DNA of 49,072 nt from positions 1 to 49,072 of IMG/VR virus record IMGVR_UViG_3300047311_000868; one strand, written 5' to 3'. The position numbers and the translations under genes are program-made. This document shows positions 1 through 49,072 of the stretch, piece by piece (within the stretch, counting starts at the first letter, position 1; every line of letters starts with the position of its first letter). The notes under the pieces are model-generated. The model saw nothing but the letters and a program-made list of their open reading frames with translations. It was not told the DNA's origin and did not search any database. This stretch comes from a virus.

Positions 1-127
1 ATGCCTTTTTCTCTCCGACGACGACACCGGGGAGCGAGGCGCATCTCCAAACGATCGGCAGTCAGCCGCTCGTCAATCCCGCGTTGAGCGGCACGGGCGA
101 CTATCACCTCGTGACTGACACGGCGGC
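1..127. repeat. Terminal direct repeat, left copy (exact duplicate of 48946..49072); contig circularises
   Basis: Read directly: bases 1-127 (atgcctttttctctccgacg...gtgactgacacggcggc) are identical to the last 127 bases of the window. Confidence 0.97.
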
Positions 128-224
128 TGGCTTGACGCTTGGCTCTCCCTATAACGTGGATGCGGATGGCGTGACACGCGGCGTCAACGGCAATTGGTCC
201 CGCGGCGCGTATCAGAAACCCTAA
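1..224 (+). CDS. 3' end of the wrap-around beta-helix protein gene that begins at 47403 (partial; 1..127 duplicates the window end)
   Basis: The frame of the 47403 ORF continues across the junction (codon 126-128) to TAA at 222-224. The tail reads ...GDYHLVTDTAAGLTLGSPYNVDADGVTRGVNGNWSRGAYQKP*, a typical C-terminal end for parallel beta-helix enzymes. Confidence 0.8.
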   Translation, partial: AFFSPTTTPGSEAHLQTIGSQPLVNPALSGTGDYHLVTDTAAGLTLGSPYNVDADGVTRGVNGNWSRGAYQKP

Positions 225-2293
225 TGGCGATTGCACCTGTCGGCGGCGCGTCGGGCCATAACGGCAACGATACCTTTGCGACGGTCGCGTATACGCCGAC
301 GTCCACGAGCAATACCCTTGTCTTCACGTTAGCAATTGACAACGACGCGGCGGCGACTCTCAGTGTGGATGACAACGGTGGTGGGCATTCCGCCACTCAA
401 AGCGCGATTGTCTCAAATGGGGTACAACGTGTAGCAATATTTACGATGACGCCTCCGTCGACGGGCGCGTTGACCTTTAAGGGGTTGTCCTCCGTCGCCT
501 CACAAGACGTCGTCATCACGGTCGAGGAATATTCTGGCGTGTCCTCGATCGGGAATACCGGCACGAAGACAGGGTCCACGAGCCCGATGAACGTGGACGT
601 TGTCATGCAGGACACCAACAACTACGTCGTGGGTGGGTTTGCCTCGCGTGGCACGGCGGCGCCGACGACGGGCAACCCCGGCACGTTTCGACAAGGCGCA
701 TTCGATAATGCGGTAGACCGGGAAGCCTCAGGCCTCGCGGATCGCACGTCGGCCTCCACCGGCTCACTGAACGTCGGACTGACGATTCCTGGTGGCGATT
801 TCACATGGGCCGCTGTTGGTATTGAGCTTCGTGGACCTGTTACAGTAATCGCTCCTGCTCCACTATGGCCTTACAACCTCCAAACACAACAGGTTCCGGC
901 ATCTAAACTCTTTGCAAGGAATGCGAGGGTTCAACAAACTCTGTGGTTTACACCACAGGATACAACTTTTACCCCACCACCATCTGGTGATTCATACGCA
1001 CAGTTCAATGGTGGAGTAACGTCGTTAAGAGCGTCAAACCTCCAGTATGCAAAGCGCGCACTCTTTACTCACGTTTTACTTTGGGCGGATGCACAAGATC
1101 AGGGCTTAGCTGGGCCGATCCCGGATACATACACACCTCCAGTAAACCAAACCCCGTATTGGGATTCGGTTGAGCGAAACAAGAATCGGGCGATATTCTC
1201 TCAATTCCTCACGTGGAATGGTGGAGGAGATACTGTCCTTCTCCCCGCCCAGCACACTTACACACAACTACCACAGGTCTCGCCGTTATTCGATCAGAGA
1301 CAGAGGCTGTCCAATCTCCGGGCGGTTAAGGGCACCCTCTTCCACCTCGATACGTCGGCTGCTCCTCCTCCTCCAATACAGCCCGATACTTACGTACCCG
1401 ACATACAGGGATTGTCTTCGCTTCGGCAGGGGCAGAGCGCGTATAGTGCACGGTTGCAGTTTGCACTCGACCTTACCTGGAACTTTCCAGGTGATGTCTC
1501 CCTCCTGCCACCACAACCGGATACATACATCCAGCCAGTTCAGGGGGTGGGGGGCATACTAGCAGCGAATAAGGCCTTTGGTGGTAATGCACGTACCCTT
1601 TCGACGTTGTCGTGGAACTGGGCGAAGGATCAGAGTTTCACGGTAGTACAGCAGCACACATACATACAAGACATACAAGGGCTGTTAAGTAATGAGAGGG
1701 ATAGGTTAGCGCGTTTCAGAACTGCGGTGAAGGCGAACACAAGGATGTGGGAGACCTACCCCTTCCTTAGTATTCCACCACCACCACCAATTCCACAGCT
1801 ACTCGTCCTGACCGCAACTGTTAACTCGTTCTTGTTGACCTGGCAGAACGATCCTACGGCGTTGGTGTACAACGTGTATAGAGGCTTGCGGTCAGGCCAG
1901 GAAGCGTTGTATGGCATCTCTCTTACCCCTAACTTCGTTGACGCGAATGTTGTAAGGGGCATCACCTACTTCTACAGAGTTACGTCGGTTGTTATTCTCG
2001 AGTCGGACTTTAGTAACGAAGTCTTCGGCATGCTCCTCGCAAGTACGTCGGCCGAAGTTCCGTTGACGGGTGTTGATAGGGAGAGAAGGCACCAAGAGTG
2101 GTATGTGTGTGATAGGTGTGGCACGTACTACCCCCGGGAAAGGATGCTGAATCAAAACGGCTTGAACCTTTGCACTGGTGCTGACACCCACAACTGTTGG
2201 GATAAACGTGGACATGCTGTGAATGAGAGATTCCTTGACATCCCCTACGAACAACGTCCAGAGCCGTTGCCCTGGCAGGATGATGAGCTGTAA
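224..2293 (+). CDS. Tail fibre-like modular protein: N-terminal beta-sandwich-like domain, 7 tandem ~45-aa repeats, FN3-like domain, C-terminal Cys4 zinc-ribbon-like tail
   Basis: ORF-track frame 194..2293. The ATG at 224 overlaps the upstream stop (TAATG). It has recurring PDTY/QHTY repeats, an FN3-like stretch LTATVNSFLLTWQNDPTALVYNVYRG...YFYRVTSV, and a C-terminal CDRCG...LCTGADTHNC. Confidence 0.7.
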   Translation: MAIAPVGGASGHNGNDTFATVAYTPTSTSNTLVFTLAIDNDAAATLSVDDNGGGHSATQSAIVSNGVQRVAIFTMTPPSTGALTFKGLSSVASQDVVITVEEYSGVSSIGNTGTKTGSTSPMNVDVVMQDTNNYVVGGFASRGTAAPTTGNPGTFRQGAFDNAVDREASGLADRTSASTGSLNVGLTIPGGDFTWAAVGIELRGPVTVIAPAPLWPYNLQTQQVPASKLFARNARVQQTLWFTPQDTTFTPPPSGDSYAQFNGGVTSLRASNLQYAKRALFTHVLLWADAQDQGLAGPIPDTYTPPVNQTPYWDSVERNKNRAIFSQFLTWNGGGDTVLLPAQHTYTQLPQVSPLFDQRQRLSNLRAVKGTLFHLDTSAAPPPPIQPDTYVPDIQGLSSLRQGQSAYSARLQFALDLTWNFPGDVSLLPPQPDTYIQPVQGVGGILAANKAFGGNARTLSTLSWNWAKDQSFTVVQQHTYIQDIQGLLSNERDRLARFRTAVKANTRMWETYPFLSIPPPPPIPQLLVLTATVNSFLLTWQNDPTALVYNVYRGLRSGQEALYGISLTPNFVDANVVRGITYFYRVTSVVILESDFSNEVFGMLLASTSAEVPLTGVDRERRHQEWYVCDRCGTYYPRERMLNQNGLNLCTGADTHNCWDKRGHAVNERFLDIPYEQRPEPLPWQDDEL
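850..1800 (+). repeat. Intragenic tandem repeat array (about 7 units of ~135 nt / ~45 aa) inside the 224..2293 gene
   Basis: Units start with (Q)PDTY(T/V/I)xP / QHTY(T/I)Q and end near an aromatic xTW/xLW motif. At DNA level CCNGATACNTAC or CAGCACACNTAC recurs at about 1121, 1251, 1381, 1519 and 1650. Confidence 0.7.
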
Positions 2294-2295
2294 AG

Positions 2296-2919
2296 ATGGT
2301 TAGAAGGTCATACAACGATATTGACGCAGAGGTGCTACTCCGCCTTGCCAATAGGCAGGATATCACACCACAACAGAGGGGTTTCTTCATAAAGGACGCC
2401 TACCTCAACATTGCGATTATGTTCAGGCATGCGGAGATACAGAAGATCAGTCAGGCGGATGTTATTGCCGCCGGCACTGATTATATGGCGCCAACCACAA
2501 CAGACTTGTGGTTTCCGTCAGCCATCCGCAACGTAACGGATGGGTATTTGTTGAGGCAGGAGAGTCAGGAGAGGGTCGAGAGGGCGCAACTCAAACCTAC
2601 CTCCCGGCCTTACACGTATTATTGGTATGGCAAGACCTTCTACTTTGAGAGTTTTGCGGATACGGCGAAGATGCTAAGGATTTGGTACAAACGTAAGCCG
2701 GCTGACTTCTCTGGCGATGACTCTTCCGAACTCGACGAAATGTTCGACCCCTTTATCATTATGGAGGCTGCAAGGATTGGGTTTGAGACGGTGAGGGATT
2801 TTGATGAGGCAGAGAAGCAACTGCAGATTTTTCGGATGGAGGCTGCGTCGAAGAAGCTGCCGCTCGACCAGGCGAAGTTAAACGATTACCGGCAGGGATT
2901 TAGAGTGAGGTTTAAGTAA
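2296..2919 (+). CDS. Hypothetical virion protein (possible adaptor/neck protein)
   Basis: 207-aa ORF with its ATG 2 nt after the upstream stop, tightly packed in the structural block. No motif recognised. Confidence 0.6.
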   Translation: MVRRSYNDIDAEVLLRLANRQDITPQQRGFFIKDAYLNIAIMFRHAEIQKISQADVIAAGTDYMAPTTTDLWFPSAIRNVTDGYLLRQESQERVERAQLKPTSRPYTYYWYGKTFYFESFADTAKMLRIWYKRKPADFSGDDSSELDEMFDPFIIMEAARIGFETVRDFDEAEKQLQIFRMEAASKKLPLDQAKLNDYRQGFRVRFK

Positions 2920-2920
2920 C

Positions 2921-4132
2921 ATGCCTTATGTACAGTGGCACGCGCAGGACGAGGCGGGCAAGCCGTTAAAGGATTGCATCGTCTCTGGCACTTCTCCTAC
3001 CCTTGGGGATTGGACAGCTTTACCCACAAACAGTTGTGGTGATACGTTTGCGTTACTCGCGCCTGGTGCGTACGACGTTACCTTCCACAAGGAGGGGTAT
3101 GTAGATGATGGGTACTACCCCGCACATATTGGTGTGGAAGGCGGGCCAATCACCAAAGGCTTAATCCGTAGCCCTTTTGATCCCCCCTCAGACTGGACCG
3201 ACGACCAGCTGTGCGCGGTAAGAGGGGGAATGTGGACTGCACGGCTGGATGTGCCGTTTGGACCGCGGCCAGGCGACCCTTCGAACATAAATGCCCTTGA
3301 CTACCTCGAAAGCTTCGACGCGCCTACTCGCAAGAGAATGCTTGACAGTTATAAGCAAGTATACACCCACTGTCCCGACGGACCTCTCTATGATGAAGGA
3401 TATCACGGCAAGTATCCTGCTGTTGATTTTCGCAGCGATCCTACATCGTGGTTTGCGTTCATGAACGAGAAGTGGCAGGCGGGTATCTGCCCCATTCACT
3501 TCGCCTACCCCGACCTCTACGGCTTTGCGGACGACGCACTCGACCGCTTCATCGCAGACTTCACGCCTATCTACTCCTCGGAAGAGGCGCAGAAGTGTGT
3601 TAGGATGATTGTGCCGTATGGCTGGGAGAGAGGGTACGAGGTAACGTCTGCGATGTGGGTGAAGATGTTGCAGTGGGCGAGGCAGGTCCTCCCCAACGCT
3701 CTTGTTGGCATTCACCTCGTCTCAGACCAAGACGCGCCGACTGGAGGGGATGACTATAAGATTCCCGGCTGGACTAATGGCACGGCTTGGCAGGCTGTTG
3801 CGCCATACGTGCACTTTTGGCTGGTGCAAAACGCGGGGTATGTTGATGGGGTGAGTGAGGTACCGTCGGCAGAGTTCACCACCAACTTCACCAACCAATT
3901 TAAGAAGGGTGTGAGTGGAAGCCTTGCGGATAGGTTTGAGCATGGGTATGCTGGGTGGCCGACAAACAGCGCCTTTGGCCAGCATGTTGCGATTAAGTTG
4001 GTGGCGGGCGAGTTTGCGTCGTATCGTAACTTCTGGAGTAATTGGCAGGAGAAGTACGCGAAGCAGTTGGGCGATGCGGCAATTGCCGCAGGCGCAGTTG
4101 GTAGTTTTGATGGTTGTATTGAGATTCCGTAA
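2921..4132 (+). CDS. Hypothetical protein with N-terminal carboxypeptidase-regulatory-like beta-sandwich. It is a candidate cell-wall or polysaccharide hydrolase and a possible endolysin.
   Basis: 403-aa ORF. The N-terminus (GKPLKDCIVSG...GAYDVTFHKEGYVDD) resembles CarbopepD_reg-type domains. The C-terminal ~300 aa has alternating beta/alpha character. It sits directly upstream of lipoprotein and TM-protein genes. The function is an inference. Confidence 0.55.
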   Translation: MPYVQWHAQDEAGKPLKDCIVSGTSPTLGDWTALPTNSCGDTFALLAPGAYDVTFHKEGYVDDGYYPAHIGVEGGPITKGLIRSPFDPPSDWTDDQLCAVRGGMWTARLDVPFGPRPGDPSNINALDYLESFDAPTRKRMLDSYKQVYTHCPDGPLYDEGYHGKYPAVDFRSDPTSWFAFMNEKWQAGICPIHFAYPDLYGFADDALDRFIADFTPIYSSEEAQKCVRMIVPYGWERGYEVTSAMWVKMLQWARQVLPNALVGIHLVSDQDAPTGGDDYKIPGWTNGTAWQAVAPYVHFWLVQNAGYVDGVSEVPSAEFTTNFTNQFKKGVSGSLADRFEHGYAGWPTNSAFGQHVAIKLVAGEFASYRNFWSNWQEKYAKQLGDAAIAAGAVGSFDGCIEIP

Positions 4133-4143
4133 AGGGAGGATGT

Positions 4144-4470
4144 ATGAAAAAAGTATTTTTGGGGCTTGTACTCGCAGCGGCAGTTGGTTGTGCAAGTCTT
4201 CGTAACGCCGACGGTACCCTGAACGTTGTGCAGATCCTCGACGATGGAAGTTGGGGACTCGCGGCGGGTTGCAGCCAGCAGTGGGTACCGGCCGACGCGT
4301 GTGTGTTCGGGCAGGATGCTATCGCCATTGCGCGAGGCGCAGCACTTCGTAACCGTCAAACAGCAGTGTTGGCGGCGAGACAGGCACTTGTCGATGCGGA
4401 GGGTAAGATTCCGGCGGACTCGCGGTTGCGGCCGTACCTCGACGCTATCATCGTCCTTCTCGCAGTTTAA
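4144..4470 (+). CDS. Putative lipoprotein (spanin-like or surface-exclusion lipoprotein)
   Basis: MKKVFLGLVLAAAVGC has a signal peptide and lipobox-like AVGC. SD agggagga lies upstream. Confidence 0.6.
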   Translation: MKKVFLGLVLAAAVGCASLRNADGTLNVVQILDDGSWGLAAGCSQQWVPADACVFGQDAIAIARGAALRNRQTAVLAARQALVDAEGKIPADSRLRPYLDAIIVLLAV

Positions 4471-4478
4471 GGACGTCA

Positions 4479-4700
4479 ATGGAGGCCGAACTCGTCATCC
4501 ACAGTGCGGACGTGCTGGTGCTTGGCAGTGTGGTGTTTACTACGTTGAAGTACGCTATCCCGATGTTAGTCAGCACGAGAGATAGTATGCGGGATACAGC
4601 GAACTTGCTGAAGGAATTAAAGGCCGATTGGCAGGACCACGAGGAGAGGATAAGGGGCCTTGAGGGCTTGCCAGCACGCCGACGAAGAGGGGGAGAGTAA
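4479..4700 (+). CDS. Small single-pass membrane protein with charged coiled-coil tail (holin or i-spanin-like)
   Basis: 73 aa with hydrophobic VLVLGSVVFTTLKYAIPMLV followed by a charged tail ending RRRRGGE. The stop overlaps the next start (TAATG). Confidence 0.55.
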   Translation: MEAELVIHSADVLVLGSVVFTTLKYAIPMLVSTRDSMRDTANLLKELKADWQDHEERIRGLEGLPARRRRGGE

Positions 4701-5602
4701 TGTCATCACCTCCGTGGGCAAATTCGTGGGATGAGTCGAAGCCTAGTGACGTTGACCTTGCTAATACGTTGGGAGTGCAAGGCCGCATACATAAGTTCGA
4801 TGAGAGGCAACGTCTCGACTGGCAGCATGTGTGGGGCCAGAATGTAAATGACGATGGTGGTCACCGCAATATCGTCATTGCTGCTGCGTACATGGCGGCG
4901 AATCAAGAAGCATTCCGTGCGAGTGGTTATGCACTAAACGGTGCTGATGCGCATGCGGCGGTTGATATTGCCGGGACGTGGAATACATCCGGTAGTCCAA
5001 CGGGAATTAAGTTAAACATCACCAACAACGCAAGTGGTGGTGGTTCCCTACTCCTCGACTTGCAAGTTAACGGAGCGAGTAAGTTTAGTGTCGACACGAT
5101 CGGAAACGTGATTGCCTCAGGCACATTATCTGGTGGGGGACTTTTCCCAGCAGGTATGCTTGTCGCTTATGGCGGTATTACAGCACCAGGTGGTTGGTTG
5201 TTCTGTGATGGGAGTGCTGTTTCTCGTACAACATTCGCAGCGTTATTTGCGGCAATTGGTGGGCTGTATGGTGTTGGGGATGGAGCAACCACCTTCAACG
5301 TCCCTGATCTTCGTGGTAGGATTCCAATAGGGAAAACCACTCCTACTGGCGCTGCTACTTCTGGTGGAGCTCCTGGGGCAGATGTCGCGGGTAGTTTCCC
5401 GGTAGTTGAAGGCGCTTCAGCGCACTTTGCGGGGAGTATGTTGGGCTTTGATCTGGCGGCGGGACCTCGCCTCTATGCTTTTGATAGTAGTAGTGGTTGG
5501 ACTGCCTATAGTCCTAGCCAGACGGGTATTGGAGTGACGCCAGTAAAGACGTTTGGTGTGGACCTCCCCTTCGAGACGTTTAACTACATCATCAAAACAT
5601 AA
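4700..5602 (+). CDS. Tail fibre protein with phage tail-collar domain
   Basis: GMLVAYGGITAPGGWLFCDGSAVSRTTFAALFAAIGGLYGVGDGATTFNVPDLRGRIPIG matches the Collar-domain signature (P.GW..CdG...s...y..Lf..iG..yG.gdg.ttF.lPDLRGR). Confidence 0.85.
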   Translation: MSSPPWANSWDESKPSDVDLANTLGVQGRIHKFDERQRLDWQHVWGQNVNDDGGHRNIVIAAAYMAANQEAFRASGYALNGADAHAAVDIAGTWNTSGSPTGIKLNITNNASGGGSLLLDLQVNGASKFSVDTIGNVIASGTLSGGGLFPAGMLVAYGGITAPGGWLFCDGSAVSRTTFAALFAAIGGLYGVGDGATTFNVPDLRGRIPIGKTTPTGAATSGGAPGADVAGSFPVVEGASAHFAGSMLGFDLAAGPRLYAFDSSSGWTAYSPSQTGIGVTPVKTFGVDLPFETFNYIIKT

Positions 5603-5603
5603 C

Positions 5604-7178
5604 ATGCCTGGACAAGTACCTGTTGAACGTACGTTGACGGTGTACCCGTTAAAGGGCATGCATACCCTCGAAGCGGCGCAGAACGTGCCGGATGGTGCTT
5701 CACCTGACATGTTTAACTTCCAGGTGTATAGGGGGTATATTCGTAAGAGGCCGGGGTATACCCCGTACCAAGCGGTGAGTAACTTCCCCACTCCTCCTAT
5801 AACGGGCATTGTGAGTGTGCAGAGTACCGAAGGCGCGAGGAATTTGTTCGTTACTAACCCCTCAGGGCTTTATAAGTACAACACCGCCACAGCCGACTAC
5901 GACTTGATGACCGGCCCTGCCCTCACAGGTAGTGCGTTGGATTTGTTTGCGTTTGAGGTGAGCCAGAACAACCTCGTCTTCTGCCAGGGTGTTGACAACA
6001 TCATGGCGTTGCCTTTAACCGGCAATGTGTATGCGGAAATCAGTTCCAACTCCCAACCTACCCACTTTTTGTCGCGGTGGAATGGGAGGTTGTATACAGC
6101 CTTTACGGTGGAAGGGGGAATGAACGATCCGTTCCGCGTACGCTGGCCGGTTAACGGTGATCACACAGACTGGGTTGGGGTGGGTAGTGGTTTTAACGAC
6201 CTCACTGACGAAATCTACCAACTACAGAATATAAAGAAGTTGTTGGATACGTTGGTGGTATACGCGGAACGTAGTATCACCCTCGCTACGAAGACGGGTA
6301 ATAGCCTCGGACCCGCAACGTTTGCACTGCAAGTGAAGGATGTGGGGCTTGCGTCTCCTTTTACCCTCCAGGCCTTTAACACCCTCCACTTCTTTCTCGG
6401 GACGGACAACCTCTACGTCTTCCAAGGTACTACCGTCGTACCCATTGGTGATTCGTGTAGGGCAACTATCTTCAACCAGTTGAACCCCAACCAGCTCCCC
6501 TTCAACTTCGCGTTGTTGTTGTATGAGAGTCAGGAGTATGCTTGCTTCGTAGCGACTGGTGGCAACACCACCACAGATACCGCGTGGGTGTATAACTTCC
6601 AACGGCAGTGTTTGTACCCTTGGAAGTTCGCCAACCCACGTTTCACTTGCGGCGCAATACACTACCTCGACTCGTCTGTTACGATTGGCGCGTTGTCGGG
6701 CACCATCGCGGAACAAACTTGGGTTATTGGGTCGTTTACACTCTCGGCGAATTTCCCCATACCTGTGTTGGGAGGGTCGACTGGGGAAGTGTTTACTCTC
6801 ACCCCTGGCGTGCTATCGGACAACGGACATCCAATCCCATGCAGGTGGACGAGTAAGGATTACACGGCGAAGGACATCGATCCCAGCCTTGGGAATGATA
6901 TGATTACGTTGAGGGAGGTGGGGTTGGAGTACGTCGACCCAGGTACGGCTTTCACACTTCAATTCTACTTCTCCATTGACAGGGGCAAGTCGTGGTCAGG
7001 GCCATTCCCGATAACAGTTGGTGGTGGCCCTGTTGGGAGTGTTGGCGATACGATGTGTACGCGGCAGGTAACGGGCAGGCGTATAAGGTTTAAGGTTGAG
7101 AACACCACTATTAATGAACTACCCCAAATCCAATCATTCTCACCCACCTTGGAGCTGAGAAGGCAGAAGGTGACGTAG
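5604..7178 (+). CDS. Hypothetical tail/baseplate-like structural protein
   Basis: The ATG at 5604 is 1 nt after the upstream TAA (internal Met18 of ORF 5553..7178). 524 aa, beta-rich, no motif recognised. Confidence 0.6.
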   Translation: MPGQVPVERTLTVYPLKGMHTLEAAQNVPDGASPDMFNFQVYRGYIRKRPGYTPYQAVSNFPTPPITGIVSVQSTEGARNLFVTNPSGLYKYNTATADYDLMTGPALTGSALDLFAFEVSQNNLVFCQGVDNIMALPLTGNVYAEISSNSQPTHFLSRWNGRLYTAFTVEGGMNDPFRVRWPVNGDHTDWVGVGSGFNDLTDEIYQLQNIKKLLDTLVVYAERSITLATKTGNSLGPATFALQVKDVGLASPFTLQAFNTLHFFLGTDNLYVFQGTTVVPIGDSCRATIFNQLNPNQLPFNFALLLYESQEYACFVATGGNTTTDTAWVYNFQRQCLYPWKFANPRFTCGAIHYLDSSVTIGALSGTIAEQTWVIGSFTLSANFPIPVLGGSTGEVFTLTPGVLSDNGHPIPCRWTSKDYTAKDIDPSLGNDMITLREVGLEYVDPGTAFTLQFYFSIDRGKSWSGPFPITVGGGPVGSVGDTMCTRQVTGRRIRFKVENTTINELPQIQSFSPTLELRRQKVT

Positions 7179-7546
7179 TGAAGTTAAATGTCCAACTCAG
7201 CCAGAAGATGGTGGATGAAGGCTACTTGCGTGACCTCGTCTTGCGCTTGCGGTCGGTTATCGACAATGGCAGAATGGGCTTTGGAGATTTGGGGTCTGAA
7301 CCCGATAACATCTTTGGAAAGTTTATCCTCTTCAATACACCAGCTACGCCGGACACTGACATCATTCTCGACCACAACTTAGGCACGCTCCCAATGGGCT
7401 TTCTCGTTTTTGGTATGGTAGGCGGAGGCGGAGTCATTTACAACGGAGTGACAGCATGGACAACTACCCAGATATCCTTGAGGTGCAATCTTCCGAACAT
7501 CTTAGTCAAAGTATTCATTCTCGGCCAGAGCAACCAAGGCAGTTGA
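7178..7546 (+). CDS. Hypothetical structural protein
   Basis: 122-aa ORF. Its GTG start overlaps the upstream TAG, and SD gaaggtga lies upstream. Confidence 0.5.
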   Translation: MKLNVQLSQKMVDEGYLRDLVLRLRSVIDNGRMGFGDLGSEPDNIFGKFILFNTPATPDTDIILDHNLGTLPMGFLVFGMVGGGGVIYNGVTAWTTTQISLRCNLPNILVKVFILGQSNQGS

Positions 7547-8055
7547 CGGTTGACGACCTGCACCTGTTGCGGTTGGACGATATTGAGTACGTGCAGGAAC
7601 TGTTAGAGATGTACGCGGACATGGACGTGCCGAGGGAACACTTTGAAATCTTCAAGATAAACCTCTTGCAGCGGGTTGATAGTTGGTTTGTGGAGGCGTC
7701 TAACATAGGCCTCATCTACCTCACCAACATCGTGCCGGGCTTCACCGCCAACTTCCACGTCATCTTTTGGGACAAGAGGTTCGGCGCGAATAGACGAGAG
7801 ATTGTACGCAACGTCCTCGCAACAGCCTTTAGTGAATTCTTCCTCACGCGGATCACCGCACTCGTCCCTGAGACGAACGTACCCCTTGCCTATACGGAGC
7901 TGAAGAAGATCGGCTTCAAGCACGAGGGCGTGATGCGGAAGGGCTGGAGAGAGGTTGTGGACGTTGATTGCGTTGTGTATGGCTTGTTGAAAACGGAGGC
8001 AGTTGAATGGCAGCCAGTGGATCACCTGATGACTTCTTCGGCACCTCGTACTTGA
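7456..8055 (+). CDS. GNAT-family N-acetyltransferase (RimJ/RimL-like)
   Basis: The C-terminal ...ALVPETNVPLAYTELKKIGFKHEGVMRKGWREVVDVDCVVYGLLKTE matches the RimL-type GNAT end (N..s..l.eklGF..EG.lr......D...y.ll..e). The start is uncertain: the ATG at 7456 overlaps the upstream gene by 91 nt, and an alternative TTG at 7543 overlaps the upstream TGA. Confidence 0.55.
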   Translation: MDNYPDILEVQSSEHLSQSIHSRPEQPRQLTVDDLHLLRLDDIEYVQELLEMYADMDVPREHFEIFKINLLQRVDSWFVEASNIGLIYLTNIVPGFTANFHVIFWDKRFGANRREIVRNVLATAFSEFFLTRITALVPETNVPLAYTELKKIGFKHEGVMRKGWREVVDVDCVVYGLLKTEAVEWQPVDHLMTSSAPRT

Positions 8056-9947
8056 GCAATCCGTACGCGGATAATACCTCGCAGTACCTCGACCAGCTGA
8101 ACAACATCCACAGCATGGTTCAGGCGCAGTCTCAGCAGGCGATGGATGCGACGCAACCACCAAAGGCGAGTACTGAACCCGTTGGTGGTAGCGTACAGAT
8201 GACCAGTGCGAGTTCATACCCTGCTGGTACGCCGAACATCGGCGCAAGTGCGAGTAATGCTCAGGTTAATAACGCCACAAACCAAGGTAGGAGTTTCGAC
8301 CCCAACTACGAGATGAGTGTGTTGAATAGCTGGGCCGACCAACCTGGCGTCAATCCAAGTATCCGCAACGACCCCAACTATTGGATGACGAGGATAAACC
8401 AAACTGGGGGATTGGGCCAGGACAACCTCGACTACTGGAATGGGCTTGCCCACCGGCCGGAAGGAGCGCCGGAAGGAGGCAACTTCCAAAATGGCCAGTG
8501 GAATCCTTCGCAAGGACAGCCGTACGGGGGCGTTAGTTGGAACGCGGGCGTGCCGCAAGACCTAACGCAGTTGCGGAGTACGGTTGGTCAGTACCTCAAC
8601 GCGAACTTCAACCAGGGCCCTACTCCCTACGGTGGGACCTTCAACCTCGGCATGCCGATGGGTGCTGCGGGTGTGATGGGCAACTCCGCAAATATGGTTG
8701 GGGCTGCAGGTGGTATCCTCAACCAGGGTCTTGGCACGCTTGGCAACCTGTCCAACTTCTCTGCTAGTAGTGATATGTCCCCGTTGATGTCGACGTTGGG
8801 TATTTTACTTGGTGGTGGTAACACCATGCAGAACATCCAACCGGGCGTACAGAGTATGCTACAGGGAGGGTTGGGAGCGGGTCAGCTTGGCGCGGCTGGG
8901 ATGGGGGCTGCGAACATCGCAGCTACTGGTGGTGCACCTATCCAACAGCTGTTGCAAAGCCTGCAGGCGATTCAAACCCAAGGGCAGGGGAATATTGGCC
9001 GTAACCTCGCACAGATTAGGGAACAGTATAGTGCGCAGGGATTGGGGCAAGGGTCTGACGTAAACAACGCCATGGCCTTGGGTGCGACGCAAGGCCAACA
9101 GGGAATTGAGGCACAGCAGAGTGCGTTGTTGACGAGCATCCTCCAGCAGGCCTCGCAAACACAACTTGGTGGTATCAACGCGTTGGGGAATATTGGTGGC
9201 GCCCTCAACCAATCACAAAATGCAGGGTTGCAGGCGTTGTTGCAGGGGAGTGGGATCCAACAGCAAGGGATGTTGGGAGGCCTACAGCAGGGCCAGTCCA
9301 TCATCAACCAACCAGTGCAGAATGCGTTGGCGTCTGCCGGGATTAACCTCGGCGCGGCTTCGCAGTATGGTAATTACGCCAATGCCCTAACAAATGCGTA
9401 TGGGACTAGTAATCAAGGTTACGGTCAGATTGCAGGCCTTAACCAAAACGCTAACCTCTACACCAACCAACAGGGGTATCAGGACTTCCTCCGCATGCAG
9501 GGTCTAACCCCCCAACAGCAAGCAGCCATGCAGTATAGTACCGCATTCCCGCCACTGCAAAACCAACTACCAAGTACGGGTGCGCAGTTGGGAAGTAGTG
9601 CGTTAGCCGCAGGCGGAAGTATTCTTGCAAGCATCCTCCCCTTCATGCTCTTCTCCGACCAAAACTCGAAGACGGGTGCGCAGTCTGTAAATGACCCGTT
9701 CTCCGTCTTGTCGGATAGGAGGGAGAAAGAGAAGATCACTCCGTTTAGAAGGAAACTTGAGGCACTACCCATCAGTACGTGGTTTTATAAAGGGGATGAT
9801 GTGAAGCACATCGGTCCGATGGCACAGGACTTTAAGCGCACTTTTGGGGTGGGCAGCGATCATGTTATTTACCCCGTTGACGTGTTGGGGGTGTTGTTGC
9901 AGACGCAGAAAGAAATGTCAGCCGCGTTGGCGGATAGGGGCATCTAA
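8007..9947 (+). CDS. Q/N/G-rich low-complexity virion protein with C-terminal intramolecular-chaperone (Peptidase S74-like) domain
   Basis: The C-terminus SDRREKEKITPF..LPISTWFYKGDDVKHIGPMAQDFKRTFG matches the endosialidase-chaperone signature (SD.R.K.nI...........y.y.......h.G.iAQe). About 400 aa upstream are almost free of charged residues. SD ggagg lies before the ATG. Confidence 0.75.
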   Translation: MAASGSPDDFFGTSYLSNPYADNTSQYLDQLNNIHSMVQAQSQQAMDATQPPKASTEPVGGSVQMTSASSYPAGTPNIGASASNAQVNNATNQGRSFDPNYEMSVLNSWADQPGVNPSIRNDPNYWMTRINQTGGLGQDNLDYWNGLAHRPEGAPEGGNFQNGQWNPSQGQPYGGVSWNAGVPQDLTQLRSTVGQYLNANFNQGPTPYGGTFNLGMPMGAAGVMGNSANMVGAAGGILNQGLGTLGNLSNFSASSDMSPLMSTLGILLGGGNTMQNIQPGVQSMLQGGLGAGQLGAAGMGAANIAATGGAPIQQLLQSLQAIQTQGQGNIGRNLAQIREQYSAQGLGQGSDVNNAMALGATQGQQGIEAQQSALLTSILQQASQTQLGGINALGNIGGALNQSQNAGLQALLQGSGIQQQGMLGGLQQGQSIINQPVQNALASAGINLGAASQYGNYANALTNAYGTSNQGYGQIAGLNQNANLYTNQQGYQDFLRMQGLTPQQQAAMQYSTAFPPLQNQLPSTGAQLGSSALAAGGSILASILPFMLFSDQNSKTGAQSVNDPFSVLSDRREKEKITPFRRKLEALPISTWFYKGDDVKHIGPMAQDFKRTFGVGSDHVIYPVDVLGVLLQTQKEMSAALADRGI

Positions 9948-11590
9948 TGGCTCAGCAAACACTCGAAGATAGGACTAACGCTGCGTTGTACGGCAGTGCG
10001 ATTCGTGCCATTGGGAATGATATTGGTGAGTCGTTCACTCGCAGTCTCGCGATGTTGCAGGCGAGTAAGGGTAAGGAAGGGGAGTTACGGCAGGAGGGGT
10101 TACAGAAGCTGTATGAGTGGGTGAAGAACACTCCCCCCGAACAGAGGAAGGTTTTATTGTCCGACCCCGCGTTCAGGGCGAACATCCTCAAGATGATCGA
10201 CCCTCACCTCAACCCTTTTCAGAGGAAGGGCAAGGAGCAGCAGTCAGCAATAAGTGAAGAGTCGTTGAAGGCGTTGGGTCCTCAAACTCCCGAGGAGGCA
10301 CTTGCCATTCGCGAGAAGACAGCGAAGGTGGGCGAGGCCGAGTCGGCGGCGAAGCTTAAGGAGACTGAGGCGAATGTCGCCGCGTATAAGGAACAGTTTC
10401 AGACGGGGAAGACGAAGCCGTCTGCGATGGACCTTATCACGAACTTCGAGTTTAAGGACCCAATTGCCGCTGCCCTCGCCACGTCTATTCCTGCGGAGGA
10501 TTTGAAGAACATTGCCCTCGCCCAGCACAAAATGGGCCCAATCTACGAACAAACTCAAGTGCAGGATTGGTATAAGTGGGGGATGAGTCAGGGTTTCAGT
10601 CCTGGCCTGTCTTTCGCAACCGCAACTGCAATCAGCAAGGGCGAGTGGGATAAAGTTCCCACGCAATGGATGAATCCCGATACGGGGAAGGTGCAGCCTG
10701 TTCGGGGAGAGGCGGAACGCAAACTCGCACTTGACACGATGAATGCCAACACCCAGATGAAGAGTGTGCAAAACACAATTGAGAGTAGTATTGCGACTGC
10801 AACAATGCAGTTGGTGGAGAAGGGTGTACCTCCAGACCAGGCGAGGGCGAATGTGATGGCAATGAGACAGGGCAAGCCCCTCCCCTTCGCCATGCCGCAA
10901 ATCACCGATGCACTTGCGTTAGTTACGGCCGCGAAGAATGTGGAGATTCAGAAGAACGTCCAGACGATCCTCAACGACAAGAACAACGCGATTCGCGAGT
11001 CGTTGAACACAATGTTGTCGACGTATAAGGGCATTTCCGGGACGGTGATGAACAGTGCCCAGGCGAAGGATTTGGAGGATAAGATCAACGCGACGGTGGA
11101 GGGGTTGACGCAAAACCTCTCCGGCAAGTATGGGTTGAAGTTCCAGTCGTATGAGGAACTCCACACCTTCATGCCGACGGTGAAAGCTGCAGTTGCTGCG
11201 ACTTGGAATGGTATGAAGGCGGCGGGCGCCTTCCCAATTGACGTAGATAAGCAGATCCTCGATGCAATCGACAAGCACATCGGGGTGAATGAGCCACCAC
11301 AACCTGCGCCCGACTTCATTCCAGGTGGAGTTATTGGTAGTGCGAAGCCTGGCTCTGCCCTGCCGTCGATAACCAAGCCGAAGGCAGAGATGACACCCGA
11401 TATGGAGAAGGTTATTCGTGGTATCCACGAGAGTGTACAGACGGCGTTGAGGGATCCTGCTGTTACGGTTGATCAGAGAAATAAGTTGCAGCAGTATATA
11501 GATGAGAGGGTGAATCCCGTAATCGCCGACCCTTCGAGGTTTCAGGAACTCCTTCTTTCCCCCACTAACGCTTTAGGTGCGGAGCAGTAA
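9947..11590 (+). CDS. Hypothetical virion protein (possible internal/ejection protein)
   Basis: 547-aa ORF whose start overlaps the upstream stop (TAATG). It is helical and charged, with no motif recognised. The role is inferred from position only. Confidence 0.6.
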   Translation: MAQQTLEDRTNAALYGSAIRAIGNDIGESFTRSLAMLQASKGKEGELRQEGLQKLYEWVKNTPPEQRKVLLSDPAFRANILKMIDPHLNPFQRKGKEQQSAISEESLKALGPQTPEEALAIREKTAKVGEAESAAKLKETEANVAAYKEQFQTGKTKPSAMDLITNFEFKDPIAAALATSIPAEDLKNIALAQHKMGPIYEQTQVQDWYKWGMSQGFSPGLSFATATAISKGEWDKVPTQWMNPDTGKVQPVRGEAERKLALDTMNANTQMKSVQNTIESSIATATMQLVEKGVPPDQARANVMAMRQGKPLPFAMPQITDALALVTAAKNVEIQKNVQTILNDKNNAIRESLNTMLSTYKGISGTVMNSAQAKDLEDKINATVEGLTQNLSGKYGLKFQSYEELHTFMPTVKAAVAATWNGMKAAGAFPIDVDKQILDAIDKHIGVNEPPQPAPDFIPGGVIGSAKPGSALPSITKPKAEMTPDMEKVIRGIHESVQTALRDPAVTVDQRNKLQQYIDERVNPVIADPSRFQELLLSPTNALGAEQ

Positions 11591-14500
11591 ATGCCCGACC
11601 AGATGCCGTCTCTTGCCGAGTTACAGAAGCAGACTGCCGACGCGCTTGCTTCGCTGCAAACGCCGGATAACGTCCAACCACCACAGCGTCCTCTCTCCGA
11701 CGTAATAGCCGACACGACAAAGGCCTTTGAGTCGGCGAGGGATCCGAGGGACACTGCAAAGCGGGCGAGGGACGTACGCATGCAGACGCCCGATTTGTCT
11801 GCCACGCCCTCCCAAACAGTCACAGCCATGGCCACCGGCCTTGGTGCGGGGTTGGTGAAGGGGTTGTTTAGTCCCGTCTCAGCGTTTATGCCTGACGCCT
11901 TCAACGAGCAGTTGGACCTTTGGGAGGAGGATAGTACTCGTAAAGCGCTTGGCATGATGGCGCGTTCGCAGTATAAGACAACATACGACGCCTCCCCCAC
12001 CATGAAGGGCGTACTTGCAAACGCGCCCGGCACAGTTGGTGATATTGGCGGGATGCTTATCCCCTTCGCAGGTACGTACGAGGCTGCGAGGAGTGCGTTC
12101 AAGGTCGGGGAAGCTGCTACGCTCACAGCGAAGATGGCCCGGACGATGATGGCCGCGGGTAGTACTGGTGGGTTGTTAAGTGCGGCTGCGAAACTCGACC
12201 CTGGTGAGAGTCGGTGGGGGAAGATTGCCACGGACAGTGTTGCGATGGGCGCTTTTGAGATGGTGGGGATACCCGCCATGTTAAAGGCGTGGAAGGAGGA
12301 GTCGCCTTCTCTCGCAAAGGGCCTGCTCGCCAAGACCGGGATGGAGTCGAAGGAGTTGGAGGCGCAGCTAACCGCAGTAAGGGCAGGGGTACCCGCAGAT
12401 GAGAAGGTCCTCGACGCAGTCCTCAACCATGCAAAAGGCAACCCAGAGTTGGAGCAGACTCCTATCGTCCTCCAAGCCGCGAAACAGAAAGAAGCGAAGC
12501 GGAAGCTTACCCAACCGAAGACGGTGCTTGATCCGCTTTTGGCCAGTGAGGATGTAACCCACGCAGCGCAGGTGAAGGTGACCGTAGGGGACCAACCACC
12601 AACGACTGTTAATATTACGAGGGACCCCGGCAACCCCCAACACTTCACAAACCAGGTGAATGGGTTACGGACGCAGCTGAAAACCCTCACCGACCAGGGA
12701 GTGGATATTAAAGTAACAGACGTGGTGAGTGGTAATGCCGAAGATGCGAACGAGGTTCTTAAGGCTTTGCAGGGGAAGACAGTCAAGCCTCCCAATCCGG
12801 ATAAGGCGAAGAGGAAAGTACCTGGTGCTGCTCCTCCTGCGTCTGTGGCGGAGAATGGCGATGTTCCCGTTGTAGGGGATAAAGTAACGGTGGCGGAGCC
12901 CGACAAACCGTTACAACAGGGAGTCGTGGCGAGTAAGGCGTTAGCGGATGTGCGCGACCAGAGGGTGACGAACATCGGCCCTCCTCCCGGCGTGACTGAC
13001 CGCCGAATGGATGAGTTGGTGCAGAAGTTTGGGGGTACGCAAACAGTAGAGAGTGCCCCACCCGTATCTGCTACGGCTCCGCCTCCTCTAAAGGCTACGG
13101 GCAGGGCGAGTAGGAAGGCAGATGCCGTTGCGATGGCGGCGGAGCAGTCTACGGTAAGGGTAACGATGCCCGACGCTACTATGAGGGACGTGCCGCTCGC
13201 GCAGATACAAACTCCCCTGACAGTGGGCGTGAAGCAGTCGATGACGTTGAAGCCCCACCTGGACGGCTCTGACAGACACGCAATCATCCACCTCAACGAC
13301 AACCTAATAAGCTTTGAGGGGAGAGGGGCTAGTAAGGACCCTGGTAGTAACTATTTTCGAAGTGAACTGTTTCCGAATACCAACCCCGACGCTCCTTTCG
13401 GACAGGACCCGAGGCTGTTTATCCACAACGACGGTGGGCTGACAATTAGTGTAAATAAACTGGAAGGTCAGGCTGATCTTGTTACCCAAAAGCGAGCAGC
13501 AAAACTCCTCATTGATCACGGCGTTAGTGCTGATACTCCTGTTGCTGTTGCTAGCGCTATTACTGAACATAGCCCTGGACTTGCGAGCGATAAGGGGCGA
13601 CTTCGAGATTTGGCAACTGCTGAACTCCCGTTAGCCAACATGTCGAAGTTGTCAGAAGACGCTGCGAATAGGGGACTCACCGCAACACCCTTTGGTGATA
13701 AGGTTACGCTGAAGAGTAGGAATGGCTTCAGCCGAACCTTCGCGAATTCCCTCGAAGCGCATGAGGCGGTTTTGCGAATGCCGCTCGCCGAGAATAACGT
13801 GAAGGTGGAGGCCGAGTTGGAGAAGGCTTGGAAGATGGGGAGTGAGAGGGCGTGGGACCCTGACGTGGATGTAACGAAGTACGTCCCCCTCGCCCAGCAA
13901 GAACAAGGCCTAACGGAAGTGGCTCAGGGCAAAAGGCCTCTCACTCCCGTCTACACCACCGATGGGGAGGCGTTGACGTCGACAATACGGCAGTTGGAAA
14001 AGAACATGGGCGTGCCTGAGAATACGTTCCGGGTTCAATTCCTCCCTGCGATGGATGATGTGAAGAGAAAAGCCGCGGTTATATACAACAACGATGCGGT
14101 TGCCCTCGCCGCGGCGAAGAACCGTTCCTCGCTCACCTATCTCGGGGTGACTGCTAAGGATCCTGCCGCGATCCTCCAACAGCTAAGTACAAAAGGAAAG
14201 GGGCATGGTATATTTGTCCTGGCGGGACGAGATGCTGAGAGTGCGGCGTTGTATGCGAAGTGGCGGGAGCAGGGTAGTAAAGAGTTGTGGGAGACTGGTA
14301 GAATTGAAGCAGACGCCTTGGGGCCCTATCGGCGTTATAGTAAGCAAGCGAAATCCGTTATCAACTACCCCGGGGCAGGAGATGAGCAGTACTTCCCAAC
14401 CGACATCTCCGACATTCAAAAGCCACCTGAAGGGGTTTCTTTCACGCCTGCGGACGCTCGTAAACCACCTATGTGGGAACCACTAGCGGAATTTGAACCC

Positions 14501-16411
14501 GACCTGTCTTTTGGTAAGGGTAAGCCATCATACGACCTAGAACACCTTCCTCCCGAAGGGGAGGTGAGGGATACATCCGGACCTGTTGCGAAGGTGTTGG
14601 GCCAGAGGCTCCGTCCCATGTTGGAGCTGAGTAAAGACATGTCGGTTAGGACGGGCGTGCCCTTCTACGACTGGTACAGGGCGATTGAGAATGGAAGGAA
14701 TAAGGTCGAGCAGGTTGTCAACCCTCTCCTGGAGGGTGTGAGGGACCTCGCCAAGCCGCTAACAAGGAATGAACGAAAGCAAGTACAGTTATATTTCGAA
14801 GCGAGTATCAGTGAGCTTCCCATTGGTGAACTTGAAAAGAAGCTTCCAGCAAAGGTGAAGGAAGCTGCGTCGAACCTGAAAGATGTGTACTCTAACTTCT
14901 TTCAAAGCCAAGGCTTCAGTCAAGGCGATGTGAAGAGTTTCTTCAGCATCTTCCCGGAGCTCCGTAAGGCTGATGGAGAATTCCGCTACGCGATGAAGGG
15001 CGGGACCGGCATTCCTAAAATCGGGCAGTTGCTTAGTAAAGACCTGGACAACGGTATCCTCAACATAGATAGTCGGGAGTTTGACTTCCAGAGGATAGCC
15101 AACAGGTTGATTAGGAGTACCGCAACTGAAAAGTACCTGCAACCCTCTTGGGAGCGGGTGTCCACTGAGCTTGAGGCGTACACGCAAGCTAAGAGGATTA
15201 GTAAGGACGTGCGGGAGACCTTCGTGCAGTATATGTCGGAAGTTTTGCATATGCCTGATACCCTGCAGGTGTCATTGGCGCGAGCGACCAAGCAGGTCTT
15301 CGGCAAGCTTGGCGGGAGGGTGTCCGACGCGGAAGCTCAAGACGTCGTCTCCATGTTTGTACAGATGAACTACTTCGCCAACATGGCCTGGAAACCTGGG
15401 ATAGCCATGCGCAACCTGCTTCAGACACTCCAAACCTCCCTCCCGATTATAGGAACGAAGGATACCATGGAGGGTTGGAGAATCGGGATGAAGTGGTGGA
15501 AAGATCCCAAACTCCAGGAGGAAATGGTCCGCCGAGGGGTTGTCGAGCCAAACGGCATCTACGAGCCACTGCAAGAGCTGCAGAGCCTCACCAGGGGAGT
15601 AAGTGGTGCCGCAGGCAAAGGTCTTGACGTATTCCTCAACCAGGGCACGAAATGGCATGCGAACACCGACCAGTTCAACAAAGTAGTCGCATACTGGGGC
15701 CAGTTTAACCGTGCCAAAAGGGTAGGCCAGGAGTACCTCGACAAAAAAATCGACTTTAGCACGTTCCTCGAGAAGAGCCGCCTCGACATGCGGGACGCTC
15801 CCAATGGGCCTTTTGTCCAAAAGATTAAGACCCTTCTTGACGCGGGGAAGTTGGACGCAATGGCGGATGTTGGTGGAAAAGAGTTCGCTCAGAGTACGCA
15901 GTTTGTTTACAGCCGGGGGAATGCTCCGTATGTGATGCAGTCAACGCTAGGGCGGTTCCTTCTTCAGTACGGTACGTGGCCCGCATGGTATGGCGAGAAC
16001 CTTCGCAACATGCTAGCGAGAGGGTCGTACAAGAATAGAATTGGCGCCCTAGCCCGGTGGACAGGTGTTCAATCAGCAATGTTTGGCACCGCAAATGCGC
16101 TATTTGGCGTCGATCTTGCTCGTTGGACATTCTTTGCGCCTTTGGGTTATACGGGAGGTCCGGCAGCACAAATGGCTATGCAGGGGGCTTCTACGTTAAA
16201 CGCAACACTCGACCCGAGTACAAACGATCCGGTTGCGAGAATTAACAAAGCGAGGTTTGAACACTCCCTCACCCACCAAGCTTTACCCCTACCCATGGGC
16301 GCCGCAACAGACTTCATGCGGACGTACAACTCCATGACGAGGGGCAATTGGCAGGATGCGGCGAGGCAGTTTATTGGCATGCCGACTGCCAAAGGTAGCC
16401 TCATTCCTTAA
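11591..16411 (+). CDS. Giant 1606-aa virion protein (internal/ejection or tape-measure-like; function unassigned)
   Basis: Uninterrupted 4.8-kb ORF with its ATG 1 nt after the upstream TAA. The C-terminal part has Gly/Ala-rich hydrophobic segments (GVQSAMFGTANALFGVDLARWTFFAPLGYTGGPAAQMAMQGAS). No catalytic motif seen. Confidence 0.7.
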   Translation: MPDQMPSLAELQKQTADALASLQTPDNVQPPQRPLSDVIADTTKAFESARDPRDTAKRARDVRMQTPDLSATPSQTVTAMATGLGAGLVKGLFSPVSAFMPDAFNEQLDLWEEDSTRKALGMMARSQYKTTYDASPTMKGVLANAPGTVGDIGGMLIPFAGTYEAARSAFKVGEAATLTAKMARTMMAAGSTGGLLSAAAKLDPGESRWGKIATDSVAMGAFEMVGIPAMLKAWKEESPSLAKGLLAKTGMESKELEAQLTAVRAGVPADEKVLDAVLNHAKGNPELEQTPIVLQAAKQKEAKRKLTQPKTVLDPLLASEDVTHAAQVKVTVGDQPPTTVNITRDPGNPQHFTNQVNGLRTQLKTLTDQGVDIKVTDVVSGNAEDANEVLKALQGKTVKPPNPDKAKRKVPGAAPPASVAENGDVPVVGDKVTVAEPDKPLQQGVVASKALADVRDQRVTNIGPPPGVTDRRMDELVQKFGGTQTVESAPPVSATAPPPLKATGRASRKADAVAMAAEQSTVRVTMPDATMRDVPLAQIQTPLTVGVKQSMTLKPHLDGSDRHAIIHLNDNLISFEGRGASKDPGSNYFRSELFPNTNPDAPFGQDPRLFIHNDGGLTISVNKLEGQADLVTQKRAAKLLIDHGVSADTPVAVASAITEHSPGLASDKGRLRDLATAELPLANMSKLSEDAANRGLTATPFGDKVTLKSRNGFSRTFANSLEAHEAVLRMPLAENNVKVEAELEKAWKMGSERAWDPDVDVTKYVPLAQQEQGLTEVAQGKRPLTPVYTTDGEALTSTIRQLEKNMGVPENTFRVQFLPAMDDVKRKAAVIYNNDAVALAAAKNRSSLTYLGVTAKDPAAILQQLSTKGKGHGIFVLAGRDAESAALYAKWREQGSKELWETGRIEADALGPYRRYSKQAKSVINYPGAGDEQYFPTDISDIQKPPEGVSFTPADARKPPMWEPLAEFEPDLSFGKGKPSYDLEHLPPEGEVRDTSGPVAKVLGQRLRPMLELSKDMSVRTGVPFYDWYRAIENGRNKVEQVVNPLLEGVRDLAKPLTRNERKQVQLYFEASISELPIGELEKKLPAKVKEAASNLKDVYSNFFQSQGFSQGDVKSFFSIFPELRKADGEFRYAMKGGTGIPKIGQLLSKDLDNGILNIDSREFDFQRIANRLIRSTATEKYLQPSWERVSTELEAYTQAKRISKDVRETFVQYMSEVLHMPDTLQVSLARATKQVFGKLGGRVSDAEAQDVVSMFVQMNYFANMAWKPGIAMRNLLQTLQTSLPIIGTKDTMEGWRIGMKWWKDPKLQEEMVRRGVVEPNGIYEPLQELQSLTRGVSGAAGKGLDVFLNQGTKWHANTDQFNKVVAYWGQFNRAKRVGQEYLDKKIDFSTFLEKSRLDMRDAPNGPFVQKIKTLLDAGKLDAMADVGGKEFAQSTQFVYSRGNAPYVMQSTLGRFLLQYGTWPAWYGENLRNMLARGSYKNRIGALARWTGVQSAMFGTANALFGVDLARWTFFAPLGYTGGPAAQMAMQGASTLNATLDPSTNDPVARINKARFEHSLTHQALPLPMGAATDFMRTYNSMTRGNWQDAARQFIGMPTAKGSLIP

Positions 16412-16814
16412 TCTCCTCCTTCACATCCAAAGGGGCTTCTGTTGGCGGGTTAGTCCCTTGGGCCACGGCAGCAGACGCAGCACGAAGACCCTTAACTGTC
16501 GTCCCCATCTTATAGTACAGACGGTGATATAACGCTTGTGGTTTGATTCCCCTCTTCTCCGCGGCACGCCGTATACCCAGATTCGTAACATCATCAATCA
16601 GCTCTCTGTCAATGACGGTTTTGACGTTGTTAGCGCCACCGCGACTCTTCTTCACTATCTGAAAATGGTCGATCCTCCCCCGCACGTTGTTGATCCCCTT
16701 GTTGAACTTCTTCGCTAGCTGCGAGAGGCTCTGCTTCGGGTACAGGTCCTGCCACATCTCCTTCTCCCCCGGGTAGTTCAGACTCGCCGCCACCGCTTCC
16801 CATTCTGACTGCAT
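16401..16814 (-). CDS. Putative HTH DNA-binding protein
   Basis: 137 aa with SD ggag 5 nt before the ATG. HTH-like stretches are SLSQLAKKFNKGINNVRGRI and GIRRAAEKRGIKPQALYHRL. GC3-rich codons support this frame in the overlap with 16630..17052. Confidence 0.6.
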   Translation of the reverse strand: MQSEWEAVAASLNYPGEKEMWQDLYPKQSLSQLAKKFNKGINNVRGRIDHFQIVKKSRGGANNVKTVIDRELIDDVTNLGIRRAAEKRGIKPQALYHRLYYKMGTTVKGLRAASAAVAQGTNPPTEAPLDVKEEIKE

Positions 16815-17052
16815 TATCTTCTCCCTTATTCACAAGGCTGATTGTGTATATGCCGGTTTGTTTGTTGAAGTCGATGCTTATTTGGTCGTCTTCCGTAACC
16901 TTTGCTGCGTTGACGTAGCTGACTGTGAGTGCGCCAAGTTCGTGGATGACCGCTGCGAGCGCACGGCCCATCCTACTCGCTGAAAGTCGGAGTTGTTTAT
17001 TCTCCTCCGCACAAGCGTGTAGGCGAGCTTTTGTCTTACTTCCCATATCCAT
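16630..17052 (-). CDS. Hypothetical protein; 3' 185 nt overlaps the next gene out of frame
   Basis: The ATG at 17052 overlaps the upstream TGA (TGATG). The N-terminal ~80 aa look coding. The acidic low-complexity tail (GGGESELPGGEGDVAGPVPEAEPL...) lies in the overlap, so the true 3' end is uncertain. Confidence 0.45.
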   Translation of the reverse strand: MDMGSKTKARLHACAEENKQLRLSASRMGRALAAVIHELGALTVSYVNAAKVTEDDQISIDFNKQTGIYTISLVNKGEDNAVRMGSGGGESELPGGEGDVAGPVPEAEPLAASEEVQQGDQQRAGEDRPFSDSEEESRWR

Positions 17053-17234
17053 CAATGCACCTCTTCCTTCTTAGTGGGCGGCATCTCCGTTTTGCTCTCT
17101 GTCCCCTGCTCTACGTAGTCGAAAGCCTGCACCACCACCTTGCAGGACGGGCAGGAGTAGTGAGTGTAGGTCCGACCGAAAACATTGACGTAAGCACAAA
17201 TTGGACACATATACTCGTATTTCACTTCGACCAT
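17052..17234 (-). CDS. Small zinc-ribbon protein
   Basis: Internal Met43 of ORF 17052..17360 with SD ggaagg. MVEVKYEYMCPICAYVNVFGRTYTHYSCPSCKVV has CxxC...CxxC. Confidence 0.55.
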   Translation of the reverse strand: MVEVKYEYMCPICAYVNVFGRTYTHYSCPSCKVVVQAFDYVEQGTESKTEMPPTKKEEVH

Positions 17235-18616
17235 CCTTCCGGCGTTAGGTAGTATGAACGGGTTACTGCATCGTAATCCACCATCTTCGCTTCCCTTAAC
17301 GTCCCTACACTCGCTTTGAATTGGTCCTTGTTCATGCGGTGAGTGTTCATCCTCAACCACTCGGAGTGGGCTATTTGCCCTCCCTTCGCCTTCAACTGCT
17401 TCATGAGCTTTGCGCTTTCCTCTCCCATGGGGGTTTGACTCATCTCCGCAAAGGCCGCGGGGAGATTAGCCTCCACCCAGTTGAGGATGGATAGGGCTTG
17501 TTTTAGTTTAGGCAGCGTGAGGATGAGATCGGTATGCTTGTCAGGTTGTAACTCCGCGATTGTCAGGATCATTGCGAGCCTGTGGAGGTGGTCGGGTTTC
17601 CTCTCGACATACCCTGCAAACTGCCGCTCACTCGCAATACTCTCATGCTTGGTGTTGTACCAATCCACATACCAAGCGTCCGCCTCGTCGGTGATGGCGA
17701 ACTTGCCGCGAAGGCGCGTGTAGGCGAAGAGCTCCTTCTTCAGCCGTGACTGCACCACAAGATCCAATGGTGGAGGGTGAGGAAAAGACCGAGGCGTATC
17801 GTTCTGTACCACGAAAAGAAGGCGCGACATGAACCCTCCTCCAAACGCGTCTCGGGGAATCGCGGTCTGGATCCAGTCCATTGTACTACATACCAAGAAC
17901 GAGAGAGCAACGTTTCGGAGTTGGTTATCACCTCGCATAATAGTGGCAGACGACCACTCCTTAGGGCAGTCGAAAAGGGCAGTAAGTAGAGGGACCATCC
18001 CCTCTTGGTATTTTTGCTTACCGAGGAATACTGCAAGCTCGGGTGCGTAGATAAGCCCCGTAGCGGAAGACCTGTCTTGAAATGCAGAGATGAGAGCTTC
18101 TGGCGTGACCTTATCTGCAAGTACGTTCCCCCCAATCGCTCGAAACAAACCCACCGCGACGTTGCAAGCACTTGTCTTTCGGCACTTGCCACTTGGTGCA
18201 ACGATAACGACGCAGAGGTTGGGAAAAATTTGGTAGGGACCCATGTCAAAGAATACATTACGAGCAAGTGACGATCCGATAGCAGACATGCCCGCGAAAA
18301 AGTGAAAGACTGTGGGGGGCTCGGTGTTTCGGGTGTATTCGATGTAGTCATGTAACCATCCAGTGCAGGGTACGAGGTCGTCGAAAGTGCCTTGCTTTAC
18401 CTGCGCCTTTAACGCCTTCGTCAAGGCAACGTCGTCTAGGCCGAGCTTCGCCTTTATTAAAGCCGTGAGCGTGTCAGGACGACCAGCTATAGGGATGTCC
18501 CTAACCCACTTCAAAACCTTGTCTCGAAGCTCCTCATCTTTTAATTCCGCCGAGGTCATCGCTTTTATATACTTCGACAGAAGTTCAATCTGTCGAGAGA
18601 GCGTCATCGGGGGCAT
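17222..18616 (-). CDS. DUF3987-type P-loop protein, putative replicative helicase
   Basis: 464 aa with a Walker-A-like VIVAPSGKCRKTSA and Walker-B-like LLFVVQND. The overall layout resembles DUF3987/YfjI-type phage helicases. Confidence 0.6.
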   Translation of the reverse strand: MPPMTLSRQIELLSKYIKAMTSAELKDEELRDKVLKWVRDIPIAGRPDTLTALIKAKLGLDDVALTKALKAQVKQGTFDDLVPCTGWLHDYIEYTRNTEPPTVFHFFAGMSAIGSSLARNVFFDMGPYQIFPNLCVVIVAPSGKCRKTSACNVAVGLFRAIGGNVLADKVTPEALISAFQDRSSATGLIYAPELAVFLGKQKYQEGMVPLLTALFDCPKEWSSATIMRGDNQLRNVALSFLVCSTMDWIQTAIPRDAFGGGFMSRLLFVVQNDTPRSFPHPPPLDLVVQSRLKKELFAYTRLRGKFAITDEADAWYVDWYNTKHESIASERQFAGYVERKPDHLHRLAMILTIAELQPDKHTDLILTLPKLKQALSILNWVEANLPAAFAEMSQTPMGEESAKLMKQLKAKGGQIAHSEWLRMNTHRMNKDQFKASVGTLREAKMVDYDAVTRSYYLTPEGWSK

Positions 18617-18630
18617 CTTCGCCTCAGCCC

Positions 18631-19371
18631 TTAGAGGAACTTGCGCAGGTACGCGATGTTGTACGTCACGTCTGCTAGGTGCGTGCTAGCTGCCTTCTTC
18701 TCCACATCTCCCAACTTACCGAGGCCCCTTAACTGCAGCTTCTCGTTGATGCGTTTGCCTGCCACCCCAAACTTGATCGCCTTGGACGTGTCGACGGACG
18801 TGCGCTTACTCTCAATACCCATCTCATCGAAGAGGTTACGGAAGGCTTGCAGTTCCCACAATTCATTCACGCCGAGAAGGTGGATGCGAGGCGGCCATTG
18901 GATGTATTTTGGGATCTTTAACAGTAGATCCGAGAACCACTCAAAGCGAGGTTCGCGGAAGGGCAAACAAAGCATCTTGCAGTGCTTCATCGTCTTCATG
19001 AAGAATTCCGCTCTCTCTGCGGGAGACACGCCGGTAAGGACTGCCCCTACTCCATACTCGGCTGGCAGTACGTGTCGGAGTTCTTCGAAGGCGTCAAGTC
19101 CAAAACGGTAGTCACCAAGCCGATCAGGAGCAATAACCACGCTAGGTTTAATACGGTCAGCGGCCGCCACAAGTTCGGGGACAGATAGAGGATGACCGAG
19201 TTCGTGAAAACCATTGTCCAGAATGACAAGCCGACCAAGCTCGCTTTGACGACGGTAGAAGTTCGCATAGTACTCATCCTCCAAAACGTAGTGGGCGATT
19301 GCGAAGTCGCCGTCGCAAAGCGGGCTCAACGTGTCCAGCCAGAACTTTGGGATTTCCATCATCAAACGCAT
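18631..19371 (-). CDS. dpdA: TGT-fold protein, putative DNA 7-deazaguanine transglycosylase (DpdA-like)
   Basis: 246 aa with SD aggagg-N5-ATG. Motifs parallel tRNA-guanine transglycosylase landmarks: VILDNGFHE (cf. DSGGFQ), PRIHLLGVNE (cf. RYLMGVG) and SVDTSKAIKFG (cf. MFDCVLPTR). The genome also encodes FolE, QueD, QueE and QueC. Confidence 0.55.
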   Translation of the reverse strand: MRLMMEIPKFWLDTLSPLCDGDFAIAHYVLEDEYYANFYRRQSELGRLVILDNGFHELGHPLSVPELVAAADRIKPSVVIAPDRLGDYRFGLDAFEELRHVLPAEYGVGAVLTGVSPAERAEFFMKTMKHCKMLCLPFREPRFEWFSDLLLKIPKYIQWPPRIHLLGVNELWELQAFRNLFDEMGIESKRTSVDTSKAIKFGVAGKRINEKLQLRGLGKLGDVEKKAASTHLADVTYNIAYLRKFL

Positions 19372-19380
19372 TTACGCCTC

Positions 19381-21861
19381 CTACAGGCCGAGTTCCTTCT
19401 CTAACTGTTTATTACCTTTTTTGCACTCTCTCCAATTGCCCCCGAGATGTATGTCAGCAGGACAGAACCATCCGTTAGGATAGTATCTTTTGACAACTTC
19501 AGGTCGATCAGAAAAGTCAACGATTGCTGGCCACTTTGTATGCATAATGTCGCGAACACACTCAATGGCACGTCGGACACACTCTCGTTGGGCATTAATA
19601 AGAACTGAATCGTGAACGGTGAGTCTAAGAGTAGCTCCATGGGGAAGTTGCCTTTCCAACATTGGCAGGATGAGGTACATCATATCCGCCGCAGTGCTGC
19701 TAGGTGGAAAGTTATAGACTTCTGTGACTTGCTTAGTGTACCACCATCTGCGCCTACCAGCAAAGTTACGGAGGTACGAGTTCTTTGCAACAAAACCTTC
19801 CAAGTTTCCCCGCCAGGCCCAGTATACAGGAAAACGTGTTCTAAACCTCTGCATGAACGACTCAACCCATTGGATAGGGCGAGAAAGTTGCTTAGCAATG
19901 TCAGCAGCGCCTCGCCCATAGCCGAGGCCATATACGATGAACTTCGTTTCAAATCGAGGTGAGCCATGTCCGCCGCTATACTCCTCGTCGAGGCGTTTGA
20001 CTTCGTCGAGGGTGAGGCCGAAACACTCCGCAGCCACGACGCTGTGGTTATCTGCGCCTGCCGCAAGGAGGCTAAGTCCGAACGGCTCCCCGCTAAGGAC
20101 CATGGCCGCGGCCCACTCAACCTGCTTCCAGTCGGCTTCGATGAGGATGTCTTCGGGAGAGTCGGGGATGTAGAGGTCCCGGCACTCTGGTGGTTGGTTT
20201 TGGAAGTTTGGCTGCCAAGAGACGAGCCTCCCATTCCTAGCGCCGCTTCCCTTTTCCTTGCCATGCTCGTCCTTTCCCTTCTCGGTCGCCGCCTTGGCCG
20301 AGCCTAGTTTGTAGTGGACGAAGTTGTCTTCATCCGTCTCAATGCCCTCAAGGTAGGTGCTGTCTAACTTCTTTATTTTCCGCCTTTGGAGGACGAGCTT
20401 GAAGATTGCGTTATCAGTAAGAGTTGCAAGAGCATCAAGAGCGTTGTCATCAACAGTGGGAATAAAACCCCGCTTCTTGTCACGTTTATACTGGACAGGA
20501 AGGCCCATGCGATTGTACAGTAAATCAGAAAGCTGTTTAGGCGAATCAAGGTTGAGATCTTGTCCAAGCACATTTTTGAGCTTGACTTCCATGTTTGCTG
20601 CTGTGCGTTTACAGCCAACGCTGAGGCGGAATGCTGCTTCTTCATTACGACGTAGCCCCCTACTACTCATGTTGCGGAGGACAGGTTGGAGGGGCATGAC
20701 CGACTTGTAGTATAGGTCAGTCATACCCAAGCTTGTCAGCTCGGACTTCAGCCCAATATAAGCGCGAGTCGTGGCGTCGATGTCTTTGCAGTTACCGAGT
20801 TTAAGTGCTTCGAAACCGGCCTTGTACATCTCCTTTCCCTTCCACACGTCGATGTCGGAATATAGGGAAGCGATGAACTCGAGGTTCTTCTCCAGTTCAG
20901 AGTTTGTTAGGTGAAAGGCTTGAAGCGTGTCGAAGCTAGGGCCGTTGAAGGAAAGGCCCCTTCGTTCGATATAAGGTATATCGAACCCTTCGGAGTTTTG
21001 GCCAACCTTTTCGATGTTAGGGTCAGCAAAGAGTTCACGGCAGACGCGCTGAGTTTCAGGTGTCCAATGGAGAGCGTGACCTTCATATGGCCTCGTGGCA
21101 AGGCCCATAACTGTAATCTGACCTGTGCTGAGGTCCAAGCCTTTACCCTTCTTCCCCACAATCCCTTCCGCTTCGAGGTCGAAGGTGATAAAGCCGCTTG
21201 CTCTTGCAGCATTGACAAAATCCTCTCCACTGCATGGAAGGCTACCGCTTGTGTTGTACTTGACCTCAATACGACGGAGTTCGGGGAACTCTGCTTCTGT
21301 CTTGGCCTTGGCGAGGTCGTGGACGGCGAGGGGGTAGAGTTCTTGACTCCGCATGATGAAGGCGGGGTGGTAAACGGCAAGGACTTTTGTCTTGCGTTCC
21401 GCGTTGTTGTCTTTGTCATGGAGTGTAGGGCCTTCGAGGATCCTCCCCCTGTAAGTGCCAATTTGTACACGTCCAGTGGTGACGTATAGGGCTGTTGCGC
21501 CAAGTGCGACGATGAGGTTCGGACGAATGGTTTCCAACTCTTTGGAAAGGAAGACTGCGCAGTGACGGATTTCGGCTTCGGTCGGGGCGCGGTCAACCTC
21601 TTTGCCATTGTTGTTCACCTCGGTCGGCCTACACTTCACAACATTTCTCACCTCTGCGCTGTCGCGGTGGATGCCTACTTGCCCGCACCACCTATACAGC
21701 ACCCGTCCGCTACCACCAATGAAGTTACGGTTGACTGCGACTTCGTCCTTGCCCGGGGCCTCACCGAGGAAGAGAAGTTTATTTGGAGAGGGGGGTGGAC
21801 CGAAAACTGGGCCTGGGGCGGAGTGTAGAGGACACCCCAGGCACCAGTCGGGTTTACTCAT
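19381..21861 (-). CDS. Family A DNA polymerase with 3'-5' exonuclease and an N-terminal family-4 uracil-DNA-glycosylase domain
   Basis: The start is at internal Met53 (ATGAGTAA overlap with the csp stop). UDG motifs: CLGCPL, FLGEAPGKDE, FIGGSGRVL, VYHPAFIMR. Exo motifs: ITFDLEAEG, QNSEGFDIPYI. Pol motifs: LIEADWKQVEW (A), RFETKFIVYGLGYG (B), LTVHDSVLI (C). Confidence 0.85.
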   Translation of the reverse strand: MSKPDWCLGCPLHSAPGPVFGPPPSPNKLLFLGEAPGKDEVAVNRNFIGGSGRVLYRWCGQVGIHRDSAEVRNVVKCRPTEVNNNGKEVDRAPTEAEIRHCAVFLSKELETIRPNLIVALGATALYVTTGRVQIGTYRGRILEGPTLHDKDNNAERKTKVLAVYHPAFIMRSQELYPLAVHDLAKAKTEAEFPELRRIEVKYNTSGSLPCSGEDFVNAARASGFITFDLEAEGIVGKKGKGLDLSTGQITVMGLATRPYEGHALHWTPETQRVCRELFADPNIEKVGQNSEGFDIPYIERRGLSFNGPSFDTLQAFHLTNSELEKNLEFIASLYSDIDVWKGKEMYKAGFEALKLGNCKDIDATTRAYIGLKSELTSLGMTDLYYKSVMPLQPVLRNMSSRGLRRNEEAAFRLSVGCKRTAANMEVKLKNVLGQDLNLDSPKQLSDLLYNRMGLPVQYKRDKKRGFIPTVDDNALDALATLTDNAIFKLVLQRRKIKKLDSTYLEGIETDEDNFVHYKLGSAKAATEKGKDEHGKEKGSGARNGRLVSWQPNFQNQPPECRDLYIPDSPEDILIEADWKQVEWAAAMVLSGEPFGLSLLAAGADNHSVVAAECFGLTLDEVKRLDEEYSGGHGSPRFETKFIVYGLGYGRGAADIAKQLSRPIQWVESFMQRFRTRFPVYWAWRGNLEGFVAKNSYLRNFAGRRRWWYTKQVTEVYNFPPSSTAADMMYLILPMLERQLPHGATLRLTVHDSVLINAQRECVRRAIECVRDIMHTKWPAIVDFSDRPEVVKRYYPNGWFCPADIHLGGNWRECKKGNKQLEKELGL

Positions 21862-22057
21862 CGAAGACCACTTCTTCCGCCCTCGGTCCTTTTGGCGTGG
21901 TGGTGATTTTGAAGTCGGTGCGTTTACCGCGCAGGTCTTCCGTCCACAACGTGCCGTCGACGATGCCGCTTTTGTGGAAGAAGTACTCCTTCCCATCCTC
22001 CGCGAGGATGAATCCAAAGCCCTTATCCCGCACGAGAGTCTTAACGGTTCCGGTCAT
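21854..22057 (-). CDS. Cold-shock domain protein (CspA-like)
   Basis: MTGTVKTLVRDKGFGFILAEDGKEYFFHKSGI matches the CSD RNP1/RNP2 pattern (KGFGFI, FFH). The ATG at 22057 overlaps the upstream TGA (ATGA). Confidence 0.8.
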   Translation of the reverse strand: MTGTVKTLVRDKGFGFILAEDGKEYFFHKSGIVDGTLWTEDLRGKRTDFKITTTPKGPRAEEVVFDE

Positions 22058-22377
22058 TGTACGCTCCATTTTTTCTGCACGCCTAAAGGAGAGGTTGTGA
22101 TTTCGACGGAGAAGGAAACTGGTGGGTTGACTTTGTTCTCTTCACACTCCGCCCAATGCATTTTTTGCAGGTGGAGGAGAATTCGGTAGAGACCTCCAAT
22201 GACTTTTGTTTGCGAGCCGGGGATGTACCCGATTGTCAAGCCGCACCACGGGCAGACGCCTTCGTACGTGAAGCCGTCTTCGAGGTTGCCGTGTTGGATG
22301 AAGGAGACGGGACGTCGTTGATTCCCCTTCCCGTCGCTTTCGGATAGGATGTCGTGGACGAGGCGTTTGTCGGGCAT
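22054..22377 (-). CDS. Hypothetical protein downstream of folE
   Basis: 107-aa ORF with SD ggagg-N6-ATG. It contains CPWCG. No family recognised. Confidence 0.55.
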   Translation of the reverse strand: MPDKRLVHDILSESDGKGNQRRPVSFIQHGNLEDGFTYEGVCPWCGLTIGYIPGSQTKVIGGLYRILLHLQKMHWAECEENKVNPPVSFSVEITTSPLGVQKKWSVQ

Positions 22378-22923
22378 TTACGGCCTCCCTATCAGCCTTA
22401 GGAACTCTTCCCTCGCGGTTGGGTTTAACAGAAAGACGCCGTGCATCGAAGAAGTGACGACGTCTCCAGTGGTGCGAACTCCACGGCATCGCATGCAACC
22501 GTGCTCTCCCACGATAACGCAGCCCGCACCTTTCGCATCGGTGCGAGAGAAAAGATCATACGCCACTTTGTCGGTAAACTCTTCTTGCAGCACGGGGCGC
22601 ACGCGATGCTCTTCAAGCAGTCTTGCAAGCTTTGATAGCCCCAACACTCGCTTGTTCGGGATATAACCCAAATATGCCCGCATTTCAAACGGAAGAAGGT
22701 GATGTGGACATACGCCGAAGACCGTATGCCCACGGAGGAGGACGAGTCCAGCATGATTGCTAGGAAAGTCCTTGAAAGTGTTTTTCGGAAGGGTAAGAAT
22801 TTCTTCATACATCCTCGCTACGCGTTGAGGCGTTTCCACGAAGTTAGGGTCTTTGAGGTCACAGCCCATTCCTTTCAGTAAGAGCCGTACGCCATCCTCC
22901 ATCTGCTTTTTGTTCACACTCAC
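22378..22923 (-). CDS. folE: GTP cyclohydrolase I
   Basis: ETPQRVARMYEE, VCPHHLLPF, GLSKLARLLE...RPVLQEEFT and GEHGCMRCRGVRTTG....TSSMHGVF match FolE signatures. The GTG start overlaps the queE stop (GTGA). Confidence 0.88.
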   Translation of the reverse strand: MSVNKKQMEDGVRLLLKGMGCDLKDPNFVETPQRVARMYEEILTLPKNTFKDFPSNHAGLVLLRGHTVFGVCPHHLLPFEMRAYLGYIPNKRVLGLSKLARLLEEHRVRPVLQEEFTDKVAYDLFSRTDAKGAGCVIVGEHGCMRCRGVRTTGDVVTSSMHGVFLLNPTAREEFLRLIGRP

Positions 22924-23561
22924 CTCGTGCGGATGTATTTGTGGAGTTGCGTGGAGAGGCGGAGTTCGGGGTTACTCATCACGACGTTAAGGGCCTCCTC
23001 CATATGGTGGTGGTTGATGGAGATGCGGTCGTTGTTGGGTTGTATGTACACACGAGAGCCGTGCTTGGCCCAGTTCTTCGCATCGGAGACGGAAGGCCAA
23101 CCATCACCATCGCCCAACCCGTCGAGGATGACCTTGACTTCGTCGGCGGACGTGACAACGTCGTCGAGGTAACCAGGCTTTGGGCTGACCGTGAACCACC
23201 CCATGTGGGAGTGGAGGATGGACCACAACCACTCGGGAATTGCCTTTGTCCCACTACTCTCAACATGAACACGAATGTCGTTGCGGGTGAGCAGTTCGGT
23301 GAGGGAGGAGAGGTCCCGGTCGAGGGGCTCCCCTCCCGTCAGGCAAACGTACTTGTAGTTGTCCACCCAGGTTAGGAGCTCTTCCTGGTTGTACAGGCCA
23401 CCACCAAGATCGGGGAGCGTGCGGTCGAAGTCGGTGTCGCAGTTGTGGCAGATGCCCTTGCCTACGGAGCAGCCGACGAACCGGATGAAGGCCATGGGCA
23501 CGCCTACATACATACCCTCGCCCTGCGGGGCTTTGAACTTCTCAGCGACGGGGAAACGCAT
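22920..23561 (-). CDS. queE: 7-carboxy-7-deazaguanine synthase (radical SAM)
   Basis: KAPQGEGMYVGVPMAFIRFVGCSVGKGICHNCDTDF (QGEG plus the Cx..CxxC-type cluster region) and C-terminal LRLSTQLHKYI. SD ggagg upstream. Confidence 0.85.
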   Translation of the reverse strand: MRFPVAEKFKAPQGEGMYVGVPMAFIRFVGCSVGKGICHNCDTDFDRTLPDLGGGLYNQEELLTWVDNYKYVCLTGGEPLDRDLSSLTELLTRNDIRVHVESSGTKAIPEWLWSILHSHMGWFTVSPKPGYLDDVVTSADEVKVILDGLGDGDGWPSVSDAKNWAKHGSRVYIQPNNDRISINHHHMEEALNVVMSNPELRLSTQLHKYIRTR

Positions 23562-23943
23562 TGGGGTTCCTCCAGGTAGCGGAGTACTTGTCGGTTTCGT
23601 GGACGGTTACTTTTGTAACGGATAAGAGGTGGTGGTGGACGAGTTCGCTACCAATCACTTCGGCAAGGTATTCGGTTGTAGGCTCCTCATTCGTTGAATA
23701 CGTACGGAAACCCATGTCCTCAAGGACGATGAGGAGGGGGTCTTCCTTCTGTAAGATCATCGCATGATCCATCGGCTGGAGTACTTGCCAAAGTAAGGCG
23801 TCGAGGACTTTGAAGTCGAGGAAGCCAGTTACGTCGACGTCAACCACCACCACAATATTGTGGCCGTGTGGGGAGGAGCAAATGCCCTTGTAACTGGGCA
23901 AGCGGTGCCCAATACTAGCGGTTCTTTTGACTGTCACGATCAT
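23542..23943 (-). CDS. queD: 6-carboxy-5,6,7,8-tetrahydropterin synthase
   Basis: Internal Met13 preceded by aggagg. ASIGHRLPSYKGICSSPHGHNIVVVVDV matches the PTPS/QueD C..HGH motif. Confidence 0.85.
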   Translation of the reverse strand: MIVTVKRTASIGHRLPSYKGICSSPHGHNIVVVVDVDVTGFLDFKVLDALLWQVLQPMDHAMILQKEDPLLIVLEDMGFRTYSTNEEPTTEYLAEVIGSELVHHHLLSVTKVTVHETDKYSATWRNPNAFPRR

Positions 23944-24094
23944 TGAGTAGTTCCTCCTCGTGCTTGCGAAGTATGGCACGTACTGCGTCCTTTACCTCAC
24001 CCCACTTCTTCTCGTGTTCGGAGTAGTAACTGTGCGTGGTTGCGGTGGTCGCGATTGTCAGGCCGAAGAAGTCAACCTGGACGAGTGCAGTCAC
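23915..24094 (-). CDS. Possible small protein (59 aa) filling the gap between 24091 and queD
   Basis: The GTG start overlaps the upstream ATGTGA. The product VTALVQVDFFGLTIATTATTHSYYSEHEKKWGEVKDAVRAILRKHEEELL... uses GC3-rich codons. It falls below the ORF-track size cutoff. Confidence 0.4.
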   Translation of the reverse strand: MTALVQVDFFGLTIATTATTHSYYSEHEKKWGEVKDAVRAILRKHEEELLNDRDSQKNR

Positions 24095-24348
24095 ATTTCA
24101 CCCGTTAGCTGTTCGCGAAGGGTGAGGAGGTAGACAACCTGGTCCACTGCCTCGTCGATCGCGAAGTCGAGGATGGAGATAGAAGATTTTGCGGACAAGT
24201 CCCCTCCATGCTCTTGTTGCCCACGCCGGTATTTGTCGCTGATGCGGTGGCAAGCAGCAACGTTGATACGCGACAAATGTCCCTCCTGCTCGGCTGTCAT
24301 TGGAGGAGGAGTATCGAGCGTAGTTCCGAAGCCAGTATTCGCTGACAT
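24091..24348 (-). CDS. Hypothetical protein
   Basis: 85-aa ORF with SD agaggtga upstream of the ATG. Confidence 0.55.
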   Translation of the reverse strand: MSANTGFGTTLDTPPPMTAEQEGHLSRINVAACHRISDKYRRGQQEHGGDLSAKSSISILDFAIDEAVDQVVYLLTLREQLTGEM

Positions 24349-24371
24349 ACATATTCACCTCTTGAAGGTTA

Positions 24372-24416
24372 GCAGATACGGGGTGCGTACGTTCGTGATA
24401 GTCACCCCGTATCTGC
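24372..24416 (-). promoter_or_regulatory. Perfect 14-bp inverted repeat (GCAGATACGGGGTG N17 CACCCCGTATCTGC) in an intergenic gap; RNA hairpin or protein-binding site
   Basis: Read directly between the stop of 24424..24879 and the start of 24091..24348. No U-run follows on the minus strand, so it is not a canonical terminator. Confidence 0.5.
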
Positions 24417-24423
24417 TAGCGGT

Positions 24424-24879
24424 CTAGACAGACGCGATGAACTTCTTCACTTCATTTCGGGCCTGGTACGTCTGGGCTCCAACCGTCCTCTCGGGCTGGA
24501 TTGTGACAACCGCCATGAGTTCGACGTCCTTCAACTCATCCCAGTGCGGTTCGCCCTGGTCGTCCACCAACATCCACTCCTCGTCCATGCCGGCTGCCTC
24601 GCACAATTGGCGAAGCATGAAGTCGCCGCCCTTCTTGAAGGTGAGGGTGGTGTAGAGGTGGCGGCCAAGCACCACCTCACCGTTTTCGGAGTTTTCGTCG
24701 AGGATGACCGTTTCGACTTGCAAGTAAGGATCCTTCGCCTGGCTGTTCTGGTGTGCCGCCTTCCACGCGGCGTCGTGCACGTCGTTGAACTCGAACCCGT
24801 GGATGCGGATGCGGTACGTCCCTTCCTGGAAGGGTTTGCCCGAGGTCATATCCTTGACTGCGTAAGGTGCGAGATTCAT
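24424..24879 (-). CDS. DUF669-like protein, putative ssDNA-binding partner of the Sak4-like ATPase
   Basis: 151 aa directly downstream of a Sak4/AAA_24-like gene, which is the usual pairing. SD ggggag upstream. The assignment rests on context and size only. Confidence 0.45.
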   Translation of the reverse strand: MNLAPYAVKDMTSGKPFQEGTYRIRIHGFEFNDVHDAAWKAAHQNSQAKDPYLQVETVILDENSENGEVVLGRHLYTTLTFKKGGDFMLRQLCEAAGMDEEWMLVDDQGEPHWDELKDVELMAVVTIQPERTVGAQTYQARNEVKKFIASV

Positions 24880-24959
24880 TCCACACTCCCCATACCAACC
24901 CTGCTATGCAAAGTAGGCCAAACACCACTGGCAGGTTGATCAGTAGTAGGCCCATACCG

Positions 24960-25772
24960 CTAACGATTAGAGACAGGAGCAGTCTTTTTCCGATCAGCGT
25001 CAAATGTGATTTCGTTGAGGGCGTCACGGTCTCCCATCATGACTTTGATTAGTAGGCCAATGTCGGGTTTGACGTACCTCGGCAAGCGCATGCTTTCTGG
25101 TACGCGTACACCCGCAACTGCCCTATTTTCGGTTTCCGTTACAAACACTCGCTTACCCGAAACCATCTTCAGCCGGACGACTGCATCGAAGCTGCCGGGG
25201 AGCTCTTTGTATAGTTTTGCTCCAGGCAGTTCAATGCAGGGGTAGGAGACCTTGTCGGTACCTTCGCCCTCTTCCGCAAGGCCTTCTCTCGCTACGCAAA
25301 TTAAGTGCGCGCGTAGCATCATCAACTTCTTTGTCGCTTGGCGTCCTTTCTCCGCCACGTATCCGTAGGGTCTGCGGGGATCCCAACCTGGCCCTGCCAT
25401 CCCTACCTCAGTGCGTCCGAGCATTTTTAACGCCAGGTCCATCCACAACGTCCCGAAGCAGGAGTAGCTGTCTGCAATGACGTGCGTGTATGTGGTGCCT
25501 TGGTACTGGCAGTGGTCCTTGAACCTCATCATCTCCGCCAGGACCAGTTCGGCTGTCGGCCAGTCTCGCAGTTCGATGAAGGGGATCTTAAAGTCTTGGA
25601 GCGTTTGCAGACCTTGAGTGTCCCCGTCTTCGGAAGCAAGGATGATTTTCGGGTCAGGTGTTGTCTTTCCCGCCACGAGTGTTTTCCCCAGCTTCGCCGG
25701 AGCGTAGAGGAGGATTGTTGCCCACTCCGCTCTTACCAACGACGTCAGAGAAGGTGTGGGTAGTGTCGTCAT
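24960..25772 (-). CDS. Sak4-like RecA-fold ATPase (AAA_24), recombination/annealing protein
   Basis: N-terminal Walker A ILLYAPAKLGKT and Walker-B-like HVIADSYS. The 270-aa size is typical of phage Sak4. Confidence 0.6.
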   Translation of the reverse strand: MTTLPTPSLTSLVRAEWATILLYAPAKLGKTLVAGKTTPDPKIILASEDGDTQGLQTLQDFKIPFIELRDWPTAELVLAEMMRFKDHCQYQGTTYTHVIADSYSCFGTLWMDLALKMLGRTEVGMAGPGWDPRRPYGYVAEKGRQATKKLMMLRAHLICVAREGLAEEGEGTDKVSYPCIELPGAKLYKELPGSFDAVVRLKMVSGKRVFVTETENRAVAGVRVPESMRLPRYVKPDIGLLIKVMMGDRDALNEITFDADRKKTAPVSNR

Positions 25773-25989
25773 AGATGAGCACCCTGTCGTTTTTCTCCGC
25801 CATTAACCTGCATGCAATTCTCCCATCCACGCTTATCATAGCGAAGATTGGTTTCCAGTCGTCGGTGCGGTAGCGTCGAAGCTCAACAGAGATGGAGTTG
25901 TCGCGAGTGGTGGGGATGAGGCGAACCTCACCCCACTTCTTCAACCCTTCGAAGAGCTCGAGCCGGGGGAGGACGCTATCCCTCGGCAC
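25654..25989 (-). CDS. Hypothetical protein (start uncertain; 3' end overlaps the Sak4-like gene by ~119 nt)
   Basis: Frame of ORF 25654..26058. The first 23 codons overlap the upstream acidic-protein gene, so GTG 25989 or TTG 25944 is the more likely start. Confidence 0.4.
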   Translation of the reverse strand: MPRDSVLPRLELFEGLKKWGEVRLIPTTRDNSISVELRRYRTDDWKPIFAMISVDGRIACRLMAEKNDRVLIYDDTTHTFSDVVGKSGVGNNPPLRSGEAGENTRGGKDNT

Positions 25990-26164
25990 TGTCCTTGTCC
26001 TCTTCGTTGTCGTCGTCGTTCTTAGCGTCTGCGAAGATGTCAACGGCAACATCACCAAAGGTGTCGCAGATGCTGTCTTCCTGCTCGTCGGTGAGCTCGC
26101 TGTTGTCGGTTACGACTTCGTCGACGAGGTCGGAGAGTTTGCTCTTAAATTCGTCACGTGTCAT
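25976..26164 (-). CDS. Small highly acidic protein (62 aa, about 37% Asp+Glu)
   Basis: Internal Met17 with SD aaggag. The ATG overlaps the upstream TGA (ATGA). Sequence: MTRDEFKSKLSDLVDEVVTDNSELTDEQEDSICDTFGDVAVDIFADAKNDDDNEEDKDSAEG. Confidence 0.6.
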   Translation of the reverse strand: MTRDEFKSKLSDLVDEVVTDNSELTDEQEDSICDTFGDVAVDIFADAKNDDDNEEDKDSAEG

Positions 26165-26469
26165 TGTACGGTCTCCTTCTCTTCGTTTTCGATGACTGCT
26201 AGGATGGCCCATTGACTCACGCTTAGGAACTCATGCTGTTCTCCTTTGTATGTGACGGTGAAGGGCTTGCCACTCCACCTGTCGAAGACGACCTTCTTGC
26301 CTTCCAGGCAGTCTTCTCCTTGTGCGTACCAGGTGAAGGTCGTGTTGTGGTGGACGACAAGTCCAGTTTTCGGCTTTTCTTTCGCCTTGCTGCCGTAGAT
26401 AACGCCGAACTTAGAAGCGGTGAGTTCGGCGTCAGCTGTGACGAAGCAGTAGCCTGGACGAGCCCTCAT
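26161..26469 (-). CDS. GroES/Cpn10-like co-chaperonin
   Basis: It aligns by eye to GroES: RARPGYCFVTADAELTASKFGVIYGSKAKEKPKTGLVV.. (cf. [41 protein letters not shown]) and EGKKVVFDRWSGKPF...EFLSVSQWAILAVIE (cf. VGDIVIFNDGYGVK....EVLIMSESDILAIVE). Confidence 0.55.
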   Translation of the reverse strand: MRARPGYCFVTADAELTASKFGVIYGSKAKEKPKTGLVVHHNTTFTWYAQGEDCLEGKKVVFDRWSGKPFTVTYKGEQHEFLSVSQWAILAVIENEEKETVQ

Positions 26470-26654
26470 GGCTGCACCTGCGGATCTACCTTGCCAGCTT
26501 TCTGAAACACTTCAGCGCGGAACCGATCGCACTGCGCCGAGAGTTCGTCGGCATCAAGGCTCTTGAGTGGAACGACAGTATCGCCACCCGCAACCCTGAC
26601 GTAATTGGGCGTCAGCCACGCTTGGAGCACGACGCGGATCGTGGGTTGCCTCAT
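26466..26654 (-). CDS. Hypothetical protein (high-GC island)
   Basis: 62-aa ORF with ATGA-coupled junctions on both sides. Confidence 0.5.
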   Translation of the reverse strand: MRQPTIRVVLQAWLTPNYVRVAGGDTVVPLKSLDADELSAQCDRFRAEVFQKAGKVDPQVQP

Positions 26655-27016
26655 GGCTGTTCCTTGCTAATCGTGATACTGCTTGGCTGGCCGTCCTCGG
26701 GAGGAAGCAGGGCCGCGAGATCGGCCCACGCGACATACTCGATCTTCCACGTCAGGCCATCGTTTCGTGTAATCGTGTGGGCATTGCGCGGCAGGGCGCG
26801 GATCTGCGCGAGGAGATCAGGGGCGGGCGGGTGCGCGTGCAGGAGCGCGGCCACCCGACTGAGTAGATTAGAGATACGAGCCGCCGATTCCCGATGAATC
26901 TCAGCCCATACCGTTCCGCCCTCTGGCATGAATCGATACTTGTCAAGGAACGCGGCCTGCCGTTCGCATTCTTCGATCACTTGTTCCAGTCCCACCCGGA
27001 GTCCGTCCGCGCTCAT
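26651..27016 (-). CDS. Hypothetical protein (high-GC island)
   Basis: 121-aa ORF with strongly GC3-rich codons and ATGA-coupled junctions. Confidence 0.55.
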   Translation of the reverse strand: MSADGLRVGLEQVIEECERQAAFLDKYRFMPEGGTVWAEIHRESAARISNLLSRVAALLHAHPPAPDLLAQIRALPRNAHTITRNDGLTWKIEYVAWADLAALLPPEDGQPSSITISKEQP

Positions 27017-27498
27017 GGCTGCACCGGAGGATCAGGGAGCGCCAGCTTCGCGTTGAGTGCATCCCGTAACTGCTCTAGCGACCGATATGTGAACACGCTG
27101 TCCGTGATGCCCATCCACCGGCAGGGGTCTGCTTCCATCGCTACCACGACCTTTCCAAGATGCAGATACCAACGGCCCGTAGACAGGCCAATTTCAAACT
27201 TCTCCTGTGGGGGCGTCGGCGGGTCCCTCTCGGCTACTTGGCGCGGTTGATCGGCAACTGATTGGCCTTTAAGAGCTTGGTTTGCTCGCGTAGTTCCTTC
27301 AGGATTTCTGAGAGCACCGACTTCAGCCCGTCGATGTCCTGCTTCTCTGCGGCTCGCGTCTCGTTCATGTTCTGCCTCCTGTCGGTCCCCCTCGGTGTCC
27401 AGCACGGCGGCAAGTTCGTCCGCACACTCAGAATAATCACAATATCCGCCCCGCCGCCATTTTGCTTCTAGCTCTCGGAGTCGTCGTTCGTCTATCAT
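27013..27498 (-). CDS. Hypothetical 161-aa ORF; its central third looks non-coding in this frame (see nested ORF 27234..27368)
   Basis: The ends have GC3-rich codons and plausible sequence. The middle (RDASRREAGHRRAEVGALRNPEGTTRANQALKGQS) has low GC3, while the alternative frame is GC3-rich. Confidence 0.4.
   Translation of the reverse strand: MIDERRLRELEAKWRRGGYCDYSECADELAAVLDTEGDRQEAEHERDASRREAGHRRAEVGALRNPEGTTRANQALKGQSVADQPRQVAERDPPTPPQEKFEIGLSTGRWYLHLGKVVVAMEADPCRWMGITDSVFTYRSLEQLRDALNAKLALPDPPVQP
27234..27368 (-). CDS. Candidate nested or alternative-frame small coiled-coil protein (44 aa)
   Basis: AGGAGG-N6-ATG at 27380..27366. The product is MNETRAAEKQDIDGLKSVLSEILKELREQTKLLKANQLPINRAK. 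GC3 is about 75% here against about 35% for the overlapping 161-aa frame (hand count). Confidence 0.4.
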   Translation of the reverse strand: MNETRAAEKQDIDGLKSVLSEILKELREQTKLLKANQLPINRAK

Positions 27499-28460
27499 CT
27501 CCCTACCTCGATGTTTGCTAAGAGCGAAGCGTTCGCCGGGATGTCGACGTAGTCCGCATCTCTCTGACGATATAGGGCACGTCGAGTTGGATTGTCTTCC
27601 AGACAGAGTTCACGATAGACGCAAGTTCCGTAGCGGAAGCATTCGTTGGTATTCTTATAGAAAACGGTCTTGGCATCTTCACCGGCAGAAACACGAGCCT
27701 TTCGCCACGCGATCTCCTTACCAATCTCAACAAACTCTCGCTCGAATTCACCAAGCTCTTCGTCAGAACGTGTTTTGAGGTCACGGACATACTGCGGGAT
27801 TTTTGTCTTGACGAGGACATCGATAATCACCCCTGCTACTCTTTGCTTGAGGAATTTGGTGATGGCGTAGGAGTACGCTGAAAATTGCATCGCCATCTCA
27901 TACTTCGATAGGTCCCGAAGGTCGAGCTTGCCCGCTGTCTTGTGGTCGACAATCCACAGTCTTTGGTTCCAGGTGGCGAGTTTGTCAGTGCGGAAGACGA
28001 GAATGATGTTGGTGCCTTCGCCCACCTCCACCTCGCCCTTAGTCTCCTGCGCGATGGGAATCCAAGTTGTCTTGCCGTCGTACTCCTCCGCGTAACCACG
28101 AAGTAGCTTCTCCACAATTTCGGATTGTGTGGAGAGGTCGTCGAGGTCGCCTGGCATGAGGCGCTTTGGGAGACTTGCCTTGAGGTTCTTCAACGACTCC
28201 TCAACGGCTTTGTCGACACTCTCTCCACTACCCAACAACGCAAGGCCAAGGTGGGTTGCGGTGCCGGTGTTGAGAGCCCATTTTGGTCTGTCTGATTCGA
28301 GGCGGCAGACATCCCACCAGTAGAATTTCCGGTGGCAGTCCTCATAGAGCTGTGCCCGGCTCTGGTTCAGGAACAACTTCGTCTGCGCCACGTCCGCCAT
28401 CACCAAATTCTGCTTCGTGTTGGACTGCCAGAAAGTCAGGGGGAACGTCTCCATCTCCAC
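27495..28460 (-). CDS. PD-(D/E)XK nuclease, Cas4/RecB-like exonuclease with Fe-S cysteines
   Basis: An N-terminal Cys (EDCHRKFYW), core LWIVDHKTAGK...QFSAYSY, and a C-terminal CFRYGTCVYRELC match the Cas4/AddB-type 4-Cys nuclease layout. Confidence 0.7.
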   Translation of the reverse strand: MEMETFPLTFWQSNTKQNLVMADVAQTKLFLNQSRAQLYEDCHRKFYWWDVCRLESDRPKWALNTGTATHLGLALLGSGESVDKAVEESLKNLKASLPKRLMPGDLDDLSTQSEIVEKLLRGYAEEYDGKTTWIPIAQETKGEVEVGEGTNIILVFRTDKLATWNQRLWIVDHKTAGKLDLRDLSKYEMAMQFSAYSYAITKFLKQRVAGVIIDVLVKTKIPQYVRDLKTRSDEELGEFEREFVEIGKEIAWRKARVSAGEDAKTVFYKNTNECFRYGTCVYRELCLEDNPTRRALYRQRDADYVDIPANASLLANIEVGR

Positions 28461-29169
28461 CTCTCATGCTGTTTCGTACGAGTTGTTCTTGCTCGGCGGA
28501 CAGTCGCGAAGCAGCTAAGTCGTTTCCGAAGAGGAAGGCGGAAGCGAGTGGCACGTTGCCGTCATTAGGTCGCACAAAGCCCTCAAAGACGCCGCCGTAT
28601 CCACCGCCATATCGGCCGTCACTGCGCAACGACGCACGGACGTGAAGCATGCCTCCTGAGAGTCGAACAGTGAGCCAGCCACCACCAACGATACCATATG
28701 TTCGGAGAGCCCGTTCGCTGTATCCAGTAGTGATGTCAAGGTCCGACACATCTGGCCAAAGCTCTCTTGTGCTTGGGAGTGGGAAGGCTTCGACGTCTGG
28801 GATCTCTCCCTGATCGACGGCGCAAAGGCCAGTGGCGATGCTGCTGGCGACAGCCGGAGCGATGTTAGCTTCGGTGATGAGGAATTCGGTGTATCGTCGT
28901 CTTGTTCCATAGTCCGTCCATTTACTAACCAACGCTGTTAGGTACTCATCGCACTGCGCCGCGTCCCAGGCGAAGGGGACGGCACGAAGTACGTATTGAC
29001 GGAAGGGGCCGGTTTTTACCGGCGGGCTTATCGCAAGGCCAAGGCACGAGGTGTTGTCGTCGTAGCTGTGAGTGCGAAGCCAGAGTCCTTCACGGGGACT
29101 GGACCAGATATCTTGGCGGGTGCGGAGGTGGTCGAGGAGTTGCTCAAACTCCCACCATTGTAGGTTCAT
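28342..29169 (-). CDS. Hypothetical 275-aa protein immediately downstream of queC (function unknown)
   Basis: Internal Met30 with SD ggagg, 5 nt after the queC stop. No motif recognised. The 3' ~119 nt overlaps the nuclease gene out of frame. Confidence 0.55.
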   Translation of the reverse strand: MNLQWWEFEQLLDHLRTRQDIWSSPREGLWLRTHSYDDNTSCLGLAISPPVKTGPFRQYVLRAVPFAWDAAQCDEYLTALVSKWTDYGTRRRYTEFLITEANIAPAVASSIATGLCAVDQGEIPDVEAFPLPSTRELWPDVSDLDITTGYSERALRTYGIVGGGWLTVRLSGGMLHVRASLRSDGRYGGGYGGVFEGFVRPNDGNVPLASAFLFGNDLAASRLSAEQEQLVRNSMRGGDGDVPPDFLAVQHEAEFGDGGRGADEVVPEPEPGTAL

Positions 29170-29173
29170 ACTA

Positions 29174-29869
29174 TTAGGCCTCCAGGAGTGCGGGGTCTTT
29201 CTCTCCCGCGGAAGCGAAGCCTTCAACGCGGATCTTACAGCTGTCACACTCCCCACAAGGTACGTCTCCTCCCGCGTAGCAGGACCAGGTGAGGCCGTAT
29301 GGCACTTTCAGGCTGCGCCCGAGAATGATGATTTCCGCCTTTGTGAGGTGGATGAGAGGAGTGTAGATGGTGACCTTTTGGGGGTTGACGTCCGACGTCT
29401 TAAAGCCCAACGCCAGGTCGATCGTCTCCATCAAGGCTGCGAAGAATTCGGGTCGGCAGTCGGGATAGCCAGAGTAATCAACTGCATTCCATCCTCCGAC
29501 GATGTCGTAAACTTTTTCCACGTACGCAATGCCTGCCGCGATGGAAAGCATGATGAGATTGCGGCCTGGGACGAAAGAAGGAGGAAGGTCGGACGGTGTC
29601 CTCTCAACGCTTTCAACGCTTGGATTGCCGTGGACAAGGCCGGAGGTAAGTGAGCTACCTCCAATAGTGGCGAAGGCTTGCGCGAGGTTGATGTTGCGTG
29701 GTGGTGCGAGGTCGAAGTGACGGCAGAGGAGTTGCGCACACGCTTGTTCTTTGGCATGTCGTTGTCCATAGAAGAAGGAAAGGGGGATGTGCGGAGGGGC
29801 TGTGTTGCGTAGCGCCCAGGCTAGGGATGTTGCTGAGTCAAGACCGCCAGATACGAGGATCACACTCAT
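29174..29869 (-). CDS. queC: 7-cyano-7-deazaguanine (preQ0) synthase
   Basis: ILVSGGLDSATS, FYGQRHAKE, FVPGRNLIMLSIAA, DYSGYPDCRPEFF and SCYAGGDVPCGECDSCKIRVEGF match QueC signatures. At 231 aa it has no fused amidotransferase domain. Confidence 0.9.
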   Translation of the reverse strand: MSVILVSGGLDSATSLAWALRNTAPPHIPLSFFYGQRHAKEQACAQLLCRHFDLAPPRNINLAQAFATIGGSSLTSGLVHGNPSVESVERTPSDLPPSFVPGRNLIMLSIAAGIAYVEKVYDIVGGWNAVDYSGYPDCRPEFFAALMETIDLALGFKTSDVNPQKVTIYTPLIHLTKAEIIILGRSLKVPYGLTWSCYAGGDVPCGECDSCKIRVEGFASAGEKDPALLEA

Positions 29870-30360
29870 TCTCCACGCTCCTTGAGATATTCCGCTTCCA
29901 GTTTCCGCATGATGCTGCGTTTTGTTTGCTCGTAGATGTTTTGTACGTTGCCAACCTCAACCTCCACATTCCACTTTTCGCGGAGGAGCGCTGCGTCGGC
30001 CTCGTATGTGGTGATGAGCGCTTTGGGGTAGGCAAACTCTGCACGGTAACCACGAGTGTGTTCAACGATCTGCCCCCAGAGGTACACTTGCCCGATAACC
30101 GGCCCGAAGGCCATGTCCTGGCAGAGTTGGTGGATGGTTTTGAAGGCGTACATTCCAACATTTCCACCTTTATAGGAGAATTGCCCTGGTGTGAAGGCGG
30201 GTTTGGCTGGCCCTCCGCAGTGATCGCAAATACTCTGCACGGGCTTGCCAGGCAGCCAGTAGTAGTTCCTTGCGTAGGCTTTCAGGCCGCCTGTGGAGCG
30301 GTCGATGCCTCCCCACGTTCTCCAACCAATAAGCGGTTCGAAGTAGTCAGGAATTTGCAT
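29866..30360 (-). CDS. Hypothetical 164-aa protein immediately upstream of queC (translationally coupled)
   Basis: The ORF overlaps the queC start by 4 nt. It contains GWRTWGG, CDHCGG, GMYAFK and GQVYLWGQIVEHTRGYRAEFAYP, which resembles a widespread phage family of unknown function. Confidence 0.6.
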   Translation of the reverse strand: MQIPDYFEPLIGWRTWGGIDRSTGGLKAYARNYYWLPGKPVQSICDHCGGPAKPAFTPGQFSYKGGNVGMYAFKTIHQLCQDMAFGPVIGQVYLWGQIVEHTRGYRAEFAYPKALITTYEADAALLREKWNVEVEVGNVQNIYEQTKRSIMRKLEAEYLKERGE

Positions 30361-30544
30361 CGGGCACCTTCTCCACTCTCATCATCTTATTGTACGCCTT
30401 GTACACTCCAATGATGTCGAAGCTGCCCTTGGTGAGGCGGAAGATCAGCACTCCTCCTTCGCAGTCAACCGTGCCTGCAAGAACGTCCTCGTTGACGTCT
30501 CTTCCTTCCTCATCCTTGCCGATCGTAATCCTATACCGGTACAT
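30347..30544 (-). CDS. Hypothetical protein
   Basis: 65-aa ORF overlapping its neighbours by 14 nt at each end. Confidence 0.5.
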   Translation of the reverse strand: MYRYRITIGKDEEGRDVNEDVLAGTVDCEGGVLIFRLTKGSFDIIGVYKAYNKMMRVEKVPDANS

Positions 30545-30689
30545 GGGTCGGTACGGGAACGTCTTCGTGTGTTGGTACGGTCACCGGACGGGTTGCTGGT
30601 TGCTTTTCTGGTATAGACTGCGGCACCTCCACTGGAAGTTGTACGGGCTCCACGATGATGGTGCGGAGCGGTTCACCTACGTTTGCCAT
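30531..30689 (-). CDS. Possible small Pro/Val-rich protein (52 aa)
   Basis: GAGGAGG-N4-ATG at 30689. The product is MANVGEPLRTIIVEPVQLPVEVPQSIPEKQPATRPVTVPTHEDVPVPTHVPV. It falls below the ORF-track cutoff. Confidence 0.4.
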   Translation of the reverse strand: MANVGEPLRTIIVEPVQLPVEVPQSIPEKQPATRPVTVPTHEDVPVPTHVPV

Positions 30690-30722
30690 TTGTCCTCCTC
30701 AAGTTCATTGGTTGAGCTAGAG

Positions 30723-30749
30723 GAAGGGGAGTGTGCAGTCCTCCCCTTC
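30723..30749 (-). terminator. 9-bp GC-rich hairpin (GAAGGGGAG N9 CTCCCCTTC) just past the stop of 30755..31123; weak or non-canonical terminator or RNA stability element
   Basis: Read directly. No U-tract follows on the minus strand. Confidence 0.3.
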
Positions 30750-30754
30750 GTGTA

Positions 30755-31123
30755 TTACGCGGACGCGGTGTCGAGGCCGAGTTCTTTGGCGCGAGCCAAG
30801 ACGAGCTTAATGCGGGCGTTGCGCTTGTCGCGGTACGCCTTCTGCTTGTCCTTGTTCTTCGCCATGTACGCCTTACGCTGTTCTTTGATCTTGGCGTACG
30901 CTTCCGGATCCGCCTTCAGCTTCTCGTTCCGATCCTTCTGGTACGCAAGACGCTTCGTCTTGTTCTCGGGGGACGAGTTGTACTGAACCTGCTTCGCCTT
31001 CCGCTGCACCTTGTCCGCTTGGGCTTTCGCGAACTCGGCACGAAGTTCCTCTTCCGACATCTGTGCTACGGACTGCTGGATCTCGTCGAGAATGCTCATG
31101 CTGCCTAACGGCTCGCCGGACAT
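30755..31123 (-). CDS. Lys-rich basic protein, hypothetical (start uncertain: 31123 or 31099)
   Basis: First gene after the promoter at 31233..31261. The sequence ...KAKQVQYNSSPENKTKRLAYQKDRNEKLKADPEAYAKIKEQRKAYMAKNKDKQKAYRDKRNARIK is helical and basic. An 8-bp hairpin (31181..31202) lies in the leader. Confidence 0.5.
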   Translation of the reverse strand: MSGEPLGSMSILDEIQQSVAQMSEEELRAEFAKAQADKVQRKAKQVQYNSSPENKTKRLAYQKDRNEKLKADPEAYAKIKEQRKAYMAKNKDKQKAYRDKRNARIKLVLARAKELGLDTASA

Positions 31124-31232
31124 GTTGCTGTCTGCGAAGCCGCCTCCTGCGCCTCTACACGTTGCTGTGGGGCGCGTAATGGAAGTGCGTGATTGCACTT
31201 CCAAACTCTTTCTCTCTCATCAACCATATGTT

Positions 31233-31261
31233 ATTATACTACACTTAAAAGTAAAAATCAA
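31233..31261 (-). promoter_or_regulatory. Sigma70-type promoter TTGATT-N17-TATAAT
   Basis: The reverse complement of 31233..31261 reads TTGATT TTTACTTTTAAGTGTAG TATAAT, in an AT-rich gap between 31270 and 31204. Confidence 0.65.
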
Positions 31262-31269
31262 CTTCTAAG

Positions 31270-31473
31270 TTAGGCTCCTCCTCTCATCCGCGATCGCACC
31301 ATGCGGTTCGTCCCGAGGCGGTGGTGGTAGCGGCATGTGCCTTCACGACTCTTAACATCCTTCTTCATCTCAAACTCGCCCGTGTCGTGGTTGAAGGCCA
31401 TGTCTTCGACGTCGGAGTTGAAGCGGCGTACGCGCTTCACGCGCTTGCAGATTGTGCAGTAGAAGCGTTTCAC
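31270..31473 (-). CDS. Small basic Cys/His protein (zinc-binding-like)
   Basis: 67 aa. MKRFYCTICKRVKRV...EGTCRYHH has a CxxC...CxxH pattern. Confidence 0.5.
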   Translation of the reverse strand: MKRFYCTICKRVKRVRRFNSDVEDMAFNHDTGEFEMKKDVKSREGTCRYHHRLGTNRMVRSRMRGGA

Positions 31474-31679
31474 TTCGCCACCTCGTATGATTCATCCTCG
31501 ATGAACGTGTCATCCCACCCCTCTTGAAAGGACGGAAGTGCGTTGGAGATTGCGTCGGAAAGAGCATCCATCTCCTCGACGGTGGAGTCACTTTCATTCG
31601 CGCGCTTCCAGATAGTATCTGCTATCTCTATCGTCTTGTAGAGCTGGCAGTAGACGCTTACAAGGATCTTCACAACCAC
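31470..31679 (-). CDS. Hypothetical acidic protein
   Basis: 69-aa ORF with a 4-nt overlap with the downstream gene. Confidence 0.5.
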   Translation of the reverse strand: MVVKILVSVYCQLYKTIEIADTIWKRANESDSTVEEMDALSDAISNALPSFQEGWDDTFIEDESYEVAK

Positions 31680-32035
31680 ACCTTCACGAGCTTGTCGAGG
31701 AGGCTTTCAATGCGGTCGAGGCGTGTGATGATGCCGTTCGCCTTCGGCTCTTCTTCCTTCCTCTTCGCGAGGACCTTCTCTACCACCACAGGAATTTTGT
31801 TGCTGCCATTCTTCACATGCTGTAGTGCGTCGATAACTGCTTCGATCGACATTGGATATCGGTAAACCCTCGTCAGCTTGTTCACCTCGGCAGAATCGAA
31901 CTGAGCGAAGTGCTTCTGCGCTCCTTCTTTGATCGGCCGTAGGTCGGTGAGGATCTTCGCCTCCACGAATTTCTCAATTGTGGTGTTGCCGCAACCGAGC
32001 TTTTCCTTCGCCTGTGTTCGTGAGAGTTTCATCAT
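31670..32035 (-). CDS. HTH DNA-binding protein (excisionase/MerR-like HTH)
   Basis: The start at Met12 makes an ATGA overlap with the upstream stop. MMKLSRTQAKEKLGCGNTTIEKFVEAKIL fits the HTH_17-like pattern. Confidence 0.55.
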   Translation of the reverse strand: MMKLSRTQAKEKLGCGNTTIEKFVEAKILTDLRPIKEGAQKHFAQFDSAEVNKLTRVYRYPMSIEAVIDALQHVKNGSNKIPVVVEKVLAKRKEEEPKANGIITRLDRIESLLDKLVKVWL

Positions 32036-32526
32036 CTCCGTCCTTTCGGAATACGTTGTAAATACCACTGTACACTACACTCCACACAGAGCTTGGAGAG
32101 AGCCGTTACAGCAGGCCTTTCAGGGTGACATTTCGCAGGAATGACGTTGGTAACCCGCGCAGCAGGTGCTCGTACGCCCGCTTCCGTTCTGATGGTATCG
32201 AACTCTGCCGTAGTTCCCTCAGGAGGCCGTGAAGCAAGTGTGCTCGGGTTTTCTCGGACACTGAAAGGGAGTTGGGCGTGCACACCCCTCCTAGAGCTTC
32301 GATGCAACTCTCGGATAGCTTTTTCACCAACCTCGGCGGAAGTGATGATGAAGGGCGCGGTTTTGTGTTCCCAGGACATGTAGCCGATAGTTTTATCATC
32401 GTCATCTTTCGTCTTACAGATTACGCAGAGGGTAGTCTCTGGAAGTATCCGTAAGCGCTCTTTCGAGATTGCTTCCTTACACACCACACACTTTCGTGAA
32501 GGGGATAAAGAGTGATCAGTGGGCAT
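32032..32526 (-). CDS. DksA/TraR-type C4 zinc-finger protein
   Basis: CVVCKEAISKERLRILPETTLCVICK matches the TraR/DksA zinc-finger signature (C..C...I...R.......C..C). Confidence 0.55.
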   Translation of the reverse strand: MPTDHSLSPSRKCVVCKEAISKERLRILPETTLCVICKTKDDDDKTIGYMSWEHKTAPFIITSAEVGEKAIRELHRSSRRGVHAQLPFSVRENPSTLASRPPEGTTAEFDTIRTEAGVRAPAARVTNVIPAKCHPERPAVTALSKLCVECSVQWYLQRIPKGRR

Positions 32527-32529
32527 CTG

Positions 32530-32631
32530 CTACCGTTCCCTTCGCCTTTCACCAACGATCGCCACCCACCACAAAAGGCAAACAGCAGAGAGGAGGAAGA
32601 GTTGCGGGAACTTTGTGAGGAGGAAGTTCAT
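32530..32631 (-). CDS. Possible 33-aa membrane peptide
   Basis: The ATG overlaps the upstream TGA (ATGA). The product MNFLLTKFPQLFLLSAVCLLWWVAIVGERRRER is one TM helix plus a basic tail. Confidence 0.35.
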   Translation of the reverse strand: MNFLLTKFPQLFLLSAVCLLWWVAIVGERRRER

Positions 32632-32807
32632 ATAACCTCGATGCTCTGAACTTCGTTGACATCGATAACACGTGTGGGATTGTCATCCTTCGCGTCGACG
32701 CTATCTCCCTCCCAAAGGAGAAGGTTGTGTTTGCCCATCACCACTTTCCAGATGTTGATGACTTCGGGAACACCTTTACAACCCTCTAACCAGATTTTGA
32801 TTTGCAT
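32628..32807 (-). CDS. Hypothetical early protein (59 aa)
   Basis: Internal Met26 with SD aaggacggag. The longer ORF start at 32882 would lie inside the -10 box of the promoter. Confidence 0.5.
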   Translation of the reverse strand: MQIKIWLEGCKGVPEVINIWKVVMGKHNLLLWEGDSVDAKDDNPTRVIDVNEVQSIEVI

Positions 32808-32881
32808 GAGCTCCGTCCTTTCGGATCGTTCCACACACCACAACTGGATTGTTGTGAGAATATGTAGAAATTCATAATACA

Positions 32882-32910
32882 ATTATAGTACAACAAAATA
32901 AAAAAATCAA
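32882..32910 (-). promoter_or_regulatory. Sigma70-type promoter TTGATT-N17-TATAAT
   Basis: The reverse complement reads TTGATT TTTTTATTTTGTTGTAC TATAAT. Confidence 0.65.
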
Positions 32911-33010
32911 GGGAGGAAGAGCGGAAGAACCGCTATTTTTGAAATATTCCTACCCTTGCTTCGTTTGTATCTGCGTACCATTTGTAAGATCCAGAAGGTA
33001 GGTAAGTACT

Positions 33011-33532
33011 TCAGCTTTCTTCCCCCGAATCTTCTCTTCCTCTAGAGAGAGATACTGTAGATACCTCAATGCTATCCTCGCGAGTTGCGTTGGTGTCTTT
33101 GTTGTCATTTTCCTTCTCCTCTACAAGTTTCTCCAACTGCGTCCAAGCGGACTGTGCTTCCCACTCGGCCTTCACCACCGCGTAAGGAACGTTTCTCTCC
33201 TTCGCCTCCTTTACTATCTCCGGGATGGGAGCTTCAACCTCCACCTCAATTGGATCCGTCGCAACATGGTCAATGCGTCCGGAGGCTACATCTTCCCTCC
33301 GAATAAGAACAATCGCATCCGTCCTCGCGGTAATCTCCGCGAGCGCCTCATCAACAGAAATACCGTCCGCCACCGCAAGTTTCTGTGCGTGGATGAGTTG
33401 CTTCTGCTTAAGCCTGTACTTCGCCTGCGCAGCCTTATGCGTCTTTGGGTTCTTCTGCCTCATCAGTTTCTGATACTCGGCTGAACCTACAATGATGTCG
33501 GGTCCGAACTGTCCTGTTCCACGAGCGGGCAT
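33011..33532 (-). CDS. Hypothetical early protein (173 aa)
   Basis: First gene after the promoter at 33553..33581, with SD aggagg-N8-ATG. It is charged and helical, with no motif recognised. Confidence 0.6.
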   Translation of the reverse strand: MPARGTGQFGPDIIVGSAEYQKLMRQKNPKTHKAAQAKYRLKQKQLIHAQKLAVADGISVDEALAEITARTDAIVLIRREDVASGRIDHVATDPIEVEVEAPIPEIVKEAKERNVPYAVVKAEWEAQSAWTQLEKLVEEKENDNKDTNATREDSIEVSTVSLSRGREDSGEES

Positions 33533-33552
33533 AGTTAAAACCTCCTACAGAT

Positions 33553-33581
33553 ATTATAATACAGAATCTTTTGAAAGTCAA
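33553..33581 (-). promoter_or_regulatory. Sigma70-type promoter TTGACT-N17-TATAAT
   Basis: The reverse complement reads TTGACT TTCAAAAGATTCTGTAT TATAAT, followed by an AGGAGG SD and the ATG at 33532. Confidence 0.7.
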
Positions 33582-33814
33582 CGTCAATAGTATGTTGTGT
33601 AGGGTCTTAATCTTGTAAAGGATGCCAAGTGGGTGTGTGTATTAAAAAAGGGGTAGATGAAGATATATATACGATACGTATTATATATTATGGTTCTTAT
33701 TCTTTATTACATAATAAGAATAAGCCGTCATTGGCAAGGATATTAGATCCATACTGCAGAATGCATAAAATTCAACGAACTGCCGGAGGGGAGGAGGGTT
33801 GCGAAGCAAAAAAA

Positions 33815-33840
33815 AACCTTAACTTTTGAGGGTTAAGGTT
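33815..33840. terminator. Bidirectional rho-independent terminator (AACCTTAAC N8 GTTAAGGTT flanked by A9 and T-rich runs)
   Basis: Read directly: aaaaaaaaaCCTTAACttttgaggGTTAAGGtttttctttt. It lies just downstream (minus strand) of 33874..34062. Confidence 0.8.
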
Positions 33841-33873
33841 TTTCTTTTCCTTTACAAACTTTCCAACTTGCCT

Positions 33874-34062
33874 TTATCCCTTGTATTCTGAAAGTTTCTG
33901 ACCTTTCAGCAAGGACTTGATGAGGAGATTCTTTTTCTTGTTGTAACCTTCCCTATAGTTGAGGTTGTCAAAATTCCTTTGAAGGAGGACAACAAGTTCC
34001 TTTTCTGTCAGTTTGTTCAGTTCCATTGCGGATTTGAGAGAGTCAAACTTTGTGTTGTACAT
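33874..34062 (-). CDS. AT-rich small gene (62 aa), moron-like, function unknown
   Basis: MYNTKFDSLKSAMELNKLTEKELVVLLQRNFDNLNYREGYNKKKNLLIKSLLKGQKLSEYKG. It has its own candidate promoter and a strong terminator. Its GC content is far below the genome average. Confidence 0.5.
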   Translation of the reverse strand: MYNTKFDSLKSAMELNKLTEKELVVLLQRNFDNLNYREGYNKKKNLLIKSLLKGQKLSEYKG

Positions 34063-34165
34063 AAACTGTCCTTTCGGATTGTTAACAATTCAGTTAAAAA
34101 CTTTGAAAGGAAAGTTTGTAAAGGTTTTATTCAGTTTTCAAAGAACTTATCTAACTTACAAATAC

Positions 34166-34194
34166 ATTATATAATAAAGTTTATAAAGAAGCAA
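34166..34194 (-). promoter_or_regulatory. Candidate promoter TTGCTT-N17-TATAAT for the 33874..34062 gene
   Basis: The reverse complement reads TTGCTT CTTTATAAACTTTATTA TATAAT. The -35 is weaker and the background is AT-rich, so false-positive risk is higher. Confidence 0.4.
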
Positions 34195-34277
34195 CATCGA
34201 TTTCGATTTTATTTTCTTTATCACTCTTCTCCTCCTATTCTCCAGTGTACATTTGATCCCAAGGACCTTTGCGTCGT

Positions 34278-34338
34278 AAAGTACTTTGCGGCACAACGAA
34301 CTCTCGGCGACAAAGTACTTTGTGGTGTAAAGTTCTTT
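34278..34338. promoter_or_regulatory. Three copies of the palindrome AAAGTACTTT (third copy AAAGTTCTTT); candidate operator or terminase-recognition sites
   Basis: Sites lie at 34278..34287, 34312..34321 (inside the perfect 12-mer CAAAGTACTTTG) and 34329..34338. Centre spacings are 34 and 17 bp. The cluster is 120-180 bp upstream of the plus-strand promoter and terS. Confidence 0.5.
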
Positions 34339-34458
34339 ACGGGGGACGTCCGGACCATCGCAAGCAGCCCCCGGGGGGGAGTCTCCTCTTACGTACGTAC
34401 GGGTTTTTACGCATGCCTATTTCAAATTCAACTCTCACTCCACCTCTCGTTCTAGACG

Positions 34459-34487
34459 TTGACCTGCCCGTAAATCCGTGATATAAT
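34459..34487 (+). promoter_or_regulatory. Sigma70-type promoter TTGACC-N17-TATAAT driving terS and the morphogenesis block
   Basis: Read directly: TTGACC TGCCCGTAAATCCGTGA TATAAT. The first start codon (GTG 34498 or ATG 34504) is only 11-17 nt past the -10 box. Confidence 0.7.
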
Positions 34488-34497
34488 ATCCCATACC

Positions 34498-35004
34498 GTG
34501 CATATGCAGTTGCCCTTTCCTCACCCGGTTCGGACTGTGTGGAAGCTACTTGCCCTTTTACGACGGGACAACCCCGACATCACCAATGGTGAATGTGCGA
34601 AGCAGTTGGGCTATAACGCCAACAGCATTGGTGCTTGGTTAAGGTCCCCTCTCTACCAGTCCTACGAGAATTGGCTGATTGAGCAGACGTACGACTCTCA
34701 GTCACTCGCGGTGAAGGTGAGTAGGGCGGACGTAAAGGAAGAGCTGGACGAGTTTGCGGTGGAGATGCTTGGCAGGCTCCGCGACATTGTCGAACATAGT
34801 TCCGATGAAAAGCTCATTGCAAGCATTGGTTTCGACGCCCTCGACAGGGCTGGTTACGCCGAGCCCAAGCGCGATGCGCAACGTCCAATCCAACTCATCT
34901 TGACAAGTGAAGTCCTTTCGGCGTTGATGCAGCGTTCTAGAGAGATAGCAGATACCACAGACGTAGTGGTTGGCGAGGTTCTGCAGTCTGAGAGTGTTGC
35001 GTAG
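34498..35004 (+). CDS. terS: Terminase small subunit (putative)
   Basis: 168 aa directly upstream of terL. It has an N-terminal HTH-like ITNGECAKQLGYNANSIGAWL. The start is GTG 34498 or ATG 34504. The assignment rests on position and HTH only. Confidence 0.55.
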   Translation: MHMQLPFPHPVRTVWKLLALLRRDNPDITNGECAKQLGYNANSIGAWLRSPLYQSYENWLIEQTYDSQSLAVKVSRADVKEELDEFAVEMLGRLRDIVEHSSDEKLIASIGFDALDRAGYAEPKRDAQRPIQLILTSEVLSALMQRSREIADTTDVVVGEVLQSESVA

Positions 35005-36662
35005 TGGATATAATCGAGACAAAGGCGAGGGAACAGATCTTCAACGGCCACGTCCCAACAGACTCCGTTGCCGACGAAGTCTTGGAGAAGACGAGGGAGA
35101 ATGGCCGTAACAGCCTTTACTTCTTCGCAACTGCTATTTGCGGTTTTGATAAGGTCCAACGCAACCCCCACCTCGAGCTTTGTTCCTTCATCCAACGCAT
35201 CCCTAAACGCCGCAAGGTGTTGCTGATCCCCCGCGACTGTTACAAGTCCACCATCGCAAGTAAGGCGTTGCCGTTATGGATCCTTTTACAGAAGGACTTT
35301 TGCGGCCTGCCTGGACGAGAACATCGAATACTCTGCGCTTCGTTCTCATCCGACAACGCCAAGAAACAAATCAAAGCGATTCGCCATTTAGTCGAACGGA
35401 ATACGTTGTTGCAATTGCTGTACCCGGAGATAATGCCGGACTTCAGCAGGACAACTTGGACCGACAGCAACCTTCTATTTCCACGAGACGGCGTGTATGG
35501 TGAAGACACAATTGAAGCTGCCGGGGTTGATACGCACCTTGTCAGCCGCCACTACACGGTACAAATTAAGGATGACCTCGAGGATGAGAAGGCAATGCAG
35601 TCGCCTACCGTCCGAAGTAAGGTCTATTCTTGGTATAAGAGTGCCGAAGCCCTCTTCGTCGACGAGCAAAGCGCCTTTGACCTGCTAGTCGGCACGAGAT
35701 GGGGTGTGGATGACCTCTACGCGCAGATTAAGCAAAACGAAGCTGGTACGTATGAGTTCCTCTGTCGCCCCCTCCACTGGGACCGGGAATCCCTCCTAGC
35801 AGACGTTAAAAGCGCGGCGGAGAGTGATAGCCCGCCTGTCTACGACATGGACCCGGAGAAGTACGCGCCGGAACCGAAGAAGGAGTACTTCTTCTTCCCC
35901 ACGCTCTTCCCGAAGGAAAGTTGCGAGAGGATCAAGCAGAAGCAGGGGACGTTTATGTATAGCATGCTATACCTAAACAACCCAAAGGACCCCGCCCTCG
36001 CTGAGTTTAAGGAAAGAGACTTCCGTTACTTCGTCTTCGACCCTACCGGGCAGTTGGTCCTGGAGCACGATGACGGTACAAAAGAAGTTGTCCCTTTTGA
36101 TTCCCTTAAACGTGTTATGTTTTGGGACCCTGCTATGTCTGGACCCGAGCAGAAGCGGAACGACCGCAACGCTATGGTGGTGGTTGCTCGCGATAGCCAT
36201 GATCGTTATTTCGTACTTGACGCGCTCATCGAACGGCAAAACCCCACCTTCCTTTACCACAAGTTTATCGGACTTCACAAGCGCTACGAAATACACAAAG
36301 CTGCAATTGAAGACGTGGCTTTCCAGCGTGTTCTTAAATTCCCACTCTACCAAGCGCAGATGAAGTTTGGTCATAAATTCCCGGTTATAGACCAACGGCC
36401 GGTAGGGGATAAGGACTCGAGGATTCGGTCCCTGATCCCTTACGTGGAGAGCCACCAGTTGTGGTTACGGCGAGGGCTGAAGGACTTGTTGGAGGAGTTG
36501 AAGGGCTTCCCGCTATTCCCGACAAAAGACGGCGTGGATGCCCTCGCAGCCTGCATTGAGTTGCAAGGGTTAAAGGGCCCAGTTTCAGAACGCCAGCAGA
36601 GAAGGAATGAACGGGACGACAACAGACGATCGGCCACGCGCAACACCCTCACGGGTTATTGA
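35004..36662 (+). CDS. terL: Terminase large subunit
   Basis: 552 aa. N-terminal SLYFFATAICGFDKV...HLELCSFIQ, a deviant Walker-A region KVLLIPRDCYKSTIAS, LLVGTRWGVDDLY, and nuclease-domain acidic motifs VMFWDPAMS, AIEDVAFQ, KDGVDALAACI. Confidence 0.85.
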   Translation: MDIIETKAREQIFNGHVPTDSVADEVLEKTRENGRNSLYFFATAICGFDKVQRNPHLELCSFIQRIPKRRKVLLIPRDCYKSTIASKALPLWILLQKDFCGLPGREHRILCASFSSDNAKKQIKAIRHLVERNTLLQLLYPEIMPDFSRTTWTDSNLLFPRDGVYGEDTIEAAGVDTHLVSRHYTVQIKDDLEDEKAMQSPTVRSKVYSWYKSAEALFVDEQSAFDLLVGTRWGVDDLYAQIKQNEAGTYEFLCRPLHWDRESLLADVKSAAESDSPPVYDMDPEKYAPEPKKEYFFFPTLFPKESCERIKQKQGTFMYSMLYLNNPKDPALAEFKERDFRYFVFDPTGQLVLEHDDGTKEVVPFDSLKRVMFWDPAMSGPEQKRNDRNAMVVVARDSHDRYFVLDALIERQNPTFLYHKFIGLHKRYEIHKAAIEDVAFQRVLKFPLYQAQMKFGHKFPVIDQRPVGDKDSRIRSLIPYVESHQLWLRRGLKDLLEELKGFPLFPTKDGVDALAACIELQGLKGPVSERQQRRNERDDNRRSATRNTLTGY

Positions 36663-36693
36663 AGGTGCAAAATGGCGAAGAAGGAGCGAGACA

Positions 36694-37011
36694 ATGAGTT
36701 TCATCCGCGCAGCTCAGAAGGGTCACCGCGATCCAAAACCAGCAAACAAAGTGGGCGTGACGGCGGGCAAGTACGCGAGCGATTGGGACGACGCGAAGGT
36801 GGGAGTGACGCGAGACAGCGTACCGACACGGCCCGTGTCGACGATCAACGGGTGCGCCGGCAGCACGAGAGGATCGAGCGGGAGCTCGAGTTGCAAGGTC
36901 GGCGAAACCACATCTCGCATGGGTGGGACAGGCAGTCCAGGCCAAATGAAGGGCAGCGGGAGCGCGTACAAGGGAAGTCACGGAACAGTGGCACAGTACA
37001 GGGGGAGGTGA
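36694..37011 (+). CDS. Candidate Gly/Ser/Lys-rich disordered protein (105 aa); frame ambiguous
   Basis: AAGGAG-N7-ATG. The codon choice (AAC, GAC, AAG, AGC, GGC) resembles confirmed genes. However, all six frames are open here, and a 228-aa ORF (36672..37358) in another frame is an alternative. Confidence 0.35.
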   Translation: MSFIRAAQKGHRDPKPANKVGVTAGKYASDWDDAKVGVTRDSVPTRPVSTINGCAGSTRGSSGSSSCKVGETTSRMGGTGSPGQMKGSGSAYKGSHGTVAQYRGR

Positions 37012-37014
37012 GTA

Positions 37015-37308
37015 ATGGGAAACAGCTTTCACAGCGGCAGAGGGATCAACAGTCTGGGCGTGAAGCCGGGATTCGTGAAGGGCGGTTCGACACGAGGCAA
37101 GACAGCGAACGGGTCGGCCAGCAAGGGCGGCGGGGACAAGAGCGGGGGAGTGAGTCTGGACGGGGGGAATCCAGGACCACCAGCAGCCATGTGGAACAGC
37201 TTCGCGAACGACGAGACCGACAACCCGGCCAAAGCGCCGATGAAGCACGGAAGTGGGCAAAAGGGGTCAGCTCGCGGGAGAAGTTCGAACGCCCCACAAG
37301 TATACTAA
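37015..37308 (+). CDS. Candidate Gly/Ser-rich disordered protein (97 aa); frame ambiguous
   Basis: A strong SD (gggggaggtga) precedes the ATG, which lies 3 nt after the upstream TGA. The product includes ...PPAAMWNSFANDETDNPAKAPMKHG with genome-typical codons. The alternative is the same 36672..37358 frame. Confidence 0.35.
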   Translation: MGNSFHSGRGINSLGVKPGFVKGGSTRGKTANGSASKGGGDKSGGVSLDGGNPGPPAAMWNSFANDETDNPAKAPMKHGSGQKGSARGRSSNAPQVY

Positions 37309-37332
37309 ACACGCACAACGCAGGAGTGTACC

Positions 37333-37722
37333 GTGATGCGCGTCCTCGACCGCGTTAGCAGATACGTACTGATCACTCTCCTCCTCCTCTTATCGACAGT
37401 CGTAAGCGCTCAGACCGTTACGGCGGCGAGTACGTTGCAGTGGACTTTAGTAGGTCAGGGCTTTGCTACATCTCAGTCCGCTGTGTATAAGGCGTATGTT
37501 GACGCAACCACGACGGGTGTCACCCTCACCACCGTGACTTGTGTTGCGGGGGTACCCACAAGTAACGCGGCCTGTACGAGTGCAATGCCTGCGCTCACGC
37601 CGGGTACCCACACGCTGGTGATCACACAGAGTATCGGCACGGCGGAGAGTCCGAAGAGTAACGCCGCAAGCGTAACCTTCACTGTTGTGGTTACGCCGTC
37701 GAACCTAACCGCGGTGCCGTAA
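37333..37722 (+). CDS. Secreted small Ig-like/beta-sandwich protein with Sec signal peptide
   Basis: MMRVLDRVSRYVLITLLLLLSTVVSA|QTV has the n-h-c signal-peptide layout with VSA. The mature ~100 aa is Thr/Val/Ala-rich and beta-strand-like (TLVITQSIG...SVTFTVVVTP). Confidence 0.6.
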   Translation: MMRVLDRVSRYVLITLLLLLSTVVSAQTVTAASTLQWTLVGQGFATSQSAVYKAYVDATTTGVTLTTVTCVAGVPTSNAACTSAMPALTPGTHTLVITQSIGTAESPKSNAASVTFTVVVTPSNLTAVP

Positions 37723-37723
37723 C

Positions 37724-39715
37724 ATGCCCGATAACGTTGCGCCGGTAAAGAATACCCTTCAGCCCCAAGACATCACGCTCAACGACTACCAGAAAACTGC
37801 GTTGATGCAGGACGTTCACGCGCAGCTAACGTCAGCAATTACGCATAGCGATTCGAGGCAGAACTTCCTTGCGAAGCTGTTGAAGGCGTACAAGGCGATG
37901 CCTGAGTACGAGGTGAAGAACTTCCCTTGGCCAAACGCCAGTAACGTTGTGATTCCCATCGTTGCCATTACGGTCGACACCGTTGCGTCGCGGCTGCAGC
38001 GGGCGGTGTTTGGAGCTAAGGATCCGGTTGAGGCACACATCAACACCAACACACCCTTCTTGATGACTGTCCCGCCGGATCCTGACAACCCCCAAGCTGC
38101 GGCGGCTGGCCCTCAGCAAGTGCCAATCGACGACAAACTCGTCCGTGACTGGGCTGCGTCCTTCCTCCGAAGTAGCGGCGCGCTCGACCGTCTCCGTACT
38201 GTGTTCATAGACATGCCGTTGTACGGCGAGGCGTTTGTAAGCCCGTTGTGGGTGGATGACAAAAAGACCTACCACGCCTACGACACAACAGGCGAGGTTG
38301 TTGTCCAAGAAATCCCCACATACACAGGTGTGAGGTTTAACATTGCAGCCGCGGCGGACGTACTAAACCCCACCGGCTTTGATGAGTGGGACCAACTTCC
38401 TTGGGTGGCGTTGCGGTTAAGGTATAGTAAAGTCGACCTCAACAAGCAAGTAAAGGATGGGGTTTTTCAGAAGGAAGATGTTGATAGGTTAAGGGCGAAG
38501 GAGAGGGACGACAAGAGACGGAAGGTTGAGCGGACGGCCGAGCACGTTACGGACATGCCGGACCAAATCTACGAACTGTACGAGGTTAGGGGGATGTTTG
38601 AACTTCCGGGGGAGACCGCGGAAGCTGAAGCATCTTTTGAAGAGGTGGTCCTAACCTACAGCCTCGACTTTAGGATCTTAATGCGGGCTATCTACAACCC
38701 GTACTTTGGGAAGAGTAGACACTTCGTCCGCGTCCCCTACCTCGTCCAGCCTCACGAACTGCATAGTATTGGCGTGGCGGAGATGGCTCTGCCCTTCCAG
38801 GAAGAGGCGAGTACCGCCCACAACCAGGTTATTGACGCTGCGACGGCCGCTAACGCAGGAGTGGTGGTGGTTAACAGTGAAATGAACCTGGGTCCCAACG
38901 AAGAGATCCACCCCGGCAAGACCGTTACTACAGACGGCGACCCGAACAAAGGCATGGCGGTCTTCCACCTTGCAGAACCCAGTCCCGTACTGGGCCAGGC
39001 TGAGGAGAAGGCCTTCTTCATGAATGAGAAGCGGACGGGAGTGTCCGTGTATAACATGGGGATGGAAAGTCCCGTTGTCGGTTCGCGTGCAACAGCTACA
39101 GGCACCACAGCTCTCATAAACGAAGGGAATATGAGATTCTGGGTGTCGATCGACGACATGAGGCGTGCAATTGAAGAATTACTATACCTAACAATCCAAC
39201 AAGAGCAGCAGATGCGGCCGGAGGGGTATTACTTCGAGTCTGGCCGGTTCATCCAATTCCCTCAGGGTGACCCACGAGAGAAACTCGCACTCCGCCTGTC
39301 TATGTCGTCGGAAAGCGTAAACCGCGACCTCGAAGTTCAGCAGATGCAGATGTTGATGCAGGTGGTGAACGACTACTACATGCGCCTGAACCAGGCCATG
39401 ATGATTGTGGCTAACCCCCAGTTCCCACCGCAGGCGAAGTTCGCAGCTGTCCAGACAATGGAAGCGAGTAGTAAGATTGTGAAGAAGTTCGTCGAGCGGT
39501 TTGACGTGGAGAACCTCGACGAAGTCGTGCCGACGATTCTCGGTGCGTTGCAGGGTATGGCGAGTGCCATGCAAGCAGCAGGAGGAATGAATGCAACTGG
39601 ACAGGGACCGATGGCTCAAACTCCCCCCGGACCTCCGCAAGCTGTACCTCAACGTCCTGGAGGCGGACCTGGAGCTGGCCCGCAACCACCTCCAGCAAGC
39701 GGAAGAGTCCAGTGA
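37724..39715 (+). CDS. Portal protein
   Basis: 663 aa downstream of terL. NFPWPNASNVVIPIVAITVDTVASRLQRAVFG and the overall size and position are typical of portals. The C-terminal tail is Gly/Pro/Gln-rich. Confidence 0.75.
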   Translation: MPDNVAPVKNTLQPQDITLNDYQKTALMQDVHAQLTSAITHSDSRQNFLAKLLKAYKAMPEYEVKNFPWPNASNVVIPIVAITVDTVASRLQRAVFGAKDPVEAHINTNTPFLMTVPPDPDNPQAAAAGPQQVPIDDKLVRDWAASFLRSSGALDRLRTVFIDMPLYGEAFVSPLWVDDKKTYHAYDTTGEVVVQEIPTYTGVRFNIAAAADVLNPTGFDEWDQLPWVALRLRYSKVDLNKQVKDGVFQKEDVDRLRAKERDDKRRKVERTAEHVTDMPDQIYELYEVRGMFELPGETAEAEASFEEVVLTYSLDFRILMRAIYNPYFGKSRHFVRVPYLVQPHELHSIGVAEMALPFQEEASTAHNQVIDAATAANAGVVVVNSEMNLGPNEEIHPGKTVTTDGDPNKGMAVFHLAEPSPVLGQAEEKAFFMNEKRTGVSVYNMGMESPVVGSRATATGTTALINEGNMRFWVSIDDMRRAIEELLYLTIQQEQQMRPEGYYFESGRFIQFPQGDPREKLALRLSMSSESVNRDLEVQQMQMLMQVVNDYYMRLNQAMMIVANPQFPPQAKFAAVQTMEASSKIVKKFVERFDVENLDEVVPTILGALQGMASAMQAAGGMNATGQGPMAQTPPGPPQAVPQRPGGGPGAGPQPPPASGRVQ

Positions 39716-39792
39716 CATCCTCCGACAACAGGGGGTCGTACGGTATTTATCAAGTCGGTTAAAGACGTTGACAAACGTCAAGGAGACAGACA

Positions 39793-40596
39793 GTGGCGAA
39801 GATCGAAACAGACCAGAACGGCATAGTCACGACTCCGGCGAGGTTCGCGGGCCGGCACATTGACGAGGTGATGGACTACCTCGATGGGTTGGAGGCCGCT
39901 GTGTCTTCCTCCTCCTCCCACACGGAAGATCCTCCACCAAAGCCGGTTGCAAAGACGCCCGAACAGATTGCGGCGGAACGGCTTGCCGCTAGCTCGCACA
40001 ACCGTATCGATCCCCTACAGCAGATGACGTTCCAACGGTTCGAGCAGGACGATGAGGAGCAGTTTTCGAAGACTGTCGAGGACTACGACGTTTACAAAGA
40101 GAAGATCGATAAGTTGAAGAACACGCTTCACCCGGCGCAGCGCGCCCAGAAGAACCTCCACCGTACTCTTTACATAAACGTCAAGAGTGAGGATCCGAAG
40201 GTGCGCGGGAAGATCTTTGCGAAGGTTGAAGCAGATCCGCCGCCGGTTGAGGGCGATGAAGAGGAGACTCCGCCTCCTTCGCCGGGTGTAGAGAAGCCTC
40301 GAGTTGCTGCGCCGGCGGCGGCTCGTCCGGGGCCTCGTCCAGCACCACCACTAGCCTCTCCCACGCCGGCAAGTCGCCCTGCGCCGGTTAATAGTAGTAA
40401 GGAGAGGAAGCCGAAACTCGTCGCGACGGATAAGATCCGTTCTTTCTGCCGGGCCACTAACCAAAACTTAGACGCGTATTTGATGCGGTTGGAAGACAAC
40501 GGCGAGACGCAGGAGTCGTTGAACGGTGCGGGACAGATGGGTCGGAGAGAACAACCACGGTCTGTTTATGACCGTACAAAGGCGGTGCGGTCATGA
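39793..40596 (+). CDS. Scaffolding-like protein (putative)
   Basis: 267 aa between portal and capsid genes. GTG start with SD aaggag. It is helical and charged with a Pro/Ala-rich linker. The call is based on position. Confidence 0.5.
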   Translation: MAKIETDQNGIVTTPARFAGRHIDEVMDYLDGLEAAVSSSSSHTEDPPPKPVAKTPEQIAAERLAASSHNRIDPLQQMTFQRFEQDDEEQFSKTVEDYDVYKEKIDKLKNTLHPAQRAQKNLHRTLYINVKSEDPKVRGKIFAKVEADPPPVEGDEEETPPPSPGVEKPRVAAPAAARPGPRPAPPLASPTPASRPAPVNSSKERKPKLVATDKIRSFCRATNQNLDAYLMRLEDNGETQESLNGAGQMGRREQPRSVYDRTKAVRS

Positions 40597-41027
40597 GACA
40601 GAAACCCGATCGGCTTTTCGTTCCTGACAAGGATCCGGACTTCGTTTACCACTGGATGAACAATGCGGCGGGCCCGCAAGGTGACCAGAACATGTACATG
40701 GCCCAGCACGAAGGGTGGGAACCGGCTCCCATGGATCCGTCTAAACTCCCTCCGGGAGTACTCGAAGCCACTTTGCAGACGACAAGTCAGCCAGGTGGTG
40801 GTACGACACACCGAAGAGGTGACCTCGTCCTGTATAGGATGAGGCGAGAGGCGTGGGAGAAGTTGCGGGAAGAGGAAAGGTACGAGAACCAAAAGCGGCA
40901 GGACACGACCCTCGACACGATGGTCATGCAGGCGCAGGAGAACGCAGCGAAGAACCTCCGGGATAGAGGGCAGAAACGCATCCCCCGGGATTTGGTCTTC
41001 CGTGAAGATGTGGGCGATCCCCACTAG
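40593..41027 (+). CDS. Hypothetical head-module protein
   Basis: 144-aa ORF with an ATGA overlap with the upstream stop. Confidence 0.55.
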   Translation: MRQKPDRLFVPDKDPDFVYHWMNNAAGPQGDQNMYMAQHEGWEPAPMDPSKLPPGVLEATLQTTSQPGGGTTHRRGDLVLYRMRREAWEKLREEERYENQKRQDTTLDTMVMQAQENAAKNLRDRGQKRIPRDLVFREDVGDPH

Positions 41028-41047
41028 TACACAGAAAAGAGGAGTGA

Positions 41048-41578
41048 ATGGCTACACAAGCAAAGCTTGCAGTTAGAGCCGTCCGCACTCTCTCTGGCAG
41101 TCCAATCCCTCGGCAGATGTTTCCGGAGAAGGCGTCCTCGACGTTTAAGAAGGGCGCGCTTTGCTTCGTGAACGCAGGCTTCCTCGACGAGTGTGGTGCT
41201 GACCCGTCTTTGATGATGGGCATCGCAACCGCCGACGGCAGCAACAACGCAGCTGATGGTGGCGTCAACAACATCGTGGAGTTGGCACACCCCGACACGT
41301 TGTTTCGTGGGTACGTGGACACCAGTGCGAGTGAAGGAACGGGCACGACAGCGACAACCGACCTCGGTAAGGGGTATGGGTTTACGAAGAGCGCGACGGG
41401 TGGAATTTGGTATGTGGATAAGAACAAGACCACAACCTCCAACCGTGTGAGTATCTGGGAGTTCTGGTCCGAAGCAGGGTATGCGGTGGGAGACGTTCGT
41501 ACACACGTCCTCTTCTCCTTCACCCAGTTCCGTATCGCATCCTTCAACACGGCATTCCAAGGAAGTGTGGGGGCATAA
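41048..41578 (+). CDS. Head decoration-like protein (putative)
   Basis: 176 aa immediately upstream of the major capsid gene, beta-rich, with SD agaggag. The call rests on position and size. Confidence 0.45.
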   Translation: MATQAKLAVRAVRTLSGSPIPRQMFPEKASSTFKKGALCFVNAGFLDECGADPSLMMGIATADGSNNAADGGVNNIVELAHPDTLFRGYVDTSASEGTGTTATTDLGKGYGFTKSATGGIWYVDKNKTTTSNRVSIWEFWSEAGYAVGDVRTHVLFSFTQFRIASFNTAFQGSVGA

Positions 41579-42496
41579 ATGGCATCTACAACAGGTGGAT
41601 TTGCCTCCCTCCTCGCTCCCGGTCTCTTCGACGTACTCTTCAATGAAATAGACCACCAGCCGAACCAGTGGGTTCCGGTTTTCAACGTCTATGACAGCGA
41701 GAGGCAGTACGAAGAAGAGTTGAAGGTTGCGGGGTTGGGAAGCATGGTGGCGAAGCCGGAAGGCACGAACACCACGTTTGACGATCCGATCATCTCGGGT
41801 AAGGTTCGGTACACGCACGCTTCTTACGGTCTTGGCTTCCGCGTCACGAGGGAGATGTACGACGACGACCTGTACGACATCATGAACGAGATGGCGGCAG
41901 AGTTGGGCAGGGCAGCGGCGTACAAAGTCGAGGTGGATGCGTGGTCCATCCTCAACAATGCCTTCTCCAATACCTTCGCGGGCATTGACGCTTTGGCACT
42001 TTGCCATACCTCCCACACAAGACTTGACGGTGGCACCGTCATTGCAAATCGGCCGTCGACAGACGCCGACTTCTCCTTCACTTCATACCAAGCCGCTTTA
42101 GATTCCTTCAACACTATGCTGGATGACAGGGGACGGCCACTAGTGCTCTATCCGAGCTTGGTGGTGGTGGACCCCACCTTTCAGTGGGCGGTGAAGGAAG
42201 TTATCGGGAGCGAGTACAAGCCATATACGGCTGGCAATGAAATCAACCCCTTGAAGTTGGATGGGGTTGAGTGGCTCGCGTCCCGCTACTTCACGACCGC
42301 AAGACAGTGGTTCTTCATGTGCCCACCGAAGCAAGAAGTTAAGGGTGGCCACGACATGAAGTTCTTCTGGCGAACGAGACCGGAGACGTCCGACGCGGAT
42401 GACTTCCAGTCGGGCGACGCCATGTTCAAGATCTTCGCGAGGTACAGTAAAGGCTTCGCGGAGTTCCGAGGCGTCTACGGCACCACAGGCGGTTAA
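41579..42496 (+). CDS. Major capsid protein (HK97 fold, Mu gpT-like)
   Basis: 305 aa. The N-terminal FASLLAPGLFDVLFNEIDHQPNQWVPVFNVYDSERQYEEE... and C-terminal ...WFFMCPP...FWRTRPE...FKIFARYS resemble gpT-type capsid proteins. A hairpin follows the stop. Confidence 0.75.
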   Translation: MASTTGGFASLLAPGLFDVLFNEIDHQPNQWVPVFNVYDSERQYEEELKVAGLGSMVAKPEGTNTTFDDPIISGKVRYTHASYGLGFRVTREMYDDDLYDIMNEMAAELGRAAAYKVEVDAWSILNNAFSNTFAGIDALALCHTSHTRLDGGTVIANRPSTDADFSFTSYQAALDSFNTMLDDRGRPLVLYPSLVVVDPTFQWAVKEVIGSEYKPYTAGNEINPLKLDGVEWLASRYFTTARQWFFMCPPKQEVKGGHDMKFFWRTRPETSDADDFQSGDAMFKIFARYSKGFAEFRGVYGTTGG

Positions 42497-42502
42497 CTCG
42501 GC

Positions 42503-42530
42503 GGGGCTACGTTCGTAAGGGCGTAGCCCC
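42503..42530 (+). terminator. Hairpin after the major capsid gene (GGGGCTACG N10 CGTAGCCCC); weak terminator or attenuator
   Basis: Read directly 7 nt after the TAA. The downstream sequence is only modestly T-rich. Confidence 0.4.
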
Positions 42531-42563
42531 TGATCTCTCATCGTAGAGAGAGGAGAGTGCAGA

Positions 42564-43172
42564 ATGGCCGGTAGTAAGCTCAAGCGTCCCCTTCCAGGTT
42601 TTTCCCCCTTCCGAAAACCAAGCCGTGCGTTAAGTGGTGGTGCGCCGTTAACTGGAGGTAACCCGTCCGGGTTCATCCTCGAGGACACTGCCGGTAACGC
42701 TTGGTATCTTTGGTTCGACACAAACGGCGTACTCCGCTTCACGGATGCGGTGACGGCTGAGACGGCCGGTTTCAACTTCAACACAGGCGGTAGCATTGCG
42801 GGCATCGAAACGTTCACGGTAGGCCTCCTCGCGTCGGCAGTCGATACCGACATTTGGGTAGCACCACAAGCTGCGATTGTTGTCGGGTTTAGGGAAAGTC
42901 ACTCCGTCGTTGGTGGTGCTAGCGCGGCTGTCAGGCCTCGTAAGATCACCGACACTTCCGCGCCAGGAGCCGTTGCGAGTGGTACGGTGAAGGAGTTGAC
43001 CACGGCCAATATCGACTTGACGGCGACAATTAACACAGTTGTAAGTCCTGCACTTTCTGCGACGGTAGCCGATCTCACCTTCGCAGTGGGCAACCGGCTT
43101 GCACTCGACTTTAGCGGCACGTTAACTAACCTTGTTGGTCAGTTGACGGTAAGCGTCGCTTTGATCGGTTAA
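42564..43172 (+). CDS. Hypothetical structural protein
   Basis: 202-aa ORF with SD gagaggagag, beta-rich. Confidence 0.6.
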   Translation: MAGSKLKRPLPGFSPFRKPSRALSGGAPLTGGNPSGFILEDTAGNAWYLWFDTNGVLRFTDAVTAETAGFNFNTGGSIAGIETFTVGLLASAVDTDIWVAPQAAIVVGFRESHSVVGGASAAVRPRKITDTSAPGAVASGTVKELTTANIDLTATINTVVSPALSATVADLTFAVGNRLALDFSGTLTNLVGQLTVSVALIG

Positions 43173-43183
43173 GGAGGAGGAGA

Positions 43184-43849
43184 ATGTCAATTAGAGCTGT
43201 ATTCACCCCAGCAGGGTCGATTGCGTCGGCGAGGGAAATGGCGCTCGCCGAGGCGCAGGCGATTTTCTGCCTTACCAACCCCACACTTGGCACGGCGATT
43301 TCCGGTCACGCAGCGCCTACCACCTTCGACGAGACGAAGGCGTTGCTGTACCTCTTCAACAACGGCAGTAAGTACGTGCATTTGATGAAGGGGGCGTTGA
43401 AGCTAAGTAACGCAGGCACCGCAGGCACGACAATCCGCTTTACGGGGTGCCTGGACGTTGGTCCACGTACCCCCACAGGAGGTACCGCTGCCGCTAACAC
43501 CCTCAACAAGGGTGGTACTGGTGGTGCTGCTGTTTCGAACGTCACAGCGTACTTCGGAGCGGTTGTGATTCCCGCACCCAGTAACAACCGTCAGATCGTT
43601 CACGACGCCCAGTATAGAGATGTGATTGGGGTTGTGAGGGATACGTACGGTTTCGTTTGGGGTGGAGCACCTATCCCGTTCTACATGCCGCAGACCGCCA
43701 CGAACGGTACGTCGGAGGCAGACATCGTTGTGGGGTATGATTCGGTGGTGATTCCGCCGGGATACGTCTACACCCTCCACCAGTGGAGCGCTTCACAAAG
43801 TGGCGCGTATCAGTTCGAGCCGGTCTCGTTCAGCTACGCGGAGGTGTAA
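43184..43849 (+). CDS. Hypothetical structural protein
   Basis: 221-aa ORF with SD aaggaggagg. Confidence 0.6.
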   Translation: MSIRAVFTPAGSIASAREMALAEAQAIFCLTNPTLGTAISGHAAPTTFDETKALLYLFNNGSKYVHLMKGALKLSNAGTAGTTIRFTGCLDVGPRTPTGGTAAANTLNKGGTGGAAVSNVTAYFGAVVIPAPSNNRQIVHDAQYRDVIGVVRDTYGFVWGGAPIPFYMPQTATNGTSEADIVVGYDSVVIPPGYVYTLHQWSASQSGAYQFEPVSFSYAEV

Positions 43850-43850
43850 T

Positions 43851-44150
43851 ATGTCCGTAACAAGGAAAGGCCGGTCGATCATCATGACGGCCGCTTCTGA
43901 CCTATACAACTTCCCCGTGCGTGTACGACAGGTGAGGTTTGTTGGGACAGGCCTTACAGTCGGGCAGGAATTACGGCTGAAGGAGTTCGACACGAACGGC
44001 GCGGTTATCTGCGACCACTTCGTGACAGCCACGACGGAAGACTTCATTGTTTGGGAAGCTGGCGACCGTCTTGGTAGTTGGGTCCGTAAACCGTTCGTGG
44101 ACGCCATCCCAGCTGGTGGTGGTGGACAGATTATCTTTCAGCTGTCGTAG
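43851..44150 (+). CDS. Hypothetical structural protein (99 aa)
   Basis: Internal Met18 of ORF 43800..44150, with the ATG 1 nt after the upstream TAA. Confidence 0.55.
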   Translation: MSVTRKGRSIIMTAASDLYNFPVRVRQVRFVGTGLTVGQELRLKEFDTNGAVICDHFVTATTEDFIVWEAGDRLGSWVRKPFVDAIPAGGGGQIIFQLS

Positions 44151-44158
44151 GGGGAGAC

Positions 44159-44437
44159 ATGCCTCAACTCGATCCGTTGTGGAAGAAAATCGCAGAGGAC
44201 GCTCCAGATAGCCGGGTGAGTGGGACGAACCTCACTTGGTCGAGGAAGGAGCAGAAGGATAAGTTCCTCGGCAATATGGAGATGTGCTACTGCGCGAATT
44301 GCGGTAGGGAAAAGGGAATGATTACGAAAAACTGGGCTGCGTACGTCTTCGCACTCTGCGACGACTGCGTTGCTAAACATGGGCCACCGCCAGGCATGCA
44401 GCAATTGCCTGATGAGTGGGTAGAGGGAGGGAAGTAA
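44159..44437 (+). CDS. Small zinc-ribbon protein in the structural module
   Basis: CYCANCGREKG....ALCDDCVAKHG has a CxxC...CxxC pattern. SD gggggag upstream. Confidence 0.55.
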   Translation: MPQLDPLWKKIAEDAPDSRVSGTNLTWSRKEQKDKFLGNMEMCYCANCGREKGMITKNWAAYVFALCDDCVAKHGPPPGMQQLPDEWVEGGK

Positions 44438-44438
44438 C

Positions 44439-44939
44439 GTGCCGTACTACTACTCAGTTACGAAAACACCGACAACTCCAGGTTCGCTGTTCACCTCAAA
44501 CGGTACAGCGAACACGAAGAGTACCCACCTGCGCTTCTTGACGGTTGCGAACCAGCAAGTCGCGAAGATCATGGGGCTCTTTGGTAGTGCGAGGTTTAGC
44601 ACCGCTGGTGGTGCTATGATGGCACTCGTTCGTGGAGGTGCCGCTGGCTCGGGTGGAACGTCAAATACCCCAAGCAAGGCGGATTACTTTCAGGAACCGG
44701 CAGCCAACCTCACAGCGTTCGACGACGCCTCGGCCATCACCCCTGGCACAGGTCCAATCCAGCAGCAGACGATTGGCTTTGCACAGACTGGTGGTCAGGG
44801 AGGTTGGGTTGCGTTGGAAGATCCTGACGCGATCAGCCTTGCTCCAAACGGTGGAGCAAACGGTAACCTCGAAATGGCGTCTTTCGCCAGCACAGCGTCA
44901 GTCACGTTCGACGCCACGGTTCGGTTCAAGGAAGGCTAG
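44439..44939 (+). CDS. Hypothetical structural protein
   Basis: 166-aa ORF with a GTG start preceded by gagggaggg. Confidence 0.55.
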   Translation: MPYYYSVTKTPTTPGSLFTSNGTANTKSTHLRFLTVANQQVAKIMGLFGSARFSTAGGAMMALVRGGAAGSGGTSNTPSKADYFQEPAANLTAFDDASAITPGTGPIQQQTIGFAQTGGQGGWVALEDPDAISLAPNGGANGNLEMASFASTASVTFDATVRFKEG

Positions 44940-44942
44940 TAA

Positions 44943-47402
44943 GTGCGGAAGGACTTCTCCTCGGCTCGATGTGGTGGTGGAGCGTCACAACTTGCCACGT
45001 ACATCGAGCCGAGCCTTCTCGGCGACCTTACCTTTAGGCCTGACCCTAGTAGTCTCGCAACAGACTACTTTGTTAGCGTCTACGCAATGGGTACTACTAC
45101 CCCCGTTGTGGCTACCCTCGATCTTGGCGTACCACCAGTTAACCCCTTTACAGGCTTAATCAGGGTGAATATGGCGTCCTTCTTAAACAGCCTGCCGCCC
45201 GGCAATTATACCGTAACGGTGTCTGTGGTGAATCCTGGTGGGACGTCCACCTCCATATTCTCAACCCCCTTCACCGTACCGTTAGCTGGAGGGGTGGCAA
45301 TTAAGACCGTTGGACCGTCAGGGCGAAACTTCACAACCGTTCAGGCGGCTGTGAACGCTGCGGTCGCGGGTGACATCATTCAGTGTGATGCCGGCGTGAC
45401 CTTCACCGAGTCGGTGACGTTGCCCAACAAGGGCCCGTTAGTCGCGCCTATCACAATCACAACAAACGCAAGTACAGCTGCACTACCCGCACCTGGTCAG
45501 CGTATCAACCCGTCCTTCGCTTCCTTCCTACCGAAGATCGTCTCGCCCGGTAGTGGTATTCCGTGTCTGCTAGTAGCGCCTGGGGCGAACAACTACGTCT
45601 TACGGAACATCGAGTTTCCCGGTGTGCCGCTTGGCTTCAATGCCATCATCAAGATTGGCGCCAATGACAGTACCCAACAGTTCTACACCGACGAACCGCA
45701 CCACATCACAATCGACCAGTGTTACATCCACGGTGGGGTTGTTTGTGGCCAGAAGAGAGGGATTGAGACACACGGCCGATACATCGTCATCACCAACAAC
45801 TACATCTCCGATATTAAGAGTGTTGGCCAGGACAGTCAGGGCATCTACCACATCAACGGGCATGGGCCCATGACGATCGTCAATAACACCATCCAAGCAG
45901 GCACTGAACCGATTCTCTTTGGTGGTGCGGACCCGGTCGTGCGTACGTACATGACATGCTCGGGAGGGGCTAGCGCTACAGGATGTAACGTCTCCTGCTC
46001 GGAAGCCGGCCATACCCTCTCCGAACTTATGGTGGGGCAAGGACTTAGCGTGCTCGTTGCGGGAGTTTGGGTATTCACAACCCTCGCATCTGTCACCGGT
46101 AGTGGTGTATCCGGTTCGATAACATTCGCAAGTGTTGGTGGTGTGCCAGACACACCTGGGGGGTTAAGAGCCGGCACTGTGATTGGTATGGAAGGGGTGG
46201 GTTTTGGTCCTACTATCACCGGCAATTACGTAGGTAACGACCCAACGTGGATCAATGGGGTGTTGCAGCAAGTGCAGGGCGTAAGTGCTGCTGCGTTCAC
46301 TGGTGGTGGCACACTTCCTGGTGGTGGGTACTTCTACAGTGTTCAGGCCTTCAATCCCAACGGGTATCAAGCCAACCCAGTCTTCTTCGTCAACGGCGCA
46401 CGGTCAACGGAAGCCTTCGTAAGTCTTGGTGCTCCAGGCCACGTGAATATTAGTTGGACGCCCGACCCGAACGCGACCATCTATAGAGTTTGGAGAGGTA
46501 CGACCGCAAACGCCCCCACGCAATACCACGACGCTACTGGTGGTTCTTACGTGGACGATGGCACGGCGATGGTTGTTGCCTCAGTGCCAGGTGCTACTCC
46601 CTGGCAGGTTAAGAACCTCTTCGAGTTGAAGGCGGCTCAAAACGCACTTGTCTCCGGTAACATCTTCCAATACCACTGGAAGGGCAACAGCAACGGTTGG
46701 TGTATATGGATTAAGTCCGTCAACCAAGACGGGACGGGCAACTATATACAGACGAAGAATATAACCGTTGAGAAGAACATCTTCCGACACTGCGATGGGT
46801 GGATGGAAGTGCATGGAAGGGAGATTCCAGGCGGTTCAGGATTCCCCCTCCCAGGTCCGGTGACGAACCTAACAGTCCGGCACAACCTCATCTACGACTC
46901 CAACCCCACTTGGGGGCAAGGATTTGAGATTTTTGCGTGCAACTTTAGTGAGGGCGTTACCAACTTTGTCTTCCAACACAATACTGTTGTTCACGAGACA
47001 AACCTCACTGGTGGAGGTTTGATAGTATTAGATCCTGCAAGCACGCCGATGCTAGGCTTGACCATTATTGACAACATGCTGCGGAAGGAAACGAATGGTA
47101 TTAAGGCGGCCACCTTCGCGTCGGGCACGGCCAGTCTTAACGCGTGTACAAGTGGTGGTTACACCTACACCAAGAATGCTGTAGCGGACGCGAACGCCGG
47201 CACTGATGGTGGCGGGAACTTCTACGAAGCACAGGCCTTGTGGGAGCAAGAGTTTGTTAACTACACTCCCGATGGTGTGGGCGCTGACTACCACCTCAAA
47301 CCAACTAGCCCCTACCACTTCGCCGGGTCAGATGGGATTGATCTTGGATGTGATGTAACGATGGTATTGGCCATAACCGCGAATGTACCTACAGGACAAT
47401 AA
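44943..47402 (+). CDS. Tailspike / depolymerase-like right-handed beta-helix protein with an FN3-like insert
   Basis: 819 aa. A pectate-lyase-type cap (VGPSGRNFTTVQAAVNAAVAGDIIQCDAGVTFTESVTL), repeated N-x-I/V-x-N beta-helix rungs (ITNNYISD, IVNNTIQA, VEKNIFRH, VRHNLIYD, FQHNTVVH, IIDNMLRK), FN3-like HVNISWTPDPNATIYRVWRG, and a C-terminal ADYHLKPTSPYHFAGSDGIDLG. Confidence 0.75.
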   Translation: MRKDFSSARCGGGASQLATYIEPSLLGDLTFRPDPSSLATDYFVSVYAMGTTTPVVATLDLGVPPVNPFTGLIRVNMASFLNSLPPGNYTVTVSVVNPGGTSTSIFSTPFTVPLAGGVAIKTVGPSGRNFTTVQAAVNAAVAGDIIQCDAGVTFTESVTLPNKGPLVAPITITTNASTAALPAPGQRINPSFASFLPKIVSPGSGIPCLLVAPGANNYVLRNIEFPGVPLGFNAIIKIGANDSTQQFYTDEPHHITIDQCYIHGGVVCGQKRGIETHGRYIVITNNYISDIKSVGQDSQGIYHINGHGPMTIVNNTIQAGTEPILFGGADPVVRTYMTCSGGASATGCNVSCSEAGHTLSELMVGQGLSVLVAGVWVFTTLASVTGSGVSGSITFASVGGVPDTPGGLRAGTVIGMEGVGFGPTITGNYVGNDPTWINGVLQQVQGVSAAAFTGGGTLPGGGYFYSVQAFNPNGYQANPVFFVNGARSTEAFVSLGAPGHVNISWTPDPNATIYRVWRGTTANAPTQYHDATGGSYVDDGTAMVVASVPGATPWQVKNLFELKAAQNALVSGNIFQYHWKGNSNGWCIWIKSVNQDGTGNYIQTKNITVEKNIFRHCDGWMEVHGREIPGGSGFPLPGPVTNLTVRHNLIYDSNPTWGQGFEIFACNFSEGVTNFVFQHNTVVHETNLTGGGLIVLDPASTPMLGLTIIDNMLRKETNGIKAATFASGTASLNACTSGGYTYTKNAVADANAGTDGGGNFYEAQALWEQEFVNYTPDGVGADYHLKPTSPYHFAGSDGIDLGCDVTMVLAITANVPTGQ

Positions 47403-49072
47403 ATGAGACGCCACCTTCGCTTCGTATGCTTTGCCGTCTTTGCTCTTCTCTGCGTTGTTACGCTTCTCGCCCAAGCGCCACAACCACCAACGAACGTAAA
47501 CGTCAACGCGCCGTTAGTGGCGCCGGTGTTGAATAGCCTTTCCGTCTCGAGCGGAGCTGTTGGGACGACGGTTGTTTTGACAGGTACGACGTTTAGTACT
47601 GTACAGGGTGCTAGTACGGTACAGTTCAACAGCACGCTTGCTACCGCAACCGCCTGGTCGAATACGTCGATCACCGTAACAGTCCCGGCGGGCGCGACAA
47701 CTGGATCTGTATCGGTGACTGTTGGGCCGAATACAAGTAATAGTTTACCTTTCACCGTTACTACGGTAGTAGCACAACTCTGTACATCAGCGACTGCCAA
47801 AGTCTATATCCGCTCCGGGGCGAGTGGTGCCAACAACGGCACGGATTGGACGAATGCGCGCACGACGTTTCCCTCTCCGCTCGTGCGTGGCGTGACCTAT
47901 TGCGTGGCGACTGGCAGTTATGCCGCCCTCGATATTGTCGAAGCCGAAGTGACTACGGGCGTGATTGCGATTGTGGGCGCGACGGCGGCCGATCATGGCA
48001 CGGCGACGGGGTGGACGAATACGTTTTCCGTGTCTTCTGCTGATGGCGGGTCGCAGGCGTTGTTTGCGAATACGGGCGCGGGCGGGGCGGCGATCAAAAT
48101 CGAGCGCAGCTACATCACGATTGACGGGAATGCGGGCGGTAACCTTGAACGGGATCCGACGAAGTATGGGTTTCGGTTGTCGCAACCTGCATCCTGTAAT
48201 GACACGCCCCAACGGTATCTCTATGTGCGTGGCGATGCGTTGGAAGCGACACAAACGAATGTCACGGTCAAGCATGCCGCGATGGTGTCCTGTGGCGCAG
48301 GCGCGTTTGAATTGGCCTCTCAGCAGGCCATCAGCCTTGGCTGTGGAGGCTGTTATCTCACGAACTCGACGTTTTCGACTCTCTATCTCGGCAACGCCAC
48401 GAACAGTATCAGTTTGACGAACACCGCGAATACAACGATGGAGTATCTGTATACCAAGGGCCAATGGTCAACAGGGGCGGGGCATGGCGATAATCACGGC
48501 GAAGGCATCTCCGTCAACGACTGTCGCAACACGGATAACATCAACTGCGGGTCGACGGCATTTCCCGCAGGGCAAGGGACGATTAACAATACGGTTCGCT
48601 GGTCCTATTTCACGGATTGCAACGGGACGGCGTGCATCGCGGCGATTGGCCCCGGCAATGTGATCAGCATCAACGCTTGGAAGATCTACGGCAACGTGTT
48701 TATAGCGGGGGTGCTGATTGGGACGAGTGGACCCGCGAACCTCTCCATTGCCGATGGTGGCACGTTCTATATCAAAGACACGCTGATTTACAACAACACC
48801 TTCCTCGTCGCGGGTGCGGTCTTTGAGCAATGCGCAACTGGCTGCGGATTGGGGCCGTCTGGCAACGTGGTCGAGAATAATCTCATCGTCAGCGGGAACG
48901 CGGACATTCGATTCAGCGCGGACGGCGTGATCGTGCACGACTACAATGCCTTTTTCTCTCCGACGACGACACCGGGGAGCGAGGCGCATCTCCAAACGAT
49001 CGGCAGTCAGCCGCTCGTCAATCCCGCGTTGAGCGGCACGGGCGACTATCACCTCGTGACTGACACGGCGGC
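47403..49072 (+). CDS. Signal-peptide + IPT/TIG + beta-helix protein (second depolymerase-like protein). It runs off the window end and finishes at 224 after circularisation (588 aa in total).
   Basis: Hand translation is stop-free from ATG 47403 to the window end. It has signal peptide MRRHLRFVCFAVFALLCVVTLLA|QA, an IPT/TIG-like PVLNSLSVSSGAVGTTVVLTGTTFSTVQGASTVQFNSTLATATAWSNTSITVTVPAGATTGSVSVTV, then beta-helix rungs (ITIDGN, INNTVRWSYF, VVENNLIV). Confidence 0.75.
   Translation, partial: MRRHLRFVCFAVFALLCVVTLLAQAPQPPTNVNVNAPLVAPVLNSLSVSSGAVGTTVVLTGTTFSTVQGASTVQFNSTLATATAWSNTSITVTVPAGATTGSVSVTVGPNTSNSLPFTVTTVVAQLCTSATAKVYIRSGASGANNGTDWTNARTTFPSPLVRGVTYCVATGSYAALDIVEAEVTTGVIAIVGATAADHGTATGWTNTFSVSSADGGSQALFANTGAGGAAIKIERSYITIDGNAGGNLERDPTKYGFRLSQPASCNDTPQRYLYVRGDALEATQTNVTVKHAAMVSCGAGAFELASQQAISLGCGGCYLTNSTFSTLYLGNATNSISLTNTANTTMEYLYTKGQWSTGAGHGDNHGEGISVNDCRNTDNINCGSTAFPAGQGTINNTVRWSYFTDCNGTACIAAIGPGNVISINAWKIYGNVFIAGVLIGTSGPANLSIADGGTFYIKDTLIYNNTFLVAGAVFEQCATGCGLGPSGNVVENNLIVSGNADIRFSADGVIVHDYNAFFSPTTTPGSEAHLQTIGSQPLVNPALSGTGDYHLVTDTA
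48946..49072. repeat. Terminal direct repeat, right copy (exact duplicate of 1..127)
   Basis: Same 127-bp string as the window start. It lies inside an open reading frame that continues in frame at position 128. Confidence 0.97.

Follow-up and report, generated by a model that had tools for sequence, protein, structure and literature searches.

7-Deazaguanine DNA modification is a known anti-restriction strategy, and the phage lineage in which we predict it here is new. In the Escherichia phages CAjan and 9g, which use a DpdA1 enzyme, at most about 30% of G is modified, at motifs, and a Gat-QueC in 9g leads to dG+ (PMC6884629). Bacterial Dpd forms a restriction-modification island in which DpdC turns the product into dADG, and its 413-aa DpdA, which contains a DNA-binding insertion, depends on the DpdB ATPase (PMC10164549). 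In the three characterised DpdA3 phages (phiST, immuto_2-6A and CP220; LC-MS), all G is replaced; which substrates the subfamily accepts is unsettled, and the authors considered it improbable that DpdA3 inserts preQ0 in phiST or in the phages of Campylobacter; no reconstitution of DpdA3 activity has been achieved (PMC10516641). The same study used PF01702 for recognising TGT/DpdA proteins, and distinguished the DpdL signature LxxxHRHxF from the QueD signature CxxxHGH (PMC10516641).

The window analysed here, i.e. the whole 49,072-nt stretch, is a complete uncultured phage genome of ~49 kb, circularly closed via a 127-nt end overlap and encoding an SU10-like portal. Five minus-strand ORFs (folE, queE, queD, queC and one encoding a 246-aa protein) lie exactly where the preliminary description had placed them (Table 1), and all motifs quoted there are present in the translations: ETPQRVARMY, CPHHLLPF, EHGCMRCRGV, QGEG, FVGCSVGKGICHNCDT, CSSPHGHN, SGGLDS, YPDCRPEF and CGECDSCKIR. 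The complete GTP-to-preQ0 pathway claimed for this locus is a real feature, with Pfam and NCBIfam recovering FolE, QueD, QueE and QueC and the signature residues intact in each. QueC scores 164.5 bits against NCBIfam TIGR00364, exceeding the cut-off of 150.3, and its SGGLDS PP-loop and C-terminal Cys cluster (WSC...CGECDSC) can be read in the translation. QueD bears the CxxxHGH signature (as CSSPHGH) and not the DpdL-type LxxxHRHxF; a GTG at 23979, upstream of the listed start, is an alternative start for this gene. The FolE match spans positions 2-178 of the 179-position GTP_cyclohydroI model, and both Zn motifs (CPHH and EHGCM) are present. QueE is matched by TIGR04508 and four other QueE models, all under their curated cut-offs, and by Radical_SAM (9.9e-5); it retains QGEG, TGGEP and the three cluster cysteines in a CX6CX2C arrangement (C31, C38 and C41). 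The junctions behind the proposed translational coupling of folE, queE and queD were read directly: the queE stop TGA and the folE GTG overlap as GTGA, and the queE ATG, preceded by GGAGG, lies 20 nt within the 3' end of queD.

Table 1. Positions of the predicted pathway genes and their neighbours in the window
Feature	Coordinates	Strand	Predicted product	Evidence
DUF3987 gene	17222..18616	-	Primase/helicase-like protein, conserved downstream neighbour (context)	Pfam DUF3987 6.6e-15
dpdA3-like	18631..19371	-	Putative guanine/7-deazaguanine transglycosylase, 246 aa, minimal TIM barrel	Fold search and profile comparison
polA	19381..21861	-	UDG-fused family A DNA polymerase (context, outside the pathway)	Pfam DNA_pol_A 4.3e-41, UDG 7.4e-24
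107-aa ORF	22054..22377	-	Directly downstream of folE	No family match except a chance-level Zn-ribbon
folE	22378..22923	-	GTP cyclohydrolase I, 181 aa	Pfam GTP_cyclohydroI 8.6e-41
queE	22920..23561	-	7-carboxy-7-deazaguanine synthase (radical SAM), 213 aa	TIGR04508 3.4e-23
queD	23542..23943	-	6-carboxytetrahydropterin synthase, 133 aa	Pfam PTPS 3.3e-17; TIGR03367 1.6e-12
69-aa ORF	24091..24300	-	Helical hairpin, upstream of queD	AF2 pLDDT 94.6, two helices
275-aa ORF	28342-29169		Flanks queC	No detectable family
queC	29174..29869	-	7-cyano-7-deazaguanine (preQ0) synthase, 231 aa, without Gat domain	Pfam QueC 1.3e-58
164-aa ORF	29866-30360		Flanks queC	No detectable family

Since the contig is closed, the absence of further pathway genes holds for the whole genome. 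By Pfam, it encodes no QueF, Gat-QueC, ArcS, DpdN-type formyltransferase or second QueD-like gene; no amidotransferase gene was found in it, and the scans detected no further pathway or tailoring enzyme. It also differs from bacterial Dpd systems, as Pfam scans of essentially all its ORFs recovered no DpdB ATPase, DpdC or DpdD-K, and nothing pointing to DpdB, DpdC or any other dpd-island gene turned up in Pfam and PHROGs searches of the window ORFs. Given the lack of QueF, Gat-QueC, ArcS, DpdN-type formyltransferase and a second QueD-like gene, the default product predicted from gene content is dPreQ0 (2'-deoxy-preQ0), the same default that the preliminary description had reached after recognising no queF, Gat-QueC or arcS.

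The 246-aa protein had been described as TGT-fold and DpdA-like. Curated profiles lend this no support: the protein has no Pfam or NCBIfam match, including to the DpdA4 family PF20314 (DUF6610), and none to Pfam TGT (PF01702) even at E<=10, which also separates it from the DpdA1 proteins of CAjan and 9g. Among its homologues listed with Pfam data, 51 in number, none has a Pfam domain. The fold was nevertheless borne out by structure prediction, fold search and profile comparison with DpdA3. The AF2 model (pLDDT 94.8, pTM 0.91) is a TIM barrel of the TGT-like (beta/alpha)8 type, for which Foldseek against the PDB places TGT (2pot, 3.7e-7) first and DpdA (7ui4, 1.1e-6) second, the best 18 matches all being TGT or DpdA. 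In BFVD, it matches a 259-aa protein of Cellulophaga phage phiST (TM 0.82/0.78), and the viral fold matches include phage proteins annotated as queuine tRNA-ribosyltransferase. By hhalign, the family aligns full-length (229-234 columns) with DpdA3 of Flavobacterium phage immuto_2-6A (99.5%, E 1.3e-22) and with the gp056 homologue of Campylobacter phage CP220 (99.5%, E 1.6e-22), at about 22-25% identity; tblastn is weak, yet reciprocal in direction. A protein beside PolA in Weizmannia phage Youna2 is likewise matched (98.9%). Similarity between the bacterial TGT profile and the family profile is not significant, and the latter retrieves no PDB TGT or DpdA sequence; the TGT link thus rests on the fold search and on transitive homology via DpdA3.

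Eight residues (D52, N53, D83, H164, L165, G167, D194 and T195) are invariant in the extended family, and D52, D83 and D194, conserved throughout 26 diverse members that include known DpdA3, are the predicted catalytic residues. A statistically weak hhalign against the bTGT profile places D194 on Tgt D264, HLLG on YLMG and GxVxG..R on FGIIQG..R, whereas D52 and D83 are placed against TGT by motif only. The motif pairs, Tgt first, are LTDSGGF/ILDNGF, FDEC/APD, YLMGVG/HLLGVN and MFDCVMP/SVDTSKP. Based on the modelled TIM barrel matching TGT/DpdA, the full-length DpdA3 profile match and the three invariant aspartates, we assign the protein as a predicted divergent member of the DpdA3 family and not a DpdA1 of the CAjan/9g type. 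The precedent cited earlier for this locus holds in that a DpdA-like enzyme accompanies a preQ0 pathway, but the enzyme type is a distant DpdA3 rather than that of CAjan/9g or of bacterial DpdA. Two features of the protein were counted against a role in placing preQ0 in DNA: its net charge of about zero, unusual for a non-specific DNA enzyme, and its lack of the Zn subdomain of TGT.

The adjacency to a DNA polymerase gene noted previously was also recovered: polA, the conserved upstream neighbour, is translationally coupled to the dpdA3-like gene, with 9 nt, including GGAGG, between its TAG and the ATG of the 246-aa ORF. Across 56 related loci, the dpdA3-like gene adjoins PolA in 54 and a primase/helicase-like gene in 48; folE is present in 49 and queE in 42, and queC in 8 of the 9 loci extending to its position. 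The order folE, UDG-PolA, dpdA3-like, primase is common to about 50 related IMG/VR viral contigs, and the dpdA3-like protein family comprises 3,911 cluster representatives at E<=1e-3. A homologue of the 107-aa ORF lies between folE and polA in 9/56 loci.

Compared with the characterised DpdA3 phages, the locus shares a Zn-less TGT-like barrel of about 250-265 aa, homologous by profile and fold, in which the invariant Asp, Asn and His-Leu-Gly motifs recur and whose gene accompanies folE, queD and queE near a DNA polymerase gene. However, the pathway here ends at QueC, whereas immuto has QueF and a formyltransferase, phiST has DpdL and CP220 is CDG-terminated; the predicted base is dPreQ0 as against three other measured bases; no dNMP kinase or NTP pyrophosphatase gene is adjacent; and the genome is ~49 kb with an SU10-like portal rather than myovirus-sized at 100-180 kb. 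The isolate Youna2 (OM293949.1) also encodes QueC, QueD, QueE and FolE, with the DpdA3-like protein directly upstream of PolA, but there the que genes are all contiguous, dpdA precedes polA, a P-loop protein lies beside dpdA, the DpdA3-like gene carries no annotation beyond hypothetical, and the phage infects a Firmicute. CAjan and 9g similarly combine a phage-encoded preQ0 pathway with a DNA guanine transglycosylase, with dPreQ0 in CAjan. Bacterial DpdA (7UI4), the second-best PDB fold match, inserts preQ0 into DNA, is built as a TIM barrel and has three invariant aspartates in its active site. Bacterial Tgt, the best fold match, has corresponding motifs but acts on tRNA, and the 246-aa protein is 130 residues shorter and without its C-terminal Zn subdomain (CxCxxC...H).

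While the gene identities, fold, family membership, conserved residues and synteny with replication genes are observed in this analysis, we infer that the enzyme acts on DNA and inserts preQ0, as well as how far G is replaced and that the modification protects. We consider it likely that preQ0 made by the phage's own pathway is exchanged into its DNA by a DpdA3-type enzyme, yielding protective dPreQ0. In such a scheme, FolE would convert GTP to H2NTP, QueD would convert this to CPH4, QueE would form CDG, and QueC would produce preQ0, a free base supplied by the phage's own enzymes. The putative DpdA3-family transglycosylase, whose gene directly follows polA and is coupled to it, would then swap guanine in phage DNA for preQ0 through the double displacement of TGT/DpdA, with D194 acting as nucleophile, D52 serving as general acid/base and D83 recognising the base. 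Virion DNA would carry 2'-deoxy-preQ0, protecting the genome against restriction and other defences that target DNA. As characterised DpdA3 members replace G completely, substitution by dPreQ0 may, by analogy, be high.

The same machinery could instead yield dADG, dCDG or another derivative, if this DpdA3 prefers a CDG or ADG intermediate or if the 107-, 275- or 164-aa ORF tailors the base. The bases measured in characterised DpdA3 phages are dDG, dADG or fdPreQ1 and in no case dPreQ0, and DpdA3 specificity is deemed hard to predict (PMC10516641). We regard such an outcome as unlikely, though far from negligible, given a QueC that exceeds the equivalog cut-off for preQ0 synthase and the failure to find a QueF, formyltransferase, amidotransferase or second PTPS-like gene. 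The preliminary description had allowed that unassigned ORFs in the cluster might alter the end product, and several indeed lack a detectable family; however, in the related locus L011, both queC-flanking ORFs are kept while an 88-aa ORF replaces queC itself, so that they seem to be backbone genes bordering a variable slot and not genes for tailoring enzymes. The 69-aa ORF, with no significant PDB match and no Pfam or PHROG match, has homologues in unrelated integrase-bearing contexts and is probably unrelated to the pathway.

A quite improbable alternative to exchange on DNA is a pre-replicative route, in which the Zn-less DpdA3 would swap the base on dGMP/dGTP and the adjacent polymerase would incorporate the modified dNTP. 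This would account for complete replacement in DpdA3 phages and is consistent with the tight coupling to polA and the neutral to acidic character of DpdA3-like proteins. Nucleotide-metabolism genes flank DpdA3 genes in other phages, the neighbours being an NTP pyrophosphohydrolase and thymidylate kinase in immuto_2-6A, an HD-domain protein and thymidylate kinase in CP220, and the P-loop protein in Youna2. A PF18909 dATP/dGTP diphosphohydrolase-like gene also lies beside queD in 20/56 relatives, all 15 of the 15 scanned matching PF18909. All-alpha NTP pyrophosphatases are, however, common in phages, so their presence is weak evidence for this route; Pfam scans recognise no dNTP pyrophosphatase or dNMP kinase in this genome, and the ORF in the slot equivalent to the relatives' PF18909 gene lacks similarity to PF18909 proteins. 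The published model is, moreover, post-replicative (PMC10516641). Highly improbable is an RNA-directed or metabolic role, with preQ0/queuosine supplied for host tRNA or the 246-aa protein being an unrelated TIM-barrel enzyme. Curated families fail to recognise it, and aldolases and other TIM barrels are also among its Foldseek matches, at E ~5e-5, but TGT and DpdA structures rank above all other barrels, its full-length DpdA3 matches are to phages whose DNA is fully modified, its gene is linked to those for PolA and the primase, and no queA, queF or queG is present for completing queuosine.

The preferred reading, own-pathway preQ0 with DpdA3-type exchange, extends the DpdA3 branch to a large group of uncultured phages with genomes of roughly 45-50 kb, whose signature dpdA3-like gene is missed entirely by current annotation pipelines. 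There is also a slim chance that the lineage provides the first genome with G fully replaced by dPreQ0, its Zn-less DpdA3 and coupled UDG-fused polymerase acting co-replicatively or at the deoxynucleotide level; if true, 7-deazaguanine DNA modification could no longer be viewed as being, in every case, a post-replicative exchange of bases on DNA. In metagenomic work, genomes of this phage group may prove resistant to restriction-based and some sequencing workflows. The pairing of DpdA3 with a pathway ending cleanly at preQ0 makes this lineage a useful test case for the substrate specificity and activity of the DpdA3 family.

Every open reading frame (ORF) that the preliminary description had assigned to the synthesis or transfer of preQ0 was present on the minus strand at the coordinates given, and each of the quoted motifs was found in the translations. 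Pfam and NCBIfam profiles recovered FolE (GTP_cyclohydroI, 8.6e-41), QueD (PTPS, 3.3e-17) and QueC (1.3e-58, with a TIGR00364 score above the curated cut-off), while five QueE models matched QueE (best 3.4e-23), none reaching its equivalog cut-off. The folE, queE and queD genes overlap at their junctions: the queE stop and folE start share GTGA, and the queE ATG lies 20 nt within the 3' end of queD, preceded by GGAGG. QueD carries the CxxxHGH signature and lacks LxxxHRHxF, which marks its decarboxylase paralogue DpdL. The cysteine cluster of QueE (C31, C38 and C41) has an unusual CX6CX2C spacing, unlike the canonical radical-SAM CX3CX2C; the best-matching NCBIfam QueE model also differs (CX14CX2C), and a QueE homologue in related locus L006 shares the spacing of the window protein.

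Features of the viral genome, with positions in the window
Feature	Position	Strand	Remarks
dpdA3-like gene	18631-19371	-	246-aa protein
UDG-fused family A polymerase	19381-21861	-	N-terminal family-4 UDG domain (Pfam UDG, 7.4e-24)
Cold-shock-domain protein	21854-22069	-	Pfam CSD, 5e-12
folE	22378-22923	-
queE	22920-23561	-
queD	23542-23943	-
69-aa ORF (JGI call)	24091-24300 (longer form 24091-24348)	-	upstream of queD
queC	29174-29869	-
164-aa and 275-aa ORFs with queC	28342-30360		ORFs flank queC
DUF3987 primase/helicase-like protein			replication block
Sak4-like AAA_24 protein			replication block
PD-(D/E)XK exonuclease			replication block
Cpn10-like protein			replication block
Portal	37724-39715		SU10 portal family match
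Major capsid protein	41579-42496	+	Pfam Phage_capsid_4, 6.9e-17
IPT/TIG-domain ORF	47403 onward	+	crosses the end junction

The candidate transglycosylase gene begins 9 nt past the polymerase stop and is preceded by GGAGG. Its 246-aa product matched no curated Pfam or NCBIfam model, even at E<=10; the sole match in PHROGs was a weak one to the uncharacterised phrog_19058 (E 2e-4), PDB sequence searches with the protein or its family profile returned no match, and none of its 51 metagenomic homologues carried an annotation or Pfam domain. The TGT fold proposed for it was borne out by structure prediction. The AlphaFold2 model, built with 31 homologues in the input, is a (beta/alpha)8 barrel (pLDDT 94.8, pTM 0.91), and its top 18 PDB structure matches were all tRNA-guanine transglycosylases or the DNA preQ0 insertase DpdA (2pot, 3.7e-7; 7ui4, 1.1e-6), with generic aldolase barrels ranking below them at about 5e-5. 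The best named match among viral structures (BFVD) was M4SLA5, a 259-aa protein of Cellulophaga phage phiST (TM 0.82/0.78) and the putative counterpart of the published CGPG_00065, followed at lower ranks by a protein of Vibrio phage nt-1 and by actinophage proteins that carry the annotation queuine tRNA-ribosyltransferase; phiST was not recovered by tblastn. The net charge of the protein is about zero.

Relaxed tblastn searches gave weak matches in CP220-group Campylobacter phages and in Flavobacterium phage immuto_2-6A, where the matched protein is annotated as a DNA guanine transglycosylase, DpdA; the DpdA3 subfamily was defined in these phages by Cui, Hutinet et al. (PMC10516641). Profile-to-sequence comparison with hhalign aligned the window family, that is, the protein and its homologues, over the full length of immuto_2-6A DpdA and CP220 gp056 (99.5% probability, E ~1e-22), and also with a hypothetical protein that Weizmannia phage Youna2 encodes next to PolA (98.9%). 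When 26 diverse members were aligned jointly, twelve residues proved invariant: D52, N53, E57, P82, D83, G114, H164, L165, G167, D194, T195 and N238. Three active-site aspartates, serving as general acid/base, base-binding residue and nucleophile, are invariant in bacterial DpdA and TGT (PMC10164549), and by motif, ILD52NGF, APD83, HLLGVN and SVD194TSKP correspond to LTD89SGGF, FD143EC, YLMGVG and MFD264CVMP of Tgt. Against E. coli Tgt alone hhalign gave no significant match, and its match to a six-sequence bTGT profile was not significant (2.4% probability); the latter nevertheless gave the identical register in the C-terminal half, and this register alone was taken as weak support. Given the DpdA3 profile matches, the invariant residues, the absence of a Zn-binding Cys/His motif and failure in the Pfam PF01702 and PF20314 tests, we conclude that the protein is a divergent member of the DpdA3 family, not a DpdA1 (CAjan/9g type) or a bacterial DpdA. 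The original interpretation was essentially right, and the profile match to immuto_2-6A and CP220 refines its transglycosylase to DpdA3-type. When 1.84 billion cluster representatives were searched in full with an HMM, 3,911 relatives passed E<=1e-3 and 1,608 passed 1e-10, a large family with essentially no annotation.

Gene order was compared by local tblastn across 56 related loci, 52 from an IMG/VR pattern scan and 4 from metagenomes. The dpdA3-like gene adjoins the UDG-PolA gene in 54 of the 56, the DUF3987 gene comes next in 48, and in 49 folE is found a short way upstream of polA; 42 loci have queE and at least 33 have queD. As queC sits about 10 kb upstream, at the edge of the fetched flank, only nine loci reach its position, eight of which carry it. 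The UDG-PolA fusion, of a kind described among phage enzymes in a 2025 preprint (10.1101/2025.03.26.645540), is kept in nearly all loci, and the cold-shock gene, which lies between folE and the polymerase and overlaps the polymerase start, in 5/56. Homologues of the immuto_2-6A QueF, formyltransferase, MazG-like protein and thymidylate kinase were found in none of the 56. The species-representative genome collection yielded a single match, L061 (CAYWVZ010000011.1; 22.6 kb, 41% identity), which is binned in a Candidatus Saccharibacteria MAG and is probably a phage contig; a single contig of this size is too thin a basis for assigning a host.

Positions 1-127 of the window are identical to 48946-49072, so it represents an assembly of about 48.9 kb that is circularly closed or else carries a short repeat at its ends. 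Long minus-strand ORFs at 40560-43130 were rejected as spurious, the real genes there being on the plus strand. Pfam scans of essentially all ORFs of the closed genome detected no second TGT-like gene, QueF, QueC-fused amidotransferase, ArcS, formyltransferase or second PTPS paralogue, in agreement with the preliminary description, which had recognised no queF, no Gat domain on QueC and no arcS. To the extent that known families can show, the pathway is therefore predicted to end at preQ0.

Among the unassigned ORFs near the pathway genes, neither those flanking queC nor the 69-aa ORF found support as a tailoring enzyme. Only seven homologues of the 275-aa ORF that follows queC were found, all unannotated and lacking a domain, and the ORF stays where queC is missing. 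In L011 (69-1670) both flanking ORFs are kept while an 88-aa ORF replaces queC, and for this reason they resemble backbone genes that border a variable slot. With that slot so occupied and no queC seen within 20.7 kb of L011, some members of the lineage may take the pathway no further than CDG or depend on their host.

The best-supported reading is preQ0 synthesis followed by DpdA3-like exchange into phage DNA. Four phage enzymes would make preQ0 from GTP, and the DpdA3-like barrel, expressed alongside the replication genes, would exchange it for guanine through the double-displacement chemistry of TGT/DpdA, giving dPreQ0 DNA resistant to restriction. Family membership suggests that replacement is high, possibly complete, as judged from three distantly related DpdA3 phages. 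The main uncertainty of the dPreQ0 reading is the inserted base. In the DpdA3 phages characterised so far it is dDG, dADG or fdPreQ1, and DpdA3 activity has never been reconstituted (PMC10516641).

More speculatively, the DpdA3-like enzyme could act at the nucleotide level instead of on DNA. Nucleotide-metabolism genes flank DpdA3 in immuto_2-6A, CP220 and Youna2, and a PF18909 gene (dATP/dGTP diphosphohydrolase N-terminal, MazZ-like) lies just upstream of queD in 20 of the 56 related loci (L006:1588-1968, L011:4725-5333 and L032:2915-3262, for example), with all 15 sequences scanned matching the family (best 2.6e-16). The window itself, however, has no such genes; its slot is filled by the unrelated 69-aa ORF, which AF2 models as a helical hairpin that matches nothing in the PDB and whose homologues occur in unrelated integrase-bearing elements. 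A role for this ORF as an all-alpha NTP pyrophosphatase like the PF18909 proteins was unsupported, BLAST and hhalign finding no similarity.

Exchange of preQ0 into DNA remains our preferred reading, and the finding of a preQ0 pathway with a DpdA3-type enzyme is real. No cultured phage is close enough to lend its DNA chemistry: when phage genomes were searched with the region by megablast there was no match, and among isolates the best PolA identity is ~26%. Youna2 (OM293949.1, L007), an isolate, nevertheless has the same gene set at 7896-14719 (QueC, QueD, QueE, FolE, a P-loop protein and the DpdA3-like protein), and its DpdA3-like gene abuts PolA, lying unannotated directly upstream of it; DpdA3-like matches also occur in six Bacillus phages (BSP7/BSTP group). 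The type of modification system is already known; what the window adds is an uncultured lineage whose key gene escapes curated Pfam and NCBIfam models, and Youna2 and the Bacillus phages offer cultured material for examining DpdA3 alongside a pathway that terminates in preQ0.
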